64,000 bases of DNA from a virus. The DNA lies in the IMG/VR virus record IMGVR_UViG_3300045988_133395; one strand, 5' to 3'. Numbering within the stretch: position 1 is the stretch's first letter; each line of letters begins with the position of its first letter. The position numbers were made by a program, and so were the translations under genes. This document shows, in pieces, positions 1 through 64,000 of this stretch. The notes below the pieces were generated by a model, which was given only the letters and a program-made list of their open reading frames with translations, was not told the DNA's origin and made no database searches.

Positions 1-1
1 T

Positions 2-238
2 TTCATGTATATCATGTGTACAGCTACATTGAAGTTCTTATACATCGGTACTGAAACTGAAAACAGTAAATTGACTTCTATTCAAGAGAATTCTTTTGCA
101 CAGAATGGTGAAGCTATGATTACTGATCCAGAGGCTAAAGCATTTATTTATGGTGTTTCTGAACAAATGAAACCACTGATTAAAAAATCTTTGGCTAAAA
201 TGTATGCTAACCCTGATACAATGATTGAATTCAAATAA
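2..238 (+). CDS. partial CDS (C-terminal end of a gene starting upstream of window), hypothetical protein
   Basis: Reading frame open from window start to stop at 238; 77-aa ORF in track; lies at head of plus-strand structural module. Confidence 0.35.
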   Translation, partial: FMYIMCTATLKFLYIGTETENSKLTSIQENSFAQNGEAMITDPEAKAFIYGVSEQMKPLIKKSLAKMYANPDTMIEFK

Positions 239-253
239 GGAGGATTCTAAAAG

Positions 254-460
254 ATGACTAAAACTGTTTTGTATACCTATTTAGGTACTAATGGAACAAT
301 TACAAGTACAGTTCATCTTGAAGATATTTACTATATTCGTAAATATAGATTAGTAGCGGACGCAAGAAAAAGTCTTACCAAAGATGGTAAGACTTTTGTC
401 CAAAGCGTTACTATTCCAGAGGATGAACTGGATGAATGGCGAGAAGTTGGCCAAAAATAA
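254..460 (+). CDS. hypothetical small protein (68 aa)
   Basis: ORF with AGGAGG RBS 8 nt upstream (aaggaggattctaaaagATG); followed by hairpin terminator. Confidence 0.5.
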   Translation: MTKTVLYTYLGTNGTITSTVHLEDIYYIRKYRLVADARKSLTKDGKTFVQSVTIPEDELDEWREVGQK

Positions 461-504
461 TTATAAATAAATCTCTTTCTTTCATATCTTTTGAAAGAAA
501 AAGT

Positions 505-541
505 AAAGAGGAAAGAAGTAGTTTTTCTTTCCTCTTTTTTA
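505..541 (+). terminator. rho-independent terminator
   Basis: aaagaggaaagaa/ttctttcctctt hairpin followed by T-run. Confidence 0.5.
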
Positions 542-571
542 AAATTCTAAGAAAGGATTGGGATAAAATAG

Positions 572-2695
572 ATGATTACCTATGTAAATAATCAGAATAG
601 TGCAAGATATAATCGTCTTTTCTCAAAAGCTACAAAAGCTTTAAGTGATGCTGGCGAGTTAAAACTTACATATGTAGAAGTTCCTTTGGAAGAAAGCCAA
701 TTCGGAGAAGGAATGTATTTTGTAAAAACAAAAGACGGTCAATATGTCCAAGCAACTAATGCGTTTGACCCAACAGAAACATACTATGAACCAAGTAATG
801 GTATTACATCTCTTGCTGAGTATTTTGGTAGTATCGTTGAGTTAGCTGAAATTGATAAAATCTATACAGTTCTTCCATTAGATGAAGATGTATTTGAAAT
901 TGATGCTAATACAAGAGAGATTTCTGTTCCTCAAACATTTGCCAAAAATGGTGTATCCGTACAAGGTGACCATATTTCAGAAATTGTTTATTTCTTAGTA
1001 GATCGTTTTTATGATAACCAAGATTTAGATAACTGTAACGTTTATATTGAGTGGCAATTAAGTCAAAAAGATGAAAATGGTAATACTATTCAAGGTATTT
1101 CCGCACCTTATATTGCTGATGTAACAAGTAATCCTGGTAAGATTTTAATTGGATGGTGTTTAAATAACGACATCACTAAATATGCTGGTAATGTACAGTT
1201 CGCAGTTAGATTCTATATCCAAGATGAAGTTACTAACATGCTTACTTATTCTTTATCAACAAAGACCGCAACTGTAGCTATTAAGTCTACATTGGATTTC
1301 AACATTCCGCAAATGATGCTTGATGGTGAAAATGTATTTGATGAAGATGATAAGAAAGTTCTTGAAAGATTAGTAGATTCTACTGCTACTGGAGATACTA
1401 CAAAGGCTCAGCCTCCTGTATTTATCGAGAATCTTGCAGAAACAGTATCTTTCGCTACAGAAGTTGGTTATACTATGCAGCAAGTTGAAGCAATTTCCCC
1501 AGATGGTGGTACTTTATCCTATGTATGGAGAATGTATGATATTGATACAAATGAATACATTGGTCTATTAACTGCTCAAAATATTTATGTTCAAACTACT
1601 GATACTGCTCAGAGTAATACTAAATATTATTATAAATCTACTGCTACAGAAGACGGAGTTCCAGCTTATGAGTTAATGACAGAAGAAGAATTAAGAGCTG
1701 TAGATTGGACCGCTCCAACAGGCGTTCTTGAAAGAAAATCTCAGGTTAAGATTACTGCTACTGGACGTTATGTAGCTGTTGCAACAAACCGTGTAGGAAA
1801 AAGCCGTGAAAGCACATTAAGTGTTATTTGTCAAATCTTCCACCCAAGCGAAGTTACTATCGTTAAAGATATTGATGAATCTTTAGTTCTTAAAGAAGCT
1901 GAAGAATTCAAAGGTGTTTTAACAACTCAGACTGGTAAGAGTGATAGTGGTGTTATTACATATCAATGGTATAAGATTAAACCAGAGAATGTAAAAGATG
2001 CTTTTGACGATGAAGGTAAATTGAAGAAAGTTCAGACTAAACACTATGATAATAAAGATAAACCAAATCTTGTTACAAGTGTTGACATTAATGCTCCTTG
2101 GGAGAAAATTGCGGACGCTGTTAATCCAATTTATACAGTTGTAGGTTCTAATGATGCAACTGATAAAGCTGGAGCAGTTGGAGATGGATATTATGCAGTA
2201 GTTGCTACTAATAGTATCAACAATGAAACTTCAACTGAAGAGACAAGAAATTGTCGTGTAACTCATACTGCAAGTCCTGTTACTATTGAAATCTCAAGTT
2301 TCGATGGACATGGAGACCCAGTAGTAGACACTCCTAAAAAGACTGAATTAAAAGTTGATTATGCCATCGCTCACAGTTATGGATTGAAAGTTGATTATTC
2401 ATTAGCTAAAGAACGTGGCGAAGGTCTTATGAGAACTGATGCCGATACTATTACATATCAATGGTATAAATACTATAAAGGTACAAACAGTAACATTGAT
2501 GAAGATGTTCAAGATGCGGCACTTGGTAATTATAACTTTGATGGTGATGTTCCTATTGATGGAGAAACTCAACCAATCTTTAAGCCAAAAGAGAATGAAG
2601 GCGGATATTACTATTGTATGGTTAGAAATACATATAATGGAACAACCGCAGATAGATGTTCTAAGTTCTTCTTAGTAGTTTCTACTCAAGAGTAA
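572..2695 (+). CDS. virion surface/structural protein: conserved N-terminal domain (shared with next gene) followed by three Ig-like (I-set-like) domains
   Basis: 707-aa ORF; three repeats of the pattern ITYQWYK...G(x)YxAVATN...C typical of Ig I-set strands (GRYVAVATNRVGKS..., GYYAVVATNSINNE..., GGYYYCMVRNTYNG...); N-terminal 250 aa paralogous to 2720..3343. Confidence 0.6.
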   Translation: MITYVNNQNSARYNRLFSKATKALSDAGELKLTYVEVPLEESQFGEGMYFVKTKDGQYVQATNAFDPTETYYEPSNGITSLAEYFGSIVELAEIDKIYTVLPLDEDVFEIDANTREISVPQTFAKNGVSVQGDHISEIVYFLVDRFYDNQDLDNCNVYIEWQLSQKDENGNTIQGISAPYIADVTSNPGKILIGWCLNNDITKYAGNVQFAVRFYIQDEVTNMLTYSLSTKTATVAIKSTLDFNIPQMMLDGENVFDEDDKKVLERLVDSTATGDTTKAQPPVFIENLAETVSFATEVGYTMQQVEAISPDGGTLSYVWRMYDIDTNEYIGLLTAQNIYVQTTDTAQSNTKYYYKSTATEDGVPAYELMTEEELRAVDWTAPTGVLERKSQVKITATGRYVAVATNRVGKSRESTLSVICQIFHPSEVTIVKDIDESLVLKEAEEFKGVLTTQTGKSDSGVITYQWYKIKPENVKDAFDDEGKLKKVQTKHYDNKDKPNLVTSVDINAPWEKIADAVNPIYTVVGSNDATDKAGAVGDGYYAVVATNSINNETSTEETRNCRVTHTASPVTIEISSFDGHGDPVVDTPKKTELKVDYAIAHSYGLKVDYSLAKERGEGLMRTDADTITYQWYKYYKGTNSNIDEDVQDAALGNYNFDGDVPIDGETQPIFKPKENEGGYYYCMVRNTYNGTTADRCSKFFLVVSTQE

Positions 2696-2719
2696 TAAAA
2701 CAGTTAAGGAGGGTTAAGC

Positions 2720-3343
2720 ATGGTTACTAATATGCAGGAATATTATGATTTACTCTATCGTATTCAAGATCAAAATAAGCCGAGCTTAGCTGTTTTAATT
2801 CCATCTACAGAAACGATTTATGATGTTGATTTGTCTACAAGAACAATTAATGGTCCAGCCTCTCTTGGTGTAGAGGCTGACCACCGTTCTGAAATTATCT
2901 ATTTTAAATTAAATAGATATTATGACCATATGGATTTAATTAATACAACTTGTTTAATTCAATATGAAAATGCGGAAGGAAAATCTGGACTTTACGTAGT
3001 TCCTTTTTATGATACAGATACTTTTATTGATGAAGATAAGTTGCTAATTCCATGGTGTATTAGTGGACGAGTAGCTGCGGCCGCAGGTAAAGTAAAATAT
3101 TCAATTCGATTTTACAGTATAGATAGTAGTAAATCTGAATTAACTTATAATCTGAGTACAATCGAAACTACAACTGAGATTAAACAAAGTTTAGTAGTAG
3201 ATATTAACTTAGATGAAGAAGGCGATAATGACAGAGTACAGAGAATTCTTGATACTAAAGAATATACTGTAACTGAACAATTAATCGCACGAATTGATCA
3301 AATTAATAAGCAAATGGACATATTTTGGCAAGACGCTTATTAA
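2720..3343 (+). CDS. structural protein, paralog of N-terminal domain of preceding gene
   Basis: 207-aa ORF, GGAGG RBS; aligns to 572..2695 product (DHRSEIIYFKLNRYYDHMDL / DHISEIVYFLVDRFYDNQDL; LLIPWCISG...IRFYSID...LTYNLST / ILIGWCLNN...VRFYIQD...LTYSLST). Confidence 0.6.
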   Translation: MVTNMQEYYDLLYRIQDQNKPSLAVLIPSTETIYDVDLSTRTINGPASLGVEADHRSEIIYFKLNRYYDHMDLINTTCLIQYENAEGKSGLYVVPFYDTDTFIDEDKLLIPWCISGRVAAAAGKVKYSIRFYSIDSSKSELTYNLSTIETTTEIKQSLVVDINLDEEGDNDRVQRILDTKEYTVTEQLIARIDQINKQMDIFWQDAY

Positions 3344-3349
3344 ATATAT

Positions 3350-3387
3350 AGGGGATAAGACATTTTGTCTTATCCCCTTATTTTTGT
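3350..3387 (+). terminator. rho-independent terminator
   Basis: aggggataagaca/tgtcttatcccct perfect hairpin + TTATTTTT. Confidence 0.6.
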
Positions 3388-3446
3388 TTAATAGGCCAAA
3401 TTATAATAATATTTTTAGTCAAGTTTTTATATATCATAGAATGAAA

Positions 3447-3475
3447 TTGACTTAACGTCGTTTTTATGATATAAT
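3447..3475 (+). promoter_or_regulatory. sigma70/sigmaA-type promoter TTGACT-17-TATAAT upstream of tail-fibre gene
   Basis: Perfect -35 TTGACT (3447-3452), 17-nt spacer, -10 TATAAT (3470-3475), 29 nt upstream of TTG start at 3505. Confidence 0.55.
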
Positions 3476-3504
3476 TAACTCAGAGAGAAAGGAGGATTTT
3501 CCTT

Positions 3505-6500
3505 TTGGCAAATTATGTTAAATTTAAACAAGGTTTAAAAAAGGACTTTAATACAACAAATCAGCCATTAACAAATGGTATGATTTATTTTGTTATAGAT
3601 GAAAATAATAATGGTTCTATATACTATGATACTATTGTTGATGGCAAACAAGCTACTAAAAATGGAGCTGTCCATAGAGTTAAATTTTCTGGTTTACCAA
3701 TTAAAATAACTGGTTCTGTAACAGGAACAGGAGTTATTTCTCAAGATGGTGAAACTATTGAAATAAATACATCAACTAATCACTCTCATGGATTAGCGCA
3801 TCAAGATTTTACTGTAACTTTATCAAATGATGATACTAATTTAAAATGGACAAGATTAGGAAACCAAAATGGGGAAGGCTTTTGGTTAAAATCTATTAAA
3901 GGAAATGTTAAAGCTCCAGCTTGGTTCCAACCTAATTATGGTACAGGTATTGCTTTCGGCGGTGGAAGTACAAAGGGTATTATATCTGTTAAATATAATG
4001 AACCCAGTATTAGATTTGCAGGAGGAAATGGTGATGCTCCAGTTTGGTATTTTACCATTACTGGTTCTAATGATAAATCCTATGATTTAAATAGGATTGG
4101 TGGTCATTCAAGTGATAGTGCAAAATTAGACCATAATATTACTTTTAAGATTGCTTCTACTGCTGATGCAACTAATGGCGCCAATGGCACTAAAACTGAT
4201 TTATCTGGTCCCGCAGTTAATTTATATTTGCCAACAAAAATATCTGGTTTTGATTTATTACAAGCATCAAGATTTCAAGGTAATGCAGATAGTGCAACAT
4301 ATGCCACTTCAGCAGGTTATGCAAAAGGATTATTCTTAAACCCAGAAACTCGTCAAGAGGATATGAACTTTAATTTGGCAGATGCTAAATATATAAAAAA
4401 AGTAACATATTCTATGGCAACCTCTACTACTAAGAAAAATAAACCTCCAATAGGAGACGCAAATATTCTTTCTTTTGGATGGGACAATTCTGGTTATGGT
4501 TCTCAGTTAGCAATTCAAAATAGTGGTGCTGGTCATTTAGCTGTTAGAGGTTCTGGCTCTACTAATGGAGCTTCATCTTGGGGTGAATGGAGTACCGTTT
4601 TAGATTCTTCCAACTATACCTCTTATATAAATAATTATTATTGGGCAAATGTAAAAGTATCTACTGCATCAAGTACGGAAACCAAACCAACATTTAATAC
4701 TGCTTATACTTCTAACTGGTGGCGTTCAACTGGCAAAACAGGATGGTGGAATGATACTTATAGTGGCGGTATTGCCATGGAAGATAAAACATATGTAAAA
4801 GTTGCTGGTAATAAGAGTTTCTTCATTCCAAATGGTTCTTTAAAAATTGGTGGTAATGGAGACATTTTCTTCGCTACTGGATATGATGATGCTACTTTAA
4901 AAATATATGGTCAGACTAATACTGATTTTGGTGCTGAAACCATTGTAATTCAAACTTGTTTTGATAATCGAGATCCACAAACATCAGAATATACAACTCA
5001 ATATGCGAATAGATGTAATTTATTATTGCAACCAAGAGGTGGACAAGTTTATATTGGTAAAAATTTAACTACTCCTGGAGATGTAGGATATAAATTATTG
5101 GTTGGTGGAAATCAATGGATTGAGGGTAATTTAGTGTTTAAAGGCGCTAAAGAAATTAAATTTATTGGTTCTAAACAAACTTATTCAATGATTCGTTTTA
5201 TTGATAATACCAGTGACAATTATGGAAATGGTATTTCTATTGGTGGTGGCGGTTCAACAGTTATTGGAGCTGGTGAATCTGCAATGTCTTATGTTACTAA
5301 TGGCGGAGATGAAAGATTATTCTTATTATCTGATGGCGCTATTAATATTGAGGCTGGCGGAGATACTATTTCAAATAGAAAAGGACTTCAAGTTACAAGT
5401 GATGGACATATTCTTCCTATTAAGGCAGAAAACAGTAATCCTAATGCCCAAGATTTAGGAAGTGCAGCTGATTATTGGAGAAATTTATATATAAATAATA
5501 TTACTTTACAAAGTCAAGTTGGGAATAGATTAGTTTGGACAAATGGAAGTAAAATACTCCAAGCAGGATACCATTATGCAGATACAGATAGAATTGCAAT
5601 TAATACAGCTGGACGACAAGGATATAATTTTTATGTAAATGGTTCTTCTTATTTTAGTAGTAATACTTATATCCATAGAAATTATTTTCTTAATAATCCT
5701 TCTACTGGGGCAGGTGAATTAATTCTTACTGCTTTAGGATATAAAAGTGCTGGATACCCAGTTTATAATGACCCAGAATTTGCGTCTGGTTCAAATAGTA
5801 TTTCTGTATATAATAATGCTGCTAATGGAACTGTTACTCATGCTATAGTAAGTGATGCTTCAAGCGGAAATTCATCTGGAAAAGTTTTAAAAATTACTCA
5901 TACAGGTTCAGGTTCTCCTGGTTTTGGAGGATTTGTTCAATATATCTCATCTCGTGCAAATGCTATTTTTATCCAAATTTTTAGAGCAAAAATTCCAACA
6001 GGAAGAAATGTTGCAACAGCTTCAAATAGTATGGGAGATAATTATAAAGATGAATGGCTAACTCCAACAACTGGAACAGGAAGATGGGAATGGTATGCAA
6101 GGCGTGTAATTTGTGGCGCAAGTGGCACATTTTCAACTGGCGGTCATGTTTATATTAAAGATGGAGTCGCTCCAACAGCTTCATCTCCATTAGTATGGTA
6201 TTTATCATATTGTAATGTTATTGATGTTACCAAAGGTAATTATGATGGATTAAGAACCAGATATTCAGACTTTGTAATATATGATTCTGGTGAAAATGGA
6301 AAAGATAATAAGACTCCTATTAATGATAAATATGTTGCTAAAATTGTTACAAAAACTTCAAATGGAACAACTTTTACTCTTAGAGGATTAAATGGTGCAG
6401 GTAATGAATTAGCTGATGCAGTTTTAACTATTCCAAATGCGGGAAGTGGAAAAGCCGGTCTTATCACTGATGCAGCGCAAACTATTTATGGAGAAAAAAC

Positions 6501-9500
6501 TTTAACCAGTAATCTTCGTTTTGCTAATGTTACTACTGGAACAAGAGGTATTGTAGGTACAATTGCAGATAATGATTATTGGCGAGTTGTAGGTTGTGCA
6601 GATAAAACTAATGAAGGTTATCTTGAAATCGCAACTGGTGATGACGCTAATGAACCTATTTACATGAGACAATATTCTGGGGTTTTTAAAACAGTAAAAA
6701 GAACTTTTACTATTTTAGATGGTTCTGGACGTTCTCGTGCGCCTGAATTATTTGAGGCTAAAAAGGTTCATGTTAATAGTAAATTAAATCAAAGCACTGC
6801 AATAGCAGATATAAGTTATCAATTTCAAGTTACTGGAACAAGTAATTTTACAGATACAGTAAATATATCTGGCGTCACAAATCATCATAATAATATTCAA
6901 ATCGATGCTAATTATAGTATTGCGAGACCAGGAAAAAATTCAGCTTGGTATGGTTCTCATAATAATGCTATGATTAGAATGACCAGTGTTAATGACTGGT
7001 CCCCTTTGTTAGCTCAAAAAGCGACTAATGGCTATTGGATTTTAGGTCATTATAATTATCATAATGAAAAGGATGAAAATGATAAAAATAGTGATTTTAG
7101 AGATCAATGGCTATTTGGATATTTAGCAAATAGTAATCTTGAAGGAACAACTGGTGCTTCAAATTCATTAACAACTACTTATAGATTATTAAATATTGGT
7201 GGAAATGATAATCAAAGAATGTTCGTTTCTGCAAAATATAATGCGGTAGTAGGGTCTGAAACTCAACCTGTTTATGTCCAAAGCAATGGTAATGTAGCTA
7301 CTTGTAGTTATAGTTTAAGTGCTACTATTGAGGCCGGAACCGCAAATAGAATGGCATATTATAAAGCAGCTAATCAAATTGGTTCTTCTGGTCATTATGT
7401 AACTTCAAGTCAAGTCGGAATTAATTCAAATACTACACATGATTTTACTTTTTATGTTGGTGGAAATAGTTATTTTTCTAATTTAGTAACTGTTTATGCA
7501 GGAAATAACTTAGGTGTAAAGATTGGTAATACTAATATCACTGCTATAGATGGTTCATTAATATTTCAAAATAATACTGCTTTAAGATTTGGTAGTAGTG
7601 AATGGGATTGGAATAAATGGGCTGGTTTAAAATATATTCCAGATAGTAAAACTATTGTAATGGGATTAGCAGATTCTACTAATTTTGTTGCTAATGCGGT
7701 TCAATCTGGTGGAACATTTTTATTTACTGGTATGTCATCTATTGACTTAAATAAAACTGCTTCAATTAAGAATCTTGCTATTGGAGGAGGTATTTATTGG
7801 AATCCATATGTAGAAAGTGCTGGAGATGGGTCGGATGCGGCCAGTATTACGGTTATTGCGCACGGAGCTGCAGATGGAACTGAATTAAGAATTCAACAAC
7901 AGAATGATGCAAATGATATTATTAATTTAGTTGTTAATAATTCAATTTTTCTTAATGGTAAAAGAGCTTTTAGACCTTATGATGGTTGGTTAAGAATTAA
8001 TGAAGATTCCAGTTTCGGCTATGGTATTTATACTGGATCAAGTTTAGTTAGAAGTGATAATCAACTTCAAGTTGGAGATAGTGGAAATAAATTTTATGCT
8101 AATTCAGCAGGAGACGGCTATTTTAGTAACGCTTTAGGTATCGCTGGAACTAACACTAATTACAGATTGTATGTAGATGGAAAAACTTGGTTAAGAGATG
8201 CTCTTTATATCGGTAGTGATACAAATGGTAAAAATAAGAATTATATTGCTTTTTATGGAACATATGGCGATGGCGAAGGTTATTTTAATCATACTTATAT
8301 TGGTGAAAATGTATTTAGCACTTCAGGAGAGTCATCTGAATTAGTATTATTTAAAGGAAATGATCAAGGTAGTAATGATACAGTTGAATCTATAACGGGT
8401 TCAGGTCCAGATAGAATTAGACATATTGCGGCGGGTCATTTATTCCAAGTATACAGAACTGCAATGTCAGGTAGTTTTAGTGATGTTTGTGCTTCAACAG
8501 CACCTTCAACTGTATTAGAAGTAAATGGTGGCGGATTATCTATTCATGGACAAAAAATTACTTTTACAACAACTAATTCTTCTGGTTCTTCAATTAACTC
8601 TATAGGTTCTGTTGTTAGAATTTATGGAAATACATATGGAAATGATGCAAATTATTTAATAAGTAAAACTGCAGGAGTATTTTCATATGGAGATGGTGGT
8701 CCACAAATTAGATTCGGTACAAATTATGCAGGTAACCAACAAGAAGGAGCTTTAATTTATACAGATCATAATAGTGCCGGAGCAGGAGTAAGTTGGCATT
8801 TTGTTTCTAATCAGTCTGATTGGAGTGTAAATTCTAAAAGATATGTAGCTCGAACCAGTGTAACTATTGGTAGTTTATTACCAAATACTTCATATGCATT
8901 ATATGTTGGCGGAGGAGAGTCATATTATACAAATCATATTAATATGCAGCAAAATGCTTCAATTCTTTTTCCTCAAGTGAATCAATTTTTAAGATGGACA
9001 TCATCTACTTCAAATAATAATTCTACGGGGCGCACTTGGTATGGAATAGGAACTTATCAAGCTGGAGATAGTTATAATTGGCTAAATATTTCTAACTATT
9101 GGGGAATTAATATTACGACCAAAGATGATACCCATTTACAGCATAATGGAAAAGTTCTTACTAATAGTGGAAATGCAACTGGAACAGTTGGTTCTTCTAC
9201 AAAACCTGTTTATTCTAATCAGGGTGTTTTAACACCTATTACTTCATATGAAGGTAATGCAGCAACAGCAACGAATGCAACTAATGCTAAGAATTCTGAT
9301 ACTGTTGACAATTACCACGCATCATCTTTTTTCATTCAGGATAGACTTGAGCCAACCAGTACAGCTGGAAATGATGGATTGTGGGGATTAACTGGAAATA
9401 GAAGCTTTCATGGCGCTTTACCAGAGGGTTTGTCAAATATATATCCATATGGTCAATTAATCTCTTTTTCAACTAATAATGCAGCAAGATTTCAAATTTA

Positions 9501-10605
9501 TGCTGCACACATGGGTTCAGTTGATTCAACTTTATCTTATAGAACTGGTTGGGGAACAGATAAAAGAGTATGGAGAACTTTTATTGATTCTGGTAATATT
9601 GGAAAACAATCTGTAAATTATGCTGCAAGCGCAGGAAATGCAGATACCGTAGATGGATATCATGCAGCTGATTTATTTTCTGGCGGATATAAAACAACAC
9701 TGGATTTATCTGCTTTAAATAATAATCTTTATTATCCTGTTACAGGAGCATCTATACCTGCCAATGGTTATCATAAAATTAAAGTTTCTGTACACCTTAA
9801 TTCTGGTACAAAACCATCTTGGGCTACGCATAACTCTGGTTTTACAACTAATGTAGAATTATATACTACTGCTTCTGGATGGGGCACAACACATGGTGAG
9901 ACTATTATTTTGAATGATAGTTATAATTTTACAAATTGTGGACAAGTTGTAGGTTTTACTCAAAATGGAAATACCAGTACGCCAGTTTTATGGTTAAGAG
10001 GTGGAGGAAAATATTTTGTAGAATGTGATTATCAGGCATCATGGACAATTAGAACTTCATTGTATTATACACAAGGAAGTTCCAGTGATACTTATCACCA
10101 GACTGTTGAACCTCAATCATCATATCCAGGATTTAAAGCTGGAGATGGTGGAGCTATTAATGGTGTTATTAGAGCTGGTCAAGTTTATGGGGCAGTATGG
10201 AATGACTATGCAGAATATCGTAAAACTAAAGAATATATTCAACCAGGTTATTGTGTCATTGAAACAGGAAAAGGAGATTTAATTAAATCTTCTGAAAGAT
10301 TACAGCCAGGAGCAAACATAGTATCTGATACTTTTGGATTTGCGATTGGTGAAACTGAACAAACTAAAACTCCACTTGCGGTCTCAGGTAGGGTATTAGC
10401 TTATCCTTATGAAGATAGAGATTTATATCAAGCTGGTGATCCAGTTTGTTCTGGACCTAATGGAACTATTTCAAAAATGACTCGTGAAGAAGTCAGAGAA
10501 TATCCAGAACGAATTATTGGTACAGTATCAGAGATTCCAAATTATGAAGTTTGGGGAACTGGTAATGTAAAAGTAAATAATCGTATTTGGATTAAAGTTA
10601 AATAG
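3505..10605 (+). CDS. giant tail fibre / tail spike protein (2366 aa)
   Basis: TTG start with AGGAGG RBS; Gly/Asn/Ser/Thr-rich beta-helix-like repeats (YVGGNSYFSN, YVNGSSYFSS, YVGGGESYYTN), duplicated motif N(A/S)DTVD(G/N)YHA(A/S)(D/S)(L/F)F, distinct C-terminal domain; size and composition typical of phage fibres. Confidence 0.75.
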   Translation: MANYVKFKQGLKKDFNTTNQPLTNGMIYFVIDENNNGSIYYDTIVDGKQATKNGAVHRVKFSGLPIKITGSVTGTGVISQDGETIEINTSTNHSHGLAHQDFTVTLSNDDTNLKWTRLGNQNGEGFWLKSIKGNVKAPAWFQPNYGTGIAFGGGSTKGIISVKYNEPSIRFAGGNGDAPVWYFTITGSNDKSYDLNRIGGHSSDSAKLDHNITFKIASTADATNGANGTKTDLSGPAVNLYLPTKISGFDLLQASRFQGNADSATYATSAGYAKGLFLNPETRQEDMNFNLADAKYIKKVTYSMATSTTKKNKPPIGDANILSFGWDNSGYGSQLAIQNSGAGHLAVRGSGSTNGASSWGEWSTVLDSSNYTSYINNYYWANVKVSTASSTETKPTFNTAYTSNWWRSTGKTGWWNDTYSGGIAMEDKTYVKVAGNKSFFIPNGSLKIGGNGDIFFATGYDDATLKIYGQTNTDFGAETIVIQTCFDNRDPQTSEYTTQYANRCNLLLQPRGGQVYIGKNLTTPGDVGYKLLVGGNQWIEGNLVFKGAKEIKFIGSKQTYSMIRFIDNTSDNYGNGISIGGGGSTVIGAGESAMSYVTNGGDERLFLLSDGAINIEAGGDTISNRKGLQVTSDGHILPIKAENSNPNAQDLGSAADYWRNLYINNITLQSQVGNRLVWTNGSKILQAGYHYADTDRIAINTAGRQGYNFYVNGSSYFSSNTYIHRNYFLNNPSTGAGELILTALGYKSAGYPVYNDPEFASGSNSISVYNNAANGTVTHAIVSDASSGNSSGKVLKITHTGSGSPGFGGFVQYISSRANAIFIQIFRAKIPTGRNVATASNSMGDNYKDEWLTPTTGTGRWEWYARRVICGASGTFSTGGHVYIKDGVAPTASSPLVWYLSYCNVIDVTKGNYDGLRTRYSDFVIYDSGENGKDNKTPINDKYVAKIVTKTSNGTTFTLRGLNGAGNELADAVLTIPNAGSGKAGLITDAAQTIYGEKTLTSNLRFANVTTGTRGIVGTIADNDYWRVVGCADKTNEGYLEIATGDDANEPIYMRQYSGVFKTVKRTFTILDGSGRSRAPELFEAKKVHVNSKLNQSTAIADISYQFQVTGTSNFTDTVNISGVTNHHNNIQIDANYSIARPGKNSAWYGSHNNAMIRMTSVNDWSPLLAQKATNGYWILGHYNYHNEKDENDKNSDFRDQWLFGYLANSNLEGTTGASNSLTTTYRLLNIGGNDNQRMFVSAKYNAVVGSETQPVYVQSNGNVATCSYSLSATIEAGTANRMAYYKAANQIGSSGHYVTSSQVGINSNTTHDFTFYVGGNSYFSNLVTVYAGNNLGVKIGNTNITAIDGSLIFQNNTALRFGSSEWDWNKWAGLKYIPDSKTIVMGLADSTNFVANAVQSGGTFLFTGMSSIDLNKTASIKNLAIGGGIYWNPYVESAGDGSDAASITVIAHGAADGTELRIQQQNDANDIINLVVNNSIFLNGKRAFRPYDGWLRINEDSSFGYGIYTGSSLVRSDNQLQVGDSGNKFYANSAGDGYFSNALGIAGTNTNYRLYVDGKTWLRDALYIGSDTNGKNKNYIAFYGTYGDGEGYFNHTYIGENVFSTSGESSELVLFKGNDQGSNDTVESITGSGPDRIRHIAAGHLFQVYRTAMSGSFSDVCASTAPSTVLEVNGGGLSIHGQKITFTTTNSSGSSINSIGSVVRIYGNTYGNDANYLISKTAGVFSYGDGGPQIRFGTNYAGNQQEGALIYTDHNSAGAGVSWHFVSNQSDWSVNSKRYVARTSVTIGSLLPNTSYALYVGGGESYYTNHINMQQNASILFPQVNQFLRWTSSTSNNNSTGRTWYGIGTYQAGDSYNWLNISNYWGINITTKDDTHLQHNGKVLTNSGNATGTVGSSTKPVYSNQGVLTPITSYEGNAATATNATNAKNSDTVDNYHASSFFIQDRLEPTSTAGNDGLWGLTGNRSFHGALPEGLSNIYPYGQLISFSTNNAARFQIYAAHMGSVDSTLSYRTGWGTDKRVWRTFIDSGNIGKQSVNYAASAGNADTVDGYHAADLFSGGYKTTLDLSALNNNLYYPVTGASIPANGYHKIKVSVHLNSGTKPSWATHNSGFTTNVELYTTASGWGTTHGETIILNDSYNFTNCGQVVGFTQNGNTSTPVLWLRGGGKYFVECDYQASWTIRTSLYYTQGSSSDTYHQTVEPQSSYPGFKAGDGGAINGVIRAGQVYGAVWNDYAEYRKTKEYIQPGYCVIETGKGDLIKSSERLQPGANIVSDTFGFAIGETEQTKTPLAVSGRVLAYPYEDRDLYQAGDPVCSGPNGTISKMTREEVREYPERIIGTVSEIPNYEVWGTGNVKVNNRIWIKVK

Positions 10606-10616
10606 GAGGAATAATT

Positions 10617-11027
10617 ATGGAAAATTTCTTACAAATGTTATCACAAATTTTTGAGGTATGCGTAATTCCATTATTAGGAATTTTAACAGCTTACTTAGTA
10701 CAGTATATCGCAACAAAAAAAGATGCTTTAATTAAGCAGAATGATAATGCTTTAGCAGCAAAATATATCACAATGTTATCAAAGACAATTACTGATTGTG
10801 TAATTGCCACAAATCAAACATATGTAGATAGCTTAAAAGCCCAAGGAAAATTCGATGCCGAAGCTCAGAAAAAGGCATTTAACATGACCTTAACTGCAGT
10901 TCTTTCTATTTTGAATGACGAAGCGAAAGAATACTTGACAGCAATCTATGGCGATTTAAATACATACATTACAAAACAAATTGAAGCGGCTGTTAATAAA
11001 AATAAGACAACTATTGAACCTAAATAA
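10617..11027 (+). CDS. hypothetical protein with N-terminal transmembrane helix
   Basis: 136-aa ORF, GGAGG RBS; hydrophobic segment VCVIPLLGILTAYLVQYIA. Confidence 0.45.
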   Translation: MENFLQMLSQIFEVCVIPLLGILTAYLVQYIATKKDALIKQNDNALAAKYITMLSKTITDCVIATNQTYVDSLKAQGKFDAEAQKKAFNMTLTAVLSILNDEAKEYLTAIYGDLNTYITKQIEAAVNKNKTTIEPK

Positions 11028-11062
11028 GAATAAGGGATACAGAATATATATTCTGTATCCCT
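11022..11062 (+). terminator. rho-independent terminator
   Basis: Perfect 16-bp palindrome aagggatacagaatat|atattctgtatccctt followed by TTTTTTTT. Confidence 0.6.
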
Positions 11063-11200
11063 TATTTTTTTTGTCTAATTTTGTAATACAAAAAAAAAGA
11101 TTTAAAAAGACTGGACTTTTCATATTAAGATTATTAGTAAAAATTTTACATACTATTGAAGGAAAGAAAGAAAAATAATTTTAAGAAGGAGGATTAAAAA

Positions 11201-11626
11201 ATGTATCCTAACTACAACTATTTCCCGCAGAATCAACAACCTATTAGACAGCAACCACCAATGCAAAACCAAGGTATTTTGTACCTAAAAGGCAGGCCAG
11301 TTTCTTCCATTGAAGAGGTTAAAGCTATTCCAATAGACTTTGATGGCTCTATTTTTATTTTTCCAGATATAGCAAATAAACAAATTTATACTAAACAGAT
11401 TAATTTAGATGGAACCGCATCAATTAATGTATATGAATTAAAAATATTACAACAACCAACCGCACAGCCACAAATGACAGATTATATAACAAGAGATGAA
11501 TTTAATGAGCAAATGGAAAAAATAAGAGCTATATTTGCGGGCCAGGTACCAGAGCAAGCGCCGCAAAAGACTACTCCTTCAGTTCCTTCGCCGCAACCAG
11601 TTAAAAAAGAGGATATTAAATTTTAG
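11201..11626 (+). CDS. hypothetical Gln/Pro-rich protein
   Basis: 141-aa ORF, GGAGG RBS. Confidence 0.45.
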   Translation: MYPNYNYFPQNQQPIRQQPPMQNQGILYLKGRPVSSIEEVKAIPIDFDGSIFIFPDIANKQIYTKQINLDGTASINVYELKILQQPTAQPQMTDYITRDEFNEQMEKIRAIFAGQVPEQAPQKTTPSVPSPQPVKKEDIKF

Positions 11627-11637
11627 GAGGAATTCTT

Positions 11638-11886
11638 ATGTCAATGAATATTAACCCAATGCAATTAATTCAAATGATTAAAGGAGGCCAGAATCCTCAA
11701 CAATTAGTAATGAATATGTTAGAGCAACAAATGCAAAATACTCCAATGGGAGCTAATCTATTGTCTTTAGCAAAGCAGAATAGAAGTGCAGATATTGAAC
11801 AAATCGCTCGAAATATATGCAGTCAAAATGGTAAAGATTTTGATAAAGAATTTAATGCCTTTAAGCAAATGCTTGGGATTAAATAA
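11638..11886 (+). CDS. hypothetical small protein (Met/Gln-rich)
   Basis: 82-aa ORF, GGAGG RBS. Confidence 0.4.
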   Translation: MSMNINPMQLIQMIKGGQNPQQLVMNMLEQQMQNTPMGANLLSLAKQNRSADIEQIARNICSQNGKDFDKEFNAFKQMLGIK

Positions 11887-11912
11887 TATATTTTAAAAAG
11901 AAGGACATTAAT

Positions 11913-12173
11913 ATGTTCAATAACGCAACAAATGGCTATAGTTTAGCCGACATTGCCGCAGCTACTGGAGCCAATAGAAATGATAATGGATTTGGATTCG
12001 GTGGAGATGGAGGAGCCTGGTGGATTATAATTTTATTCCTTTTCTGTTTCGCAGGATGGGGAGGAAATGGAAATGGACTCTTCGGAGGAGGTTCTACAGG
12101 TTCTGGAATTACAGACGGTTATATTTTAACCTCAGATTTCGCTAACATTGAAAGAAAAATGTGGACTCTGTGA
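11913..12173 (+). CDS. hypothetical Gly-rich membrane protein
   Basis: 86-aa ORF, GAAGGA RBS; WWIIILFLFCFAGWGG hydrophobic core flanked by Gly-rich segments. Confidence 0.4.
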   Translation: MFNNATNGYSLADIAAATGANRNDNGFGFGGDGGAWWIIILFLFCFAGWGGNGNGLFGGGSTGSGITDGYILTSDFANIERKMWTL

Positions 12174-12669
12174 TGGCTTTTATGCCATGAACACAGGTAT
12201 GTTGAATGGATTTGCTGGTATTAATAATAATATTACTCAGCAAACAGTCGCAGACATGCAAAATACTAATACCATTAATGCAGGTATTACCAGTTTAGGA
12301 ACTCAGTTGCAACAGTGTTGCTGCCAAAACAGATATGAGGACGCTCAAAACTTTGCTCAATTAAATTATAATTTAGCAGACCAAGAGTGCTCAACTCGTA
12401 GAACAGTTTCTGATGCAACCAGAGACCTAATGGAAAATCAAAACGCTAATACCAGAAGCGTTTTAGGTGCTATCCAAGAGATGCAAACACAAGCTTTACA
12501 TGATAAGATTAGTGAATTAACTGCCGCAAATTCTAATCTTAGATTACAAGCAAGTCAAGCAGCTCAAAATAGCTATTTAATTAATGCTTTAAATCCAACA
12601 CCTATCCCTGCATATACAGTTGCTAATCCATATTCTGGATATCATAACTGCGGATGTGGTACACTTTAA
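12148..12669 (+). CDS. hypothetical coiled-coil protein (true start possibly ATG ~12187)
   Basis: 173-aa ORF beginning with TTG overlapping previous gene by 26 nt in +1 frame. Confidence 0.4.
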   Translation: MKEKCGLCDGFYAMNTGMLNGFAGINNNITQQTVADMQNTNTINAGITSLGTQLQQCCCQNRYEDAQNFAQLNYNLADQECSTRRTVSDATRDLMENQNANTRSVLGAIQEMQTQALHDKISELTAANSNLRLQASQAAQNSYLINALNPTPIPAYTVANPYSGYHNCGCGTL

Positions 12670-12685
12670 TCTAAATTAGTTTAAT

Positions 12686-12720
12686 GGTTAGAGGGTCTGC
12701 CAACCCTCTAACCTATTAAA
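12686..12720 (+). terminator. putative terminator hairpin
   Basis: ggttagagggt...accctctaacc stem; weak T-tract. Confidence 0.35.
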
Positions 12721-12740
12721 TTCCTGAAAGGAGACTATTT

Positions 12741-13163
12741 ATGGAACTCACAAGCAATGTAGTACAAACAGTAAATGCAAATGGAAATGTTGTATTTATT
12801 ACAACAAGAATCCCTGGTAATTGTTCAGTTATTCATACCGAGGGAAGTGGAAATATCAAAATGAGAGGCTTATCTAATAATCAATGCCGCTCAAGATTCA
12901 AAGTAACTTTTACAGGTAATATTGCGGTCCCAACTGGCGGCACCGCAGGAGCTATCTCGTTAACTATCACTATAGACGGTGAGGCAGTTCGCACTGCCCA
13001 GATGATTGTTACCCCTGCCGCAGTAGAACAATATTTTAATGTAGCTTCATGTGTATACATTGATGTGCCTACTGGATGTTGCTCAACAGCTGGAGTAACT
13101 AACACTTCAAATCAAACGATTAATGTTCAAAATGCTAATCTAATCGTAGAAAGGGTGGCTTAA
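12741..13163 (+). CDS. hypothetical small beta-rich protein (possible minor structural protein)
   Basis: 140-aa ORF with GGAG RBS. Confidence 0.45.
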   Translation: MELTSNVVQTVNANGNVVFITTRIPGNCSVIHTEGSGNIKMRGLSNNQCRSRFKVTFTGNIAVPTGGTAGAISLTITIDGEAVRTAQMIVTPAAVEQYFNVASCVYIDVPTGCCSTAGVTNTSNQTINVQNANLIVERVA

Positions 13164-13164
13164 C

Positions 13165-13677
13165 ATGATGAAAAGACTTTGCGAAATGAAAAATTGTTTA
13201 ATTAGTGCGGCCCAATCTCAAATGTCTAATCTTCAGAATTGTGACGCTGAAGAATTAGGCGAAGTTATTGATATGATTAAGGATATTGAACAAGCTATTT
13301 ATTATTGTACAATCACTAAAGCTATGAAAGAAAAATCTGACGATGAAGAACCTCAGAGAATGTACTATAAAGAAAGTATTCGTAAGAAAAAACGTAATGT
13401 ACCTATGGACTATTATGATAGATACGAAGATGAAGATGAAAGAGAATATCCAATTAAAATATACGACAGTCGTGAAGGTAAAAGCCCTGAGCGCAGACGT
13501 ATGTATATGGAATCCAAAGAGCTTCATCATGACCAAGCTAAAAAATTAAAAGAACTTGAAGAATATATGCAAGAACTTAATGCAGATATTCTCGAAATGA
13601 TTGAGGGTGCAAGCCAAGAGGAAAAACAGTTACTTCAAAAGAAAATTGCTTTATTAGCAACTAAAATAAATGTTTAA
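13165..13677 (+). CDS. hypothetical highly charged protein
   Basis: 170-aa ORF, Lys/Glu/Asp-rich, start overlapping previous stop. Confidence 0.45.
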   Translation: MMKRLCEMKNCLISAAQSQMSNLQNCDAEELGEVIDMIKDIEQAIYYCTITKAMKEKSDDEEPQRMYYKESIRKKKRNVPMDYYDRYEDEDEREYPIKIYDSREGKSPERRRMYMESKELHHDQAKKLKELEEYMQELNADILEMIEGASQEEKQLLQKKIALLATKINV

Positions 13678-13990
13678 AATTAATGGGGATAATTGGCGAG
13701 TCGTCTTTGTATCCCCATATCACCCAATGCTTAAAAAGAAAGATGGCTCTTATACTCTTGGAGCTTGCGTTGATGATACAAAGAAAATTTATATTAATAA
13801 TAAACTTTCTCTCGAAAAAGTTAAACAAGTTTTATGCCATGAAATAACACACGCCGCAATGTTTAGTTATGATATTCAATTAACCTATGACCAAGAGGAG
13901 CTATTAGCCGATTTACTCGCTACTTATGGACAAGAGATAATTGATATAACTAATAAGATTTTTTCTAAGATAAAAAATAATAGGGGATAG
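13670..13990 (+). CDS. small HExxH zinc-metallopeptidase-like protein (SprT/zincin-like)
   Basis: 106-aa ORF containing VLCHEITHAAMF (HExxH followed by AA, SprT-like signature). Confidence 0.4.
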   Translation: MFKINGDNWRVVFVSPYHPMLKKKDGSYTLGACVDDTKKIYINNKLSLEKVKQVLCHEITHAAMFSYDIQLTYDQEELLADLLATYGQEIIDITNKIFSKIKNNRG

Positions 13991-14018
13991 AATTTAATTC
14001 TATCCCCTCTTTTTTATT
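13980..14018. terminator. bidirectional rho-independent terminator between convergent modules
   Basis: aggggatagaatt|taattctatcccct palindrome with T-runs on both strands; separates + structural block from - block. Confidence 0.65.
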
Positions 14019-14598
14019 CTTCTTTTGGACGTTGGTCTTCTGCAAATCCAGCTTCGACTTTCTTTTTTACTAATGAAAATAAATGGTCGCCTTTATGATT
14101 ACCACCTAACCCATTATAAGCCATATGGTCTTTATCTAATTCTTCCCATTCATCAAGAGTAATAACATGATCTTCAGCTAAAAGTTTTCTACAATTATTT
14201 CTAAATTCTTTTCCTTGCATTGATAAAACGCCTGCGGTCAAAGCTGTAATATTTTTTTCTAATGCTGAAATTTCTTTTTCAAGAACCGCATCATCAGATT
14301 TAGATTCTTCCCGACCCGCTTCTAAAGCTTGATCAACCTTGGTATTAATTTCATCATACTTATCTTCAGAATTTTGATTCATCTTATCATGTTCTTTTTC
14401 TAAAGATTTTAATACCTGTTGATTTTCACTTTGAATTTTTTTAAGCACATTATCAAAGTATTCTTTTTGTTCTCTTTGACGTTCTTCTTTTTCAAGTCTT
14501 AAATAACGTTTTATGATAAAACCGCCGCCAGTTACAATTAAACCTAAAATAAGCTCAACCCAATACTTTAAGACAATTGATCCAATTGTTTCCAGCAT
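14014..14598 (-). CDS. membrane-anchored coiled-coil protein
   Basis: 194-aa ORF; N-terminal TM helix ILGLIVTGGGFII then Glu/Lys-rich heptad region. Confidence 0.5.
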   Translation of the reverse strand: MLETIGSIVLKYWVELILGLIVTGGGFIIKRYLRLEKEERQREQKEYFDNVLKKIQSENQQVLKSLEKEHDKMNQNSEDKYDEINTKVDQALEAGREESKSDDAVLEKEISALEKNITALTAGVLSMQGKEFRNNCRKLLAEDHVITLDEWEELDKDHMAYNGLGGNHKGDHLFSLVKKKVEAGFAEDQRPKEE

Positions 14599-14668
14599 AG
14601 TTAAAAACCCTCCTCATTTTTCAAACTTTCTCTCTACAAATTTTAAAAAATAAGAAGGGGTTATTCTA

Positions 14669-15685
14669 TTAGAATGGCCAACTCATAGTACATTCATTTG
14701 CATATACTCCATTATCAGCTTCTAATGAAGCATCAGTTCTTTTTACCATGTCCAAATAAAATTGAGAATTTGGATTGTTAAAGAATATTCCTGGTACGTA
14801 TGAAGATTTACTTACAATAACTGGAATATATTCTGGTTTAAATAAATAATATAAATAATTAGAAAAAATATCCGCGCTCGGCAATGTTCTTCCTTCAAAT
14901 TTAAAATATTTATATCCCATACTATTATACTTTTGGATATCTTCCCAGGTTAAGTTATTCTGTTTTCCAAGAGTATCAGGGTCATTAATACCACCTTGAA
15001 TTTGACATTTTGTAGTAATACTATATTTATGTTTACCATATGTCAAATTAGTTTTACTTGTATCGAGATAATGTAATTTTCTAACAGGACAATGGCTATG
15101 ACAAATTGCATTTGATAAAAACTCACATTTACCTCGTAACTCTTGAGGAATATTTTCAAGCATATCCATATCTTTATTTAAGTTATAGTCCAAACAAACT
15201 TGATAATAGTCTGGATTTTGGAGTTCTTTAAGAAAGTTTTCTTTGTTTAAACATTTAGTTGTAGAACTAATATATTTAAAGTCTGGATAATTTTCTCTTA
15301 AATACTGTTCCAAAAGAGGAGAATTTACAACAACCTCATTATTGCCATCTTCAAGTAATCTCATTTGAAGATTACAGAATGGGTCATATATATCTTCTTC
15401 CTCAATTGCGGAATTGGTAAAAATTAATCTCATAGGAATATTATAGAACTTATAAAAATCTCTAATTTTTTCAATTTCTTCCTTTGTGACCTGGCGATAA
15501 AATGGAAAGTTTCTGCCGCCGTCCCAAGTACAAAATGGAAAGTTGCCAAAGAAGGTTCCAATTTTAATTCCATCTCTAAAGTATTCAGGATTTGTGTCAC
15601 GCAATTCCAAAATAAATTTATTTAAAGTAAAGTGTTCGTAAAATCCGGATAAATTATAATAAATCATTTTTAAGCCCTCTCTCAA
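14669..15685 (-). CDS. Cys-rich protein of unknown function, paralog of next gene (rSAM-locus accessory protein)
   Basis: 338-aa ORF; GNFPFCTWDGG and CEFLSNAICHSHC clusters; shares GNFP...C..GG segment with 15654..16445; translationally coupled. Confidence 0.5.
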   Translation of the reverse strand: MREGLKMIYYNLSGFYEHFTLNKFILELRDTNPEYFRDGIKIGTFFGNFPFCTWDGGRNFPFYRQVTKEEIEKIRDFYKFYNIPMRLIFTNSAIEEEDIYDPFCNLQMRLLEDGNNEVVVNSPLLEQYLRENYPDFKYISSTTKCLNKENFLKELQNPDYYQVCLDYNLNKDMDMLENIPQELRGKCEFLSNAICHSHCPVRKLHYLDTSKTNLTYGKHKYSITTKCQIQGGINDPDTLGKQNNLTWEDIQKYNSMGYKYFKFEGRTLPSADIFSNYLYYLFKPEYIPVIVSKSSYVPGIFFNNPNSQFYLDMVKRTDASLEADNGVYANECTMSWPF

Positions 15686-16445
15686 ATAAATTAATCATCA
15701 ATGTATAGCTTTCATTTGAATCTTCTGGAATAATGTCATCAAACATAACATATGAGAAATCTTTTGGAATACTTCTATACTCTTCAAAGAATTCATCATC
15801 GTCTTTATAAAATCTTTTAGCACAATTTCTAAAAGTAGAATGACCACTATATTCAAGTATATAATGAGATTCTTCAGATAAACAATCGCAATAATTTACA
15901 CAATCTCTACATTTTGTAAAACTCATTAAGTAAATCTTTTGTACACCTTTTACTTTTAAATGAGCGTAACGTCTTGGTAGGATTATATATTTGATATTTT
16001 TACAATTATCAATCTTATCTTGAATCTCTTTTAAATTATATCTCAATAAAGCATTTTGATGCAATGCAATTTGAATATTAGGATAACGTTTTACTACATA
16101 ATCAATCAAGTTAAAATCTGCAATCTCATAGTATGCAGAATTATTATTTTCCCATTCTTCAAATAATATCTTATCAAAACGATTTAGATATTCTTTCTCA
16201 TTAAGGAAGAGGTTGCCGCAGTCAACAAATAACATCTTAGATGGTATTGAATAACTATTTACACAACCTATAATATCATCATACAGTGCAAAATATCTGG
16301 TGTCTAAGGCATTAATCCCACCGCACATAATGTTAGATGGGAAATTGCCCTCGATACCTTTGATTTTTACTGTATTGCTATACATATCTAAAATATTAAC
16401 ATTATCTTCAAAATTATAATAAATAGATGGCAATATAAAAATCAT
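15654..16445 (-). CDS. Cys-rich protein of unknown function (rSAM-locus accessory protein)
   Basis: 263-aa ORF; EGNFPSNIMCGG and CRDCVNYCDC cluster; 32-nt overlap with downstream gene. Confidence 0.5.
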   Translation of the reverse strand: MIFILPSIYYNFEDNVNILDMYSNTVKIKGIEGNFPSNIMCGGINALDTRYFALYDDIIGCVNSYSIPSKMLFVDCGNLFLNEKEYLNRFDKILFEEWENNNSAYYEIADFNLIDYVVKRYPNIQIALHQNALLRYNLKEIQDKIDNCKNIKYIILPRRYAHLKVKGVQKIYLMSFTKCRDCVNYCDCLSEESHYILEYSGHSTFRNCAKRFYKDDDEFFEEYRSIPKDFSYVMFDDIIPEDSNESYTLMINLFERGLKNDLL

Positions 16446-16477
16446 TTACTATACTCCTTTTACTCTTTACTTCTTTA

Positions 16478-17152
16478 TTATTTTACATAAAGAAGGTCTA
16501 CCTTACTCTCAATATTTTTTTCTATATCTAATATTTCATTGTCTGTTGGATATTCTTGAATACTATAAAACAAATGATAAATACTATATTGGAATCTATC
16601 CCATTCTGCGGCTGTTAAGAACTTTTTATAATCAACTACAGAATTTCCAATGCAAATTCCATATAAAACATTATCTTGGAACAAACTGAAATCATCAAAA
16701 TAAGTTGCATTTAAAAGATAAATATACTTATTCATATTAGATAAAACATCATCTTTATAATCTGTATATCTTAGTTCTGGAGCATATTCTTTTAATAGGA
16801 CTAAAAACAACTTATTCAAGCACATTTCTTCAATCGTATTTTCATCTTCATCAAAGAAGCCTTCAACAGTAGTATTTTTAATTCGCTTTATTAAATCATT
16901 ATTAGACAAAATAATAAAGTTTTTTATATGAGTAAAATGCTCTCTTTCTTTATCATCAAGCATAAAATAATAGATATAATAAACTTTTAATCTGACTGAC
17001 TCAAGTACATCATCCGCAGTATTAAGTTTACCAAGTCTGAAATCTAACTCATCTATTAATACAAATTGTTTCTTAAACATAATATCTTGAGTTAAATCAA
17101 AAATAGAAACTTCATCAGTCATACAAGTATCTGTTGATAATATCTCTTGCAT
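16478..17152 (-). CDS. hypothetical protein in rSAM operon
   Basis: 224-aa ORF overlapping start of upstream rSAM gene by 38 nt. Confidence 0.45.
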   Translation of the reverse strand: MQEILSTDTCMTDEVSIFDLTQDIMFKKQFVLIDELDFRLGKLNTADDVLESVRLKVYYIYYFMLDDKEREHFTHIKNFIILSNNDLIKRIKNTTVEGFFDEDENTIEEMCLNKLFLVLLKEYAPELRYTDYKDDVLSNMNKYIYLLNATYFDDFSLFQDNVLYGICIGNSVVDYKKFLTAAEWDRFQYSIYHLFYSIQEYPTDNEILDIEKNIESKVDLLYVK

Positions 17153-18509
17153 ATTTTATAAACTCCCTTCTTTCTTTTGGAATTTTCAAATCATTTAGAA
17201 TAATATCATAAACGCCATATTTTTCAGCTATATCATTAACAGTACGATATTTAGTTTTAAACATTTCACATACTTCATCAATAGCACAGAAAAGTTCTTT
17301 TCTATCTTCATATTGCGCTCCTAAACAACCTTTCATACAGAAGCTTTTAATAGGACAGCCTGCACATTTCATAAAAGAACGATTTTGATTAAGAGTCTTA
17401 ATTTTATATGCAAGCATAGGATTTTCTCCACGAACTCCAATAATCTTAGTTTTATTTTCATTTAATTCAAGAAAACCATAAACTTTATCAGGATAACAAG
17501 TTCTATGACAAGGTACAACTGCTAAGTCTCCGACTCTAAAAATTGAACCGCCTTGAATTGAACATGGCAACTTATGTTGAATTTCTGGAAGAGCTAAAGT
17601 ATATGGCTGTACATGATTATATCTTCCAATATTCATCATTCCATCAGAAAAGTTATCTGCCATATGATATGCAAAATCTGTTAAATCTCCATTATGAAGC
17701 GTATTTAAGTCTTTCTCTGCCACATAAAAAAGGAAATCTCTATAATCCTTTAAAGATTCTTCATCCCACTGTTCCGCATTTCTGACCTCTAACATCATTG
17801 GAATTGAATATACTTCACATCCATTTTCCTTCTTAAAGATAACATTATATTTAATAATATTATCAATCCACCAATCATAATTACGTTTATAATTCTTTAC
17901 AAATTCTCTTGTAATCATAGGGTGGCAAGAAAGAGAATACTTTGCAATAAATTTGAAAAACTTATCATAAAATTCGTCTTGCTTTGTTTGACCGTTTCTA
18001 AGTCCTCTTTCAACAGATTCTAACTCTGTTGGTCCATCTACTGAAGCACTTAACCAAAAGCCATTGAAATGTTTTACATCATCTCTGACTCTATTCATCC
18101 AATATTCAACTCTTGCGGTCTTTTCATCATCCATAAGGAAAGACATATTTGTAGGAATAACAAAATCTCTTCTTGGGATATTAGGAGTATTCATTTGATG
18201 CTCGTAAAAAACATTTAGAATTTCTTCCCAATAAGGGATTTGAAAAAACTCACCTGAAAAAATATCAAAAGTTGTATATTTATAATGATTTTCATCAAGC
18301 CAGTCTAATAACAATGCTAAATTTCTAAGAATATTTTCCTTCTTATTGGCTTCTGGAGGATACATTTCATCGCCATGTCTATATAAATAACAATATTCAC
18401 ATTTTTGATTACATATAGATGTAATAATAAATTCAACAGAATTTTCATCTTTATCATATCGTAGTAAATAATTTTTTAAAAGTAAATCTTGCTGTTCTTG
18501 AAATGTCAT
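17115..18509 (-). CDS. radical SAM/SPASM-domain enzyme (anSME-like), paralog 2
   Basis: CNQKCEYC (CX3CX2C) at N-terminus, IFSGEFF (GGE-type SAM motif), SASVDGPTELESVERG (anSME-like), C-terminal Cys clusters CSIQGG...PCHRTC and CAGCPIKSFCMKGC (SPASM). Confidence 0.8.
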   Translation of the reverse strand: MTFQEQQDLLLKNYLLRYDKDENSVEFIITSICNQKCEYCYLYRHGDEMYPPEANKKENILRNLALLLDWLDENHYKYTTFDIFSGEFFQIPYWEEILNVFYEHQMNTPNIPRRDFVIPTNMSFLMDDEKTARVEYWMNRVRDDVKHFNGFWLSASVDGPTELESVERGLRNGQTKQDEFYDKFFKFIAKYSLSCHPMITREFVKNYKRNYDWWIDNIIKYNVIFKKENGCEVYSIPMMLEVRNAEQWDEESLKDYRDFLFYVAEKDLNTLHNGDLTDFAYHMADNFSDGMMNIGRYNHVQPYTLALPEIQHKLPCSIQGGSIFRVGDLAVVPCHRTCYPDKVYGFLELNENKTKIIGVRGENPMLAYKIKTLNQNRSFMKCAGCPIKSFCMKGCLGAQYEDRKELFCAIDEVCEMFKTKYRTVNDIAEKYGVYDIILNDLKIPKERREFIKYARDIINRYLYD

Positions 18510-19930
18510 ACAATACCTCTTTCCGCCATTATTCTGTCAATTTCTTCTTCAACTACATCCATAGCTCCATTATACCACAATGGAATCTCTAATGGATTTG
18601 ATGTTATCCAAGAGCCAGTAATAATATATGAGTCTTGTAAACAACATGATTTATCAACAAAAATAGCAATCGTTTTATCAATTTTGCTCATATCAGTCCA
18701 TTTCTCATCAATGATACCTGCTTTTGCATATTCATATACAAACTTAACATAATCTGTATAAAAGATTTGATGCGGATATAAGATAAGATTATCGAAAGTC
18801 TTTTTAAGATTTAAGAACTGGTCTTTATCATAAATCCAAGCTGATTCATTATTTGTTTGAACGTATTTTGCGGCAAGTCCATTCATATCAGCATGGTCTT
18901 TCATATTATTATGATAATCTACATAATCATCAAACATGCCTCTATGACACATAGTATATTTTCCATCATGAATAGGAACTACTACATGGGAAAATGAACC
19001 GCACCCTCCGCCGCAGAATGGCTTTGAACAATCTAAGCATTTTTTCTTATTAAATGAATTATCATCTCGTAATCTGCCTAATAAGAACTCTACACTTGGA
19101 ATATATGTTTCATAATTTGGAATCCATCCATCTAATTGTTTGATTTTTGGAGTCACCTCTTGGATTGAACGATAAATCTTTGCAACTTCAAGTCCATCCT
19201 CTTTTGTCCATTCTGCTGGAGTTGCATAATTGAAAAGACATGGTAAGAAACACCATTTTCGAGTTTTTCTGTTTTTATAAGGCTGATACATTTCTCTATC
19301 AAAAAATTCAAACCATTCATATGCTTTTTCTGGTGTATCTACAAAATGAAATGTAGGTTTTGAAAAAGTTGGTTTAGTATGAACATATAAATCAATTTTA
19401 GAATCATCAAATTCTAATTCACATAAATCTCTAAAATTCTTTAAGAATCTTTGAGTAACGCCTTTACCTCTTCCCAAATCATTCATCTCTTCAGGCCCAT
19501 CAATTGAGACCTGAAGATCAAAATGAAATTTTTGATTACCATGATAATGTTTAATAATTGTATCAAACAATCTCTTTAAAGATTCAACTTGGTTTGGAAG
19601 AGTAAAATTTGTTGAAGTATCTAATTCATTAAAGTTTGGAAAAGCCTCGACATATTCTTCAAAATGGTCTATAAAACGTTCTATATGAAGAAAAGGTTCT
19701 CCGCCCCATAAAGTAATATGCTTAATGTGTTTATCTGCTTCTGGATCAACATCATAGACTTGTTTAATTTGACTTCCATTTTCAAAATCTTTAGCCAAAT
19801 CATCATCTATTTGTTTTAAACATCCAGTAGCATCTTTACAAATATAACAGTACCCGCAATTAAGGTTACATAAAGCAGTAGTAAATAAAGTTATATTTGT
19901 AAAGTAAATCTTTTCATTATTTTCTATCAT
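18506..19930 (-). CDS. radical SAM/SPASM-domain enzyme (anSME-like), paralog 1
   Basis: CNLNCGYC (CX3CX2C), LWGGEPFL, VSIDGPEEMNDLGRG, C-terminal CLDCSKPFCGGGCGSF...CHRG SPASM cysteines; ATGA overlap with next gene. Confidence 0.8.
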   Translation of the reverse strand: MIENNEKIYFTNITLFTTALCNLNCGYCYICKDATGCLKQIDDDLAKDFENGSQIKQVYDVDPEADKHIKHITLWGGEPFLHIERFIDHFEEYVEAFPNFNELDTSTNFTLPNQVESLKRLFDTIIKHYHGNQKFHFDLQVSIDGPEEMNDLGRGKGVTQRFLKNFRDLCELEFDDSKIDLYVHTKPTFSKPTFHFVDTPEKAYEWFEFFDREMYQPYKNRKTRKWCFLPCLFNYATPAEWTKEDGLEVAKIYRSIQEVTPKIKQLDGWIPNYETYIPSVEFLLGRLRDDNSFNKKKCLDCSKPFCGGGCGSFSHVVVPIHDGKYTMCHRGMFDDYVDYHNNMKDHADMNGLAAKYVQTNNESAWIYDKDQFLNLKKTFDNLILYPHQIFYTDYVKFVYEYAKAGIIDEKWTDMSKIDKTIAIFVDKSCCLQDSYIITGSWITSNPLEIPLWYNGAMDVVEEEIDRIMAERGIV

Positions 19931-19961
19931 TAATAACTCCTTTTACTCTTTTAAAATATAT

Positions 19962-21203
19962 TTAAAAATCAACGCCTTCTACGGTATAGCTACTATGAAC
20001 TACAAAGCATCGTTTATCAACATTGCTAAAGTTACCAGTATTAACAGAATTAAAATTACTGCTATTTACACCAGCGAAATTGCTCGGACAAGTATTTACA
20101 CTGGAATCATTTGTACTAAAATTACTTGGACAATTTGAGGTAAAGAAACCTGTATATCCAGTAGCATTTCCAGAATAATTAGAAGCATTATCTCCTACAC
20201 ATTGAGTACCAACACTGGAAAAACGAGAAGAATTATTTCCAGAACAGTTAATTGTATGGCCTGTATAGTTAGTATCATTATTTGCAGTATATCCGCCTTT
20301 ATGGAAAGAACTTCTTTTAGCATTATTAACAGTAGTTCTATTAGTGCTATTTTTTCCATTTCCAGAATATTTAGAAGCATTATGTCCCTGGAAATTACCT
20401 CTTTTAATGGCATTACCTGATAACTGGACATCTTTACTTCCATTACCAGCCCAGTTAAATGTCCAATAGGAGTAATGATGATGATATTTTCCAGTTTGGA
20501 ATCCACTATGATTACCATTATGAACTTTTGAAAATTTAGAACTATTACTTCCAAAAGAATTAAAATCTGCGCCATTATTAGTTGCCCATTTAGTACTAAA
20601 AAATCCACTATTAAAAGTATGATGATGCCCACTTCTAAAAGCGTTATTATAGCCGCTTCTATTAGAAGCATTATTACTACTTCGATTAGATGCAAAATAA
20701 CCATTTCTAAAGCCACCAAAATAACCACTTCTATTAGAATCATGACCAATTTCATTAAAACTGGTATTATTAGAGGTTCTATGTACGCCATTATGTCCAG
20801 ATCTATTAGCACTAAAGCTACCAAAACCACTATAATTAGAACTATTAAAACCTCCACGATGACTTGAAAAATGTTCTCGACAAGCTTGTTCCATCATTCC
20901 AATGCTTTTTTCAATTTGAGCCATGGATTTTTTTCCAATTGCGGGAGTACCTTGATTAACTCCAACAGGAACTAAGATTGAAACACCATTTACGAATGAA
21001 ACAGTATTTTTTGTATCTACAACACTTTTAAAAATCTCATTCATAATTTGAGCGCTGGTGATTCTAACACCACCACCAACGCTTCCTCGATTAGAAATAG
21101 CAGAATATCTACCATTCCAAGTTCTAATAGCATCCAATCTATCATAATAATCCTTAATAGTAGAGGCTTGAATTGGCTGACCTGTATATACTATTCTTGC
21201 CAT
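19962..21203 (-). CDS. Ser/Asn/Gly/Phe-rich low-complexity repeat protein, putative substrate of adjacent rSAM enzymes
   Basis: 413-aa ORF with GAGAGGTGA RBS; ~110-aa ordinary N-terminal domain then ~300 aa of degenerate repeats (SNRSGY, FNSGFF, NRSGH...) with many aromatic-X-Ser/Asn triads and five C-terminal Cys each followed by N/D within 3-4 residues (CSGNN, CVGDN, CPSNF x2). Confidence 0.55.
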   Translation of the reverse strand: MARIVYTGQPIQASTIKDYYDRLDAIRTWNGRYSAISNRGSVGGGVRITSAQIMNEIFKSVVDTKNTVSFVNGVSILVPVGVNQGTPAIGKKSMAQIEKSIGMMEQACREHFSSHRGGFNSSNYSGFGSFSANRSGHNGVHRTSNNTSFNEIGHDSNRSGYFGGFRNGYFASNRSSNNASNRSGYNNAFRSGHHHTFNSGFFSTKWATNNGADFNSFGSNSSKFSKVHNGNHSGFQTGKYHHHYSYWTFNWAGNGSKDVQLSGNAIKRGNFQGHNASKYSGNGKNSTNRTTVNNAKRSSFHKGGYTANNDTNYTGHTINCSGNNSSRFSSVGTQCVGDNASNYSGNATGYTGFFTSNCPSNFSTNDSSVNTCPSNFAGVNSSNFNSVNTGNFSNVDKRCFVVHSSYTVEGVDF

Positions 21204-21217
21204 TCAATCACCTCTCT

Positions 21218-21592
21218 TTAAAGTCTTGGATTTGTTTGAAAAGAAATATCTATATAATATTCTGGTGTTTCAGCGGTTTGGTCATAATCTCCTTTTGCAT
21301 TTGAGATAGATGTATATTTAGTAGTTTCAAAAACAACTTTTTCTCCATCTTTAATAGTTATATTCTTAATAGAATTATCAACTCTAAAATATGGAAGAAA
21401 GTCTACTAAACTGATATTATCAAAAGTATTTATATTTTCACCATTATCTGCGGAAATATAAGTAGTAATATATAAAGCCGCTGTAGTTTCTTTCTTACCA
21501 GAATTATCTGGTAATTCTTTTAACTCTAAGCCTTCTGTAAAGCTTTTAATATGGCATTGTAATTCGCCATTATTTATAATTAAAGTGTACAT
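21218..21592 (-). CDS. hypothetical protein
   Basis: 124-aa ORF ending 14 nt before repeat-protein gene. Confidence 0.45.
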   Translation of the reverse strand: MYTLIINNGELQCHIKSFTEGLELKELPDNSGKKETTAALYITTYISADNGENINTFDNISLVDFLPYFRVDNSIKNITIKDGEKVVFETTKYTSISNAKGDYDQTAETPEYYIDISFQTNPRL

Positions 21593-21642
21593 AATTTTCT
21601 CTCTCCTTTTTAAGAAATGAAAAAAAAGAGAAAATACTTTCT

Positions 21643-22140
21643 TTAATCAGACCAGTCATGTATCTTTTCTCTTGCTTTTTCATTAACAATATATGTCCCG
21701 ATACAAATTGCATCGCATTCATCTTGAGTAGCTTTTATTCCATATGTATCAAGAACATATTGTTGAGCATTTCTCTTTTGCTCGGGACGAGTACGCCCTT
21801 TTATATTTAATGCAGACTTCCATACACTTGCTAAAGTTGCACTATTTGGTATCTTTAATTCTGTTACTAATTCATAAATAACTCCGAACACTTCTGCCAA
21901 AACTTTAAAAGTTTGAACATTATTAGTAACATTCCCTTGAAGTTGAATATCTTCAAAAGCTACTTCATTAATATTAAACTCTTCAATAAGTTTATTTACT
22001 TCGTTTTTAATAAAAAAAAGTCTTTCCCCAATATCTTCTTGAGTAGCATTAAATTTACCATGAGCTTCAAGTTGACCTTCATTAAAGAAGGCCCAACCTG
22101 AAATTCTACTTGCTTGGTCTAATGCGAGTAATCGACTCAT
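21643..22140 (-). CDS. RuvC-like Holliday junction resolvase
   Basis: N-terminal LLALDQASRISGWAFF resembles RuvC ILGIDPGSRVTGYGV catalytic-Asp motif; 165 aa. Confidence 0.55.
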   Translation of the reverse strand: MSRLLALDQASRISGWAFFNEGQLEAHGKFNATQEDIGERLFFIKNEVNKLIEEFNINEVAFEDIQLQGNVTNNVQTFKVLAEVFGVIYELVTELKIPNSATLASVWKSALNIKGRTRPEQKRNAQQYVLDTYGIKATQDECDAICIGTYIVNEKAREKIHDWSD

Positions 22141-22802
22141 TAAGCTTCTTGCAGTACTGGCTGACTTGCCGCATCTGTAGAACCGAAACCGCCTTCCCGC
22201 AAATCAACTGTATTATCATCCTCAGTTTTTAAATAAGGCTTAATAATACCTTGACCAATACAGTCACCTTTCTTTAAGATAATAGGAACAGGGGAAAAAT
22301 TAATTAATTGAAAAAAGATATGTCCCTCATTATCTGGATTATTATAATAATCACCATCTATAATTCCTACGCTATTGGCCATTACTAACCAATATTTAAG
22401 TGGACAAGAGCTACGAACTGAAAGCTCTAAGTATGTACCAGGGTCAAGTTTAACTTTAACTCCTGTTGGAACTAATGTTGGTTTTGCTTGAGCTTGTTTT
22501 GTAAAAGTAGCAACTTTATCAAGTGTCATAGGTCTTTCAAGATATTTTTCTCCAAGCTGTTTAACTATAAGCTCTTCAAAAATGCTCCCTGAAAGAGTTG
22601 AAAAATGATAATGATATGGAAGAATTACTGTATCTTCTGCTACAATAAAATCATATCCCGCAGATTCTACAGTTTTTCTTTTAGGAAGTAAATCATTTTC
22701 GCCTTGAAATTTTTTAATTAACTCAAATTTAGCCAAATTAGATTCCCTCCTCATAAGTAACATTAATATGCTGCTCTGGATCTTTTTCTGGAGTAAATTC
22801 AA
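22140..22802 (-). CDS. dut: dUTPase
   Basis: dUTPase motifs SAGYDF, PTGVKV, SVGIIDGDYY, REGGFGSTD; N-terminus probably starts at internal Met. Confidence 0.75.
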   Translation of the reverse strand: MNLLQKKIQSSILMLLMRRESNLAKFELIKKFQGENDLLPKRKTVESAGYDFIVAEDTVILPYHYHFSTLSGSIFEELIVKQLGEKYLERPMTLDKVATFTKQAQAKPTLVPTGVKVKLDPGTYLELSVRSSCPLKYWLVMANSVGIIDGDYYNNPDNEGHIFFQLINFSPVPIILKKGDCIGQGIIKPYLKTEDDNTVDLREGGFGSTDAASQPVLQEA

Positions 22803-22986
22803 TTTTAGCTTTTACAAGCTGATACTCTTCGATAATCTCACCTTTAGCTTTAATGTACTTAGTTGTATAACTAAAGTTTGTTAATTCTCCATAAGGATTT
22901 TCAGAAAGTTCATCTCTTAAAGCTAAAGCATCTTCTACTGTTGGAACTCTAAATACTAATGTGTTGTTAATTAAATATTTATTCAT
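22738..22986 (-). CDS. hypothetical protein
   Basis: 82-aa ORF. Confidence 0.35.
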   Translation of the reverse strand: MNKYLINNTLVFRVPTVEDALALRDELSENPYGELTNFSYTTKYIKAKGEIIEEYQLVKAKIEFTPEKDPEQHINVTYEEGI

Positions 22987-22989
22987 AAA

Positions 22990-23244
22990 TTAATTTACCT
23001 CGATTTCTAAATTATTTTCTCCATATGTTGTAATTTCACTTGTTCTAATTTTATCAGCAACGCCATTACAAAAAATAGCATCACCATATAAATGAATTTT
23101 ATTGATATTTTCTGCTGAACAAACCTGCGGCAAGAAGCCAGGCAAATTTGCTAAAGAAACCTGTTCTTCTTGACCGTCATTATATTGAACTTTTTGATAA
23201 ATAGAGAACATATCAATAAAACATACAATCTCATTACTGTTCAT
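22990..23244 (-). CDS. hypothetical protein
   Basis: 84-aa ORF. Confidence 0.35.
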   Translation of the reverse strand: MNSNEIVCFIDMFSIYQKVQYNDGQEEQVSLANLPGFLPQVCSAENINKIHLYGDAIFCNGVADKIRTSEITTYGENNLEIEVN

Positions 23245-23779
23245 AAGTCACAATACCTTCATCGTAATTAAATAAATACATGCAGGTAACTACACCATTA
23301 TATTTAATCCAAATTTCGATAGAAGAAGCACTGCCATCCTCTAATTTATTAACATTGATAGAACGAACTGTACCAAGCGCAGTTAAGCATTCTTTAAGTC
23401 CATCCCAGAATGTTGCGAAATCTGACTCTCCGATATTCCCTTTCTTAAAGATTGTAAAGTAATTAATCTCTCTACCATAAAGCATATAATATGTAGAAGA
23501 TTGCTCCATTAACCAATCTCCAAAAATCTTTTCGGCACCTTCCCACTGAGAATCTTCATAATCTGGAAGTTGCTCAATAATATTTCGATTTAACTCATAT
23601 AAGTTAAGTTCAAGTCCCTGAGAAGTCATTTGAGCTTCTACTGGAAACCATTTTTCATTTTTATAGATAAAATAACTTTCATCTGTTTCATTATATACGA
23701 TTTGACCATCTTCTGGCTCTTTAATTTCATCCAATTCTTTATTGTCTTTAATATGTTTCATTTTTAATCTCCTTATCAT
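23234..23779 (-). CDS. hypothetical protein
   Basis: 181-aa ORF. Confidence 0.4.
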   Translation of the reverse strand: MIRRLKMKHIKDNKELDEIKEPEDGQIVYNETDESYFIYKNEKWFPVEAQMTSQGLELNLYELNRNIIEQLPDYEDSQWEGAEKIFGDWLMEQSSTYYMLYGREINYFTIFKKGNIGESDFATFWDGLKECLTALGTVRSINVNKLEDGSASSIEIWIKYNGVVTCMYLFNYDEGIVTYEQ

Positions 23780-23814
23780 TTATAAGTATATAATATCATA
23801 TTTTTTTTAGAAAA

Positions 23815-24312
23815 TCAATAATCAGTTCCCTTATATAAAATTCGTTGATTAGATGAACCTCTCATAAATAAAGAAACATCTCTTTTTGTTTTATCATAAG
23901 GACCGTCAATAAGGCAATCTACTTGTTCAAGTATTGATTTAATTCTATTATTATTCATATCTAAATCTTCTAAACAATATCCTGTCCATAAATAAATTTT
24001 AGTGTCAGGAAGTTTTTCTTTAACAGAATTAATAATTAAATTAGTCAAAAATTGATTTTCTGGACAAAGAGGTTCTCCTCCCATAATACATAAATTACGG
24101 TGTAATCCATTAGCAGTAATAGCTTCAATAACCTCTAAAATAGTATCATGAGTAACTTCTTCTCCACCTTCAAAATCCCAAGTCTCTGGATTATGGCAAC
24201 CCTCACATCTGTGAGGGCAACCTTGTGTAAAAAAAGTTACACTTGTTCCAGGAGCGGCAGAAAAATCATTTTTAATAATTCCTGCATAACGCATTATAAT
24301 TATTCCTCCCAA
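23815..24312 (-). CDS. nrdG: anaerobic ribonucleotide reductase activating protein (radical SAM)
   Basis: GCPHRCEGCHNPETW CX3CX2C motif in NrdG-typical context; ~165 aa; adjacent to nrdD. Confidence 0.8.
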   Translation of the reverse strand: MGGIIIMRYAGIIKNDFSAAPGTSVTFFTQGCPHRCEGCHNPETWDFEGGEEVTHDTILEVIEAITANGLHRNLCIMGGEPLCPENQFLTNLIINSVKEKLPDTKIYLWTGYCLEDLDMNNNRIKSILEQVDCLIDGPYDKTKRDVSLFMRGSSNQRILYKGTDY

Positions 24313-24497
24313 TTAAAAAGCTTGCGGCCGCAGATAGGGCAGTATTTAATATGTCTAATATATTCAAATCCTATTCCGCCATCCCAGTCGTTTGCCATAT
24401 ATAAAGTATCATCTGCATCTAATTCTCTACAATATCTACATTCTTCTGCTTGTTTTAAGTATTCTTCTTTGTCGTGCCAGGTTTTATCTGCGCCCAT
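24300..24497 (-). CDS. small zinc-ribbon protein (possible)
   Basis: 65-aa ORF with CRYC...CPIC; overlaps nrdD 3' end by 43 nt. Confidence 0.3.
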   Translation of the reverse strand: MGADKTWHDKEEYLKQAEECRYCRELDADDTLYMANDWDGGIGFEYIRHIKYCPICGRKLFNWEE

Positions 24498-24973
24498 TCT
24501 CTTTTTCCTCCATGCTTAACACGATGTTCAACTTCATCTTGCTTACCAAGATTAAAAGCAGTTTTATAATTTCCTGTTAAATATCCAGTAACTCTTCTAA
24601 GCTGTTGGATATGAGTGCTTCCACAGATAGGACATCTATCATTAAATTCATCTGTGTATCCGCACTCAAGACATGTGTCGTTTGGTACATTAACTGCAAA
24701 ATATGGAATGTCTTTATCCATAGCATAATTTACAATTTGCTCTAATGCTTCAAGATTATTTTTAATACCAGAATCTAATTCAACATAAGTAATACATCCC
24801 GCAGATGAATAACCAGTTAATTGAGATTCAATATCAATCTTTTCAAATGGAGACATTTCTTTCCAAACTGGAACATGAATTGAATTAGTAAAGAATTCTT
24901 TATCACTTACATTTTCAATTACTCCATATTTTGCTTTAAAGTTTTTTAAAGCTTTATAGCAAAGGTTTTCGGC
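24455..24973 (-). CDS. nrdD: anaerobic ribonucleoside-triphosphate reductase, exon 2 (C-terminal part)
   Basis: AENLCYK at start, Zn site CLECGY...CPICG, glycyl-radical motif RVTGYLTG. Confidence 0.8.
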   Translation of the reverse strand, partial: AENLCYKALKNFKAKYGVIENVSDKEFFTNSIHVPVWKEMSPFEKIDIESQLTGYSSAGCITYVELDSGIKNNLEALEQIVNYAMDKDIPYFAVNVPNDTCLECGYTDEFNDRCPICGSTHIQQLRRVTGYLTGNYKTAFNLGKQDEVEHRVKHGGKREWAQIKPGTTKKNT

Positions 24974-25941
24974 CATTCGAACCCTCGGTTTCCCGATATT
25001 TCAAAAGGGGATTAGACTATATTATCATCTTATTATTCTATTACCAAATAATAAGAGCTCTGTCTTTCGGATATAATATCCTACTCTACTCACTTCTTCA
25101 TTATAAATATTTCTTTTATAACTATGTTTTCGATAGTCGTTAGAGAACAAATCCATTGGTTTTGTATTCAGTCAAGTATCTAAACCAATATCCACAACGA
25201 GGTTTTGTTTTTACATTGTGATTACATTGATTTAATATTGTTGTTTTTGTAACGTGTAATTCTCTTGAAGCTTCTCCTACAGAGCCATACATCTTTAATA
25301 GATTGCCCTGTAAATCAAAACTACAAATATGAATTGATTGATTATCATCCCAGCTTTTATCATTTTTAGCAAGACCATCTTTATAAGCATCTTTAGTATT
25401 TTTTGAATTAGTCCCCCATTCAAGATTAGATACTTCAGGGTTTGCTTTATTATTATCTTTATGCATTACTACTGTATAATTATTTGGATTAGGCAAAAAA
25501 GCTTCTGCAACTAAAATATGCACTCTTCTTTGTCTTTGTCCTTCTGGATAGGTTATATTGGAATATAAATATCCATTATTTTTATTTATAAAATTTGCTT
25601 TGGGATAAAATAAATCATTTCCATAATCTTTATAAATATTACCTTTTGAAGAAATATAATCAGTTTCACTTCCATTAATTAATCGTATTTCTTCATTAAT
25701 TTGACTTCTTTTAATTAATTTATCTGTCATTTTTCTACGTGCCATAAAAAATTCACTCTCCTTCTATATTATATGAATTTTTATTATACACGACTGAAAA
25801 CTTGTGTCCAATGAATTTACCCTACGGGATTAACTTGCCTTATTACAGGTTTAGTCTCTCTTATCATCTTATTACGATTGCCCGTTTAACAGAGTAATTT
25901 TTTCACGCAGTCACCTGCGCGACACCCAATCCGAAAAGTTT
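24974..25941 (-). mobile_element. group I self-splicing intron in nrdD carrying HNH homing endonuclease ORF
   Basis: Exon 1 frame reads YYTP then garbage and stops; exon 2 resumes AENLCYK (conserved NrdD YxTPAExLC); exon 1 ends in U, intron ends in G; structured GC-richer flanks; approximate boundaries. Confidence 0.65.
25140..25745 (-). CDS. HNH homing endonuclease (intron-encoded)
   Basis: VHILVAEAFLPNPNNYTVVMHKDNNKANPEVSNLEWGT HNH motif; own GGAG RBS inside intron. Confidence 0.75.
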   Translation of the reverse strand: MARRKMTDKLIKRSQINEEIRLINGSETDYISSKGNIYKDYGNDLFYPKANFINKNNGYLYSNITYPEGQRQRRVHILVAEAFLPNPNNYTVVMHKDNNKANPEVSNLEWGTNSKNTKDAYKDGLAKNDKSWDDNQSIHICSFDLQGNLLKMYGSVGEASRELHVTKTTILNQCNHNVKTKPRCGYWFRYLTEYKTNGFVL

Positions 25942-27741
25942 AGGTGTGTAGTAAACTCCAAAATTAAGCTTATATTCTTCTTTAAATTCCGCACATCTAT
26001 CTTTAAATAACTGTTCAATTCTTTTAGCCAGTTTCATTCCTTCTGAAGTCGTATGGTCTGTGCCAATAAGAATTTGAAGAGTCTCAGCGAGTCCTAACTG
26101 ACCTACCGCTAAAGTTCCATGTTTTAATGCGCTTCTTATTCCTTCCTCTGGAATATACCCCTTCATTGTGCCATTCTCATACATAAAGGCTGCGGCAGAA
26201 GCATCCTGAGAACAAATCCAATCGAAGCGTTCAATCAACATATCTTTTGCCTGATGAATTTTTTCATCTAAAAGAGTCATGAAATATTCAACTGCAAAAG
26301 CTTCTTTTGCATCTTCGCCAGTTAAAGCATATTGAGACATAAAGTTCTGTTTAGCTTCCATTGCTAATGTAGGTAAAATAATTGTTACAGGACAAATATT
26401 TCCACGTCCATCTTTTAACTGACCGAAACCGTTAATATCGTACCCATTGGCAGTTCTGCATCCCATCGTAGAGAAGTAGGTACGAGGGTCGTTGATGTCA
26501 TATCCTGCGTTTCCAGACCAGTCGACATTAGCATAATTTGGGTACAGTCTTGTGGCGGTTGAACGTAATGCGAGTTTAAATAAATCGTAATTTGGGTCTC
26601 CTTCTTCACGATTGACTCCTTTCATACACTGGAAAATTCCACAAGGAAAAATAGAAGTTTTATGAAGCTTTCCAATACCTTTAATAGATACATTTAATAA
26701 AGCCTCTGTTACTAATCTTCCTTCTGGTAAAGTACATGTACCATAGTTAATAGAAGTAAAAGGTAACTGGTTTCCACTTCGAGATTGTAATGTATTAAGA
26801 TTATGATACATTCCTTCTACAGCTTGATAAGTTTCTTTTATTGTCATATCTACGGCATATTGATAAGCTGCTTCATTTCTAACAAATACATCATCATTAA
26901 TAGAAGCATCAGCTTTAATCCACGCCTCTTTTGCATTAGATAAATCAAAATCTTCATAAGTTCCAGCTAATCCAAGCATCTGACCTTTTTGACAATATTT
27001 AATACCATCTAAGAAATGCTTATAAAAACTTCTACGAACATAAGGAACCATGCTCCAATCTAAGTGAGTAGCAGATACTCCTCCAAACTGCTGTAATGAT
27101 TGTAACTGAAATAATACTGCCAAAAGCTGAAAAGCTGTATTAACAGATTGAGCAGGACGAACATCAGTTTGACGAGTGTTAAAACCATCTCTAAGTAAAT
27201 CATCTATAGGTAATGACAAACAATTATGCATTCCAACAGCATAACTATCTAAATCGTGAATATAAATTTCATTGTTTAAATGATTATCTCTTGACATTTT
27301 AGATACAATATAATCTAAAGCATATTTCTTTGTCATAACTGAGCTTGCTTCGCCCATACGTCCACCAAAAGAATGTTCATCTACATTAGCATTTTGATTT
27401 TGAACGTTGCGGGCTTCCAATTTTTCACTATAAGTTTTAACAAAAACTGCCTCATGCTCTCTCTTTGCTTCTTGTTTATATCTATAACGAATATACGCTC
27501 TTGCAACATCTCTTCTTTCAGATTGCATTAATAAATCTTCTACGCAATCTTGAATAGTTTCTACAGAAATAGTTGTCTTAGAGCGTTTAGCCATTTCTTC
27601 AATTTCAGTAGCAATATCTTCTGAAGTATCTGTCTCATAAAGGATTTTATCTACTTCAATCATTGCTCTATTTACTGCATCAATAATTTTTTCTTTATCA
27701 AATGGGACAATATCACCATTTCGTTTTTGAACTTCTAACAT
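25942..27741 (-). CDS. nrdD: anaerobic ribonucleoside-triphosphate reductase, exon 1 (N-terminal part; ORF in track reads through to 25903)
   Basis: ATP-cone-like N-terminus, class III RNR body; ORF continues 13 codons into intron. Confidence 0.8.
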
Positions 27742-27817
27742 ATATTGTATCCCTCCATCTATATTTAGTAAAATTTTTTAAGTCTTAACACTATATATGG
27801 TTTTTGCGATGGATAAA

Positions 27818-28390
27818 TTATCCAATCCTGTTCTCCAACCGCTGTGCCGCAGCAGATACAACTTTCACATTGAAGTTCATATCTTTTCTATCTTCATTTA
27901 CTATTTCATTATAATGAAAATCTAAATCAGCAAAATCATCTTTATCAGCTTTATATCTTCTAATAATTTCATCAACATTTGGATTTTCTTCTCTATTCAA
28001 CTGCCGCAATAATCGAGTCTTATCTTTAGCAGTTACATAATATACTACAATCTCAATATTTTTATGAGCCATTAAACTATCAATTCCTTCTGGATTAAAA
28101 ACTCCAATATTAACACAATCAGAGCGCAATGAGCCAAAACCGGTTCCATAAAACCAGTCATTGAAGCAGGCAGCTTCCAGCATTTCACCTGCCAGAAGCT
28201 TTTCTGCAAATTCTTCACCAGAAATAAAATGATAATTAATTCCGTCTTTTTCTCCTTCTCTTGGAGGTCTTGTCGTAAAACTAACTATCTCATGGAGATT
28301 ATGATTAACTTTTAAAACCTCTTGCATAAGAGTGTCTTTTCCGCTACCAGCTTCTCCAATAATGGCAAGAATTTTATAAGAACCTATCAT
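27818..28390 (-). CDS. guanylate kinase-like nucleotide monophosphate kinase
   Basis: P-loop GEAGSGKDT, FTTRPPREGEKDGINYHFIS (GMK TTRxPRxGE.dG.dY.F), FYGT. Confidence 0.7.
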   Translation of the reverse strand: MIGSYKILAIIGEAGSGKDTLMQEVLKVNHNLHEIVSFTTRPPREGEKDGINYHFISGEEFAEKLLAGEMLEAACFNDWFYGTGFGSLRSDCVNIGVFNPEGIDSLMAHKNIEIVVYYVTAKDKTRLLRQLNREENPNVDEIIRRYKADKDDFADLDFHYNEIVNEDRKDMNFNVKVVSAAAQRLENRIG

Positions 28391-28749
28391 ACGCTTGCTT
28401 CTTCCTCTTTACCTGTTGACTCTCCTGGTGTAGTATCTCCACCTGGTTTATTTGCTTTATCTATCTCTTCCTGATACTTTCTCATTTCTTCCTGCATAAT
28501 ACTTTCTCTTTGGAAGAATGTAGCTAAATCAGAAACCTCATTATCACTTTCTTTTAATTTAAACAAATCTGTTAAGCTTTTGTGAAGAGCAGGAACAATC
28601 TTTGGAGCACACTCTTTACAAATATCCATGTTATGACTACACATATAGCCCATAGAATTTGCATAATTAAAATTAATGTTACCAGTGTCTAAATTCTCTG
28701 TAATTTCATGTCCACATAAATCACAAACTCTTTTTACTACTTGACTCAT
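28387..28749 (-). CDS. hypothetical zinc-finger protein
   Basis: 120-aa ORF, CDLCGHE...CKEC. Confidence 0.4.
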   Translation of the reverse strand: MSQVVKRVCDLCGHEITENLDTGNINFNYANSMGYMCSHNMDICKECAPKIVPALHKSLTDLFKLKESDNEVSDLATFFQRESIMQEEMRKYQEEIDKANKPGGDTTPGESTGKEEEASV

Positions 28750-28788
28750 ATCTTTATTCTCCTTTTTATTGATATATTAGAGAAGATG

Positions 28789-31380
28789 TTAAAAAACATC
28801 TTCTCCTTGGTATCTATCACTTCTAATTTCCAAACTTCCATCTTCGTTAATTTTATCAATCTTATATAATTGATGTCCATTAGAAGAAGCATATTTCTTA
28901 GAAATGAAATCATCCCCTGACCTAATGCCCATTACTATAATCATATTTCCTCGATTGAACCAAGATTTTTCTCGAACCTTTTTAGTTCCATCCTCTTGTT
29001 TTTCAGAAATCTGTTTATCAAATAATGAGAAATATTCTTTTCTAAATTTAACATTAACTACTCCAGAAGTTGTCAATATAGTTACTGTACTTTTAGTTTT
29101 ATTTTTAGCAATACAAGTTCCACAAATTTTATTCAATTTGAATATATTAATTTGCTTTGCACCTTTTGTAAATGTCCTTTCTACAATAGGTTCTTGCGGC
29201 AGCTTATCAAAATCAACAAAACCATATCTTTGAGTATCAACATGAGATAATTCATGTTCATGGTAATAGAAACATAATGCCTGCATTTCCCAAGCTGATA
29301 AAGTTCCTTGAGCATATTTATCCCAATCATCCTTAAAGATTTTTTCATTTAAGTTCTGAAGAATTTGTTCTTTTTCTTCCGCAATCCACTCTCTGAATAC
29401 ATCCATCCATTTTTGATATACTTTGTCCCATGCTTTCATATTTAGAGAATAACCCTCTAATAAATCATCATGTTCCATTTCAATCAAAAAATTCATTGCT
29501 CTATCATCTATATGATAATTAGTTGTATCGCCTTTAATCTTACAAACAGATTTTAGATAACGATTAAATTCATAAACTCTTCTCGCCATAATCTGTTGTT
29601 CATTTTTTTCTGGAAGAAGATTATATTTAATCAAACCTCCCATGTTTTGTAATGTAATTCGTTTCTTTTTATCGCAAGTTTCCCAAATGTACCAACCCAT
29701 ACAAATCTTGCGGTCAATCATTGTATCAAATGCTCCACCTTTAATAAGTGAAATCATTGCTTGTTTATTTGGATGCACTTTTAATAAAAAGTCTTTAGGT
29801 GAAATATAAGGTCTATTTTTGATAATATCATCAATTACCGCATCACTGACATTCAATAAACCTTTCATTCCATAAAGAATCTGATTATTTTTGGCATCAG
29901 GCTTAAATCCATAATCTGAGTTATTTATATCAACAAGACTCATTTTAATTCCCGCCGATATAATTTCACCCATCGCCTTTGCGATTTTTCCATAATCAGT
30001 TGAAGCTGTTTTCTTCACAGAAATAGATTCAGATTCATCATCCTCATCAATCTCTAACTCACTATTATCTTCAAGTGAGCCGCTGTTTACAATTAAACAT
30101 GCACAATCCCAATAAATAGGATTCCAATTTGTTGCAATATATAATGTTTGAACACCAATGAAACTATAAGCCAAAGCATGAATAACACTAAATGAATAAC
30201 CCATCTGTGGACCAACTCCACATTTCCATACATACTGACCAAGCTTCTCACTTGCCGCCTGTGCCAATACTTTTTCATGCAAAGCTGGAATTTTATTCAT
30301 CTGCTTTTTACCAACAATCTTACGAGCCGCATTTGCTTCTCCAAGGCTGAAGTGACAAATCTTATCATCCATCAACATTCTCATTAACTGTTCCTGTGAA
30401 GGTGGAACTCCATAAGAACTCTTAAAGTAAGGCTCAAGAGTTTTCTGCTCTTCTTTGGTAAGACCAAATTTTGTCATTTCATCATACCATAATTGAATGT
30501 TTTGTTTAAAACGATAATATTTATCCATCGGACGTTCTTCTCCATCTTCGCCCATAAGTCTCATTAGACCATTCGCATCCGCCATTTCCAATACATTCTG
30601 AGGTTTTAATTTCTTTGCAACCTGCGCACCAACCTGAGAATCGAACTGGAAAGTATTAATAACAGATACTTTACCCAATGCATCCCAAATTTTCTGATCA
30701 TTTAAAGGTAAAACATTAGGATGAAAATATTTATCATAGACTTCCCGCAAACTTAACTCTGGCTCAATTTCATTATCCTCTTGGAGTAATTGAATAGTTT
30801 GAACCAACTTATCCTGAACCTCAGTTACAAGAAAATCATATTTTGTTAATCCCATATATTCTGCATCATGTAAGTCAAACTGAGTAGTAATCTCACCTTT
30901 TGGAGTTTTCATAAAAGCACTATGCTCAAATGGGTCATCTCCAAATAAAATTACACCAGATGCATGAGAACCTCTATGGTTTACAAGACCTTCAATAGCT
31001 ACAATAATATCCAATAAACCTGGATATTTATTTACTTCATTTACAAATGTTTTAACAGGTTTACGACCTTTTTCTGGATTTCCATAAACAACTTCTTTAA
31101 TTGTCCATAAAAATCCTCTTTCTTCTGGAATTAATGAACTCATATACTGAGCTTCATCAACGTCAATTCCTTCTGGATAATCCTCACTTCTATAACCTCT
31201 ACAAGCTGTCTGAATTGCAGATTTGGTTCCTTCTGTACCGAATGTTGCTACAAGAGTACATCCAAGATTTTTCTTTGCCCATTCCATGATATTATCATAG
31301 AACATCTTTCCACGCTCTTCTTTAATCTTACGAAGAATCTCCGGACGTTTAGACGGGCATATGTCGATATCAATATCCAT
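28789..31380 (-). CDS. dnaE: DNA polymerase III alpha (DnaE-type, C-family) exon 2: palm/fingers/thumb part
   Basis: Starts MDIDIDICP (DnaE MPDIDIDF), NHRGSHASGVILF (GxHAAGVVI motif); true exon start may lie a few codons upstream of ATG. Confidence 0.8.
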   Translation of the reverse strand: MDIDIDICPSKRPEILRKIKEERGKMFYDNIMEWAKKNLGCTLVATFGTEGTKSAIQTACRGYRSEDYPEGIDVDEAQYMSSLIPEERGFLWTIKEVVYGNPEKGRKPVKTFVNEVNKYPGLLDIIVAIEGLVNHRGSHASGVILFGDDPFEHSAFMKTPKGEITTQFDLHDAEYMGLTKYDFLVTEVQDKLVQTIQLLQEDNEIEPELSLREVYDKYFHPNVLPLNDQKIWDALGKVSVINTFQFDSQVGAQVAKKLKPQNVLEMADANGLMRLMGEDGEERPMDKYYRFKQNIQLWYDEMTKFGLTKEEQKTLEPYFKSSYGVPPSQEQLMRMLMDDKICHFSLGEANAARKIVGKKQMNKIPALHEKVLAQAASEKLGQYVWKCGVGPQMGYSFSVIHALAYSFIGVQTLYIATNWNPIYWDCACLIVNSGSLEDNSELEIDEDDESESISVKKTASTDYGKIAKAMGEIISAGIKMSLVDINNSDYGFKPDAKNNQILYGMKGLLNVSDAVIDDIIKNRPYISPKDFLLKVHPNKQAMISLIKGGAFDTMIDRKICMGWYIWETCDKKKRITLQNMGGLIKYNLLPEKNEQQIMARRVYEFNRYLKSVCKIKGDTTNYHIDDRAMNFLIEMEHDDLLEGYSLNMKAWDKVYQKWMDVFREWIAEEKEQILQNLNEKIFKDDWDKYAQGTLSAWEMQALCFYYHEHELSHVDTQRYGFVDFDKLPQEPIVERTFTKGAKQINIFKLNKICGTCIAKNKTKSTVTILTTSGVVNVKFRKEYFSLFDKQISEKQEDGTKKVREKSWFNRGNMIIVMGIRSGDDFISKKYASSNGHQLYKIDKINEDGSLEIRSDRYQGEDVF

Positions 31381-31395
31381 TATATACTTTAAAAG

Positions 31396-32550
31396 TATTG
31401 GACTATCTCTTTCACAATAATTTACTGAGAATATTTTACTTCAATTATTGCTAAAACGCGCTACGGAATAGTGCTTATTCTCTATTCCTCTTGAGAATAT
31501 AAAATATTTAATTCTCATTTAGTCTCTACACTCCAAAAATAACCTTTATATATCGTATGCTCCTTAATAGCTTTATTTAATCCTACATGTCCTTTTAATC
31601 CTAAAAAATCTAATGCGGCTGTTTTTGCATTAAAAACTCGAATTAAATTATTATTTTCATCATACATATAGATTTTTTTGCCATTAATTGCATTATTTTT
31701 ACTTTTTCCATACATGCCATTTTTTTCTCCAGAATTTAATCCTTTACTATGTTCAGACATTAGCCGTTTTGACTCTTCTGTATGATGTTTACCATACATA
31801 CCATTCTTTTTTCCACTAACTGCCTTAGACATATTTTTTTTATATTCTGTTGTTTGCATATATGAAGTGTCTCTATTTTGTCTTATTTTATTTTTTGTTT
31901 CTTCTGTTAAATGAACACCATATCGAGGATTTTTATCTCCTTTTCTCTGTTCACTTAATTTTTTAGAATAAGCGGTTTTTTGTTCTAAAGACCATCCAGC
32001 GATTGTATTACCACCATTACCGCCTTCATGAATATTATAAAAGTTTTTATCTTCCACTGCATTATAAACATTTATAAATTCTTTTTCTTTTTGAGAATTT
32101 TCTTCTTCGTTTTTAGAAATATATAATATTTCTCTTTTAAAATTCTCTTTACCATATTTTTTAACCGCTTGTTTTAATAAAAGTCCACTTCCTAAGTAAC
32201 TATCATTTAATTCTCCATGGTGTTTACCTATATATTTATGTCCATTTATTAAATTTGTTGTCATATAAATAAAATATTCCATATCATTACCACCTTTCAT
32301 ATTTTATATAATAAAGGCGATATTGACTTTGACAAACATTGACCAAGATATTTTGTTATTTTTAAAGCACGGTATTACAAAGTCCAACCATTTCTGGCCA
32401 CTCGCTCTCTTAGTCAGCTGATTCGTGTATTAATTAAACATACCTTATTTTGCTGATACCGTTAGCACTGTTTTTTATAACAGCACACCCTTTAGCAAGG
32501 TTCACGTTTTTTATTTACAACTCGGCAATATCAATATCAGACTACCGAGT
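31396..32550 (-). mobile_element. putative group I intron in dnaE carrying GIY-YIG homing endonuclease (approximate boundaries)
   Basis: PHP-domain ORF reads ...FRYLNEERI then 14 nonsense codons and stops; downstream ORF resumes exactly at conserved MDIDID; intervening region structured/GC-richer and holds free-standing HEG. Confidence 0.55.
31515..32300 (-). CDS. GIY-YIG homing endonuclease with NUMOD3-like repeats (I-TevI-like)
   Basis: YFIYMTTNLINGHKYIGKH GIY-YIG core; three repeats G(D/K/E)KN(P/G)(R/M)YG(V/K)H downstream. Confidence 0.8.
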   Translation of the reverse strand: MKGGNDMEYFIYMTTNLINGHKYIGKHHGELNDSYLGSGLLLKQAVKKYGKENFKREILYISKNEEENSQKEKEFINVYNAVEDKNFYNIHEGGNGGNTIAGWSLEQKTAYSKKLSEQRKGDKNPRYGVHLTEETKNKIRQNRDTSYMQTTEYKKNMSKAVSGKKNGMYGKHHTEESKRLMSEHSKGLNSGEKNGMYGKSKNNAINGKKIYMYDENNNLIRVFNAKTAALDFLGLKGHVGLNKAIKEHTIYKGYFWSVETK

Positions 32551-33881
32551 TCGATTCTCTCTTCGTTGAGGTAACGGAAGAAAGGTAAATCCCATTCGAT
32601 TGGGTCCAACTGAGTAATTCCCATAAGGTAATGATTAAGTGCGGCACAACTGGAACCACGACCAGCACCTACCATTGAACCGCAATCCCAAATCATATCA
32701 ATGTAATGTTGAAGTGTATTTGGATAACGGAACATATTTGTTTCAAGTTTTTCACTAATGATACTTTTAACTCGTGCTTCTTCCTCAAGCTCATCAAGAT
32801 AACGTCTATCATTAATTTTTTCAAGTTTTTCAAGCTGATTTAAACACTCATTTACCCAATAACGATTCTGAATATCATCATCCATTAACATTGCAGATAA
32901 ATGTGGATATTGTTTAAATCCTCTTACTTTTGGATAATCTTTAACTTCTACAGATGGAATATCCTGCTTATGAAAAAGACTATAATATTCAATTTTATTT
33001 TGTAAATCTAAAGTGTTTTCAAAAATTACATCTACATATCCATCTGGGAAACATGGAGATAATAACTCTTCTACTTCATCGCTATCCATAAGTCTGGCAA
33101 ATTCATAAAAGTCATCAACTTCACGCTCTCCACCTTTTGAATTAAGATATGCTTTATGAACCATTCTATCTTCTTTTGTTAAATAATGAGAGTCAGTTCC
33201 AACAACCATTTTAACATTATATGCAGTTGCAATTTTAAACAACTGAGAATTTACAGTCATTTGGTCTTCCTTATTAGATGGAGCACATTCAATATAAAAA
33301 TCATCTCCAAATAAATCCAGAACAAAATCCATAAAATCTTGAATCTTTTTCTGAAATTCCATTGCCATCTTTTGGTCATTTACCTTTAACGCTTCTGCAT
33401 ATAATAAAGACCATGAAGATAATTCTCCACCAATACATGCACTTGTTGCAATTAAATGACCTTTATAATGTTTTACAATTTCAGTTAATTCATCTTTTAA
33501 AGTCGGAACTCTTTCCATACCTCTATCCATATATGAATAATACCAAGCTGTAGAACTTAACTCTCTTAACGCTTTATGACCGATTGCATCTTTAGCAATC
33601 AAAATAAAGTGATAATATTTCTGACCATGATTTCTTGTATCAGTTAAATAAATCTCATTTCCTAACCCAATCACAAAATCAGGATTTGTTTCTCTTAACT
33701 CCGTTGCAATTTTATTTATTTCAACGTGCGCACAAAGGGCTTCATGGTCAGTTATACAGATACCACTAAGTCCTAATTCGATTGCTTTATTGATTAAATC
33801 TTTTGGGTGATTGGTTGAATCCAAAAGACGTAAGTTTGAATACTCTGTATGGTTATGACAATTAAACCACTTTTTGCTCAT
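32511..33881 (-). CDS. dnaE: DNA polymerase III alpha exon 1: PHP domain (last ~14 codons are intron read-through)
   Basis: FNCHNHTEYSNLRLLDS (PHP HxH...D), ITDH, conserved YLNEER before junction. Confidence 0.8.
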   Translation of the reverse strand: MSKKWFNCHNHTEYSNLRLLDSTNHPKDLINKAIELGLSGICITDHEALCAHVEINKIATELRETNPDFVIGLGNEIYLTDTRNHGQKYYHFILIAKDAIGHKALRELSSTAWYYSYMDRGMERVPTLKDELTEIVKHYKGHLIATSACIGGELSSWSLLYAEALKVNDQKMAMEFQKKIQDFMDFVLDLFGDDFYIECAPSNKEDQMTVNSQLFKIATAYNVKMVVGTDSHYLTKEDRMVHKAYLNSKGGEREVDDFYEFARLMDSDEVEELLSPCFPDGYVDVIFENTLDLQNKIEYYSLFHKQDIPSVEVKDYPKVRGFKQYPHLSAMLMDDDIQNRYWVNECLNQLEKLEKINDRRYLDELEEEARVKSIISEKLETNMFRYPNTLQHYIDMIWDCGSMVGAGRGSSCAALNHYLMGITQLDPIEWDLPFFRYLNEERIELGSLILILPSCK

Positions 33882-33929
33882 TTATTATCTTCCTCTATCT
33901 ATACTATTCTCAATTATATAAATATTATA

Positions 33930-34571
33930 TCATATTTTTTCAATACTGTCAAAAGGATATTCTTTTCCTGTGATTTCACTACAGATAGTATTCCATGAAT
34001 AAAACAATGGTTGATAAACTGGTGGAATCCATTCAAAAGAAGAACAAATAATTAAAACATCTGGAGCATTTTTGTCATCTTCTAAATTAAAGTCCTTTAA
34101 GATATAATCTTCTGTAACATATCTTGCGGCCTCGTTTGGATAAGGGTCAGAATTTTCATTGTGAATCCAATAAAAAGTATCAACCATTTTCTTATCTCTT
34201 GCATATTTAACCCAATTACTTAAATCATATTTAAACATTGGACGCATCCAGTCCGCAGACTCCATATCATATCCTAAGTCATGATGATGGTCAATATTAT
34301 ATAAATCAATCTGCTCATCATGAGGAATCGTTTTAAGAATATCAATCACTTTATCATGGCTATTTACAAAATAAATCTCTTGATTTTGCTTTGCCGCACG
34401 TACAATATAGCGAGTTAGATAATCATAAATATATAAATTGGCGGGAATATTTGTAAGAAATGAAAATTTATCTACATAATCTTTCATTGGGTCTTCAATA
34501 TCCACCATATTATTATAAAAACTAATACTTGGTTCCATAATAATATCAAAATCTATTGTAACTACATTCAT
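33930..34571 (-). CDS. hypothetical protein
   Basis: 213-aa ORF. Confidence 0.4.
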   Translation of the reverse strand: MNVVTIDFDIIMEPSISFYNNMVDIEDPMKDYVDKFSFLTNIPANLYIYDYLTRYIVRAAKQNQEIYFVNSHDKVIDILKTIPHDEQIDLYNIDHHHDLGYDMESADWMRPMFKYDLSNWVKYARDKKMVDTFYWIHNENSDPYPNEAARYVTEDYILKDFNLEDDKNAPDVLIICSSFEWIPPVYQPLFYSWNTICSEITGKEYPFDSIEKI

Positions 34572-34572
34572 A

Positions 34573-35754
34573 TTATTTTCTCCTTACAATCACTTTTTCA
34601 GATGCTCTGGTTATTGCAGTATAAAGCCATCTTGCATGTTCCAACCTTACTCTTGGAAATGGCTCTTCAAGAACTAAAACATTATCCCATTCAGAACCTT
34701 GAGCCTTATGTCCCGTAATTCCATATCCATAAGTAAAAAATTTTGGAACTAAATCTCCAACTCTTTCACGATGCTTACCAATTTTATAAATATCTCTATT
34801 ATCAAGACATCTTGCTCCATGAGTAAGCATAGTTTTATCCAGATATAAATCTTTATAAATATCTCCTTCATCAGTCTCTATATCACATTGAATAGCTTGT
34901 ACTGATGGGACAGAAGCTCCAATCCAATATGGGAAATAAATAAATCTATTTTTAGGGTTTTTTAAATAGCCAATGGTACCATTAACCAAGGCATTATGGT
35001 CATCACTAATATCTTCCCAATAATTTTGTCTACAAAGAATTTTATCTCCATCTTCTGGAAGCGGGCCTCTTCCCAATAGATTTCTCGCATAAGTATTAAC
35101 TTCTTCAACCGCGGCATTAGTTCCACAAATAATTTGATCAGCCCAAAGAACCATACCAGCTTCATAATCTTTTTGGTCAATTACTTGAACATTTTTTCCT
35201 TTAAATAACTCTAAAGGTTTCATTTCTCGAATGTCAATGCTAAGTCTAATAATTTCAGAATCTGCGGCCTGCCGCATAATTTCATCTAAAAAGATATGAG
35301 GGTTATCAAGTAAGTGATTATCTTGGTCTTTCTCTATTGGAGGAATCTGAAATGGGTCGCCTAAACAAATAACATACACTTTATGTTTAAAAAGCTGTTG
35401 CATCATGCTTACTGGCACCATTGAAATCTCATCCACCACAATAATGCTATATTCAATAGTAGATTTTGGCTTTCTAAAAAAACCTCCACCTGGTCTTGGG
35501 ATATGCTCATAAAGTAATTTATGTAAAGTGCAAGCATTCTTATTTCCCTTTTTACGAAGAACTTCTGCTGCCTTACCGGTAAAAGTAGCATATGCCACTT
35601 TACTCGGATCGACATCAAGGGCTTCGATGATGAACTTCACAAGTGTGGACTTACCAGTACCTGCGTAGCCAGAAATCACGGTATATTTTTCATTATTATG
35701 AAATCTTTCAACTGCAATTTTCAATCCTTCTTCTTGTTTTTTAGTTAATTCCAT
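34573..35754 (-). CDS. Dda/RecD-like SF1 DNA helicase
   Basis: Walker A GYAGTGKST, Walker B IIVVDEISMV, LGDPFQIPP motif. Confidence 0.65.
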   Translation of the reverse strand: MELTKKQEEGLKIAVERFHNNEKYTVISGYAGTGKSTLVKFIIEALDVDPSKVAYATFTGKAAEVLRKKGNKNACTLHKLLYEHIPRPGGGFFRKPKSTIEYSIIVVDEISMVPVSMMQQLFKHKVYVICLGDPFQIPPIEKDQDNHLLDNPHIFLDEIMRQAADSEIIRLSIDIREMKPLELFKGKNVQVIDQKDYEAGMVLWADQIICGTNAAVEEVNTYARNLLGRGPLPEDGDKILCRQNYWEDISDDHNALVNGTIGYLKNPKNRFIYFPYWIGASVPSVQAIQCDIETDEGDIYKDLYLDKTMLTHGARCLDNRDIYKIGKHRERVGDLVPKFFTYGYGITGHKAQGSEWDNVLVLEEPFPRVRLEHARWLYTAITRASEKVIVRRK

Positions 35755-36004
35755 TTATTTCATTACTCTCTTTCATATACATTAATCTGATCATTTGCTG
35801 TTTAAATGGCGTTGGAATCCTATGATAACGCCAATATAAACATACTCGCTCTTTTTTAAATCCCATTATCTTAAAATTTCCATTCCATAAATATGAACTT
35901 TTCATATATGTTTTCATAGAAATTGAAAATATATCGCTTTTAGTTAATTTAAAAGCTCTAATTGAGTTATTATTTGTTTGATCGAAGTGGGTGGTCTTCT
36001 GCAT
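35741..36004 (-). CDS. hypothetical protein
   Basis: 87-aa ORF. Confidence 0.3.
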   Translation of the reverse strand: MQKTTHFDQTNNNSIRAFKLTKSDIFSISMKTYMKSSYLWNGNFKIMGFKKERVCLYWRYHRIPTPFKQQMIRLMYMKESNEINGIN

Positions 36005-36275
36005 GGGCTTCTAATATCTCCTCTAATACGTTATAAAAATGCATACACTGACCATCTTCCCAAGTTTTACGGGAAAAATGTCTACCTTCTTTTAATGCTT
36101 CTCTTTCTTTATATTCACCAAGCTCTTTGATAGCCATAGCATATCGAAAATATAAACTATCAAAAGCAAAATTAATTCTTTCAAGTAAAATTTTATTTAA
36201 CTGGTCTTTATTGATTACTGTTACATCTAATTTATTTTTTAATTCTTCAGCTTCTCTTATCATAATATATACCAT
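35970..36275 (-). CDS. hypothetical protein
   Basis: 101-aa ORF. Confidence 0.35.
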   Translation of the reverse strand: MVYIMIREAEELKNKLDVTVINKDQLNKILLERINFAFDSLYFRYAMAIKELGEYKEREALKEGRHFSRKTWEDGQCMHFYNVLEEILEAHAEDHPLRSNK

Positions 36276-36404
36276 CCCTTTTGATTATATAAATAAAAAA
36301 TCAATATAAGGCATTTTTGGTGAAAAATTTCTAAGACCACTTTTTATTTTGGATTACGGTTGTTAGGACCCATCACCGCCGGAAGACCTGCTATTCTCGC
36401 ATAT

Positions 36405-36440
36405 GGGTACAAAAATATGGCGTACATTATATACGCCATA
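36405..36440 (-). terminator. rho-independent terminator
   Basis: atatggcgta...tacgccatat hairpin followed by ATTTTTGT on minus strand. Confidence 0.5.
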
Positions 36441-36445
36441 TAATT

Positions 36446-38239
36446 TTAAAAATAATATTTAGTCTCTCCTGTAATTTCATAATCACTAACTTTAATCTGA
36501 GGAGTTATACGACCATTCCATTCATTAATTGCACAAGTTCCTATAACTGTAATATTTTTACTACCAGTAGCATTAGTAGGAAGTAATGAATCAAATTCTT
36601 CATCAGTAATTCTAAACTTAATTAAGCTTGTTCCATTAGGTAAAGTGATTTTAAATGAAGGACATCTGCCGCCTTTTCCCATATAAGATAAATTATCTTT
36701 AGTTACTTTGATATTCTTAATTACAACAATTGGTTCCGCAAGCTCTTGTCCCCAAATAGTATTTAATTCAGCTAAATCAATAATATCATTTGCTTTAAAG
36801 TCATTTGCATCCCAGATAAAATCAACTTTCTGACATGGTGTAAATGAACATTCCTTTAAAGCTTCATTTGAATATTGAATAAAATCACTAAACTTTTCTT
36901 CTGGAATAGCTGCACCAAATGCATTAGGATGACCCTCTGCAAGACTGGCATAACCACTATCTCGAATAAATGTTCTTAAATCATTAAAATTAGAAGTTTC
37001 ATAACTTCTGCCAGAACCTTCTAAACTAATACTACCATCCTCTTGAGGATGTTCCATAAGAATAAGAAATGGATGATTATATTTAGCCATTAACTGATTT
37101 GCAATAAGTCCAGTTAAATTTTTATTTATTGCTCCAGCAGCAAGCTTAACCGCAATAATTTTATTTTCTTCAAGAGACTTATCCTTTATAATTCCTTCAA
37201 TCGTTTGAAGACTTGCATCAATAGCTTTAGATTGATTACGTTTAATATTTGTACAATTGCGGCAAGCCTGCTCTACACGAGTTTCAAACTGACCTTTACA
37301 TCCTCTTTTAGTAGAAGGAATTTGGTCATAAGCTTTAAAATCTAACATAGATTCAAAAAGCATAAGTTTTTCATTTGCAGAACCCATACGAATAGTTCCA
37401 TTTATTTGCGGTGCGATATAAAAACTAACTGCAAATGGACACAATCCTCCTGCTCTGCTAATGGAATAATCTTGTACCTTTACCATCTCTTTAAAGAATG
37501 GGTTTTCAACAGATGCTAAACCAAGATTAATAATTTCTCTTGTTTCAAAATCTCTAATATCCATCATATCAGCAATTATTCCAAGTGCCGCCAAATCAAG
37601 ATAGTAACTTGCCCAATCTGTTCCCATAATTGAATCAAAATAAGAACAAAACTTATAAACCATACCTACACCAGATAAAGATTTAGTTGGATAATCACAT
37701 AATTGATTATTTATTATACATGCATCTTCTGAAACTTTTTCAGCCTCATGGTGGTCAATAACCAATACATCAATTCCGAGTTCTTTAAGTTTTTTATGTA
37801 CTTCATAATTATTACTTGACGAATCTGGTGCAATAATTAGTTTATAATCTTCATTTATAAAATCTGGAATAAACTCTTCATAAAGTCCATGTTGTTTACC
37901 AGAATGTAATCCATATGAAATTTTTGTCTGAGTATATCCTGGAAATAATCGGTTTAAATAGTTAATAAGGAATGCCGCAGATGTGAAACCATCACAGTCA
38001 CTATCTACTTGAATATAAATCTTATCCTGTTGGCTAATATGTTTTGCCAACATTCTTACTCCTTCATCTATATTCATAATTAAACCAGGGTCTAAAATAT
38101 CTTCTTTAGTTGTATTAAGATAATGAGGAATGTCTTTTGGGTCTACTCCTCGTATTGCAAATACCCGCTCTACCACTGTATATTCATTTTTAATTGGGAG
38201 CAATGGCGTTTTAAGTTGATAATCCATATTTGATTTCAA
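36446..38239 (-). CDS. RecJ-like DHH-family ssDNA exonuclease
   Basis: DHH motifs IQVDSDCDGFTSAA, IDHH, DHHA1-like GHPNAFGA. Confidence 0.6.
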   Translation of the reverse strand: MKSNMDYQLKTPLLPIKNEYTVVERVFAIRGVDPKDIPHYLNTTKEDILDPGLIMNIDEGVRMLAKHISQQDKIYIQVDSDCDGFTSAAFLINYLNRLFPGYTQTKISYGLHSGKQHGLYEEFIPDFINEDYKLIIAPDSSSNNYEVHKKLKELGIDVLVIDHHEAEKVSEDACIINNQLCDYPTKSLSGVGMVYKFCSYFDSIMGTDWASYYLDLAALGIIADMMDIRDFETREIINLGLASVENPFFKEMVKVQDYSISRAGGLCPFAVSFYIAPQINGTIRMGSANEKLMLFESMLDFKAYDQIPSTKRGCKGQFETRVEQACRNCTNIKRNQSKAIDASLQTIEGIIKDKSLEENKIIAVKLAAGAINKNLTGLIANQLMAKYNHPFLILMEHPQEDGSISLEGSGRSYETSNFNDLRTFIRDSGYASLAEGHPNAFGAAIPEEKFSDFIQYSNEALKECSFTPCQKVDFIWDANDFKANDIIDLAELNTIWGQELAEPIVVIKNIKVTKDNLSYMGKGGRCPSFKITLPNGTSLIKFRITDEEFDSLLPTNATGSKNITVIGTCAINEWNGRITPQIKVSDYEITGETKYYF

Positions 38240-38257
38240 CCTCCTTTCATTTGTCCA

Positions 38258-38560
38258 TCACACTCCCTTATCATCAAAATTAATTTTATTCACTGAACTA
38301 ACTTCTTTTCCATATCCAGCTTTTTCTTCAAGGGATTTTTTCATTTCATTTAACATACCTACAAATTCATTAAACTCCCAATAATCTTGAAAAGTAAAAC
38401 TAATCATATTTGCATCAATAATATCTAATACTTCCCTATGCGCCCGAGAAAATTTACATCTGGCGCCATATTTATCTCCATGAATAGGCACTTCTATACT
38501 AAAGCCAGCATAGTCTCTTAATGGATATTTGTTAGGATTAAAAGGTTCATCTACTATCAT
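38258..38560 (-). CDS. hypothetical protein
   Basis: 100-aa ORF. Confidence 0.4.
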   Translation of the reverse strand: MIVDEPFNPNKYPLRDYAGFSIEVPIHGDKYGARCKFSRAHREVLDIIDANMISFTFQDYWEFNEFVGMLNEMKKSLEEKAGYGKEVSSVNKINFDDKGV

Positions 38561-39663
38561 AATAAAATCCTTTCTTTAAATAATGTGAGAAATTTTTCAG
38601 AGCCTTCGTCTATTGGACTTGCTTTATATCCAGTAATCATATTTTTATCAAATATAAAGCTAATATTTACATCATTCTTATATTTATCATTAATTCTTGT
38701 AAGATTTCTTGTTAAGTGTTTAAATTCTTTATCTCCAATTTCTTGAAACTGTCTATCAAAGGCAATAATAATTTCTTTTGCTCCAGCATCTTTCAATAAT
38801 TGAATTTGCCTTGTGGATAAACTTGAACCGCAACAAGCAACTGAAATATTATTATCCCAACCAAAATAACTTGCATACATCAATACAGATTTTTCAGATT
38901 CAAAAACAATGGCTTTTCCCATTGTTTTAATATTATCTTTGCTCCAATTTAAACCATATAAATTCATTCCAAGAGGATGATTATATAATAATTTATTAAT
39001 TCGCATAGGTCTATATTTTCCATATATCTCAGCCTCATCCGCAATTAAAGTTCGACCTCTTAAACCAATAAATCTACCATTAACATCGAAATGTGGAATT
39101 GTAATTTGGTCTGCTCCTGGATAATAACCTATCTGAGCAAGTTTCATAACTTCATTAGTTATTCCCTCTTTTATCCAAGGCATAATAAGAACATTATAAT
39201 TAAATCGTGTTAAAATATCTGTATTAAATTCTTTTAATTCTATCTTATTTTCTCTTAATTCTATTTCTTTTATTTTTTCATAATTTGCTAAAAGTTTCCA
39301 ATCTTCAATTTTATCATCAGATTCAGAACCATCTTCATTTTTTCCTGCGATACCGAATCTTCTTGCAACCCAACGTACCGCATCATTTAAGTCATATTCT
39401 TCTGACCATTGAATTTTAGCAACTTTTCTGGTTAATTCAAAAATATCAAAATAACTATCACAACCAGTATAACATCTAAATAAACCTGAATTATTATAAT
39501 AATACAGTTTACGACTTCCTTCTCCTGGTTCATTATGACATATAGTAGAAGAGAGGATTCCAAAGCCAGTATACTCTGGGTCTCCTCCCCACTCTTGCAA
39601 TAACTCAAATATATTTTCTAATTCTAAGACTTCTCTAATTTCACTCTTATCATAATTAATCAT
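38557..39663 (-). CDS. DnaG-like DNA primase (zinc finger + TOPRIM)
   Basis: CHC2-type zinc finger CHNEPGEGSRKLYYYNNSGLFRCYTGC; TOPRIM-like EIIIAFDRQ. Confidence 0.65.
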   Translation of the reverse strand: MINYDKSEIREVLELENIFELLQEWGGDPEYTGFGILSSTICHNEPGEGSRKLYYYNNSGLFRCYTGCDSYFDIFELTRKVAKIQWSEEYDLNDAVRWVARRFGIAGKNEDGSESDDKIEDWKLLANYEKIKEIELRENKIELKEFNTDILTRFNYNVLIMPWIKEGITNEVMKLAQIGYYPGADQITIPHFDVNGRFIGLRGRTLIADEAEIYGKYRPMRINKLLYNHPLGMNLYGLNWSKDNIKTMGKAIVFESEKSVLMYASYFGWDNNISVACCGSSLSTRQIQLLKDAGAKEIIIAFDRQFQEIGDKEFKHLTRNLTRINDKYKNDVNISFIFDKNMITGYKASPIDEGSEKFLTLFKERILL

Positions 39664-39819
39664 TTACTTTTCACTTTCTGGCCAAAAGAATGTTAAATCT
39701 GTTATTGCGGTCAAATCTATTCCAGTTTGTTCTTCAAACTCTTTCATTGGACCAGTTATCTTATATTCGTCTGCTGACAGAGTTAATTTTCTGCCAGCAA
39801 CGAATTTATCCTGTTCCAT
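39664..39819 (-). CDS. possible small ORF (51 aa) below track threshold
   Basis: MEQDKFVAGRKLTLSADEYKITGPMKEFEEQTGIDLTAITDLTFFWPESEK; stop abuts primase start. Confidence 0.25.
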   Translation of the reverse strand: MEQDKFVAGRKLTLSADEYKITGPMKEFEEQTGIDLTAITDLTFFWPESEK

Positions 39820-39856
39820 AAGTCAAAGAATTGTTATTTCTTGCTTATCCATAATA

Positions 39857-40159
39857 TTAACCTGGAATAACTCTTACGCAAGTTCCAAGTAATCCGAACT
39901 GCTCATTTACCCAATTGCAAAGATATACCTGAGCCTCACCACCATCTTTCTTACACTCTTTAAGAATGTCCTCATACATAGGAATAGGCATTTTATATTC
40001 AAACTGCATACCAGCTCTGATTTCTTTTGGAGCTACATACTGACGAGCAACTTTTGCTACTCTACTTTCTTTCTTCTTAGTTTTCTTCTTTGTAAAATTG
40101 TTTACCTTATAATTTTTCTTGCTGTAAGTTTTTTCACTCTTCATCATCGTCCCAAGCAC
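39857..40159 (-). CDS. hypothetical protein
   Basis: 100-aa ORF overlapping helicase gene end. Confidence 0.4.
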   Translation of the reverse strand: MLGTMMKSEKTYSKKNYKVNNFTKKKTKKKESRVAKVARQYVAPKEIRAGMQFEYKMPIPMYEDILKECKKDGGEAQVYLCNWVNEQFGLLGTCVRVIPG

Positions 40160-41693
40160 CTTTCTCTACAATAATTTTTATATCATCCATGTTAATAAGT
40201 TCATAATCATATGTAGTACAGAACATAGGCTGGATTCTACAAGTACCTAAATCTGCTTTACACCACATAATAATTCCTTTATATCTACCACGTCTATTCT
40301 TGTAAACAGACATTTTAATAGTAGGCTTTTCAAAAATATTTGAAGAAAGAATTGAATCAAGAGCATCAATATCTTCTTCTTTAACACTTAATAAAATTGA
40401 ACCATAGTCAATCTTATCAGCAATAGATTTTGCACCACGAAGTAAATTCTGGTCAGGAGTTTTAGCTTCTTGATAGTCTCCATTTAATTGCGTTGCAGAC
40501 ATAATAAAGACTCCATACTGATTACAAATATCTTTTAATTTATTTGATAACATAAATAAGATATTATCTTCACGAAGTTTAACTCCGCCACTTCTTTTTG
40601 TGATTTCTTCCAAAATTTTCAAACTGGTGTGAATATAATCGTGAAAAATATACTTAACATCATGGTCACGAATATTTTTCTTAATTACATTCTCAACATC
40701 TTTCAATGAAAAATCTGGTAATTCTTCTACATATAATGGACTACTTTCAAGAATCTCTCCAGCTTTAATGACTCGCTCTTCTTCATCGCCCTCATATTCA
40801 CCATTAATGATATGCTCTTCATTTACATTAGAAAGAAAAGCTAACATCATTGTTTGGATTTCTTCAAGTTCCTGCTCTGTTGTAATAAACAAAGTTGGTT
40901 CAGATGTACCATTCTTAATCCATCCAAAAGACTCATCATATATCTTATTACAAGCTATATTACAAGCGTCCGCAATCATTGAACGAGTCTTTCCTATACC
41001 AGTTGCCGCAGAACGTAAGTAAAACTTCTTTAATCTTGCTCCACGAGTAACGGTATTTACTAACCTTCCATAAAGAGGTACTCCTACTTCTGGATGGTCT
41101 TTAAATTTCTGAATTAATTGTAAAACACCTTTTCCAGCTTGAATAGCTTCTCCAGTAGTATCGTCAACATATTTTAAACGAATATCACTTATCTTGCGGT
41201 CAACCCTATCCGCAATTTCCTCTAAAGAAGAATTATCTAACAAATCTTCTTGAAGTTGTTTCTTTTTTATATCTAAGATATTATCTGGGTCATAGATATC
41301 AGAAACATCTACTCCATAATTATCATACGCTCTTAATAATGTCATCTTTTTTAATCTATTATAATAGAAATCAAAAGATAACTGAGATGCAACATCAGCT
41401 ACTTTTAATAGCCATTTATTGCCATCATTTTTTTTATATATTGCCGCAGATTTTGGTCTTGAACTTAAAAAATCCGCTAAGTTTTCTAACGTAATAGTTT
41501 TTGCTCCAAGTTCATAAACCTTATAAATAGCACCAAATACAGTTCTATGAAATTCATCTGGAAAATCTTCATCTGTAATAGTATATTTATCTTCAAACTC
41601 CAAAATCTGAGGATTATTATAAACACATCCAATTACCTGCATTATTGCAGTCACATCGACATACTTACTCGCCACTCTCAGCTTCCTCCTCAT
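40134..41693 (-). CDS. DnaB-like replicative DNA helicase
   Basis: N-terminal DnaB-like helical domain, RecA-fold with ATGIGKTRSM Walker A and IFHDYIH Walker B region. Confidence 0.6.
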   Translation of the reverse strand: MRRKLRVASKYVDVTAIMQVIGCVYNNPQILEFEDKYTITDEDFPDEFHRTVFGAIYKVYELGAKTITLENLADFLSSRPKSAAIYKKNDGNKWLLKVADVASQLSFDFYYNRLKKMTLLRAYDNYGVDVSDIYDPDNILDIKKKQLQEDLLDNSSLEEIADRVDRKISDIRLKYVDDTTGEAIQAGKGVLQLIQKFKDHPEVGVPLYGRLVNTVTRGARLKKFYLRSAATGIGKTRSMIADACNIACNKIYDESFGWIKNGTSEPTLFITTEQELEEIQTMMLAFLSNVNEEHIINGEYEGDEEERVIKAGEILESSPLYVEELPDFSLKDVENVIKKNIRDHDVKYIFHDYIHTSLKILEEITKRSGGVKLREDNILFMLSNKLKDICNQYGVFIMSATQLNGDYQEAKTPDQNLLRGAKSIADKIDYGSILLSVKEEDIDALDSILSSNIFEKPTIKMSVYKNRRGRYKGIIMWCKADLGTCRIQPMFCTTYDYELINMDDIKIIVEKGAWDDDEE

Positions 41694-42192
41694 CTAAAAA
41701 TGCAAATAATCTCCGTTTTCTCAAATTCCTTTTTGGGGGTTCGATTTTTATAACTTTTTCCTTTGAAACAAACTCTTGAACATCTTTATCTTGATTTTTT
41801 TGATTCGCTTCCCAAATGGAATAATAATAATTAAAAGCATCTTTATAAACATAAGGAACGATACCTATGCCGCCATTTGCCTTTTCTGTAGAATTACCTT
41901 TTATCTCATAAAAATAAACTAAAGCTTTTCTAATTCCTGAATAAGTATATTGGTATTGTTCAATGTATGTATTTATTTGTTTTCTAACTCTTGGAGTTAT
42001 AAAGTCATCGCCCAACAATTTAATGATATATTCTTCTAAAGCTATTTTATCAGCTTCTTCTTGTTTTAATCGACTTTGCTCTTTACTTGCACATTCAGTA
42101 TGAGCGTATCTTCTTGGTGAGACTTGAACAAAAGAATATTTATCTCTATCAAACGTTTGATGACAATATATACATTTTACTTTATGTGCCAA
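41665..42192 (-). CDS. hypothetical zinc-finger protein
   Basis: 175 aa, CIYCHQTF...YAHTEC. Confidence 0.4.
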   Translation of the reverse strand: MAHKVKCIYCHQTFDRDKYSFVQVSPRRYAHTECASKEQSRLKQEEADKIALEEYIIKLLGDDFITPRVRKQINTYIEQYQYTYSGIRKALVYFYEIKGNSTEKANGGIGIVPYVYKDAFNYYYSIWEANQKNQDKDVQEFVSKEKVIKIEPPKRNLRKRRLFAFLDEEEAESGE

Positions 42193-42295
42193 ATATTCTT
42201 ACTCCTTTCTCCCAATCTATAATAATATTATATCATTTTTCAATAAAAAAGTCAATCCAAGGATATAACTTGGATTGACTTTAAGATTATATATC

Positions 42296-43273
42296 TTAGC
42301 TATGCATTAATTCATCTTCAATCTCAGTTACAATTAAATTAATCATCTCAACTTGCTCTGGAGTTGCATCCGCAATTTTACGGCCTTTACCAAGATATTT
42401 CTCAATAATCTTTGTAATCTTAGGTCCGTTAGCCTCAGAAGTTTGCATTAAATTGCCAACTAACTCCTGGAACTTATTCATTAATGCATCATAATTTAAT
42501 TCCTCTTTCTCAACAGGTTTTTCACGTTCATTTGTAACATACTGATTACCATGCTCAAGAGCTTCTTTATCAATAGCTTTATGAATCTCCTCTACAAGAT
42601 TATCATAACTCATTGGAAATTCACTTGCGATATATTTAAAACGACCACCACAACTAATAGAATCATCTGGGCAACGAAGTGTTAATACAGACATTTCATT
42701 TTTATTAGACTGATGAGCATATCCATAAATATCAGCCATACCTTCAATAACCTGTCTTGTTGAATTACTAAGTGCAGGACGAATTACAATTCTCTCTGTT
42801 CCATCATCATTTGTAATTGTCTGCTCTTTGTGGTGACCGATGAAAAATACTGCGTATCCTAACTGAGTTAAACCTCTAAATACGTCATTAAATTCATCTT
42901 TAAAAGCAGTCCAACCTTTTCCATATCCAAGGTCTCCAAGAGCCTCAATACCTTTTTGCTGACAAATATATTTCTGACAAAAATCAGAAGCAATATCAAT
43001 AGTATCAACAACTACGGCATCAAAATTAGCCTTAACTTCTGGCTTTTTAAGCTCTCTCATAACCTGTTTCATATCTCCCCAAGAGGTAACATCCTGAGCG
43101 ATTACACCAGGCAATGCATTATATCCACGTTCAAAAGCGAGTAAAAGTGTTTTTGGCATCTGAACTGCTAAAGTTGTTTTTCCTGTTTTAGGAGCCCCAT
43201 AGATATAAGTGATATATCCACTTAAATCTTTACTAACCTTATGTGGCTCAATATTTAATAAATTAATTCCCAT
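42296..43273 (-). CDS. AAA_24/Sak4-like RecA-superfamily ATPase (start probably MGINLLN with GAAGGAG RBS)
   Basis: ITYIYGAPKTGKTTLA Walker A, VVVDTID Walker B; track ORF extends to 43315 without RBS. Confidence 0.6.
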   Translation of the reverse strand: MGINLLNIEPHKVSKDLSGYITYIYGAPKTGKTTLAVQMPKTLLLAFERGYNALPGVIAQDVTSWGDMKQVMRELKKPEVKANFDAVVVDTIDIASDFCQKYICQQKGIEALGDLGYGKGWTAFKDEFNDVFRGLTQLGYAVFFIGHHKEQTITNDDGTERIVIRPALSNSTRQVIEGMADIYGYAHQSNKNEMSVLTLRCPDDSISCGGRFKYIASEFPMSYDNLVEEIHKAIDKEALEHGNQYVTNEREKPVEKEELNYDALMNKFQELVGNLMQTSEANGPKITKIIEKYLGKGRKIADATPEQVEMINLIVTEIEDELMHS

Positions 43274-43323
43274 TCTTTTCTCCTTCTTGCGGCATTGGCA
43301 TCCGACCACCCGCAATTTTTATT

Positions 43324-43497
43324 TTAATCAATTCTTACAACATCTTTTAAAATTTCACAATTAGGATTTGCACTGTCACCATTATAAAATTCATTTTGTA
43401 TATAAATATCTTCTTTTGATATAATTCCCATATCATTTACTACAATCGCATCTTTTGGATACGATTGTAGTAAAATAATTAATTCAGAAACTGTCAT
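43324..43497 (-). CDS. possible small ORF (57 aa) below track threshold
   Basis: MTVSELIILLQSYPKDAIVVNDMGIISKEDIYIQNEFYNGDSANPNCEILKDVVRID; ATG overlaps upstream stop (TAATG). Confidence 0.3.
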   Translation of the reverse strand: MTVSELIILLQSYPKDAIVVNDMGIISKEDIYIQNEFYNGDSANPNCEILKDVVRID

Positions 43498-44444
43498 TAG
43501 AAGTTAAATGCGCCGCCGCCCTTTGCAGGAGTTGCAGAAGTTGGAGCAGCTGCCTGTCCTTTAGAAGCTTTATACTCATCCTGACGTTTCTTTACATCAG
43601 CAAGATAAACTTCTCTGTTTGCAAGAGCCTCAGTCAGCTCTGCCGCAGTAATTGTGCTTGCATCATCCCATACGTATGGATCTGGAAGAGCCCAAGTGAT
43701 AACCCAATCTTTTCTATTAGACTGAACTGTTCTTACATAAGGCTCACCAAATGCAGACTCTTCAGTAATTGTACGAGTAATTACTTCAGATACCTGACGA
43801 CCTTTTACTTTTGTAAATACAGGTTCTTTTGCAGATGCGCCAAGTCCCTCAAAATAAGAGATAGCTCCTGGATTAATTGCTGAAAATTCAACAGGAAGAA
43901 CCGCACCTCTGAAGTCGAAAATCGCACCTTTGATAATAGCTTTCTCAGGAGTATTCTGCTCTTCATTTGCATCAATAGTTCTTACATTTGTAATAAGAAT
44001 ATCAGCTTCAAAAGTATTTCTCATTTTCTCATCTTCGTTCAAATCAACACAAGTATGAACGAATCCACCCTCATTTCTTTTAACAGAAACAAGCTTCTCT
44101 TCACCGTTTTTATCAGAATAAAACTCATTTAAACCAACTGCAGAATCAACACGAACTTTTGCGGCATTCTCTTTACCATGTTCCATTACAGAACCAAGTT
44201 CTCCATTAATAATCTGATTAAGAATACCAAATGTTGCATTTGTATTTCCTTTTGCAGTTGTTGCTGTTACATATGTAAAATGAACAGGTACAATATTTGT
44301 CATATCATTATCAGTGGCAATACTAAGATTACCCATGATAAATTTAGTTCCTGGATGTTTTGAATTTGCGCCAGACTCTCTTAACTGTAAGTCATGCTCA
44401 TAAATAAACCCTTCCAAATGTGTACGATTCACCATACTCTTCAT
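43497..44444 (-). CDS. putative single-stranded DNA-binding protein
   Basis: 315 aa; OB-fold-like N-terminus, disordered Ala/Pro/Gly tail ending GGGAFNF (SSB-like C-terminal aromatic tip); next to Sak4-like gene. Confidence 0.4.
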   Translation of the reverse strand: MKSMVNRTHLEGFIYEHDLQLRESGANSKHPGTKFIMGNLSIATDNDMTNIVPVHFTYVTATTAKGNTNATFGILNQIINGELGSVMEHGKENAAKVRVDSAVGLNEFYSDKNGEEKLVSVKRNEGGFVHTCVDLNEDEKMRNTFEADILITNVRTIDANEEQNTPEKAIIKGAIFDFRGAVLPVEFSAINPGAISYFEGLGASAKEPVFTKVKGRQVSEVITRTITEESAFGEPYVRTVQSNRKDWVITWALPDPYVWDDASTITAAELTEALANREVYLADVKKRQDEYKASKGQAAAPTSATPAKGGGAFNF

Positions 44445-44486
44445 ATTATTCTATTCTCCTTAATTATATTTATTCTTTTTATTTAA

Positions 44487-44870
44487 TTAGTCATTAATAT
44501 TAACTGTTTTTCCATTATCTGTTAAAGCATAGACAACTGGGTCTGACCCAATCTTCTCAACATAGCCATCTTTAACAAGCTTCTGAATTGCACCAGATAC
44601 AGTTCTTGAAGAAACAAACATTCCTTCAGCAATATCTTTTGCTTTACCCATTGGCATATCAGAAACATGCTCCTGCATATATTTTAAAATCATCTTTCCA
44701 TTATCAGTAAATAATGGTTTATCAGAAGTACCTTTTCCTTTAAAAGCCTCCCAATAAGCAATTACATCTGGGTCAACATCTGCCATATCTAAATCTGCAA
44801 ATAATGAATCTATACATTCAATAAATTTTTCTTTTTTACTCATTCTTTTTAACTCGCTTTCATCTTTCAT
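44487..44870 (-). CDS. winged-helix (MarR-like) DNA-binding protein
   Basis: ISSRTVSGAIQKLVKDGYVEKIG helix-turn-helix + wing. Confidence 0.45.
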   Translation of the reverse strand: MKDESELKRMSKKEKFIECIDSLFADLDMADVDPDVIAYWEAFKGKGTSDKPLFTDNGKMILKYMQEHVSDMPMGKAKDIAEGMFVSSRTVSGAIQKLVKDGYVEKIGSDPVVYALTDNGKTVNIND

Positions 44871-44881
44871 CTTATAAGTAT

Positions 44882-44910
44882 ATTATAACATTTTTTTAAA
44901 TAAAAATCAA
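44882..44910 (-). promoter_or_regulatory. sigmaA-type promoter TTGATT-17-TATAAT (minus strand)
   Basis: Reverse complement reads TTGATTtttatttaaaaaaatgtTATAAT upstream of 44487..44870. Confidence 0.5.
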
Positions 44911-44917
44911 TACTGTT

Positions 44918-45814
44918 TTACTTACTTTCTGTTGTATTGTTATCTATAAAGATAAAATCGTCAGAATAAGGTAAAGAATGAGCAAATTTAATAAAACTTT
45001 CATTGATAAACTCTTCGCCATCTCCAGACCATTCTGTAAGTTTATGATGACCTCTCTGATGAACCATAGCCAAAACGTTTTCATAGTTCATTGTGACAGT
45101 TCTTGTCTGAAGCCAAGACTCTGGTAACCAACGAACGAGTTCTTTCCAATAGCGTTTATCTTTAGTTTGTAAATAAGCAAGTCTAAGCTCTTCTAATCTA
45201 TCAATAATGTCATCAACAAACATATCCATATGCCAGTGGTCAGTAAAACCATTTTCTCCAGCAAGAGATTGGTCTGTAAAATCGACAGATAAATCTTGGT
45301 CATAATCATCAATTTCAAAACAATCTTTTGTGATTGGCTTGCTCGTAAGTTTATGCATTGTAGAAGTAGAATTAGCTGTAGTACCTACTTTATAAGTATC
45401 AAATTCCTTCCACCAGAAAAGTGGGGCTGTAATGTCAACCGTTACCATAATTTGTCTTAAAAATTTTCTATGCTCGGAACCGCCATGAATAAGAGCTTTA
45501 GCAAGCTTCATATCATTTGGACCAATAAAAGCGACATTAGCTAACTGATGGTCAAAATTAATTTCAAGAATACCATTGTTTAAAAGCCATCTATCATATT
45601 CCTCTTGAGCCATAAGAGCCTCATTATCTGCATCAGATTGATAATTAGGAAACTTTTTCTGAACCCACTCTTCAGCAACCTCATAATCGTGCTCATCATC
45701 GTCTATATTAATAAGCCCAAAATAACTATCGCTTAAATTCCAAGAATTTTTTGGATTTCTCATTCCTCTTAAAGCATTTTCAAAATTATAAACTTTTATA
45801 TTTTCAAATTTCAT
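44918..45814 (-). CDS. ThyX-family (flavin-dependent thymidylate synthase-like) protein, divergent
   Basis: Aligns to ThyX along length ([25 protein letters not shown] ~ [43 protein letters not shown] ~ ANARSLMNFLELRLDKHAQWE) but RHR-x7-S motif replaced by TYK...STMH. Confidence 0.5.
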   Translation of the reverse strand: [298 protein letters not shown]

Positions 45815-45817
45815 TCT

Positions 45818-46141
45818 TTATTTACCTCTGGTTTTTGTATCATAACTAATTGAATATGGTTTCATATCTTCTGCTTTAATTGATAAATTTCCAGTAGTAG
45901 TTGTTACTGTTGGCGTACTAATTTTAGCATTATTAGTAACATCTGGATTATTTAATAAAGTTACATTACCGTTTGTTGCAGTAGTCCAATAGTAAGGATT
46001 TGGACGATTAGGATAAGTTGGTATAGGTCTATTTCCCTCATTATAACCTTCCCAATAAGCTTCGTTTAAAAGTTCTTGAAGTTCTTTCTGCGTTAAAGTA
46101 ATATAGCCTTTTTGGTCAGTTGTAAATACTTTAATCTTCAT
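45818..46141 (-). CDS. hypothetical protein
   Basis: 107-aa ORF. Confidence 0.35.
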   Translation of the reverse strand: MKIKVFTTDQKGYITLTQKELQELLNEAYWEGYNEGNRPIPTYPNRPNPYYWTTATNGNVTLLNNPDVTNNAKISTPTVTTTTGNLSIKAEDMKPYSISYDTKTRGK

Positions 46142-46424
46142 TTGATACTGTAAATCCTTTCAACTTAAAATGATTCTTCATTAATATATAATAAGAAAAT
46201 TGTTCAATATTATCAACAAAGACCTCTTTAGCTGTATCAGATATATCTCCTGCGGTAAGGGCTTCTTGATAACTAATAAAATCAATGCCAGTTATTCCAT
46301 AAGAATAAGCTCTTTCTCTCATATCTTGCGGACACTGACAAATAATCGGAACACCGACTTCTTTTGCGAGTAAGAATAATCGAGAAGTTTTTCCTGTTCC
46401 TCGTCCATCAATAATTCTATACAT
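46131..46424 (-). CDS. small P-loop protein
   Basis: 97 aa, GRGTGKTS Walker A. Confidence 0.4.
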   Translation of the reverse strand: MYRIIDGRGTGKTSRLFLLAKEVGVPIICQCPQDMRERAYSYGITGIDFISYQEALTAGDISDTAKEVFVDNIEQFSYYILMKNHFKLKGFTVSNED

Positions 46425-46439
46425 AACAATTTTCTCCTT

Positions 46440-47432
46440 TTATTTTATACTATAACCGAATTCTTTTGCTTTAAAAAAATCTTGCCAATAATCTTCTCTA
46501 TCATTTAATTGAGATTTTGTACATTCTTCAATGATTTCAAATGAAAAATTTTCAACTCCAACAGCCTGCATAATAGGATAAAGTTTATTACGGGTCGGAG
46601 TATCTGCGCCCAATCCACGCTTAATATGCTGTTTCCAACGTTCAGCAATATTCGTACTCTGTCCGACATAACACATATTATTTTGTAAATTTGTAATTTT
46701 ATAAATGCCGCAATGAACGCCAGAACCAATTACTCTACCAATTAAATCAGTATAAGGCTTTTCATAATATGTTTTCCATATAACCTTATTAACAGGTTCA
46801 GGATTTCTGAAATGAGAAATAATTTTCCTTAATTCGCAAATTTCATCTAAATCATCTTGAGTTAAATTTAATTTATAAAAATCAGTTTTATTCTTATTCT
46901 CTTCATTGCGCTTATCATATGCAACTGCGGCCTCTACCTTATGCCGCAAATCTTCTAACTGAGATTCTTCAAATTGAATTTTTTCATTTAATTTCTTTAT
47001 CTTTTGGACATTTTCTTGCTCTTTGTCCAAATAATCCTGTACTAAATCTTTAGCCAATTCTTCATAACTATCTTCTAAACTATGTTTGGTGTCCATGAAA
47101 ATAGCATGAATTTCTTCTGTATCAGTATGAAATTTTTGTTTATAAAAATCAAGCATCTGTTGATAATATTTTTTCGCACTTTCTTCTGAAGTCTTATATT
47201 CTTTATCAACATCTTGTTTTAATTGTTTATATTCTTGCAATTTTTGTTCATATTGTTCTTTTAAGTAATCCGTTCTTTGCTCCATTGCTTGTAACTCAAA
47301 TTGAACGGCTTTATTCTTTTCAAGAATTTCTTTATCTTCCTCTTGAGTAACTTTGACTTTTGGTTGCATAAACAGATATACTAACCCAGCCCCCAATATA
47401 AGACAAAAAATTGCTATAATTACAGTAATCAT
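46440..47432 (-). CDS. membrane-anchored coiled-coil protein with C-terminal GIY-YIG nuclease domain
   Basis: N-terminal TM VIIAIFCLILGAGLVYLF, ~200-aa Glu/Lys/Gln heptad region, C-terminal CGIYKITNLQNNMCYVGQSTNIAERWKQH...E...GYS GIY-YIG core. Confidence 0.6.
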   Translation of the reverse strand: MITVIIAIFCLILGAGLVYLFMQPKVKVTQEEDKEILEKNKAVQFELQAMEQRTDYLKEQYEQKLQEYKQLKQDVDKEYKTSEESAKKYYQQMLDFYKQKFHTDTEEIHAIFMDTKHSLEDSYEELAKDLVQDYLDKEQENVQKIKKLNEKIQFEESQLEDLRHKVEAAVAYDKRNEENKNKTDFYKLNLTQDDLDEICELRKIISHFRNPEPVNKVIWKTYYEKPYTDLIGRVIGSGVHCGIYKITNLQNNMCYVGQSTNIAERWKQHIKRGLGADTPTRNKLYPIMQAVGVENFSFEIIEECTKSQLNDREDYWQDFFKAKEFGYSIK

Positions 47433-47435
47433 ATT

Positions 47436-47472
47436 TTGTTAAAAAAAGAGATAAGTATTACCTTATCTCTTT
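47436..47472 (-). terminator. rho-independent terminator
   Basis: aagagataag/ttatctctt hairpin + T-run on minus strand. Confidence 0.5.
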
Positions 47473-47498
47473 TAATTTATATTACAAAAATAATTTAA

Positions 47499-47774
47499 TT
47501 ACTCAGCTTCATCTTCAGCGTCTGGGTCGAAGCTCATGCCAGCTGGTGTAAGAGACAAGAACTTAACTGCCTTATGACTTCCGTCCTCAAGCTCAACTTC
47601 TGCAGGAGTACGAACTCCAAGACCTTTTCTCTGAATAGCGGAAGTAAAGATTCCATCTACACGTTTCTTCTCAATTCCGAGTGCCTCTGCTACATCTGCT
47701 GCTGTAACCTTTGCATCTCCGATAGTCTTTAAATACTCAAATACTTTACGTGAATTTTCTTTCATTTTTGCCAT
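47499..47774 (-). CDS. small DNA-binding-like protein (HTH), acidic tail
   Basis: 91 aa; VTAADVAEALGIEKKRV helix-turn-helix-like. Confidence 0.4.
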   Translation of the reverse strand: MAKMKENSRKVFEYLKTIGDAKVTAADVAEALGIEKKRVDGIFTSAIQRKGLGVRTPAEVELEDGSHKAVKFLSLTPAGMSFDPDAEDEAE

Positions 47775-47847
47775 AATAACAAATCTCCTTTAATTAAATA
47801 ATTTTATTGTTTGTGTAATTTTCTAAGCTCTCTTAGCTTATGTAATT

Positions 47848-47876
47848 ATTATATCAAAAAAATATTTTTAAGTCAA
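47848..47876 (-). promoter_or_regulatory. sigmaA-type promoter TTGACT-17-TATAAT (minus strand)
   Basis: Reverse complement TTGACTtaaaaatatttttttgaTATAAT; upstream of 47499..47774. Confidence 0.55.
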
Positions 47877-48067
47877 GAATTATTTTTTAAAATTTTTTGA
47901 ACCATCTCATCGACACGTTCTATTTCCTCTAATGAGGAGAGCTTACTGGATAAAGCAATTATTGTATCCATCGCATATTTTCTTTCCTTTTGATCAGTGG
48001 AATTCTGAATAGTTGATTCAGCTTTTGCGATTTGTTTAGCTAAATTCTTGATTTCTTTCTTATTCAT
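47873..48067 (-). CDS. hypothetical small protein
   Basis: 64-aa ORF. Confidence 0.4.
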   Translation of the reverse strand: MNKKEIKNLAKQIAKAESTIQNSTDQKERKYAMDTIIALSSKLSSLEEIERVDEMVQKILKNNS

Positions 48068-48101
48068 ATTTTTTTTCTATCCTTATCTTTATTACAATTT
48101 A

Positions 48102-50062
<1,961 letters not shown>

Positions 50063-50088
50063 TTATATATTCTCCTTTTGGAAAAGAT

Positions 50089-50110
50089 AAGTGGGAAATA
50101 AATCCCACTT
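50089..50110 (-). terminator. putative terminator hairpin
   Basis: aagtgggaaataaatcccactt hairpin between topo gene stop and ligA start. Confidence 0.35.
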
Positions 50111-52487
50111 AAATTTTTGTCACAGAAGTAATTTCACCGTTTTTAATTAACTGATTACCTGTTGCAATTCTACTTGCAAGAGGAATATCTTTTGCGGAAA
50201 TACAGATGGAACTTAATTTGCCAACAACAAGAATATTATCCTCGTCCGCAACTAAAGCCCCAGAAATAACTGTTCCTGTTTCTTCTGTTGGTTTATAAAT
50301 AATCAAGCCTTTTCCCGCACGTTTCTGGAGAACTAATTCATCCATTTCAATCTTCTTTCCAAGACCTTTAGATGAAAAGATTGCAATGTAATCTGTTTTA
50401 TTACGAACTGGTAATGCCGTAACCACAAAATCATCTTTCTTTAAGGTGATTCCTTTAACACCTGCTGTCGCTCTACCAGAAGTTGAAATCTCTCCAGAAT
50501 TAATCTTAATTCCCATACCATTAGAGGTTAAAAGAACTAAATCTTCATCTTTAACAAGATTTACAGATACTAATGTATCATCCTCTTTAAGATTAATAGC
50601 AATAATTCCAGTCTTTTTCTTTGTATTTGTATATTCCTCTAATGAAGTTTTCTTTGTAATTCCGTTCTTTGTTACAAATAATAAATACTTTGCATCAGTA
50701 TCTCTATAAATAGAATAAATTAAATTAGGTTCTTCATCAGTATCCATCGCAATTAAAGACTTAATTGACTGACCTTTAGATACATTTGTACCTACTGGAA
50801 TATCATTTACAAGGATACGATACATTTTTCCTTTTGTTGTAAATACCATTAGAGAATCAATAGTATTTGTGCGGATGGTGGTTTTAACAACATCACCCTG
50901 TGTTTTAACACCTTTTCCGTTTCTTCTCTGAGTTCTGAAACTTGTAGAAGGAATACGTTTAATCAAACCATCTTCTGTCATTACAACAACACATTTTTCT
51001 GGTTCTACATATTCAATCTCTTTTTCTTCTTTTGTGATATTTACCTGTGTGATTGTAGTTCTACGAGCATCTCCATATGAAGTTTTAATCTCTGTAAAGT
51101 TCTTTTTCATTTCTGGAACTGGATTTAAAAGAATCTGATTTAATTCACCTTCTTTAATTAATAAAGAATCTTTTTCATTCCTTATTTCAACAGACTCTAA
51201 TTTTGCTAAACGAGATAATTTCATATCCAAAATTGCTTTAGATTGTGCCTCGCTAAGATTATATTTATTCATAAGAACAACTTTAGCTTCCGCCGCACTT
51301 GCAGACTTTTTAATGAGTAAAATGATATTATCAATATCCTCTAAAGCAATAAGCAATCCTTCAAGAATATGAATTTTAGCCTGAACTTTTTCAATATCAA
51401 ATTTAGTTTTTCTTAAAAGAACATCTCTTTGATGTTCAATATAATTCTCTAATAATTGTTTGATATTAAGAAGTCTTGGCTTTTTGTCAACCAGTGCAAC
51501 TTGGTTGAATGAATACGTACTTTCAAGTCTTGTGGACTTAAAAAGTTTTGCAATAATTGGAGTTGCTGACACTCCTTTTCCCAATTCAATGACAAACCTG
51601 ACACCTTTTTGGTTTGATTCATCGCGAATCGTTGTAATGCCATTAATCTCACCTTGTTCGCAAAGGTTGTCAATTTCAACAATTAAATCCTCCTTTGAAA
51701 CCTTATAAGGCATTGAAGTAAAAACAATACTATCTCCGCTTTTGGAAGATTCGATTGTATATTCACCTCTTAATCTTGCACGTCCTTTTCCTGTAAGATA
51801 AGCTGTTTCAAGTTCATCCTTATTAATAAGTAATCCACCTGTTGGGAAATCTGGACCTTTAATATAATTTAAAAGCTCTCTAATATCGCATTCTGGATTT
51901 TCCAAAAGATGAATAGCTGCATCCATAACTTCTGATAAATTATGTGGTGCAAATGAACAAGCCATCGCCCACGCAATTCCAGAAGTACCATTCACAATAA
52001 GATTTGGAATGCGGCCAGGTAAATAAATTGGCTCCTGCTCCTCATCTGTATAAGCATTCATCCAATCTACTGTATTCTTTTTAATATCTGCAAGCATTTC
52101 TTCTCCGAGTTTAGAAAGCTTACATTCTGTATATCTATATGCAGCCGGTTCATCACCATCTCGGCTTCCGTTATTACCATGCCAAGAAATGAGTGGATAT
52201 CTCATATTCCATTCCTGTGACATCCATACTAATGCCCCATAAATAGAACTATCACCATGTGGATGAAATCTACCCATTGTATCTCCGACTGGCTGAGCAC
52301 ACTTTACAAATTTCTTATTATTCATAAAACCTTTATCAAACATATCATATAAGATACGTCTATTAACAGGCTTTAATCCATCTTCTGCTGAAGGTAAAGC
52401 TCGATCTGAAATGATACTCATTCCATAATCAAGTAAACTCTGTTCAATTTCGTCTTTAATATTTACTTGAATAATATTCTCACTCAT
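50109..52487 (-). CDS. type II DNA topoisomerase large (GyrA/ParC-like, T4 gp52-like) subunit
   Basis: GLKPVNRRILYDM signature, catalytic Tyr region, 792 aa. Confidence 0.8.
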   Translation of the reverse strand: MSENIIQVNIKDEIEQSLLDYGMSIISDRALPSAEDGLKPVNRRILYDMFDKGFMNNKKFVKCAQPVGDTMGRFHPHGDSSIYGALVWMSQEWNMRYPLISWHGNNGSRDGDEPAAYRYTECKLSKLGEEMLADIKKNTVDWMNAYTDEEQEPIYLPGRIPNLIVNGTSGIAWAMACSFAPHNLSEVMDAAIHLLENPECDIRELLNYIKGPDFPTGGLLINKDELETAYLTGKGRARLRGEYTIESSKSGDSIVFTSMPYKVSKEDLIVEIDNLCEQGEINGITTIRDESNQKGVRFVIELGKGVSATPIIAKLFKSTRLESTYSFNQVALVDKKPRLLNIKQLLENYIEHQRDVLLRKTKFDIEKVQAKIHILEGLLIALEDIDNIILLIKKSASAAEAKVVLMNKYNLSEAQSKAILDMKLSRLAKLESVEIRNEKDSLLIKEGELNQILLNPVPEMKKNFTEIKTSYGDARRTTITQVNITKEEKEIEYVEPEKCVVVMTEDGLIKRIPSTSFRTQRRNGKGVKTQGDVVKTTIRTNTIDSLMVFTTKGKMYRILVNDIPVGTNVSKGQSIKSLIAMDTDEEPNLIYSIYRDTDAKYLLFVTKNGITKKTSLEEYTNTKKKTGIIAINLKEDDTLVSVNLVKDEDLVLLTSNGMGIKINSGEISTSGRATAGVKGITLKKDDFVVTALPVRNKTDYIAIFSSKGLGKKIEMDELVLQKRAGKGLIIYKPTEETGTVISGALVADEDNILVVGKLSSICISAKDIPLASRIATGNQLIKNGEITSVTKI

Positions 52488-52765
52488 TAAAACTCTCCCT
52501 TATCGAATAATTCTTTATAATATTGCATTTTTACATCCATCAAACTTTCATCTATAACTCTTTCTATAAAATTATAAATTGAATCAGCACTAACAACAAC
52601 ATCTTCTGATGGAACATATAAATAACAAGAACCAGTATTTAAAAGAGGATTTTGTTTATGATATTCTTCCATATATTTATCATATTCTTCTTTTGTCATA
52701 GGTTCTTCAACTGATTTAACAAATTGTAGTAATTGTTTTTTTAACTGTTCTTTATTCTTATCCAT
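52487..52765 (-). CDS. hypothetical protein
   Basis: 92-aa ORF. Confidence 0.4.
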   Translation of the reverse strand: MDKNKEQLKKQLLQFVKSVEEPMTKEEYDKYMEEYHKQNPLLNTGSCYLYVPSEDVVVSADSIYNFIERVIDESLMDVKMQYYKELFDKGEF

Positions 52766-52789
52766 ATATAATATATTACCATAAAAAAA

Positions 52790-53236
52790 TTAAATTGTCA
52801 AATAGTTACCAGGTTTAACCTTGCCCGTTGCCAGATTATCTGCCAGCTCATTAAATGGATTTTTAGAGTGTCCTTTTACTTTTACAAAAGTAACCTCAAT
52901 TATTTTAGATACATCAAAAAAAGCCTTTACAATCTCTAAATTTTCAGGCACTTTTCCATCCCCTTTAACCCATCCATTTCTTTCCCAATTATACATCCAG
53001 TTTGAAAAAGTATTAATTGCATATGCAGAATCAGAGTAAATTAATACATCTTCTTTAGCTAATACTCCTTGACAGGCTGCATAAAGGATAGCTTTCATTT
53101 CCTGTTCATTATTAGTTGTATTATCCTGTCTACTGGAATACGTACTTAAAATAGTACCTTCTGTATCAACTTGAACAACTCCAAAGCCACCTGGACCTGG
53201 ATTTGGACTCGCAGAACCGTCTGTATAAAATATCAT
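52790..53236 (-). CDS. rnhA: ribonuclease H (RNase HI-like)
   Basis: IFYTDGSASPNPGPGGFGVV (RNase HI TDGSxxxNPGxGGxG), 148 aa. Confidence 0.75.
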   Translation of the reverse strand: MIFYTDGSASPNPGPGGFGVVQVDTEGTILSTYSSRQDNTTNNEQEMKAILYAACQGVLAKEDVLIYSDSAYAINTFSNWMYNWERNGWVKGDGKVPENLEIVKAFFDVSKIIEVTFVKVKGHSKNPFNELADNLATGKVKPGNYLTI

Positions 53237-53238
53237 GT

Positions 53239-53478
53239 TTACTCCTTTACTTCAATGCCTGTATTGCACAAATCTCCAATTACATCATTATGCGGAAAAC
53301 ATTGCTGCCATAGCTTAAATTGTTCAGCAACAGTATCTATATCTAAATCATATTTCATTATATCAAAATGTAATATTACTTTGTCTCCATCTTTTATAGG
53401 AGTTATTTTAGTAATTGCAGCCATATCTGGTTTCTGAGAAAAATCTCCAGCTAATTCAATTATCTTTTTTTCTTCCAT
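53239..53478 (-). CDS. hypothetical small protein
   Basis: 79-aa ORF. Confidence 0.35.
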   Translation of the reverse strand: MEEKKIIELAGDFSQKPDMAAITKITPIKDGDKVILHFDIMKYDLDIDTVAEQFKLWQQCFPHNDVIGDLCNTGIEVKE

Positions 53479-53819
53479 TCTGTTACCTCTTTTAAAACTG
53501 TACGTTTTTCAACTTCAGTAATATCATCATCAAAGTCATAATAGTCTTCTTGCATTTCTGTTAAACCTCTGTCATAGCAAACAGAAAAATAGCGTCCATT
53601 AATACAAACAATTCCTTCTACAATTTGATTCCATCTGCGAGGTTCATCATATGATTCATCTGATAATCCATATTCCCATATAAGAAATTGAGTTATTGTG
53701 CCATAGTCATAAGCTTCATTAAAATTATTTTTAGGCTTGCCCGCATCATACCACTTTAAAAATTGGGATTCAAAGTGTTCTGACTCTTCTGGTACAAATT
53801 CAAATATTTTTGCTTCCAT
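53460..53819 (-). CDS. hypothetical protein
   Basis: 119-aa ORF. Confidence 0.35.
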   Translation of the reverse strand: MEAKIFEFVPEESEHFESQFLKWYDAGKPKNNFNEAYDYGTITQFLIWEYGLSDESYDEPRRWNQIVEGIVCINGRYFSVCYDRGLTEMQEDYYDFDDDITEVEKRTVLKEVTEWKKKR

Positions 53820-53983
53820 TTAATAACCTCTTTAGCTTTTAAATATTCTTTCCACACTTTTGGAGTTACATGTATCCAGCCGTCTTCAACTCCAACGGCC
53901 AGATACATTGCATCATTATACGTCAATATTTGCTCTCCATGCATTCTCTTCGATAAATTTCTTTCTATAAACAACTGACTCAC
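53756..53983 (-). CDS. hypothetical small protein
   Basis: 75-aa ORF. Confidence 0.3.
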   Translation of the reverse strand: MSQLFIERNLSKRMHGEQILTYNDAMYLAVGVEDGWIHVTPKVWKEYLKAKEVIKWKQKYLNLYQKSQNTLNPNF

Positions 53984-55814
53984 CCATCAATCCCATGAAA
54001 GTTTTAGCAGCTTCTTCTGCATCTTCCATACATATCTGTTTAAGAGTTCTGGTTTCTGGATTCATAACTGTTTCAGCCATTTCGGATGGGTCCATCTCGC
54101 CAAGACCCTTCATACGACCCAGCTCAAAAGATTTTTTAGTTGTCTTTCTGAACTCCTCAAGAGCCGCATCATCTTTCAGATAAGTAATCTTAGTTCCTTG
54201 TGTAACTTTATACAGTGGAGGAACTGCCGCAAAAATATATCCATCTTCAATTAACTGCGGAGCAAATTTCCAAATGAAAGTCAAAAATAATGCTCTAATG
54301 TGACTACCATCAACATCCGCATCGGCTGTAATAACAATTTTACCATAACGCAGTTTATCTTTATTTACAATTACTTTTCCGTCCTTAATTTCAAGTCCAA
54401 AAGCAGTAATCATACCATCAATTTCTGCATTCTTTAATGCCTTCGCGAGGTCTGCCTTCAATACGTTAAGAATCTTTCCTCTTACGGGGAACACAGCCTG
54501 GGTAGTTCTATCTCTGGCTTCTTTTGTTGAACCGGCCGCAGACTTTCCCTCTACAATAAATACTTCACAAGAGGCTCTATTTCGAGAACTTGCATCTGCT
54601 AATGTACCAGGCATTACTGCTCTTTTCTTTACATCTGCCTTACGAACTGTTTCTTTAGCTTTTTTAGCTTTTTCTCTTGCGGCACGTGCCAATAAAGCCT
54701 TATTGATAATTGCTTTTGCATCATTTGGATGGCTTTCAAGCCAAATTGCAATCTCTTTTGACACCAGCTTCTGGACCATTGTACGTCCTTCACTTGAATC
54801 AAGTTTCTCTTTTGTCTGACCTGAAAAGACTGGGTCTGGCATCACAAAAGAAAGAACTAATACAAGACCTTCTTTTAACTCATCTCCTACAATATTAGAA
54901 TCCTTCTCTTTAAGAAGTTTATTCTCTCTTGCATAATTATTAATTGCAGAAGTTAATGCAGTTCTAAATCCAGTAAGATGAGTTCCAGCTGTATTTGGAA
55001 TTGAGTTTGTATATAATTTATAAGTATCAGTATAACTATCGTTATACAACATTGCTAATTTTACACCAATTCTATCTTCGGAAGCTTCGGCATAAAAAAC
55101 AGATGTAATAGTATTTTTCTTTTTATTCAAATCTTGAATATAATCCAGAATACCATTCTGAGAAACAATTACATCTTCAGCTTTGTCTTTATATTTTAAT
55201 GTAAAAGTTAATCCAGGAGAAAGATACGCTAATTCCTGAATCTGTCTTTTTAATCCTTCATAATCAAGTGAAATTCCTTCTTTAAAAATCTCAATATCTG
55301 GATGAAAAATAATTGTTGTTCCAGTATCTTTTCCCGCATACTTTTCAACTTTAAAATCTTTTCTTTCACCTTTTTCAAATGTCATTGTTGCAATTTTACC
55401 ATCTCTTTTGGAAGTGACAATAAATTTATCAGACAATGCATTTGTTGCTTTTGCACCAACACCATTCATACCACCGGATGTATTATATCCAGTTTTACCA
55501 GAACTATCAAATTTAGCTCCTGTATGAAGTTTTGTAAAAATATTTTCAAGAGTTTCTGAACCATCTGCCGCCTTTCCAAAAGGAACACCACGTCCATCAT
55601 CAGAAACTTTTACCATGTCATCTTCTGTTACTTCAATATTACACTTTGTACAATATCCGTTTAAATACTCATCAATTACGTTAGAAATAATTTCAAGAGT
55701 AATATGTCTAACTCCATCTGGTCCGATTGAGCCTATATACATACCAGGTCTGAGCCTGATGGCTTCGATACCTTCCAAAGTTTTTATGTCTTTTACACCA
55801 TAATTCTCAGACAT
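53916..55814 (-). CDS. type II DNA topoisomerase ATPase (GyrB/ParE-like, T4 gp39-like) subunit
   Basis: LEGIEAIRLRPGMYIGS, GHKL ATPase N-terminus, TOPRIM EVFIVEGKSAAGS; 632 aa. Confidence 0.85.
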   Translation of the reverse strand: MSENYGVKDIKTLEGIEAIRLRPGMYIGSIGPDGVRHITLEIISNVIDEYLNGYCTKCNIEVTEDDMVKVSDDGRGVPFGKAADGSETLENIFTKLHTGAKFDSSGKTGYNTSGGMNGVGAKATNALSDKFIVTSKRDGKIATMTFEKGERKDFKVEKYAGKDTGTTIIFHPDIEIFKEGISLDYEGLKRQIQELAYLSPGLTFTLKYKDKAEDVIVSQNGILDYIQDLNKKKNTITSVFYAEASEDRIGVKLAMLYNDSYTDTYKLYTNSIPNTAGTHLTGFRTALTSAINNYARENKLLKEKDSNIVGDELKEGLVLVLSFVMPDPVFSGQTKEKLDSSEGRTMVQKLVSKEIAIWLESHPNDAKAIINKALLARAAREKAKKAKETVRKADVKKRAVMPGTLADASSRNRASCEVFIVEGKSAAGSTKEARDRTTQAVFPVRGKILNVLKADLAKALKNAEIDGMITAFGLEIKDGKVIVNKDKLRYGKIVITADADVDGSHIRALFLTFIWKFAPQLIEDGYIFAAVPPLYKVTQGTKITYLKDDAALEEFRKTTKKSFELGRMKGLGEMDPSEMAETVMNPETRTLKQICMEDAEEAAKTFMGLMGESVVYRKKFIEENAWRANIDV

Positions 55815-55864
55815 ATAAATCTCCTTTCAGTTTTAAAATCATCATTTTTTCTTATCATATATAT

Positions 55865-55893
55865 ATTATAGCATAAAAAAATAATAAAATCAA
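55865..55893 (-). promoter_or_regulatory. sigmaA-type promoter TTGATT-17-TATAAT (minus strand)
   Basis: Reverse complement TTGATTttattatttttttatgcTATAAT upstream of topo B gene. Confidence 0.5.
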
Positions 55894-55914
55894 TTCTTAA
55901 AATTTTAGTTACGG

Positions 55915-55958
55915 TCAAAAAAAAATACCCTAAAAGAGAAAATCTTCTCTTTTAGGGT
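55915..55958 (-). terminator. rho-independent terminator
   Basis: accctaaaagagaa/ttctcttttagggt hairpin + long T-run on minus strand. Confidence 0.55.
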
Positions 55959-55968
55959 TAAAAATCAA

Positions 55969-56370
55969 TTATCCTTTAGCTTTATCTTCATCAATTTGAC
56001 GCATTGCTGTTTCATATGTAATACCGCCTGCGGTATTCTCTTTTGCGGACTTCAATGCATAGACCGCATATCCTACGACTTCACTCACGACTGCACCTAT
56101 TAATGCTACCAATGGAGTAAAGTCTGGATTCGCCATGGTAAGAGTTGTTAAATCAAGACTCTTTAAAGTTACAAAGCCTGTGAAAAGTTCTATAATTGTA
56201 CAATTTATAAACAAGAAAAGAATAAGGAGTTTTGAAGTAGATATTTTAGGAAGGAATTGTTTTTTAAATTCTCTTTTTTCTTGTTTTAATTTATACTTTC
56301 TTTCAAGAACTTCTTTTTCTCTTTGCCAGCGATGTTCTTTAATAGTTATATCACGTTCTTCTTTAGTCAT
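55969..56370 (-). CDS. putative holin (two TM helices, charged N-terminus)
   Basis: 133 aa; TM segments LLILFLFINCTIIELFTGFV and PLVALIGAVVSEVVGYAVYAL; immediately downstream of endolysin. Confidence 0.45.
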   Translation of the reverse strand: MTKEERDITIKEHRWQREKEVLERKYKLKQEKREFKKQFLPKISTSKLLILFLFINCTIIELFTGFVTLKSLDLTTLTMANPDFTPLVALIGAVVSEVVGYAVYALKSAKENTAGGITYETAMRQIDEDKAKG

Positions 56371-56372
56371 AA

Positions 56373-58103
56373 TTATTTACGTAAATATGTGCTTGAAGCA
56401 AATCCTGTATAAGTTACGTTCTTATATGTGAATTGGACATACAGCCATTTACAACCATTGCTAACTGAGTAATATCCATAATTAGCTACTTTTGTTCCTT
56501 TTGGAATTGTAACCATAAGAGCTTTAGATGTACCTGCTCCATGGCGGATATTTAAATCAGCTGTTGTACGATATGTACCTGCAAGAGATTTATTGAATCC
56601 AGTTGCGCCTTCTTTTGCAGTCATACTTTTTTTACTACTGGATGGTTTTGGTTTAGTGGCTGTAGGAGCCTTCTTTTTAGCTACATATGAATAATAAGTT
56701 TTAGTAGAATTAGAAGTATAAGCATAGCCGCATGAAGCACCTGGCCATACAATTTTATACCAGCCATTAGATAAAATCTCTAATACTTCTACTTTAGTTC
56801 CTTTAGAAATAGTTCCATAAGAAGAGCTATTTGTATTGGAATTACTTCTAATATTCATCTCGGTTTTTGCAGTTGCAGTACCAATTCCTTTTCCAACATA
56901 AGTCATATTAGTTTTTGCTGGAGCTGGGCTTGGTTGTGGTGAGTTAGAATTAGCTGCTAAACGTCCTCTTGTAACATTTGTCGCTGTATGATGAGCATCA
57001 TTAAGTAAAACATCTCCAGGAAGTAAATAATCATATCCAGAAAGATATTTATCTGCGGTTAAAACAGTAAATCCAGCAGCTTTAAAACCGGCTCTCATAT
57101 CACCAGTATAGCTTGCACTAATATGCTGTAAAGCTGGAATGCCAAGTAAATATCCTACTGCTCTAATATTAGCAATTACACCTGCAGAACAGTCTGCTTC
57201 ACATGCAATAGTAATTTGAGCAGGGTCATAGTTAGATGCTTTTAAATGAGCCCAATAAGTATCTCTCTCATATTGGTCATAACCAACTAAATCATTAAGA
57301 GCTGCGGCACAGCTTAATTCAGCCATTTTTTGACCTACTCTTGGGTCTTTTTCATATCTTAATACGCAGTTCCATGGTCTATTATACCAAGAACGCAAGT
57401 ACCATTCTCTGCCAGTCTGGTCACCAGCTCTTCCACTATGATATCCACCATTTTCATCTGAACCTGAATTAGAAATATAGTGAGTGCCAGTAGAATTAAT
57501 ATAGTTATTATAATTTGCCACTATTGAGTTTCCTCCTTTATTAGATGCATATGCATCATAATACCTCTGACCATATTTAGCTCTTGTTGCTTTAACAGTT
57601 TCACCTGTATTAGCAGGACATTCAAAACGAGTTAAGACCATATCAGAAGCTTGTCTTACGCTTGTTGCATTTTTTAAAGTTGATAAAACTGTAGAATAAT
57701 TATTTTTTAATTCAGTCATAAGCCATTGTAACTGAATTAATTCATTGCCAATAGAAGCTTGTTTCATTTTTGCTAAATCATATAATCCTGCTTTACGACC
57801 TGGGCTGGTCCATTGGCAAAGCCCATATCCATATTGCTTATTAGGGAGTGGATGCAGAAAAGTTTCTCTTGAGATTTTTCCATTATCAACTGCCACAGTA
57901 TAAGTAGAATCATTCCATACTTGACCATGTTCTTTTAATCTATTTAAGCATAAAACTTCTACTCTATTTGGAATCATACCAGACTCAGCATATATGTTAC
58001 CCATTAATCCAGCAACACCATATGGATTATTAATTTCTTTAATTAGATAATCCCAAATATTTTTTTCAATTGAAGCCATATTTGTATAAACCTCCTCTTC
58101 CAA
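56373..58103 (-). CDS. multidomain endolysin: N-terminal phage-lysozyme-like domain, central Cys-containing hydrolase-like region, two C-terminal SH3b-like cell-wall-binding repeats
   Basis: GVAGLMGNIYAESGM (phage tail lysozyme-type motif), CEADCSAG, two repeats ...GYAYTSNSTKTYYSYV / ...CKWLYVQFTYKNVTYTGFA. Confidence 0.55.
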   Translation of the reverse strand: MEEEVYTNMASIEKNIWDYLIKEINNPYGVAGLMGNIYAESGMIPNRVEVLCLNRLKEHGQVWNDSTYTVAVDNGKISRETFLHPLPNKQYGYGLCQWTSPGRKAGLYDLAKMKQASIGNELIQLQWLMTELKNNYSTVLSTLKNATSVRQASDMVLTRFECPANTGETVKATRAKYGQRYYDAYASNKGGNSIVANYNNYINSTGTHYISNSGSDENGGYHSGRAGDQTGREWYLRSWYNRPWNCVLRYEKDPRVGQKMAELSCAAALNDLVGYDQYERDTYWAHLKASNYDPAQITIACEADCSAGVIANIRAVGYLLGIPALQHISASYTGDMRAGFKAAGFTVLTADKYLSGYDYLLPGDVLLNDAHHTATNVTRGRLAANSNSPQPSPAPAKTNMTYVGKGIGTATAKTEMNIRSNSNTNSSSYGTISKGTKVEVLEILSNGWYKIVWPGASCGYAYTSNSTKTYYSYVAKKKAPTATKPKPSSSKKSMTAKEGATGFNKSLAGTYRTTADLNIRHGAGTSKALMVTIPKGTKVANYGYYSVSNGCKWLYVQFTYKNVTYTGFASSTYLRK

Positions 58104-58140
58104 AATATCTTCTTCAAAGGTTTTAACATGTTTCCATTAT

Positions 58141-58178
58141 AAATAAAAAAACCAGAAGAGATATTAATCTCTTCTGGT
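58141..58178 (-). terminator. rho-independent terminator
   Basis: accagaagagat/tctcttctggt hairpin + TTTTTTATTT on minus strand. Confidence 0.55.
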
Positions 58179-58183
58179 TTATA

Positions 58184-59431
58184 TTATAATCTTTCTGCAA
58201 TTTTAGCAATTTTAGAACGATGAATCATTTTTAATTCAATTTCACCATATATATCTTCACCTCGATAGACCTTTGATACTCGTCTCATACCATTATTATT
58301 TCCGGCAAATGCAATGTCATCAACTTGCGCTTTTTCATCTCCATCTATAATACATATGCTATCTTCACCAATTCTTTGTAAAGCAAGTTTCATAAGTGTA
58401 ATATCAAGATTTTGAGCTTCTGAAATATATATCCCAGCATTCATTCCAGTAGTGTCATAACCTCTAATATCAGAGAATGGGAGTAAAACAATTTGTTCTT
58501 CATCCATCAATCTCTCTAATTCAATTCGACTTCCTATTTTACTTGCAAGAACATTTCCAATTTGTGAATCTAAAAGTTTTTCATCTTTAGTACCTGGTAA
58601 ATATCCTAATTTAGCAGAATTTTTTGTAGCAACTGTATTACAGAAAATAATAATTTTATCAATCTTACCACGCTCTAATTGACTCATTAAGTATCCAAGA
58701 GATAGGTATGTTTTACCTGAGCCCGCAGGTCCTTTTACCAGAGTTATTTTATTATTTGTAAAACTATCTGCGACAAGCGTCTGATAAATATCTCCTTTAA
58801 GCGGTTTAACTTCACCGAACCATTTAGAATTAAAGCTTCTAAATTGAGTATGGCGATATTCAGAACCTGTCCATACCGCAGAATCGACTGGTTTTCCATC
58901 TTTGTCTTTTACAATGATATATTCATTTACTTTTAAATCATAAATATTTTCAGTAGGATTAGAATAAAAATCAGACATCATTTCATCATCCATTATAATC
59001 TCTTTATATCCACTGTAATCATCTTTTGGAGGATACATAGACATAATACATTGCACTGGTAAAAATGCGGTAGCAATAACTTTTAAAGTCAAATCATTCG
59101 TTACAAAGAAAAAATTTTCTCTTTCACTTATTTTTAAATTATTAAAATAAGAATATGCAGTCGCTAAAATTTTAATATCATTATTTACTTCAAATCCCTT
59201 TTCAGTAAAAGGATAAATAAAAAATGTCTTATATAATACAACTTCATATTTTGCGGGATTCGCATTTAAAAAAGATAGGATTTTTCTTGCAATATATTTA
59301 ACTTCAGAATCTTTAGAAGTTGATGTTTTAATCTTCTCAAGTTCCGCTAATGTAATAGAAGATATGATGAACTTCTCTTCTGGCATAGTTTCAAAGTTAT
59401 CTAATAATGCACATGTGTCATAAAATTTCAT
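58184..59431 (-). CDS. phoH: PIN-domain + PhoH-like ATPase (YlaK-like)
   Basis: N-terminal MKFYDTCALLDN (PIN acidic triad start), LVKGPAGSGKTYLSLG Walker A; 415 aa. Confidence 0.75.
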   Translation of the reverse strand: MKFYDTCALLDNFETMPEEKFIISSITLAELEKIKTSTSKDSEVKYIARKILSFLNANPAKYEVVLYKTFFIYPFTEKGFEVNNDIKILATAYSYFNNLKISERENFFFVTNDLTLKVIATAFLPVQCIMSMYPPKDDYSGYKEIIMDDEMMSDFYSNPTENIYDLKVNEYIIVKDKDGKPVDSAVWTGSEYRHTQFRSFNSKWFGEVKPLKGDIYQTLVADSFTNNKITLVKGPAGSGKTYLSLGYLMSQLERGKIDKIIIFCNTVATKNSAKLGYLPGTKDEKLLDSQIGNVLASKIGSRIELERLMDEEQIVLLPFSDIRGYDTTGMNAGIYISEAQNLDITLMKLALQRIGEDSICIIDGDEKAQVDDIAFAGNNNGMRRVSKVYRGEDIYGEIELKMIHRSKIAKIAERL

Positions 59432-59676
59432 TCGTCTTCCTCTTCTTCCTCTGGTTCATTATTTTGTACTACAAATCCAATGGCGTGTGTATTTTCTGGC
59501 TCAAGTTCTTCTGCCATCTTTTGAATTTGTATATTATATTTAGAAATTGTCATGTTTAGTTTACCTTTGGCAACCTCTAAAGCAGTGACAATTACTATTG
59601 TTAGAGCCTCTATTACAGGAATTATTAATTCAATAAAAATTATTCCTAAAATAAAAAATATTAAGTTTTGAATCAT
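59428..59676 (-). CDS. small membrane protein with acidic C-terminal tail
   Basis: 82 aa; ILGIIFIELIIPVIEALTIVIVTA TM; EEEEEDE tail. Confidence 0.4.
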   Translation of the reverse strand: MIQNLIFFILGIIFIELIIPVIEALTIVIVTALEVAKGKLNMTISKYNIQIQKMAEELEPENTHAIGFVVQNNEPEEEEEDE

Positions 59677-59722
59677 TCGTTCCTCCTTTTTAACTCCTTA
59701 TATATATTTGAAAATAGAGAGA

Positions 59723-60181
59723 TTAAATTGAAGGTTTTTGTCCTACATCGTCCTTCTTTGTTCTATTGGCTCTAATTTTTTGATAGAATTTTTCTTTTTC
59801 AGAAATGTACTGTTTAAGTTTTTGCTTAGTATGAGTTAGCAAATCACGAATTGTATCTAAGTCAGATTCTACTTGATAAAAGTTTCTCTGTAAAGCTCTA
59901 TTTTCGTAAGATTTTGGATTAAACTTTTTACTATACTTCATTTCGTCCATTACTTTTTTTAATGCTTTAAGAGCTGGCTTTAACTCATTATCACGAATAT
60001 GAGTATAATACTTAATCTCTGCTCTCCATAAAGCAATTTGGTATCCAGTCTTTTCGTTAGCCATATCCATATCATCTGGATGCACACTGGCAATACCTGT
60101 AAATATATTATTTCCATCTGCTAAAATGCAAGTTGCAGTTTTAGTAGTATCATCCCAGTAGAACTTAGGTTCTTGTTTCAT
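59723..60181 (-). CDS. hypothetical protein
   Basis: 152-aa ORF. Confidence 0.4.
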   Translation of the reverse strand: MKQEPKFYWDDTTKTATCILADGNNIFTGIASVHPDDMDMANEKTGYQIALWRAEIKYYTHIRDNELKPALKALKKVMDEMKYSKKFNPKSYENRALQRNFYQVESDLDTIRDLLTHTKQKLKQYISEKEKFYQKIRANRTKKDDVGQKPSI

Positions 60182-60210
60182 ATCAAGTCCTCCTTATATT
60201 ATATAAAAAT

Positions 60211-60239
60211 ATTATATCACAAAAATAAGGGAAAATCAA
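60211..60239 (-). promoter_or_regulatory. sigmaA-type promoter TTGATT-17-TATAAT (minus strand)
   Basis: Reverse complement TTGATTttcccttatttttgtgaTATAAT upstream of 59723..60181. Confidence 0.5.
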
Positions 60240-60330
60240 AAAGGGGACATTTTGCTAAAAAAAATTGGTGGGTGCGATTTTTAAGTGGCAACGACCGCTG
60301 ATGGCGCCTACGAGCCCGAATTTTCTGGCA

Positions 60331-60360
60331 CAAAAAAAATAGAGTCTTTTAAGACTCTAT
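60331..60360 (-). terminator. rho-independent terminator overlapping stop codon
   Basis: atagagtctt/aagactctat hairpin flanked by A8/T-runs. Confidence 0.5.
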
Positions 60361-60735
60361 TTTATCTTCTCTCTTAGGTTCCCAGTGTTCAAACTCATCC
60401 CAGCCCGCAAACCAGTATCCTAAATTTTCTTCAGTATAAGGCTTGAAAGGACAACCAAATCTTCCAAATACTTCATTATTCTCATTTGGTTCTCTAATAA
60501 ATTTAGAATTTAAAATACAAGGACAGTTTTTCTCAACCCATTCTTTTGGAGCTGTAACGCAATAATTTAATGACATATCAATTATTGTTTCAACTACAAT
60601 AATTTTATTTTCAATTAGCCATTGTTCATTTCTAAAAGTTAAATTATCAATATCTAACCAAGTATTAAATGGTTCACAATCTGGAAAATCTCTTCCTGCG
60701 CTCCAATCATTAACTTCAAAATAAATAATTTCCAT
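60349..60735 (-). CDS. hypothetical protein
   Basis: 128-aa ORF. Confidence 0.4.
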   Translation of the reverse strand: MEIIYFEVNDWSAGRDFPDCEPFNTWLDIDNLTFRNEQWLIENKIIVVETIIDMSLNYCVTAPKEWVEKNCPCILNSKFIREPNENNEVFGRFGCPFKPYTEENLGYWFAGWDEFEHWEPKREDKIES

Positions 60736-60749
60736 ACTTAATCCTTTCT

Positions 60750-60780
60750 TAAAAAAAAAGAGGGGCTTAAAAGCCCCTCC
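60750..60780 (-). terminator. rho-independent terminator
   Basis: gaggggctt/aagcccctc hairpin + T9 on minus strand. Confidence 0.6.
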
Positions 60781-60787
60781 CAGTTAA

Positions 60788-62320
60788 TTACTCTTCAGTA
60801 GGAGCAACAACTGTATCAGCGTTAATAGTTACGCCTTTATTTGCGGCTAAGTTACCACCCATGAAACCAGCCAGAAGAGTCTTCAGGTCGATTCCAAGAG
60901 ATTCGCTCAGTCCTTCAGATACCTGAGTTACATTGGTCATGATGTCGCCCGCAAGCTTAGAGGTGTCTCCACCGAACATCATAATCTTATCAACATTTGT
61001 ATATCCCTTACCAACAGCTTCAGCGATTGCTGGTAACTGCTCGAAGTACACTTTAAGTGCCTGTAACTGCATATCCTGCTTAGCAGCTTCACCATACTGC
61101 TTCATAGCCTCTGCCTTCTTCTGAAGACCTTCAGCCTCAGCTTCAAGTTTAGCTCTAATAGCAGCAGCTTCTGCTTCACCTTTTGCCTGGGCTGCAGCTG
61201 CATCAGCTTCACCCTGTGCTTTTACAGCTTCTGCAAGAGCTTTCTTAGCATCTGCATCTCTCTGTGCTTCTGCAAGAGCAGCTTCTGCCTGCTTTGTTCT
61301 CTCGAACAACTCAGCCTCAGATTTCTTCTGAGTTTCATACAGTTTAGCATCTGCTCTCTGCTGTACTGCATACTTCTCAGCTTCAGCAGTTTTCTTAACT
61401 TCAGCTTCCAGAGCACGCTCTTTGATAGCAACTTCTCTCTCTTTCAACTCAATCTGCTTTTCCTGACGAGCAATATCTGCTTCAGTAGCAGCAACGTCTT
61501 TTAACTGACGCTGTTTCTCTTCCTCAATTGCCTGTGCCGCATTAGCCTGAGCCTTTGCAGTATCAGCAGTCTTTTTGAGGTCTGCCTGCTTCATTTCAAA
61601 CTCGTTATTACGAACTGCGATTTCCTCAGCTGCCTGAACTTTAGCATCATTAGATTTCTTTGCGTTAGCTGCCTCAGCAACAGCAATTTCTCTCTGTGCA
61701 TCAGATTTAGCAATTGCCGCATTCTTTCTAATCTGCTCAACGTTATCAATACCTAAGTTGTCAATAACACCGCCCTCATCAGAAAAGTTCTGAACATTAA
61801 AGGAAACAAGCTCAAGTCCGAATCTGGCAAGATCAGGAACTACATTCTGCTGAACTTTTTCGCTAAACGCTTTTCTATCAGATACCATCTCAGTCAGTTT
61901 CATCTGACCAACAATTTCACGAATATTACCTTCCAGGAGGTCATTAACTCTTTCTGCAATTACTTCACGTTTAACGTTCAAGAAGTTCTGAGCCGCAAGT
62001 GCAATCATTTCATCAGTTCTTCCAACCTGTACAGAAACAGTAGAATCAACTTTTACGTTAATGTACTCTGCTGTTGGAACAGCGGTACGAGTTTTTACAT
62101 CAATCTGAATCGCACCAAGAGACAACTTATCAAGTTTCTCAAAGAAAGGAATCTTAATACCGGATTTACCAATCAAGATTCGAGGTTTCTTATGCGGACC
62201 AGAGATGATATAAGCTACATCAGGTGAGGACTTTACATATCCTGTTACAAGGACCGCAATCAACACCACTGCAATGATAATTACAGGGATAAATGGAAGA
62301 ATTGAACTTAAAATATTCAT
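60788..62320 (-). CDS. flotillin-like SPFH/band-7 membrane protein
   Basis: N-terminal TM IPVIIIAVVLIAVLV, SPFH-like region, long Ala/Glu/Lys coiled coil (EAEAALAEAQRDADAKKALAEA...) typical of FloT/YqiK; 510 aa. Confidence 0.7.
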   Translation of the reverse strand: MNILSSILPFIPVIIIAVVLIAVLVTGYVKSSPDVAYIISGPHKKPRILIGKSGIKIPFFEKLDKLSLGAIQIDVKTRTAVPTAEYINVKVDSTVSVQVGRTDEMIALAAQNFLNVKREVIAERVNDLLEGNIREIVGQMKLTEMVSDRKAFSEKVQQNVVPDLARFGLELVSFNVQNFSDEGGVIDNLGIDNVEQIRKNAAIAKSDAQREIAVAEAANAKKSNDAKVQAAEEIAVRNNEFEMKQADLKKTADTAKAQANAAQAIEEEKQRQLKDVAATEADIARQEKQIELKEREVAIKERALEAEVKKTAEAEKYAVQQRADAKLYETQKKSEAELFERTKQAEAALAEAQRDADAKKALAEAVKAQGEADAAAAQAKGEAEAAAIRAKLEAEAEGLQKKAEAMKQYGEAAKQDMQLQALKVYFEQLPAIAEAVGKGYTNVDKIMMFGGDTSKLAGDIMTNVTQVSEGLSESLGIDLKTLLAGFMGGNLAANKGVTINADTVVAPTEE

Positions 62321-62368
62321 GTACTTAACTCCTTTTTCTCTTATAATAATTTATTTAATTTTCAAGGT

Positions 62369-62638
62369 TCAACAATGATACTCATATTTTACTAACCAAT
62401 ATTCTTTGCCGTCTTCTTTATAAAGAACAGCATGATCATCATATGGCGTTGTTACCAAACTTTTAAGTTTTTGAACAGCTTCAGTTTTATTTCTATAAAC
62501 TGCATTTTTATGAAAAGTTAAATTTCCATGATACCCACTTGATTCTTGCGGGTCATAAGCAAAACTGTTTAAATCTCGTAAAATTTGGGATTCTTTTGTA
62601 GAGCTATCATAACTCTTATACCCAATTAAATGGCTCAT
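62369..62638 (-). CDS. hypothetical protein
   Basis: 89-aa ORF. Confidence 0.35.
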   Translation of the reverse strand: MSHLIGYKSYDSSTKESQILRDLNSFAYDPQESSGYHGNLTFHKNAVYRNKTEAVQKLKSLVTTPYDDHAVLYKEDGKEYWLVKYEYHC

Positions 62639-63186
62639 AGCATATCTTTACACTCCTCATATTTATTTTTTATATCTTCAATAACTGTATCAAGTGAAAC
62701 TGGATAACAGTTATGAGAATCAACTCCTACATGATACATAAAGAAATTATCTTCATAAAAATTAATATTCTGATGTGTATGACCAAATAAGTTTAAAGTC
62801 ATATGATGTAATCCTGAATCATCAACATTTCCAGTCAATGTTGGATAATGACTCATATAAAAATTATATTTTCTATATTTTAAAACTGTCGAATATCCAA
62901 GGCATTCAAGACTATTTTCTTTATAAAGATTAACTCTTGTATTTGTATCATGGTTTCCAATGATAAAATACTTTTTACCATTCAGCCGTTTTAAACATTC
63001 AAGTCCATGTTCGTTATCTTTCAGCATCAAGTCGCCTAAGATATACACTTCATCTTCTGGCTGCACCAGCTCATTCCATCTTTTAATAATTTCTTCATCA
63101 TGGTCAACAATATTCGGGAACCCTCTTGGTTCATAAATAAATGGCTTCGAATGACCAAAATGAAGATCTGAAGTCACATAAATCAT
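62635..63186 (-). CDS. calcineurin-like metallophosphoesterase
   Basis: MIYVTSDLHFGH, ILGDLM, IIGNHDT, GHTH motifs; 183 aa. Confidence 0.65.
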   Translation of the reverse strand: MIYVTSDLHFGHSKPFIYEPRGFPNIVDHDEEIIKRWNELVQPEDEVYILGDLMLKDNEHGLECLKRLNGKKYFIIGNHDTNTRVNLYKENSLECLGYSTVLKYRKYNFYMSHYPTLTGNVDDSGLHHMTLNLFGHTHQNINFYEDNFFMYHVGVDSHNCYPVSLDTVIEDIKNKYEECKDML

Positions 63187-63767
63187 TCGACATACTCCTT
63201 ATCAGCATCTCCTACAATCAAAATATGTTTGTAGGTATATTTTTCATTGTAAGTTGGTTTATCAAAAGTATAAAACATTCTTCTGATTGTTCCTCTTGGG
63301 ACATAAGCACGTCCCATTCCTTTTCGATTCTCATTCTGAGCAAGAATCTGAGTAAGTGGTAAATTAAATACAACTGGAATAATATCTACTCCATCCAAAT
63401 CAAGTTTATCAAGAACTCGATTTCTTGCTTTTTCACTAAGATGAGTTGCATCTGCGAAAACTGCAACATCATCAGTTGCTTCATTTAAAGCATTTTTAAT
63501 TCTATTACAAAACTCATTAAAGACATCATCTTCATACTTGAAAATGTTTTTATCATCTTCTTTTAAAAACTCAGCTCTTACTTCATCTCTTGACACATGT
63601 ACACACTTGTAAGTCGTTGCCTGTGCCATTTCCTTCTTGACATAAGTCGTCTTGCCCGATCCTGCAGGACCGCACATAAGAAAGAGAATCTTGTGCTTCA
63701 TCTTTATACACCCCATTTTCAAAATTTTCTTTAAACTCAAGAACATCCTCATATGATTTACATTCAA
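63183..63767 (-). CDS. P-loop kinase (AAA_33/polynucleotide-kinase-like); start probably MKHKI ~63701
   Basis: FLMCGPAGSGKTTYV Walker A, FADATHL, R-rich lid. Confidence 0.55.
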   Translation of the reverse strand: MNVNHMRMFLSLKKILKMGCIKMKHKILFLMCGPAGSGKTTYVKKEMAQATTYKCVHVSRDEVRAEFLKEDDKNIFKYEDDVFNEFCNRIKNALNEATDDVAVFADATHLSEKARNRVLDKLDLDGVDIIPVVFNLPLTQILAQNENRKGMGRAYVPRGTIRRMFYTFDKPTYNEKYTYKHILIVGDADKEYVE

Positions 63768-63933
63768 TATGATTTACTTCTTGTTTACAGAATACACAGT
63801 ACATTTTCTTTCTATGAAATCTACCATGCTGATGACTATTACGACGTGGTAAACTCATATTTTTATGACCGCAATTCATACAATAGAAATCATTGATTAT
63901 CATTTTTCCATTTCTTCGTCCCATTAGTATCAA
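63583..63933 (-). CDS. zinc-ribbon protein (N-terminal part credible; overlaps kinase gene in other frame)
   Basis: CMNCGH...CVFCKQEVNHIEC; 116-aa ORF overlapping 63583..63767. Confidence 0.3.
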   Translation of the reverse strand: MILMGRRNGKMIINDFYCMNCGHKNMSLPRRNSHQHGRFHRKKMYCVFCKQEVNHIECKSYEDVLEFKENFENGVYKDEAQDSLSYVRSCRIGQDDLCQEGNGTGNDLQVCTCVKR

Positions 63934-64000
63934 TTCCTTTTAATTATTTATTACATATATATTATATAATATTTTTTATAAAATATCAATTAAGATATTT

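Follow-up and report, generated by a model that had tools for sequence, protein, structure and literature searches.

We suggest, with moderate confidence, that seven genes (A to G) of a gut phage of approximately 200 kb constitute a RiPP-like protein-maturation cassette with protein B as its substrate, and that the cassette most likely decorates or cross-links this low-complexity protein of the phage itself. The DNA analysed, referred to below as the window, is a stretch of 64,000 nt (IMG/VR record IMGVR_UViG_3300045988_133395). No description of a maturation cassette combining a radical-SAM pair with a U32-type pair was found in the searchable literature. The eight minus-strand ORFs (A to H) of the preliminary description are present with the lengths given there, and the features of the region are as follows:

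A, 21218-21592, minus strand: ORF of 124 aa, fold matching nothing known
B, 19962-21203, minus strand: ORF of 413 aa
B N-domain (aa 1-112), 20868-21203, minus strand: predicted three-helix domain, leader-like or anchoring
B core (aa 113-413), 19962-20867, minus strand: proposed substrate region
C, 18506-19930, minus strand: 474 aa, predicted radical-SAM protein whose C-terminal Cys set is reduced and twitch-like
D, 17115-18509, minus strand: 464 aa, predicted radical-SAM protein with a full SPASM domain
E, 16478-17152, minus strand: 224 aa, acidic helical protein in the slot between D and F
F, 15654-16445, minus strand: 263 aa, predicted U32-like Fe-S protein, paralog of G
G, 14669-15667, minus strand: 332 aa from ATG 15667, predicted divergent U32-family TIM-barrel Fe-S protein
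H, 14014-14598, minus strand: 194 aa, TM and coiled-coil protein
Terminator, 13982-14008, both strands: bidirectional intrinsic terminator, 12-bp stem including 5 GC pairs; T runs on each strand

Gene arrangement and its conservation

The genes are tightly packed, as had been noted, but the overlaps of 4-38 nt claimed throughout occur at three junctions only (C/D, 4 nt; D/E, 38 nt; F/G, 14 or 32 nt depending on the start of G), and elsewhere there are gaps of 14-70 nt. A TTG at 15685 would give a G of 338 aa; the ATG at 15667 is the more likely start. The strong bidirectional terminator was confirmed, and it divides the convergent late block (plus strand) from the replication/cassette block (minus strand).

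The region was compared among 13 diverged phage lineages, represented by phage contigs of 40-235 kb. All 13 have a B-like gene upstream of C and D, which adjoin each other; the B-like gene is their immediate neighbour in 12 lineages and lies four genes upstream in L137, with protein identities of just 24-53%. Chance cannot reasonably account for a gene order that recurs where proteins are only 30-50% identical. The conserved module consists of A, B, C and D, with E, F and G as less constant members; U32-like genes were undetected in 3 of the 13 lineages, which counts against the reading proposed here.

Several related cassettes contain additional genes. YcaO genes are present inside the cassettes of four related lineages (Pfam E 1.7e-30 in L142), where the adjoining B-like cores have a high content of Cys, Ser and Thr. 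Six related lineages carry GT2, GT8 or rSAM-GT2 fusions, further radical-SAM genes have also been added, and NAGPA and aldo-keto reductase genes accompany some phage cassettes. Outside the cassette, no DNA-modification, glycosyltransferase or chorismate-mutase genes were found in the window between 14 and 64 kb. The window phage encodes YorF and YorH, which are SPbeta-type replication genes.

The membrane coiled-coil protein H had been counted as part of the system, a view that we abandon. In L027 an inverted cassette has moved to a place beside the tail-fibre gene whereas H has stayed by RuvC, so that H is not a cassette member. Its homologs in L027-L029 lie beside RuvC on the opposite strand, with A-G located elsewhere. 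H probably shares a transcription unit with the cassette in the window phage; its PHROG matches are weak, one of them being to a 'hol-like' family.

The radical-SAM and U32-type proteins

Judged by motif and profile, C and D belong to the radical SAM superfamily (PF04055). C carries an invariant C21-X3-C25-X2-C28 motif and matches PF04055 above the 29.5-bit cut-off (E 1.1e-7, 32.6 bits), while the corresponding motif of D, C33-X3-C37-X2-C40, is invariant in 5 lineages and the Pfam match (25.7 bits) falls below that cut-off. Their paralogy, proposed earlier, is borne out by BLASTP (E 2e-6) and by their joint placement in phrog_1802.

The SPASM motif comprises seven C-terminal cysteines, CX9-15GX4C ... 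CX2CX5CX3C ... C, which bind two auxiliary clusters. Both enzymes had been described as SPASM proteins, which holds for D but not for C. In D, the seven cysteines of the domain (TIGR04085 / PF13186) are invariant (C316, C334, C382, C385, C391, C395 and C414, i.e. CX17C...CX2CX5CX3C...C), with a weak match to the TIGR04085 model (E 0.004, 17.6 bits versus 27). In C, the C-terminal residues invariant across lineages are only C310, C328 and C430, a twitch-like set, and the further cysteines of the window-phage protein are not conserved.

The NCBIfam models nearest to the two proteins (GggB, PapB, YhhB, AmcB, QhpD and anSME) all describe peptide or protein maturases. The best matches of C are GggB (2e-15), PapB (3e-12) and the twitch radical-SAM model NF033640 (6e-12), all far below their cut-offs; that of D is QhpD-type (1e-6), and a PDB profile search with D gave CteB (5wgg, E 0.005) as the best meaningful match. 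None of the named RiPP maturase equivalogs, SCIFF and GrrM/OscB included, scored above its cut-off (at best 56.7 versus 650 bits, for GggB), and the matches are restricted to the N-terminal radical-SAM core. As C and D lie far below every curated family cut-off, no specific chemistry can be assigned to them from the models. A housekeeping assignment of the QueE or PqqE type, named in the preliminary description as the outcome that would speak against maturation, was not obtained: the sub-cut-off NCBIfam matches are all to peptide maturases, C matches a 'QueE-like' PHROG only weakly (E 1.9e-4), and the window has no Que or Pqq genes.

F and G had been reported as paralogs without a known family. 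Their relationship is invisible in pairwise comparison (E 0.056) and clear between family profiles (hhalign probability 99.5%, E 7e-23). The second part of the statement has to be corrected, as by sequence and fold both are probably divergent U32-family Fe-S proteins, of the family of UbiU/UbiV, TrhP and RlhA, and the U32 TIM-barrel fold (reference structure 5D88) was recovered. G has no match to Pfam PF01136 (IPR001539) at E <=0.1, though 12 of 26 close family members do (best 5.9e-6), and a bacterial relative of G scores 19.2 bits against the 22.4-bit cut-off of the U32 model. Each protein has four invariant cysteines, the candidate [4Fe-4S] ligands: C179-X2-C182-X5-C188-X19-C208 in F, and C164 ... 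C195-X3-C199 ... C227 in G, where C187 and C52 are mostly conserved as well.

This spacing, which counts against the reading proposed here, is unlike the canonical U32 pattern CX6CX15CX3/4C, given for the oxidases as CX6CX15CX3C (PMC11574389), a consensus from which UbiV and UbiU likewise depart (PMC6747719). The U32 proteins characterised so far are hydroxylases with Fe-S clusters, and UbiU and UbiV work as a heterodimer (PMC6747719, PMC11574389, PMC6599085). Family traits include heterodimer formation and prephenate-dependent, O2-independent hydroxylation; what F and G show in this respect is their adjacency and paralogy. The known U32 'oxidases', namely UbiU-UbiV, TrhP (YrrN/YrrO in B. subtilis) and RlhA, act on quinone precursors or RNA pyrimidines and are not known to act on protein (PMC6747719, PMC6599085, PMC5727448, PMC11574389, PMC10990095). 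F and G differ from them in being very divergent, and the cassette lacks the SCP2 partner UbiT.

Protein B and the small proteins A and E

B is a genuine gene on which purifying selection acts solely in its own frame, with a dN/dS of 0.27-0.28 there and of ~1.0 in the other two frames. It is nevertheless the fastest-evolving protein of the cassette (81-96% identity among close relatives), and its two parts differ strongly. Among 13 close relatives, 88 of the 112 residues of the N-domain do not vary, and the domain can be aligned between lineages. A search of 1.84 billion representative proteins yielded 22 homologs, all of them N-termini of B-like proteins. AF2 predicts helices at residues 13-28, 51-67 and 93-113 (pLDDT 60-70). 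No NCBIfam model, those of the NHLP and Nif11 leaders included, matched B at E <=0.1.

The core, predicted to be disordered (AF2, pLDDT <30), is of low complexity (Asn/Ser/Gly/Phe/Thr/His), with five invariant cysteines and a C-terminal [FY]xVEG[ILV]D[FL] motif. Its most constrained residues are Cys (5/5 invariant), Trp (3/3) and Phe (21/27), versus 57% of all core positions, and four of the five cysteines stand in C-x-x-[N/D]. Across lineages the cores are hypervariable, ranging from ~100 to 350 aa and carrying different motifs (NRSG, NYTF..HC, FNSS, SGNGKSSDSTC, NTT/NST, NTCSN), yet they are constantly S/T/N/G-rich and contain Cys. The earlier designation of B as a repeat protein is apt only at the protein level, where B is cryptically repetitive; TRF found no relevant tandem repeats in the DNA.

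The dN/dS is 0.19 for A and 0.12 for E. In L027, L031, L113 and L115 a homolog of A immediately precedes B, and in L139 and L144 small ORFs of similar size, known by position only, occupy the equivalent place. A gave no match in Pfam, NCBIfam, PHROG or PDB, and may be a chaperone or recognition partner. The slot of E is filled in other lineages by a small protein of 99-233 aa whose cross-lineage sequence homology is not demonstrable; E itself has no family or PDB match.

Proposed maturation of B and alternative readings

We favour maturation because the B-like gene and the C-D pair keep their synteny across 13 lineages at such low identity, because B has a precursor-like anatomy (its N-domain is conserved, its core hypervariable), and because it is selected as a gene, with Cys, Trp and Phe most constrained in the core. 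Further grounds are that the cassettes of relatives gain peptide-specific tailoring enzymes (YcaO, glycosyltransferases), that the models nearest to C and D are maturases, that F and G are paralogous, probable U32-family proteins with four invariant cysteines each, and that the window between 14 and 64 kb has no other genes of the modification types searched for. The maturation layout recognised earlier, with the 413-aa protein as substrate, is strengthened by the synteny and by the YcaO and glycosyltransferase genes of relatives; the modification of B, the enzyme responsible, its chemistry and the role of the product are what we infer from them. In a RiPP cluster, a ribosomal precursor composed of a leader for recognition and a core that is modified is encoded beside the modifying enzymes; the anatomy of B and its conserved adjacency to the enzymes agree with this layout, in which the core of B would be the modified part. 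On the other hand, Pfam, NCBIfam and PHROG revealed no RRE (PqqD-like), leader peptidase or exporter in A-H. C and D begin directly with the radical-SAM motif, so that there is no room for an N-terminal RRE. The core of ~300 aa is also far above classical RiPP core size.

Radical-SAM/SPASM RiPP clusters include those of sactipeptides, ranthipeptides (PapB, CteB), streptosactin (GggB) and the three-residue cyclophane 'triceptides'. The cassette resembles them in the putative precursor gene directly upstream of the maturases, the seven-Cys SPASM domain of D, the nearest HMMs, CteB as top meaningful PDB match and the Cys/Asn/aromatic-rich core. It differs in its far lower scores and lack of an RRE, in its two different tandem radical-SAMs, in its ~112-aa leader-like domain and long core, and in being phage-encoded, without peptidase or exporter. 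Proteusins, e.g. polytheonamides, have a large leader, a long Asn/Gly/Thr-rich core and several radical-SAMs plus a hydroxylase acting on one precursor. All these features have candidates here, but the N-domain of B matches neither leader model, the candidate hydroxylase is a U32 Fe-S pair rather than an O2-dependent enzyme, and host and element differ. Maturation on the protein scale is exemplified by QhpD, which acts on QhpC, and by anSME, which acts on sulfatases. As in those systems, a SPASM enzyme is encoded near a full-length protein (here a putative substrate), not a short peptide; unlike them, the cassette has no quinohemoprotein or sulfatase partners, and its scores are far below cut-off. 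Sublancin, a 37-aa S-glycosylated peptide of the SPbeta prophage, has a dedicated exporter and no radical-SAM or U32 enzymes. Common to both would be a RiPP-type pathway on a Firmicutes phage, and the SPbeta-type genes YorF and YorH of the window phage and the GT2 enzymes of some relatives are further parallels, but radical-SAM and U32 enzymes are present here and no sequence relationship was found. The related lineages with YcaO beside Cys/Ser/Thr-rich cores recall YcaO/TOMM pathways, whereas the window cassette lacks YcaO and no E1-like or dehydrogenase partner was identified.

It is possible, though we hold this only tentatively, that B serves mainly as a structural component of the virion, a fibre or decoration of the tail-fibre module, and that the task of the enzymes is to harden or decorate the proteins of the virion instead of making a bioactive product for release. 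Tail-fibre genes with the same chaperone-like motif at their C-terminal end immediately precede the cassette in L027 and L114, in the window the cassette abuts a block with a tail protein and holin, one B-like module (P0146) is fused behind a Laminin_G_3 domain, and in L030 an S74 chaperone-domain gene lies close by, together with LamG genes; the N-domain of B also exceeds typical leaders in size and conservation. However, in the window lineage the cassette stands at the end of the replication-gene strand, and B has no match among PHROG or structural proteins and a core predicted to be disordered. The chemistry would in part be the same as in maturation of B and the role would differ; the tail fibre might be a target too.

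We consider it improbable that a glycan or small molecule is what the enzymes make or remodel, with the U32 pair and the radical-SAM proteins acting on sugars and B merely a carrier or acceptor (e.g. of N-/O-glycans) or unrelated. The hint comes from bacterial relatives of G (35-40% identity, >576 Clostridia genes, without A-E): in approximately one third of 80 loci examined they share an operon with genes for DUF5696 and sugar ABC transporters, and GH10 and GH43 glycoside hydrolase genes lie near some, a neighbourhood that hints at a carbohydrate-linked rather than a protein substrate and so counts against maturation of B. The glycosyltransferase, NAGPA and aldo-keto reductase genes of some phage cassettes agree with this, as does the enrichment of B cores in N-x-S/T sequons (in that of the window phage, 27 observed versus 12.7 +/- 2.9 in shuffles). 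Nevertheless, the window and L027 cassettes lack a glycosyltransferase, as does the rest of the window from 14 to 64 kb, YcaO works on peptide backbones, the HMMs closest to C and D are those of peptide maturases, and that B, C and D are so strictly adjacent speaks for a direct link between the enzymes and the protein.

Very improbable is a cassette that modifies nucleic acid, e.g. one in which pyrimidines of phage DNA or host RNA are first hydroxylated at C5 in the U32 manner and then undergo radical chemistry: U32 enzymes are known to act on rRNA and tRNA pyrimidines (PMC5727448, PMC6599085), the window cassette follows dUTPase and RuvC genes and its B core is basic (24 K+R versus 10 D+E), but the location beside replication genes is not shared by L027 and L114, the charge of B varies between lineages, YcaO and SPASM-type enzymes indicate peptides, and the window has no other base-modification genes between 14 and 64 kb. 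B would then be an unrelated, nucleic-acid-binding low-complexity protein.

If B is indeed matured, its N-domain would serve as a recognition element, or be the part retained as an anchor, and the disordered Asn/Ser/Thr/Gly/aromatic/Cys core would be the portion chemically altered. C and D would abstract hydrogen atoms from core residues and thereby introduce cross-links, of which Cys-centred thioethers or aromatic C-C links are the most plausible, or other radical modifications, e.g. epimerisation. F and G might form a heterodimeric U32-type [4Fe-4S] enzyme for O2-independent oxidation or hydroxylation of B or of a group attached to it, with A and E as small accessory proteins; in relatives, YcaO would add backbone azoline or thioamide chemistry, and glycosyltransferases would contribute as well. 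The resulting protein would carry many modifications and resist proteases; it would be synthesised late in the infection of an anaerobic Clostridia host and then either leave the cell at lysis or be attached to the virion close to the tail fibres.

Gene organization and delimitation of the cassette

The preliminary description proposed a RiPP- or protein-maturation-type operon of seven to eight minus-strand genes at 14014-21592, here named A to H in transcription order. All eight ORFs are present, with the sizes claimed. Tight overlaps, described for the whole block, occur at three junctions; elsewhere neighboring genes are 14-70 nt apart.

C/D junction, minus strand: overlap of 4 nt
D/E junction, minus strand: overlap of 38 nt
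F/G junction, minus strand: overlap of 14 nt from ATG 15667, or of 32 nt from TTG 15685

The bidirectional terminator reported at the end of the block lies at 13982-14008 and has a 12-bp stem. Base composition of the window is uniform (~30% GC), and the GC skew changes sign at ~14 kb, where two convergent gene blocks meet. The plus-strand block comprises genes for a holin, for small conserved proteins and for a giant tail protein of 2366 aa. On the minus strand lies a replication module of SPbeta type, with YorF, YorH, DnaB, a split PolIII alpha, gyrase A and B, NAD-dependent ligase, RecJ, anaerobic ribonucleotide reductase (RNR) and activase, dUTPase and RuvC. Near-identical phages occur in many samples, the longest contig reaching 198 kb. 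A DNA-level search against GenBank phages gave no match for the window, and the tblastn matches were unannotated faecal contigs only.

Several neighboring genes vary among the relatives. The anaerobic RNR gene (NrdD, 24455-27741, minus strand) is interrupted by an HNH endonuclease gene (GIY-YIG in some relatives), and a NUMOD3 homing-endonuclease gene is inserted in the PolIII alpha gene (28789-33881, minus strand); the close relatives L116-L118 and L147 differ in these insertions. The length of the giant tail protein (3505-10605, plus strand) is strongly variable even where the phages are otherwise near-identical (2324 and at least 1746 aa for genes truncated at the end of the locus, and 612 aa, in L116-L118), which suggests a modular, fast-exchanging receptor-binding region adjoining the cassette. 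A conserved late gene at 11913-12669 (plus strand; phrog_16490), whose product has 256-260 aa when intact, a Gly-rich TM segment and a Cys-rich C-terminus, is broken in the window into two ORFs (86 and 173 aa) by a 14-bp deletion at ~12160 that is absent from the intact copies in L117, L118 and L027; the split marks either a pseudogene or an error of assembly. Opposite H, across the terminator, lies a 106-aa ORF (13670-13990, plus strand; phrog_1233) with an HExxH motif and a weak Peptidase_M78 match. It was considered as a possible leader peptidase but is not conserved with the cassette, being absent, or having an HNH gene in its place, in L116.

Genes A to H are collinear in 13 close relatives (91-98% identity). 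The more distant loci L027-L029 keep the order A-B-C-D-E-F-G, with identities to the window proteins of 52% for C, 48% for D and 51% for G. There the cassette is located on the late strand, directly 3' of a 1787-aa tail-fibre gene and ahead of a holin-like gene, while the H homolog remains beside RuvC on the opposite strand. Therefore H, the membrane coiled-coil protein previously counted as a member, falls outside the module.

More lineages were found using G homologs and a D-profile scan of IMG/VR, which brought the total of independent lineages to 13, with contig sizes of 40-235 kb. All of them have C and D side by side, and a B-like gene lies immediately upstream of this pair in 12 (four genes upstream in the remaining lineage, L137). 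U32-like genes are present in 10 of the 13 lineages, glycosyltransferases (GT2, GT8 or an rSAM-GT2 fusion) in six, and YcaO in four. Additions seen in single lineages are NAGPA, a further SPASM protein, a GrcA-like glycyl-radical protein and an aldo-keto reductase that carries a ferredoxin domain. A is conserved beside B in several lineages. For E, a small acidic helical protein encoded between D and F, no homology across lineages could be demonstrated, and its counterparts are positional analogues only. Neither A nor E had a family match in Pfam, NCBIfam or PHROG, or a solved-structure match in the PDB (searched with an A profile and with E).

Three cassette-bearing relatives (L030, L114 and L115) are TAG-recoded, with 27-43 in-frame TAG codons in called genes and no in-frame TAA or TGA; ORF patterns indicate TAG recoding in L135 and L141 as well. 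The window phage uses the standard code. In L114 (10892-13498), the U32 gene is followed by three tandem paralogous ~290-aa genes, lacking Pfam matches, and then by a NAGPA-domain gene. Next to the related cassettes of L113 (17291-17551) and L115 (260-1066) are genes for a stand-alone GrcA-like glycyl-radical domain protein and for a protein with an ALK/LTK-type glycine-rich domain.

Radical-SAM enzymes and U32-like proteins

C and D both carry CX3CX2C, match PF04055 and belong to phrog_1802, and are distant paralogs (BLASTP E 2e-6). D has a complete, invariant 7-Cys SPASM pattern, whereas C has only three invariant C-terminal Cys and also matches a twitch-domain model. Their NCBIfam matches are all peptide or protein maturases (GggB, PapB, YhhB, AmcB, QhpD, anSME, HxsB, SCIFF), spanning the radical-SAM core only and with scores far below the cut-off. 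In the PDB, the C and D profiles gave weak sequence matches only, to CteB, the best meaningful one (E 0.005), and to ChlB. The sub-cut-off scores and the weak CteB match place C and D, at the level of sequence, in clades outside the assigned families, and do not reveal their chemistry.

F and G, described earlier as Cys-rich proteins of no known family, can be related to the U32 family, although direct Pfam, NCBIfam and PHROG scans gave nothing usable for either. The relation emerged from G homologs and from the paralogy of F and G. Two of 360 G homologs have precomputed PF01136 matches, 12 of the 26 members of a diverse G alignment match Peptidase_U32 (best E 5.9e-6), and F is a paralog of G (hhalign probability 99.5%, E 7e-23). 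PDB sequence searches with G and a G profile returned no match. Each of the two proteins has four invariant Cys, whose spacing differs from the canonical CX6CX15CX3/4C; UbiU and UbiV likewise depart from it (PMC6747719). Characterised U32 proteins are [4Fe-4S] enzymes that hydroxylate quinone precursors and RNA pyrimidines independently of O2, and UbiU-UbiV form a heterodimeric pair with prephenate as the oxygen donor (PMC6747719, PMC6599085, PMC5727448, PMC10990095, PMC11574389). By analogy, F and G might together oxidise B, or a group that it carries, without O2, a role that we judge less likely than not.

More than 576 G-family genes, with 35-40% identity, were found in Clostridia genomes, often as tandem pairs and without A-E. 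This G-type subfamily is abundant in Lachnospiraceae and Oscillospiraceae (L033-L112, e.g. L034 2733-12951). In about one third of the 80 bacterial loci examined, the genes share an operon with those for DUF5696, a solute-binding protein and two sugar ABC permeases; GH10 or GH43 genes lie near some loci. These operons look like they encode an uncharacterised anaerobic carbohydrate-linked Fe-S enzyme pair, and, given the neighboring genes, the native substrate class of the subfamily may be carbohydrate-linked.

Protein B, the proposed precursor

Among the 13 close relatives, the length of B is constant, with a dN/dS of 0.27 in its own frame versus ~1.0 in both other frames, which shows that B is a selected gene. 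A hydrophobic 220-aa ORF at 20195-20857, considered as an alternative frame, was ruled out by its dN/dS of ~1. B is the fastest-evolving protein of the cassette (81-96% identity versus 95-99% for C among close relatives). Its residues 1-112, of which 88 are invariant in these relatives, are alignable across lineages and were predicted by AF2, with modest confidence, to form three helices. Residues 113-413 had a pLDDT below 30, and the full-length model (pLDDT 37) was too poor for a fold search.

Direct Pfam, NCBIfam and PHROG scans gave nothing usable for B, and word-indexed searches with its N-domain returned almost only truncated near-identical fragments, so exhaustive phmmer was needed. Among 1.84 billion representative proteins it detected just 22 relatives. 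Twenty of these have a B-type N-domain followed by an unrelated-looking low-complexity core. The exceptions are P0144, a 1069-aa repeat protein that looks spurious, and P0146, in which the B module is fused behind a Laminin_G_3 domain. Many relatives terminate in [FY]xVEG[ILV]D[FL].

The cores of all lineages are composed of S/T/N/G, aromatic residues and Cys, and their motifs are lineage-specific: NRSG(H/Y), NYTFAAHCxNYC, FNSS, SGNGKSSDSTC, NTT/NST runs, NTCSN and YDGSYR. N-x-S/T is enriched relative to shuffled sequences in three lineages (27 versus 12.7 +/- 2.9, with 0 of 2000 shuffles as high; 19 versus 10.7; 11 versus 5.1). In the window lineage, all five Cys (C320, C335, C358, C372 and C399), all three Trp and 21 of 27 Phe of the core are invariant, compared with 57% of all core positions, and four of the five Cys stand in a C-x-x-[N/D] context. 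A link between the presence of YcaO and Cys content was dropped, since translated cores are also Cys-rich without YcaO. As TRF found no tandem repeat at the DNA level, B is better called a low-complexity protein than, as before, a repeat protein. Diversification of the Asn-rich core by a DGR-type mechanism was also considered; no reverse transcriptase was found in the Pfam annotations of window ~5-64 kb, and the variation extends across the whole core.

Function and significance of the cassette

We consider a RiPP-like protein-maturation system the best explanation of the cassette, and a reasonably probable one. It is suggested jointly by the invariant adjacency of B, C and D, by the construction of B from a leader-like domain and a hypervariable core, by the recurrent addition of YcaO and glycosyltransferases to the cassette, and by the resemblance of C and D to peptide maturases. 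The product may be virion-associated, as the cassette is frequently found beside tail-fibre genes and one B relative is a LamG fusion. A role in the synthesis of a glycan or small molecule, or in nucleic acid modification, is less likely, because no glycosyltransferase or base-modification genes were seen in window 14-64 kb, linkage to replication genes is not conserved, and YcaO and SPASM enzymes indicate peptides.

The RiPP-like system proposed here would work like rSAM/SPASM RiPP clusters and resembles the proteusins in outline. In membership tests it fell outside every named family, and it has neither an RRE nor a peptidase nor an exporter. Sublancin of SPbeta is a precedent for phage-borne RiPPs. 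In the searchable literature we found no earlier description of U32 with radical-SAM enzymes in a phage, of U32 proteins, singly or as a pair, in RiPP clusters, of the B precursor family, or of this phage setting. A bolder and rather doubtful possibility is that the cassette represents a new class of phage-encoded, protein-sized RiPP in anaerobic gut Clostridia. Its ~400-aa precursors with a leader-like domain would be processed by a dedicated twin radical-SAM pair and by a U32-type O2-independent oxidase, the first known with a protein substrate, yielding a cross-linked polymer, glycosylated or azoline-bearing in some lineages, that is displayed on the virion or released at lysis.

The module is common: identical copies of C occur on 21 contigs, spread over several samples, and the diverged lineages that carry it number at least 13. 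If B is matured by the cassette enzymes, large gut phages would own elaborate post-translational chemistry that goes beyond borrowed metabolic genes. The substrates of U32 Fe-S 'oxidases' would then include proteins, or groups linked to them, in addition to quinones and RNA, and the cassette would provide a tractable system for studying the mechanism of this family, as well as a new precursor family and two unassigned radical-SAM clades for enzyme discovery. It would also raise the question of what a hyper-modified Asn/Ser/Thr-rich protein brings to a phage in the anoxic, protease-rich and mucin-rich gut.

Follow-up and report, generated by a model that had tools for sequence, protein, structure and literature searches.

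In a viral DNA stretch of 64,000 nucleotides from a large gut-type phage (IMG/VR record IMGVR_UViG_3300045988_133395, hereafter the window), two radical SAM genes, rSAM-A and rSAM-B, lie next to a gene for a large repeat protein, RepP. Our best reading is that they belong to a new system, carried by phages and independent of oxygen, that matures a large repeat protein by putative chemistry. We give a probability of roughly 0.55 to the core of this reading, that the A-B pair matures the adjacent RepP. Neither the specific chemistries nor a virion role is as likely as that core. What is known of radical SAM/SPASM maturases comes almost wholly from peptide natural products of bacteria, plus a handful of protein cofactors. 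The A-B pair stands apart: its recovered relatives are nearly all phage-borne, it is kept across genetic codes, and it is tied to repeat proteins that often sit in tail modules.

The radical SAM gene pair

The two genes are:

18506-19930, minus strand: rSAM-A, a 474 aa ORF; radical SAM enzyme with a domain that looks twitch-like at its C-terminus
17115-18509, minus strand: rSAM-B, a 464 aa ORF; radical SAM/SPASM enzyme

A first-pass annotation, made from the sequence, described a tandem of two genes of about 470 aa each with a 4-nt overlap. Its coordinates and lengths agree with the ORF list, and the overlap is the ATGA in gtATGAcat, where the TGA stop of A is shared with the ATG of B. A Shine-Dalgarno sequence (AAGGAG) lies 5' of rSAM-A. 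The motifs it quoted (an N-terminal CX3CX2C, a GGE-type motif and an SxDG segment) are present in both ORFs: CNLNCGYC (C21-x3-C25-x2-C28), WGGEP and VSIDGPEEMNDLGRG in rSAM-A, and CNQKCEYC (C33-x3-C37-x2-C40), FSGEF and ASVDGPTELESVERG in rSAM-B. Both proteins carry the CX3CX2C of the radical SAM superfamily, which binds the SAM-cleaving [4Fe-4S] cluster within a partial TIM barrel, and both match NCBIfam radical SAM models. Against PF04055 (Radical_SAM; Pfam gathering threshold 29.5 bits), A scores above the threshold at 32.6 bits and B just below it at 25.7; several relatives of B have precomputed PF04055 matches.

Pairwise comparison bears out the homology of A and B. BLASTP gives 23% identity over 158 aa (E = 2e-6), and profile-profile alignment with hhalign gives a probability of 97.9% over 284 columns, with C310 and C328 of A aligned to C316 and C334 of B. 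The suggested tandem duplication, taken as a recent event, is not supported: A and B are separate families and ancient, distant paralogs.

The annotation also gave both proteins two C-terminal Cys clusters and a SPASM domain. The SPASM signature that we used (TIGR04085 / PF13186) is CX9-15GX4C ... CX2CX5CX3C ... C, with two auxiliary [4Fe-4S] clusters. For rSAM-B the claim stands. Its family has seven invariant C-terminal Cys (C316, C334, C382-x2-C385-x5-C391-x3-C395 and C414), which follow the signature with exact CX2CX5CX3C spacing and a first Cys pair 17 residues apart, slightly above the textbook range. The TIGR04085 HMM scores 17.6 bits at residues 330-407 of the window's B, below its cut-off of 27, and matches 20 of the 34 B-family members at E <= 1e-3 (best 5e-7). 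The B profile aligns to CteB (5wgg) over the core and SPASM region with E = 3e-10. In NCBIfam, the PapB model is matched by 32/34 B-family members and QhpD by 31/34. Every NCBIfam model that most family members match is a peptide maturase, save generic viperin-core matches. Pfam, NCBIfam and PHROG searches found no N-terminal RRE domain in A or B.

For rSAM-A the claim falls away in part, as the protein keeps just the first half of the motif, the twitch-like one. The invariant C-terminal Cys of the A family are C310, C328 and C430 only; Cys 297, 300 and 305 (CLDCSKPFC) are not conserved, there is no CX2CX5CX3C conserved in the family, and TIGR04085 does not match A. Because only three C-terminal Cys are conserved, the domain looks twitch-like, twitch domains being truncated SPASM domains with one auxiliary cluster; these three Cys flank a predicted beta-hairpin (residues 316-326). 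NF033640 scores 45.4 bits against A (cut-off 170), with the N-terminal core alone aligned. The top four structural neighbours of A are ChlB, anSME, CteB and TigE, all peptide or protein modifiers, with a clear gap before the others.

The repeat protein and its genomic context

RepP adjoins rSAM-A on its upstream side and has no match in Pfam, NCBIfam or PHROG:

19962-21203, minus strand: RepP, repeat protein
20880-21203, minus strand: RepP N-terminal domain (aa 1-108), ending at a conserved Cys108 (MEQAC); candidate recognition or anchoring module
19962-20879, minus strand: RepP repeat region (aa 109-413), the proposed substrate, with terminal motif YTVEGVDF

A search with the N-terminal domain against 1.84 billion representative proteins returned only 19 genuine matches, all N-terminal and all followed by repeats. 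With jackhmmer, the N-domains of repeat-protein clusters 30, 17, 100 and 72 are joined, and hhalign places the RepP N-domain on the short N-domain of cluster 2 (78% probability) with the boundary Cys aligned. The Cys at this N-domain/repeat boundary is the one Cys common to nearly all repeat proteins. As far as similarity searches can tell, the adjoining repeat proteins, which are large (100-470 aa, with up to ~60 aromatic sites), form a family not described before.

The RepP repeat region consists of 44% S/T/N/D, 20% F/Y/W/H, 12% G and 6% I/L/V/M. Aromatics recur at i+4 and i+8 (z = 4.4 in the window RepP; pooled z = 7.6 and 10), with depletion at i+2 and i+6. In the pooled repeats, period-4 aromatics and S/T/N/D at +/-2 are significant (z 6.5-10); in the window RepP, S/T/N/D enrichment at +2 is not (z = 0.1). 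The period-4 pattern is absent from the Cys-rich repeat families (clusters 17, 52 and 72). Repeat regions differ among families: the window's units are mixed F/Y/H/W, and a near-perfect (S-H-x-S)n repeat occurs in a single relative, L044.

A is again followed by B, with 23-35% identity, in ~31 distinct viral loci, which come from standard-code, TAG-recoded and TGA-recoded phages. Since both families are conserved and this order recurs so widely, the pairing goes beyond chance. Gene-order strings read 'rAB' or 'rrAB' in most loci, and recognised repeat-protein families, either S/T/N/D-plus-aromatic or Cys-rich, adjoin the pair in ~24/31. L013 and L018 each have a RepP homologue immediately upstream of A. 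Up to three genes away from the pair, low-complexity proteins are over-represented (odds ratio 8.2, p 1e-8). Five to seven loci, including L021, L028, L031, L035, L039 and L092, have no recognisable repeat protein beside the pair. Together, the conserved synteny, the shared N-domain and the enrichment give strong comparative support to the earlier suggestion that the enzymes act on the neighbouring repeat protein.

The cassettes of smaller phages sit within the tail module. In L049 a tape-measure protein (PF10145, 113 bits) is encoded two genes upstream of the cassette, and in L018 the cassette directly follows a giant tail-protein homologue. The window has a tail protein of its own (a 2366-aa ORF, phrog_5911), and its cassette forms the end of a replication-strand operon, away from the plus-strand tail genes. 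NrdD and NrdG are encoded on the cassette strand, an anaerobic setting. Among the relatives recovered, the pair is almost entirely phage-borne; a pattern-based scan of 185,579 species genomes found at least two full-length relatives.

Three genes downstream of the pair may contribute to the system:

16478-17152, minus strand: ORF224, rich in Leu/Asp/Ile/Glu/Lys; its first 38 nt overlap the end of B
15654-16445, minus strand: ORF263, U32-like paralog of ORF338, with a Cys-rich segment CRDCVNYCDC...C
14669-15685, minus strand: ORF338, predicted U32-family TIM barrel, with conserved C187, C195-x3-C199 and C227

ORF224 is a candidate accessory or substrate-presenting partner, HxsD-like in position. 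In 28 loci the ORF that overlaps or adjoins the 3' end of B codes for 79-233 aa; these small B-coupled ORFs evolve fast, and their sequence families are not demonstrably homologous to one another. ORF224 has no family match and no detectable RRE or HxsD similarity.

ORF338 is a candidate Fe-S, oxygen-independent hydroxylase subunit. Its AF2 model (pLDDT 90.6) has the U32 peptidase Mk0906 (5d88) as top Foldseek PDB match (E 3e-8, probability 1.0). Pfam U32 (PF01136) does not match ORF338 or ORF263 of the window; it does match 15/36 ORF338-family members (best E 6e-6), and P0118 and P0122 carry it. ORF263 and ORF338 cluster together by BLASTP, and in their joint alignment the columns C195, C199 and C227 (ORF338 numbering) are invariant. 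The U32-like pair is found in the operon of the window's phage lineage, and across loci whose A is only 25-50% identical, ORF338 keeps 40-53% identity.

Proposed maturation and alternatives

That the pair is kept beside a repeat protein in dozens of unrelated phages suggests that phages modify a tail-region protein of their own without oxygen. Gene structure, domain types, the patterns of conserved Cys and the synteny kept with repeat proteins and tail genes are observed. We infer the substrate from synteny, together with a division of labour between A and B and a chemistry; neighbouring genes hint at a virion role for RepP. The CX3CX2C [4Fe-4S] cluster of each enzyme would cleave SAM to a 5'-deoxyadenosyl radical, which would take a hydrogen from a side chain in the RepP repeat region. 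rSAM-B, with its full SPASM domain and CteB, PapB and QhpD as nearest relatives, may make a Cys-derived cross-link; a candidate site is the Cys at the N-domain/repeat boundary. rSAM-A, twitch-like and with ChlB as nearest solved structure, may act repeatedly on aromatic-x-polar-x units, possibly producing aromatic-to-C-beta cross-links. ORF224 would present the substrate, and ORF263/ORF338 would add further oxygen-independent oxidation in the window lineage. The end product would probably be a protease-resistant, tail-associated protein.

A more specific version is tentative, and we would sooner bet against it than for it: in phages of anaerobic habitats, the two rSAMs would cross-link a tail-region repeat protein of 100-470 aa, hydroxylated in some lineages by the U32 pair, into a hardened or adhesive fibre. 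If true, radical SAM maturation would be seen for the first time in a virion protein, no known RiPP-type maturase substrate would be as large, and Fe-S U32 enzymes would gain their first protein substrate. If the link between the pair and RepP holds, it would give radical chemistry in the anoxic gut a new role in the biology of virions or phage effectors, provide enzymes acting on dozens of sites per protein for peptide and protein stapling, and mirror HXS, the anti-phage system recently described from bacteria.

Similarity to ChlB and CteB/PapB is weak (12-17% identity) and does not discriminate between chemistries, and both A and B miss all curated family cut-offs ~ten-fold. B shares the complete seven-Cys SPASM signature with the thioether maturases CteB (SCIFF), PapB (ranthipeptides) and QhpD, and differs from them in having no N-terminal RRE domain. 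Against the thioether family models (cut-offs 340-453 bits), B scores 21.9 (PapB, NF047865), 27.5 (QhpD, TIGR03906) and 15.6 bits (SCIFF, TIGR03974), and A scores 46.4 and 30.5 bits. QhpD cross-links the protein subunit QhpC and so is a precedent for cross-linking of a folded protein. As many repeat proteins have only a single conserved Cys, any thioether would be a single link and not a ladder.

The triceptide (three-residue cyclophane) synthases ChlB, YhhB, XyeB and GrrM/OscB have substrates with multiple aromatic-X-X motifs. To our knowledge, the known 3-CyFEs have full SPASM domains, unlike A, which keeps three Cys. ChlB is a triceptide synthase that acts on aromatic-X-X motifs (PMC11499958). 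The aromatics of the phage repeats are spaced four residues apart, the pooled repeats have S/T/N/D at +2, and the Cys-rich repeat families do not fit the aromatic-X-X motif. Identity to these synthases is ~17%, and their substrates are short peptides whereas the phage repeat proteins have 100-470 aa. Triceptide synthase family models (cut-offs 310-450 bits) give A 36.7 (YhhB, NF041707), 21.1 (XyeB, TIGR04496), 20.5 (GrrM, TIGR04261) and 19.9 bits (FxsB, TIGR04269), and B at most 20.8.

ORF263 and ORF338 resemble UbiU/UbiV and Fe-S U32 proteins (RlhA, TrhP) as two adjacent paralogs with a predicted U32 fold in an anaerobic setting. We know of no described protein substrate of a U32 hydroxylase, and the co-encoded pair makes it testable whether prephenate-dependent U32 hydroxylases act on proteins. 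The conserved Cys of both include a C-x3-C pair, like UbiV/U32 motifs; CX12CX3C / CX15CX3-4C motifs bind [4Fe-4S] in UbiV and most U32 families (PMC6747719). Unlike UbiU/UbiV, they have no UbiT partner and no quinone or RNA context.

The cassette as a whole is HxsABCD-like in its predicted architecture and, going by model scores, not a member of that system. Against the HxsABCD models (TIGR03976-03979), A scores 22.8 (HxsB, TIGR03978) and 19.4 bits (HxsC, TIGR03977) and B scores 20.3 (HxsB), where the cut-offs are 370 (HxsB) and 268 (HxsC). At 292 positions, the HxsC model is short beside the 464 aa of B, and HxsC, as far as we know, has no SPASM domain. HxsB and HxsC together with HxsD mature the HxS-repeat protein HxsA (PMC13128918). 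The likeness lies in two different rSAMs, a small partner and a protein with short His/Ser-type repeats encoded together, in S-H-x-S repeats (on the phage side in L044 only), and in enzymes that mature a whole protein and not a short peptide, as we propose for the phage pair. RepP has neither the signal peptide nor the peptidoglycan-binding domain of HxsA. The U32-like pair has no HXS counterpart. HXS is a bacterial anti-phage defence, whereas the A-B cassette is phage-carried and often in tail modules.

The HXS parallel also feeds a rival reading with the same enzymes and substrate and a non-virion product, which we consider unlikely. RepP would then be a giant RiPP-like precursor or effector with the N-domain as its leader and a modified repeat region active in the cell or outside it. 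It might serve in superinfection exclusion or anti-defence, as a counterpart of the HXS effector, or be a bacteriocin of the sublancin kind, sublancin being a RiPP encoded by SPbeta. The SPbeta-like DNA polymerase of the phage, the true S-H-x-S repeats of one relative, the position of the window cassette at the end of the replication-strand operon and not amid plus-strand tail genes, and the HxsABCD-parallel set of two rSAMs, small partner and repeat protein (PMC13128918) all fit such a product. However, no signal peptide and no nearby protease or transporter gene is seen for RepP, the putative cores of 50-365 aa are far above any known RiPP, small-phage cassettes lie between the tape-measure protein and large tail proteins, and PADLOC models give no defence system save generic viperin-core similarity. 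It is improbable, to a greater degree, that the pair acts on a small molecule, sugar, nucleotide or host protein (like the twitch enzymes BtrN and MoaA, or as an auxiliary metabolic gene), with the repeat proteins being tail fibres adjacent by chance. MoaA-type auxiliary sites bind substrate, and the three conserved auxiliary Cys of A could be of this kind; at several loci no repeat protein can be recognised, glycosylation is common in Ser/Thr-rich proteins, and an rSAM-glycosyltransferase fusion is encoded near the pair in L015. Against this stand the peptide and protein modifiers that make up the top four structural neighbours of A, the peptide maturase models matched by most family members (generic viperin core aside), the tight rAB order in phages that share almost nothing else, the enrichment at p 1e-8, and a window cassette with no sugar or nucleotide pathway genes.

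The first-pass annotation had called both proteins anSME-type. They do share the N-terminal CX3CX2C, the GGE-type motif and the SxDG segment with anSME, several relatives are named 'sulfatase maturation enzyme AslB' by JGI pipelines, and the repeats are very Ser-rich. True anSME chemistry would convert Ser/Cys of the repeats to formylglycine, an aldehyde that may condense into cross-links. This is very improbable: TIGR03942 scores 29.1 (A) and 18.6 bits (B) against a cut-off of 349, so that family membership is not upheld, and the similarity is no better than that to ChlB or CteB. anSME needs a C/S-x-P-x-R motif, which is not present; nor is there a sulfatase gene in the cassette. The second auxiliary cluster of anSME is missing in A. 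The V-S-I-DGP segment taken as an anSME mark has SxDG columns invariant in both families, and by this conservation is general to this rSAM branch and not diagnostic of anSME.

Operon limits

Three further features lie at the two ends of the operon:

21218-21592, minus strand: ORF124, small protein directly upstream of RepP; cassette membership uncertain
14014-14598, minus strand: ORF194, membrane-anchored coiled-coil protein, the last gene before the terminator
13982-14008, both strands: bidirectional hairpin terminator with a 12-bp stem, ending the minus-strand operon and a converging plus-strand module

ORF124 has no family match in Pfam, NCBIfam or PHROG. An ORF of 100-125 aa occupies its position in the window, L013, L015, L018, L022 and L024, and homologues are detectable only in L018 and close relatives. 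Whether ORF194 is part of the system is unclear; it has homologues in L013 and L018 at different positions, and its PHROG matches are weak and of unknown function.

Beyond the rSAM pair, the operon includes ORF224 and the two U32-like paralogs, which the first-pass annotation did not list. Gene overlaps other than the ATGA are 32-38 nt, and the hairpin at 13982-14008 is the sole strong terminator. A terminator scan of the minus strand over 14008-21592 predicts a sole site, a weak one with a 5-bp stem inside rSAM-A at ~19000.

The radical SAM pair

The two adjacent radical SAM genes of the window, rSAM-A and rSAM-B, are part of a larger, previously undescribed phage operon with a probable role in RiPP-type radical SAM maturation. 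The most likely function of the enzymes is to mature the repeat protein encoded beside them. The cassette genes are closely spaced, overlapping by 4–38 nt, and a strong terminator (13982–14008) stands at the end. The features discussed are:

3505–10605 (+): 2366-aa tail protein (phrog_5911, E = 2e-41)
10617–11027 (+): holin (phrog_13712), following the tail protein
14669–16445 (-): ORF263 and ORF338, adjacent paralogous U32-fold proteins with conserved Cys, in the same operon as the radical SAM genes
17115–18509 (-): rSAM-B, 464 aa
18506–19930 (-): rSAM-A, 474 aa, with an AAGGAG ribosome-binding site
19962–21203 (-): RepP, the repeat protein
28789–31380 (-): DNA polymerase

The first-pass annotation described tandem paralogous, anSME-like genes at 17115–19930, each with two C-terminal Cys clusters expected for SPASM domains. 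Both ORFs exist exactly there, every motif it quoted is present in the translations, and the 4-nt overlap it reported is the ATGA formed by the TGA stop of rSAM-A and the ATG of rSAM-B. The two proteins are homologous by BLASTP (23% identity in an N-terminal alignment of 158 residues, E = 2e-6) and by comparison of an rSAM-A profile (41 sequences) with an rSAM-B profile (34 sequences), which gives 97.9% probability over 284 columns, from the CX3CX2C motif through a common C...C-H-R element. These same results make them two old, distinct families, so paralogy stands but recent tandem duplication does not. Against the Pfam Radical_SAM cut-off of 29.5 bits, rSAM-A scores 32.6 and rSAM-B 25.7. The term anSME-like is fair for the fold and wrong for the family, because both proteins miss all curated NCBIfam cut-offs roughly ten-fold (for the anSME model, 29.1 and 18.6 against 349).

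The SPASM assignment holds for one enzyme of the two. The invariant Cys of family B are C33/C37/C40 and C316, C334, C382, C385, C391, C395 and C414; judged by its residues, the C-terminal set matches the canonical SPASM signature of seven Cys and keeps the CX2CX5CX3C spacing exactly. Family A keeps only C21/C25/C28 and C310, C328 and C430, and the Cys-rich CLDCSKPFC string of rSAM-A is not conserved. Since just three C-terminal Cys are kept, and C310 and C328 align with the first SPASM pair of rSAM-B in the profile alignment, rSAM-A appears to be of the twitch type and to have no more than one auxiliary cluster.

Searched against the PDB, the rSAM-A profile matches ChlB alone, and the rSAM-B profile matches CteB (E = 3e-10, SPASM region included), TigE and ChlB. 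The NCBIfam models most often matched are PapB (32 of 34), QhpD (31 of 34) and the SPASM domain (20 of 34) for family B, and DynA, YhhB, PapB and an N-terminal-twitch model for family A. A glycyl-radical activase was ruled out as the identity of a radical SAM gene here, because NrdG (165 aa) is encoded by its own gene at 23815–24312. One 809-aa rSAM-B homolog (P0330) has Pfam Hint and LAGLIDADG domains, which indicates a putative intein inserted in the enzyme.

Repeat proteins and other cassette genes

We called ORFs with the genetic code appropriate to each locus and grouped 750 proteins of 31 loci into clusters. Directly upstream of rSAM-A, and at times after rSAM-B, lie one or two low-complexity proteins of 100–474 aa, rich in Ser/Thr/Asn/Asp with many aromatics or many Cys, and with few aliphatics. 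Recognised repeat-protein families adjoin the pair in 24 of the 31 loci. By the composition criterion alone, low-complexity proteins are over-represented among the genes up to three positions from the pair (26/196 versus 9/489; odds ratio 8.2, p = 1e-8). The repeat proteins have a common N-terminal domain: jackhmmer joins four clusters, and hhalign adds a fifth at 78% probability. The domain ends in a Cys that almost every one of these proteins has (window, MEQAC; elsewhere, KDNLAC or DDMNYC) and is rare, with 19 genuine matches among 1.84 billion representative proteins.

In 30 pooled repeat proteins, aromatics recur at i+4 (z = 7.6) and i+8 (z = 10) and avoid i+2 (z = -10) and i+6 (z = -7), and S/T/N/D are enriched at ±2 (z = 6.5–7). 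The period is present in RepP (z = 4.4), and the same test did not find it in the Cys-rich repeat families. In one relative the repeat is (S-H-x-S)n, nearly without deviation. Within this lineage the C-termini of the repeat proteins share a conserved motif, (F/Y)-x-V-E-G-(I/L/V)-D-(F), seen in the window at 19962–19990 (-) and in P0348–P0361.

In 28 loci the end of rSAM-B is overlapped, or directly followed, by an ORF of 79–233 aa (ORF224 in the window). Attempts to unite these small ORFs with jackhmmer and hhalign linked only clusters 41 and 48, and ORF224 was not linked to cluster 4; the small ORFs probably change too quickly to be grouped as a single family. Further downstream, two U32-like paralogs are present in the lineage of the window and in about ten loci. 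The AF2 model of ORF338 (pLDDT 90.6) matches the structure of the U32 peptidase Mk0906 (E = 3e-8), and 15 of 36 relatives in its family match Pfam Peptidase_U32. Against PDB sequences, the ORF338/ORF263 family profile found only a designed protein (E = 0.03). Among the conserved Cys of the two proteins is a C-x3-C pair, which recalls the [4Fe-4S] motifs found in UbiV and in most U32 families (PMC6747719). As adjacent paralogs with conserved Cys, they resemble the Fe-S hydroxylase pair UbiU and UbiV, which are likewise adjacent paralogs and form a heterodimer for oxygen-independent hydroxylation (PMC6747719).

Proposed chemistry and nearest known system

We infer the chemistry of all four components as follows. 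A Cys-derived cross-link made by rSAM-B is plausible because the enzyme is similar to thioether formers and its SPASM domain is complete; the boundary Cys (Cys108 of RepP) would be the obvious candidate site. ChlB, the nearest solved relative of rSAM-A, acts on aromatic-X-X motifs, in which it forms aromatic-to-C-beta cross-links (PMC11499958), and rSAM-A would make links of this kind, suited to the period-4 aromatic repeats. ORF224 may be the counterpart of HxsD in its role for HxsC, and the U32-like pair may add oxygen-independent hydroxylation. EpeE is also among the structural neighbours, and these similarities do not discriminate between cross-linking, epimerisation and Ser oxidation.

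In architecture the cassette comes closest to the HxsABCD anti-phage system, in which the effector HxsA, with HxS repeats, is matured by two radical SAM enzymes and HxsD (PMC13128918). The phage cassette differs in that rSAM-A and rSAM-B fail the HxsB and HxsC models, the phage proteins lack the export and peptidoglycan-binding parts of HxsA, and the cassette is phage-encoded. PADLOC gave only generic viperin-core matches. We found no account of the cassette in the literature on phage-encoded radical SAM/SPASM systems tied to repeat or tail proteins, and there is a substantial chance that it provides the first example of a phage tail-region protein matured by radical SAM chemistry.

Phage setting and distribution

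The window is a phage genome segment of low GC content (about 31%). Its minus strand encodes an NrdD/NrdG anaerobic ribonucleotide reductase, a dUTPase, a RuvC-like protein, a topoisomerase and an SPbeta/YorL-type DNA polymerase. The polymerase has about 41% identity both to YorL of Bacillus phage SPbeta and to the polymerases of large Enterococcus phages, which points to a probable Bacillota host. At 24455–27741 (-), nrdD is broken exactly at position 414/415 of the Pfam NRDD profile into ORFs at 25903–27741 and 24455–24976, with an HNH_3 endonuclease ORF (25140–25745) between the halves. The arrangement resembles an intron or some other mobile insertion; Rfam searches of the whole window and of the nrdD gap gave no RNA family, and none of the intron models matched.

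In small phages the cassette lies within the tail module. In two loci (L049 and L045) it is two genes past the tape-measure protein (PF10145, 113 bits) and ahead of large DUF2341-type proteins; PHROGs gave no match for the tail-module neighbours in L049. In L018 the gene directly upstream of it encodes a 1787-aa protein homologous to the giant tail protein of the window.

A collection of 5.8 billion proteins holds 116 relatives of rSAM-A and 107 of rSAM-B, nearly all metagenomic and none specifically named. A degenerate-pattern scan of IMG/VR gave 78 loci. An rSAM-A homolog (23–52% identity) is followed by an rSAM-B homolog (28–61%) in about 31 distinct loci on contigs of 9–200 kb, three of them with one or two small genes in between. 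An apparent insertion in rSAM-A of L004, L008, L011 and L012 arose from the joining of tblastn pieces and is not real; all four genes are 1422 nt long. Among 50,697 GenBank phage records, the cassette had no megablast match, rSAM-A had one partial match (30% identity) and rSAM-B none. A pattern scan of species genomes (one genome per species, 185,579 species) found at least two full-length relatives among the matches listed; the contig of one also carries an amidase and therefore looks like a prophage.

Some relatives read TAG (L015, L016, L019, L020, L022, L033, L042, L046) or TGA (L040, L041) as sense. Both of their radical SAM genes contain many such codons in frame, so the cassette spans standard and recoded genetic codes. 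Some phages hold several copies of the system, since one 162 kb phage contig (IMGVR_UViG_3300045988_177309) has three separate rSAM-A/rSAM-B pairs, one in L030 and two in L047. Flanking the cassette of the TAG-recoded L015 (1–7000 and 13005–14012) are genes for a YcaO protein, two glycine-rich ALK_LTK_GRD-domain proteins, a radical SAM–glycosyltransferase fusion and an aldo-keto reductase with ferredoxin motifs, which are candidates for further protein-modification genes.

What the first reader, a model, noticed from the sequence alone, without database searches (positions are those of the whole stretch)
19962..21203. 413-aa Ser/Asn/Gly/Phe-rich repeat protein with C-terminal Cys-X3-(N/D) motifs
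After a roughly 110-aa ordinary N-terminal domain, the protein becomes about 300 aa of degenerate short repeats (SNRSGY, NRSGH, FNSGFF...). It holds dozens of aromatic-X-Ser/Asn triads: FNS occurs four times, plus FSA, FAS, FRS, YNN and others. Near the C-terminus are five Cys, each followed within three to four residues by Asn or Asp (CSGNN, CVGDN, CPSNF twice). These patterns are reminiscent of multi-repeat substrates of rSAM-SPASM enzymes. Examples are three-residue cyclophane 'triceptide' precursors, and Cys-to-Asp/Asn thioether ranthipeptides such as the freyrasin CSANDA repeats. Alternatively it could be a disordered or prion-like protein. The DNA here is so low in complexity that three other frames also stay open, but the minus-strand frame has a proper RBS (GAGAGGTGA) and sits in the coupled operon.
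Basis: partly seen in the sequence, partly recalled or inferred. Interest (0 to 1): 0.8.

Follow-up and report, generated by a model that had tools for sequence, protein, structure and literature searches.

The report
Phage repeat protein with dedicated radical-SAM enzymes
This is a real, fast-evolving phage gene for a 413-residue Ser/Asn/Gly/aromatic repeat protein that always sits directly in front of two dedicated radical-SAM enzymes, so it is most likely a protein-sized substrate for peptide-style cross-linking chemistry that has not been described in phages.

Summary
ORF 19962..21203 (-) encodes 413 aa: a ~110-aa N-terminal domain followed by ~300 aa of Ser/Asn/Gly/Phe-rich degenerate repeats.

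It is a genuine gene. Thirty-two distinct homologues are all exactly 413 aa with no indels. dN/dS in the repeats is 0.18-0.58, and only this frame stays open in relatives.

The two genes immediately downstream are radical-SAM enzymes. One has three invariant C-terminal Cys (twitch-like); the other has the full 7-Cys SPASM motif. The order repeat protein, rSAM A, rSAM B recurs in about 40 divergent phage and prophage loci, with rSAM identity down to 25%. These loci differ in neighbouring genes and genetic code, and one phage carries the triplet twice.

Across the family three elements are kept: the N-domain, ending in an invariant Cys; a central aromatic element; and a short C-terminal strand motif. 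The repeat arrays between them change completely in sequence, period (5, 6, 8, 9, 13, 24) and length. Some clades add a YcaO enzyme, a LamG domain or adjacent tail-fibre genes.

Best reading: a protein-scale, RiPP-like substrate of the rSAM pair, possibly a virion fibre or adhesin. The chemistry is unproven, and it belongs to no known family (triceptide, ranthipeptide, HXS). No matching description was found in the literature searched.

The parts
19962..21203 (-). Gene for the 413-aa repeat protein (whole CDS including the stop codon)
   Evidence: ORF found. There are 32 distinct 413-aa homologues without indels. dN/dS is 0.15-0.58. Only this frame is conserved as open.
21208..21216 (-). Shine-Dalgarno-like GAGAGGTGA, 4 nt upstream of the ATG
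   Evidence: Read directly from the sequence.
20874..21203 (-). N-terminal domain (aa 1-110), ending in the family-invariant Cys108. Three predicted helices: 13-28, 51-67, 89-105.
   Evidence: In alignment A3 of 24 divergent members, only M1 and C108 are invariant. AlphaFold gives pLDDT 65-72 for the helices. No Pfam, PHROG or PDB homology was found.
20496..20873 (-). Repeat array 1 (aa 111-236): degenerate octads, roughly [N/F]-R-S-G-[Y/H]-x-x-x, with a sub-period of 4
   Evidence: The lag-8 autocorrelation has z=5.0, with lags 24, 32 and 40 also present. RSG[HYF] occurs 4 times against 0.1 expected, and F-x-S is enriched. Aromatic positions are 96% retained.
20394..20495 (-). Central non-repeat element (aa 237-270: GKYHHHYSYWTFNWAGNGSKDVQLSGNAIK)
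   Evidence: Nearly invariant in the 413-aa clade. Counterparts are recognisable in other clades. AlphaFold predicts a weak hairpin at 258-268.
20022..20393 (-). Repeat array 2 (aa 271-394), with a ~15-residue (7+8) period in its distal part; contains Cys320, 335, 358 and 372
   Evidence: Lags 8, 15, 23 and 30 appear in residues 301-413. Cys conservation is shown.
19962..20021 (-). C-terminal tail (aa 395-413: VDKRCFVVHSSYTVEGVDF) plus stop codon. The strand motif aromatic-x-V-E-G-h-D-F is conserved.
   Evidence: The tail is conserved down to 26-29% identical homologues. AlphaFold predicts strands at 395-399 and 406-408.
21218..21592 (-). Small 124-aa protein of unknown function, immediately upstream; a possible accessory or recognition partner
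   Evidence: Homologues occupy the same position in L001, L002, L004, L005, L009-L023 and L046. It has no family hits.
18506..19930 (-). rSAM A (474 aa): CX3CX2C cluster at residues 21-28 plus three invariant C-terminal Cys (310, 328, 430). Twitch-like, with no N-terminal RRE domain.
   Evidence: Pfam Radical_SAM 1.1e-7. NCBIfam hits cover only the rSAM core and all fall below cut-off. Invariant residues come from alignment A2. The best PDB hit by sequence profile is the triceptide synthase ChlB, at 1.3e-5.
17115..18509 (-). rSAM B (464 aa): CX3CX2C at residues 33-40 plus the full 7-Cys SPASM pattern (C316, C334, C382-x2-C385-x5-C391-x3-C395, C414). Its start overlaps the end of rSAM A by 4 nt.
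   Evidence: These residues are invariant in 19 divergent homologues. It matches phrog_1802 at 7e-13. A homologue follows rSAM A directly in every locus that extends far enough, except the weak hit L045.
16478..17152 (-). 224-aa protein of unknown function, fast-evolving; an accessory gene found in the closer clades
   Evidence: Homologues lie in L002, L004, L005 and L009-L023. It is 64% identical between the window and L004, as diverged as the repeat protein itself.
15654..16445 (-). 263-aa protein, a paralogue of the next gene; part of the extended cassette
   Evidence: jackhmmer links it to 14669..15667 and to homologues in at least 10 clades. Alignment A5 shows three invariant Cys.
14669..15667 (-). 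332-aa protein (338 aa from the TTG start at 15685) with a conserved C-x3-C...C motif; part of the extended cassette
   Evidence: There is only a weak Peptidase_U32 hint, in one homologue (E=0.012).
13982..14008 (.). Bidirectional intrinsic terminator closing the leftward operon that contains the cassette
   Evidence: A 12-bp stem with T runs on both strands.

Best explanation
**What it is.** The 413-aa protein is the dedicated substrate of the two radical-SAM enzymes encoded directly downstream. It is a protein-sized, RiPP-like product of a conserved phage cassette: small protein, repeat protein, rSAM A, rSAM B, plus accessory genes.

**Shown.**
- The gene is real and under purifying selection.
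- It has a conserved scaffold: a three-helix N-domain ending in an invariant Cys, a central aromatic element, and a C-terminal strand motif.
- The scaffold flanks two repeat arrays, which are hypervariable between clades but length-locked within a clade.
- Wherever the gene occurs, it is physically coupled to the two rSAM genes.

**Inferred.**
- The N-domain acts as the docking element for the enzymes, as a leader does. Neither rSAM has its own N-terminal RRE domain.
- The enzymes work iteratively along the repeats and install many intramolecular cross-links.
- In this clade the most plausible chemistry is C-C links at the conserved Phe/Tyr/His positions (F-x-S, R-S-G-Y/H), thioethers at the conserved Cys, or both.
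- The effect would be to turn an otherwise disordered Ser/Asn/Gly chain into rigid, protease-resistant loops.

**Possible role.** Three facts suggest the mature protein is exposed and under diversifying pressure, for example as a virion fibre or adhesin. The gene evolves fast, one member is fused to a LamG domain, and tail-fibre genes lie beside the cassette in several clades.
For: **The gene is real.**
- 23 homologues were found; 19 are exactly 413 aa, down to 64% identity.
- 32 unique 413-aa sequences have no indels, and aromatic positions are 96% retained.
- dN/dS is 0.18-0.58 in the repeats.
- Alternative frames are not conserved.

**The enzymes.**
- Both downstream genes are radical-SAM proteins.
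- rSAM B keeps the full 7-Cys SPASM pattern in 19 divergent homologues.
- rSAM A keeps three C-terminal Cys.

**Linkage.**
- A family member sits directly upstream of rSAM A, and rSAM B directly downstream, in nearly all of L001-L044 and in L046-L049 and L051. rSAM A identity falls to 25% across these loci. The few exceptions (L045, L050, L052) are described in the Against line.
- These loci have different neighbouring genes: DNA metabolism here, a lysin in L006, tail fibres in L008, and a YcaO in L007 and L032. Some use TAG or TGA recoding.
- One 168-kb phage carries two complete triplets. Their enzymes are 45% and 51% identical, and their substrates 27% identical.
- The rSAMs stay 47-54% identical where the substrate has dropped to ~28%. 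This is the pattern expected of a conserved enzyme with a variable core.

**Repeat arrays behave like motif arrays, not one fold.**
- Periods are 8, 9, 5, 6, 13 and 24 in different clades.
- L053 has a minimal member: an N-domain plus a Cys-rich core of only ~30 aa.

**More peptide-modifying enzymes join the cassette.**
- A YcaO (1.7e-30) lies directly upstream in L032 and L039.
- A conserved Cys-containing paralogue pair recurs in at least 10 clades.

**Precedent.** The bacterial HXS system has the same four-part logic: a small protein, two rSAMs and a repeat effector that they mature (PMC13128918).

**Exposure or fibre hints.**
- One member carries a Laminin_G_3 fusion (9.8e-24).
- Fibre proteins with a Peptidase_G2 IMC domain lie directly upstream in five clades.
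- The repeat protein is the most diverged of 18 syntenic genes (63.7%).
Against: **Weak enzyme assignment.**
- No modification has been observed. The link rests on gene neighbourhood alone.
- The rSAMs resemble known maturases only over the generic rSAM core, and they score far below every curated cut-off.
- No RRE domain, leader protease or exporter was found among the cassette proteins and neighbours that were scanned.

**No single target residue.**
- Cys ranges from 0.5% to 10.8% of the core across the family, and aromatics from 3.9% to 25%. No one target residue is obvious.
- The X3 Ser of the F-x-S motif is only moderately conserved.

**Exceptions to the linkage.**
- In L052 the gene upstream of rSAM A is a different fibre-like protein without Ser/Asn repeats. 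In L050 the repeat gene is truncated although the rSAM pair is intact.
- Among the loci scanned for rSAM B, L045 (24% identity, E=1.4e-4) is the only untruncated one with no rSAM B homologue, and its upstream ORF shows no family features.

**Against a structural role.** In this window the cassette lies at the end of the DNA-metabolism operon, not among the structural genes.

**Structure.** AlphaFold gives no confident structure for the core.
Confidence: 0.62

Rival explanations
1. It is a structural fibre or adhesin (or other virion or surface protein) whose repeats fold on their own, for example as a beta-helical or fibrous shaft. The neighbouring rSAM enzymes would do something else, or merely travel with it.
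For: - Strict length conservation, and conserved aromatic and Gly positions, fit a folded repeat structure.
- An 8-residue and a ~15-residue period are of the kind seen in phage fibre shafts (the comparison with fibre shafts is from general knowledge).
- One member carries a LamG fusion.
- IMC-domain fibre genes lie directly upstream in five clades.
- The gene diverges fast, as receptor-binding proteins do.
Against: - The repeat period is not conserved across the family: 5, 6, 8, 9, 13 and 24. A shared fold is therefore unlikely.
- AlphaFold predicts no repeat fold (core pLDDT 22-35), and Foldseek finds nothing.
- This reading does not explain why two SPASM-type enzymes follow it in ~40 divergent loci, or why the triplet is duplicated as a unit.
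- In this window the gene is not in the structural operon.
Confidence: 0.15
2. It is an intrinsically disordered, prion-like low-complexity protein, for example a scaffold for condensates or a sticky matrix in infected cells. Its function would come from composition rather than from specific modified residues.
For: - The composition is Ser/Asn/Gly/aromatic, with [S/G]-Y/F-[S/G]-like motifs.
- AlphaFold gives pLDDT 22-35 over residues 111-394.
- Sequence turnover of the core between clades is extreme.
Against: - Thirty-two distinct homologues show no indels, and individual aromatic, Arg, Trp and Cys positions are conserved. This is atypical of composition-driven disorder.
- Clear tandem periodicities are present.
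- The gene is obligately linked to the rSAM pair, and in some clades to a YcaO.
Confidence: 0.1
3. It is a phage counterpart of the bacterial HXS-type system: an rSAM-matured repeat effector that acts at the cell envelope, for example to exclude superinfecting phages or to counter a host defence, rather than a virion part.
For: - It has the same four-part logic as HXS: a small protein, two rSAMs and a repeat effector that needs both enzymes (PMC13128918).
- In this window it lies in the early/middle (DNA-metabolism) operon.
- The core has a net positive charge of +14.
Against: - The HxsB and HxsC models score 22.8 and 19.4 bits, against cut-offs of 370 and 268.
- H-x-S is not enriched: 4 observed against 2.9 expected.
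- No peptidoglycan-binding domain was detected. The N-terminus (MARIVYTGQPIQAST...) does not look like a signal peptide by eye; no signal-peptide predictor was run.
- PADLOC gives no hit.
- The gene order differs from HXS.
Confidence: 0.08
4. It is not a functional gene: a chance open frame in low-complexity DNA.
For: The DNA is of low complexity, and other frames have open stretches of 111-232 codons.
Against: - The frame stays open over 413 codons in 14 of 14 homologous DNAs, while the other frames break up.
- dN/dS is below 1.
- There is an RBS and tight operon spacing.
- The N-domain and C-terminal tail are conserved down to 26% identity, including in TAG-recoded phages.
Confidence: 0.01

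Closest known systems
Triceptides (three-residue cyclophane RiPPs: XyeA/GrrA/FxsA-type precursors with 3-CyFE rSAM/SPASM maturases such as XyeB, GrrM/OscB, FxsB, YhhB, ChlB)
   Same: - A repeat-bearing substrate sits next to an rSAM/SPASM enzyme.
- Aromatic-x-x motifs are arrayed in tandem: F-x-S is enriched 2.4-fold, and aromatic positions are the best-conserved class.
- The only PDB hit by sequence profile for rSAM A is the multiple-cyclophane synthase ChlB (its identity as such from PMC11499958 and PMC12912966).
   Different: - All cyclophane maturase models score 20-37 bits against cut-offs of 310-450.
- The substrate is 413 aa, with a folded ~110-aa N-domain of a new family.
- There are two rSAMs instead of one.
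- It is phage-encoded.
- Several clades have few aromatic residues, down to 3.9%.
- No cross-link has been demonstrated.
Ranthipeptides and sactipeptides (SCIFF, freyrasin PapA/PapB; Cys-to-carbon thioethers)
   Same: - An rSAM/SPASM enzyme lies next to a repeat substrate.
- Four C-x2-3-N/D sites are present, and every family member keeps some Cys.
- PapB and GggB are among the best, though weak, NCBIfam hits.
   Different: - PapB scores 46.4 bits against a cut-off of 340, and the SCIFF maturase 15.6 against 425.
- There are only 5 Cys in 300 residues.
- Two of the four motif Cys are lost in the 64%-identical homologue.
- Enrichment of the motif is borderline (P=0.056).
HXS anti-phage system (HxsD small protein, HxsB and HxsC rSAMs, HxsA His-x-Ser repeat effector; PMC13128918)
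   Same: - Four components follow the same logic.
- The substrate is a protein-sized repeat effector, not a short peptide, and its maturation needs two rSAM enzymes.
   Different: - HXS is bacterial (Pseudomonadota) rather than from a Firmicutes-type phage.
- The HxsB and HxsC models are not matched.
- There are no HxS repeats and no peptidoglycan-binding domain. The N-terminus does not look like a signal peptide by eye (not tested with a predictor).
- The gene order differs.
QhpC/QhpD (the gamma subunit of quinohemoprotein amine dehydrogenase, cross-linked by an rSAM/SPASM enzyme) and anSME with sulfatases
   Same: - These are precedents for SPASM enzymes acting on proteins rather than on leader-core peptides.
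- QhpD is the best, though weak, NCBIfam hit for rSAM B.
   Different: - Scores are 27-30 bits against cut-offs of 349-453.
- There is no sulfatase motif [CS]-x-[PA]-x-R: 0 occurrences.
- The substrate is unrelated.
Microcin B17 and heterocycloanthracin-type YcaO substrates
   Same: In some clades (L032, L039, L007, L038) a YcaO gene sits beside a Gly/Ser/Asn/Cys-rich repeat core.
   Different: - No YcaO gene lies in or beside the cassette in this window; the rest of the window was not scanned for one.
- Those systems have short precursors and no rSAM pair.

Membership tests
Triceptide / 3-CyFE systems | The maturase scores above the curated cut-off of a cyclophane-forming rSAM/SPASM family (XyeB, GrrM/OscB, FxsB, YhhB, AmcB) | tested here: not met
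   For rSAM A: YhhB 36.7 against 445; AmcB 32.1 against 425; XyeB 21.1 against 450; GrrM 20.5 against 310; FxsB 19.9 against 370. rSAM B scores lower still.
Triceptide / 3-CyFE systems | The precursor carries repeated aromatic-X-X motifs | tested here: inconclusive
   There are 61 F/Y/W/H residues among the ~300 core residues. F-x-S occurs 12 times against 4.9 expected (P~0.001). But [FYW]-x-[SN] is at chance (15 against 15.2), and other clades have as little as 3.9% aromatics.
Triceptide / 3-CyFE systems | A C-C bond links the aromatic ring to C-beta of the third residue | not testable with these tools
   This needs mass spectrometry or NMR of the co-expressed protein.
Ranthipeptide (PapB/SCIFF type) | The maturase scores above the PapB or SCIFF-maturase cut-off | tested here: not met
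   PapB scores 46.4 against 340 (rSAM A) and 21.9 (rSAM B). The SCIFF maturase scores 15.6 against 425.
Ranthipeptide (PapB/SCIFF type) | Conserved Cys-X(2-3)-Asp/Asn repeat motifs | tested here: inconclusive
   There are 4 sites against 1.8 expected (P=0.056). C320 and C335 are invariant. C358 and C372 are replaced in the 64%-identical homologue.
HXS system | HxsB and HxsC equivalogs are present | tested here: not met
   HxsB scores 22.8 against 370, and HxsC 19.4 against 267.9. PADLOC gives no hit.
HXS system | The effector has tandem His-Xaa-Ser repeats and a peptidoglycan-binding domain | tested here: not met
   H-x-S occurs 4 times against 2.9 expected. The protein has no Pfam domain.
HXS system | Four-gene architecture: a small protein, two rSAMs and a repeat effector | tested here: met
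   The order is 124-aa protein, repeat protein, rSAM A, rSAM B. This is a likeness in organisation only.
SPASM-domain radical SAM enzymes | A CX3CX2C cluster plus the C-terminal 7-Cys pattern (C...G-x-C, CX2CX5CX3C, C) | tested here: met
   In rSAM B, C33/C37/C40 and C316, C334, C382, C385, C391, C395 and C414 are invariant in 19 divergent homologues. The TIGR04085 domain model itself scores only 17.6 against 27. rSAM A keeps only three C-terminal Cys, so it is twitch-like.
Anaerobic sulfatase-maturing enzyme system | An anSME equivalog, and a substrate with the motif C/S-x-P/A-x-R | tested here: not met
   sulfatase_rSAM scores 29.1 against 349. The motif count is 0.
Classical RiPP precursor (leader plus core, RRE-dependent) | A short precursor, an RRE (PqqD-like) domain in or beside the maturase, and a leader protease or exporter | tested here: not met
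   The protein is 413 aa. The rSAM clusters start at residues 21 and 33, leaving no room for an N-terminal RRE. No protease or transporter was found among the neighbouring genes scanned. An RRE-like fold for the 124-aa protein could not be tested.
Known leader families (Nif11, NHLP) or any Pfam/PHROG family for the N-domain | A significant profile match | tested here: not met
   No hits to the whole protein. For 24 N-domains scanned individually, no family matched more than 2 members, and the best single-member E-values were 0.0024 in Pfam and 0.0023 in PHROGs, i.e. noise. The PDB profile search gave only a coiled-coil-type hit.

The most novel reading that the evidence does not exclude
This is the founding example of a widespread, undescribed class of phage cassettes. 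In them, RiPP-type enzymes build a protein-sized product: a twitch-like rSAM, a SPASM rSAM, often a Cys-containing paralogue pair, and sometimes a YcaO. The product has a conserved three-part hub (N-domain, central element, C-terminal strand). The hub displays two heavily cross-linked, hypervariable repeat loops. The protein would serve as a protease-proof virion fibre or adhesin, or as another host-interaction protein, of gut Clostridia phages. That would be radical-SAM peptide chemistry used to make a phage host-range or structural component.
Probability: 0.3. Interest if true: 0.9.

Novelty: new variant of a known kind. Interest (0 to 1): 0.78.

Why it matters
**For enzymology.** Radical-SAM/SPASM maturases are known almost only from bacterial peptide natural products and a few bacterial proteins. 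Here a conserved pair sits with a 200-470-aa hypervariable repeat substrate in many large gut phages, including stop-codon-recoded ones. If confirmed, this would extend RiPP chemistry to viral proteins. It would also provide two new rSAM families with natural libraries of repeat substrates for study.

**For phage biology.** It may reveal how phages make protease-resistant, rapidly diversifying surface or effector proteins.

**Testability.** The idea can be tested directly by co-expression and mass spectrometry.

Tried and rejected
**Searches that found nothing.**
- Pfam, NCBIfam, PHROGs and PADLOC on the repeat protein gave no hits.
- GenBank phage records gave nothing by DNA or by protein for the repeat protein, and only one weak hit for rSAM A.
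- Scanning 24 N-domains individually against Pfam and PHROGs gave only scattered noise. The N-domain profile against PDB gave only a coiled-coil-type hit, 3jqh.
- The third homologue search, with the N-domain alignment, returned only 8 proteins because of its word-index limit.
- Literature searches found no description of this cassette. They did turn up the HXS paper and the identity of ChlB.

**Structure prediction.**
- Two AlphaFold runs (12 and 34 sequences) gave mean pLDDT of 29 and 40. Only the N-domain helices reached ~70.
- Foldseek against BFVD and PDB found nothing below E=0.4.

**Ideas rejected or left weak.**
- *A single beta-solenoid fold shared by the family.* Rejected: the repeat period differs between clades.
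- *A universal staple between the invariant junction Cys and an acidic residue in the C-terminal tail.* Rejected: several clades have tails with no Asp or Glu at that place, such as FTVSPL and VVQLRN.
- *Peptidase-U32-like Fe-S enzymes for the 263/332-aa paralogues.* Only one weak hit (E=0.012), and nothing in PDB. Kept as a lead only.
- *HXS membership.* Rejected.
- *Alternative reading frames as genes.* Rejected.
- *An own promoter for the cassette.* The sigma-70 scan is at chance level.
Full report
**1. The observation**

The ORF 19962..21203 on the minus strand encodes 413 aa from an ATG. GAGAGGTGA lies 4 nt upstream of it, directly after the stop codon of the preceding gene.

Residues 1-110 have ordinary composition. 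Residues 111-413 are 17% Ser, 17% Asn, 13% Gly, 9% Phe, 7% Thr and 6% His.

Against shuffles that keep the composition:

| Pattern | Observed | Expected | Note |
|---|---|---|---|
| F-x-S | 12 | 4.9 | P~0.001 |
| RSG[HYF] | 4 | 0.1 | enriched |
| aromatic-x-S/N | 15 | 15.2 | not enriched |
| C-x2-3-N/D | 4 | 1.8 | P=0.056, borderline |

The repeats are real. Residues 111-215 have a period of 8 with a sub-period of 4 (z=5; lags 24, 32 and 40 follow). Residues 301-413 have a ~15-residue (7+8) period. Written in rows of eight, the consensus is roughly [N/F]-R-S-G-[Y/H]-x-x-x.

**2. It is a gene**

A search of 5.8 billion proteins found 23 homologues. Nineteen are exactly 413 aa, down to 64% identity. 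With the IMG/VR loci added, there are 32 distinct 413-aa sequences and not one indel.

- dN/dS against five relatives is 0.15-0.35 in the N-domain and 0.18-0.58 in the repeats.
- Within the repeats the best-kept residue classes are the aromatics: 96% are retained as aromatic, and W is invariant at 3 of 3 positions. Arg and Cys follow. Ser, Thr, Asn and Asp vary freely.
- The other frames have open stretches of 111-232 codons in the window, but these break up in relatives. Frame 0 is open in 14 of 14 DNAs.

**3. The surroundings**

Directly downstream, on the same strand, lie two radical-SAM genes.

- **rSAM A** (18506..19930, 474 aa) starts 31 nt after the repeat gene. It matches Pfam Radical_SAM at 1.1e-7. 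It has CX3CX2C at residues 21-28 and three invariant C-terminal Cys (310, 328, 430), a twitch-like pattern.
- **rSAM B** (17115..18509, 464 aa) overlaps the end of A by 4 nt. It has CX3CX2C at residues 33-40 and the complete SPASM pattern: C316, C334, C382-x2-C385-x5-C391-x3-C395 and C414. All of these are invariant in 19 divergent homologues.

NCBIfam places both among peptide maturases (GggB, PapB, YhhB, AmcB, QhpD, HxsB and others). The matches cover only the rSAM core, and the scores of 15-57 bits sit far below cut-offs of 170-650. The A profile finds one solved structure, the multiple-cyclophane synthase ChlB, at E=1.3e-5. ChlB's identity comes from PMC11499958 and PMC12912966. Neither enzyme has room for an N-terminal RRE domain.

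Other genes around the pair:
- Upstream is a 124-aa protein of unknown function.
- Downstream are a 224-aa protein and a pair of paralogues (263 and 332 aa) with three invariant Cys.
- A strong bidirectional terminator at 13982..14008 ends the operon.
- Further upstream are RuvC, dUTPase, NrdG, NrdD and a PolIII-alpha-type polymerase. The polymerase is 41% identical to those of Enterococcus phages and SPbeta.

This is therefore a Firmicutes-type phage of roughly 190-200 kb. Related contigs are 120-200 kb.

**4. The linkage test**

I fetched the context of distant homologues of the repeat protein (L001-L004). I also fetched the context of rSAM A homologues down to 25% identity: L005-L008, 37 IMG/VR loci L009-L045, and genomes and MAGs L047-L053.

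- rSAM B follows rSAM A directly in every locus that extends far enough, except the weak hit L045.
- A protein with the same architecture lies directly upstream of rSAM A in nearly every locus that could be read.
- The cassette sits in different neighbourhoods: DNA metabolism here, a lysin and an RNA ligase in L006, tail-fibre genes in L008, and a YcaO in L007 and L032.
- It occurs in phages that read TAG as Gln or TGA as Trp.
- One 168-kb phage contig has two complete triplets. Their A enzymes are 45% identical, their B enzymes 51%, and their repeat proteins 27%. Each substrate thus travels with its own enzyme pair.
- Where the rSAMs remain 47-54% identical, the repeat protein has fallen to ~28%.

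There are three exceptions.
- In L052 a different fibre-like protein precedes rSAM A.
- In L050 the repeat gene is cut down to its last ~30 codons, although the rSAM pair is intact.
- L045, a weak hit at 24% identity, has neither a family-like upstream ORF nor an rSAM B homologue.

The hosts implied by MAGs and by one isolate genome are gut Clostridia: Oscillospiraceae, Neglectibacter and Roseburia.

**5. Anatomy of the family**

Three elements are conserved.

- **The N-domain** (~100-115 aa). In 24 divergent members only Met1 and the Cys at its end (C108 here) are invariant. AlphaFold with 34 sequences predicts three helices at pLDDT 65-72.
- **A central aromatic element.** Here it reads GKYHHHYSYWTFNWAGNGSKDVQLSGNAIK. 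Counterparts include GKDHHYWLFHASNSFC and SGRYNTNQCYFWGQSGK.
- **A C-terminal strand motif.** It is aromatic-x-V-E-G-h-D-F in this superclade and h-h-D-h-x-N in others.

Between these elements lie two repeat arrays, which are replaced wholesale from clade to clade:

| Repeat unit | Period |
|---|---|
| TFHS / TVHS | 8 |
| ATFFNGVNYTYFATHCSNYCNPKY | 24 |
| WSQGANGNG | 9 |
| SYGDSNARN | 9 |
| SNGTC / SNGSK | 5 |
| F-S-D/N-C-rich units (L007) | 6 |
| SSNFTSAANKGNF | 13 |

Core length runs from about 30 aa (L053) to 365 aa (L021). All cores are rich in Asn, Ser, Thr and Gly. Cys ranges from 0.5% to 10.8% and aromatics from 3.9% to 25%.

The N-domain has no Pfam, PHROG or PDB relative, and Foldseek finds none either.

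Changing periods argue against one shared repeat fold. They fit arrays of enzyme-recognised motifs that grow by tandem duplication.

**6. Extra components**

- A YcaO (PF02624, 1.7e-30) lies directly upstream of the repeat gene in L032, L036, L041 and L039, and nearby in L007 and L038.
- The 263/332-aa paralogue family recurs in at least 10 clades. One member touches Peptidase_U32 at E=0.012, which is only a lead.
- Fibre-type proteins with a Peptidase_G2 intramolecular-chaperone domain lie directly upstream in L001, L008, L021-23, L026/30/33 and L042.
- One family member (P0159) carries an N-terminal Laminin_G_3 domain (9.8e-24). It still has the small protein upstream and rSAM A downstream.
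- Between this window and its 64%-identity relative L004, the repeat protein (63.7%) is the most diverged of 18 syntenic genes, closely followed by the 224-aa gene (64.3%). The rSAMs are 87-89% identical.

**7. Interpretation**

The best-supported reading is that this protein is the substrate of the rSAM pair, a protein-scale analogue of a multi-motif RiPP precursor.

*Shown:* gene reality, architecture, and obligate and specific linkage to the enzymes.

*Inferred:*
- The N-domain is the docking element.
- The enzymes install many intramolecular cross-links along the repeats.
- In this clade the conserved Phe/Tyr/His and Cys positions are the likely sites.
- The product is a rigid, protease-resistant, fast-diversifying exposed protein, perhaps a fibre or adhesin.

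I put 0.62 on the substrate relationship. No single chemistry gets more than about 0.25.

The bacterial HXS defence system (PMC13128918) is a precedent for two rSAMs and a small protein maturing a repeat effector of protein size. Membership of HXS, the triceptides, the ranthipeptides and anSME systems was tested and not met.

Rivals are given in the structured fields: an unmodified structural fibre, a disordered prion-like scaffold, and an HXS-like envelope effector. The chance-ORF reading is refuted.

**8. Novelty**

No curated family matches the repeat protein or its N-domain. GenBank phages contain no homologue of the repeat protein and only one weak rSAM hit. Six literature searches found no description of such a phage cassette.

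The kind of system, an rSAM/SPASM enzyme with a repeat substrate, is known. What appears new is this version: phage-encoded, with a protein-sized substrate built as a conserved hub plus hypervariable repeat loops, two new rSAM families, and optional YcaO and fibre associations.

Noticed in passing
window 24455..27741 (-): The anaerobic ribonucleotide reductase gene nrdD is split by an HNH endonuclease gene. 25903..27741 carries the ATP-cone and NRDD profile positions 2-414. 25140..25745 is HNH_3. 24455..24976 carries NRDD positions 415-562 with the glycyl-radical motif. The relative L004 has one intact 759-aa NrdD.
   Followed up: partly
L002, L006, L007, L008, L024, L027, L029, L031, L039, L040 (TAG); L044 (TGA): Many phages carrying the cassette use recoded stop codons. 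In-frame TAG is read as Gln and in-frame TGA as Trp, including inside the repeat-protein and rSAM genes. The window phage itself uses the standard code.
   Followed up: partly
L030 and L040 (both from IMGVR_UViG_3300045988_173030, 168 kb): One phage genome carries two complete triplets of repeat protein, rSAM A and rSAM B, about 36 kb apart. The enzymes are 45% and 51% identical, and the repeat proteins 27%.
   Followed up: yes
L032:1126-2931, L039:1383-3173, L007:3-767, L038:8360-9325: A YcaO-family gene (PF02624, 1.7e-30) lies directly upstream of, or close to, the repeat-protein gene in several clades with Cys/Ser/Thr-rich cores. No YcaO gene lies in or beside the cassette in the window; the rest of the window was not scanned.
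   Followed up: partly
window 15654..16445 (-) and 14669..15667 (-): These two adjacent genes are paralogues. They belong to a family with three invariant Cys (C-x3-C...C) that co-occurs with the cassette in at least 10 clades. The only annotation hint is a Peptidase_U32 match at E=0.012 in one homologue.
   Followed up: partly
P0159 (locus L046:273-2279); L001:3-713, L008:3911-5335, L021:3-2114, L026:2968-3291, L042:2039-2911: One family member is fused to a Laminin_G_3 domain. In five clades a fibre-type protein with a Peptidase_G2 intramolecular-chaperone domain lies directly upstream of the cassette.
   Followed up: partly
L050 (Oscillospiraceae bacterium B35_35_AM_H, contig CAJTCS010000012.1), about 4900-4990: Only the last ~30 codons of a repeat-protein gene (...SNGKNTDGSEVDVGNSNGSHSN*) remain in front of an intact rSAM pair. 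The same genome has a complete copy on another contig (L049). This could be a rearrangement or an assembly artefact.
   Followed up: no
window 16478..17152 (-): The 224-aa gene after rSAM B is as diverged between the window and L004 (64.3%) as the repeat protein (63.7%), while the neighbours are 82-99% identical. It may co-evolve with the variable core.
   Followed up: no
window 3505..10605 (+), 10617..11027 (+), 13670..13990 (+): The convergent plus-strand operon carries a 2366-aa tail protein (phrog_5911), a holin (phrog_13712) and a small Peptidase_M78/ImmA-like protein. The cassette therefore abuts the tail and lysis region across the terminator at 13982..14008.
   Followed up: partly
L053:4575-4970 (Bacillota MAG, GC 30%): A miniature family member: a ~100-aa N-domain followed by a Cys-rich core of only ~30 aa (CYCGTQSTNGTTGNCSTDDCSTSTCDTNYTMGR), next to an rSAM A homologue. 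Its proportions are those of a classical leader and core.
   Followed up: no
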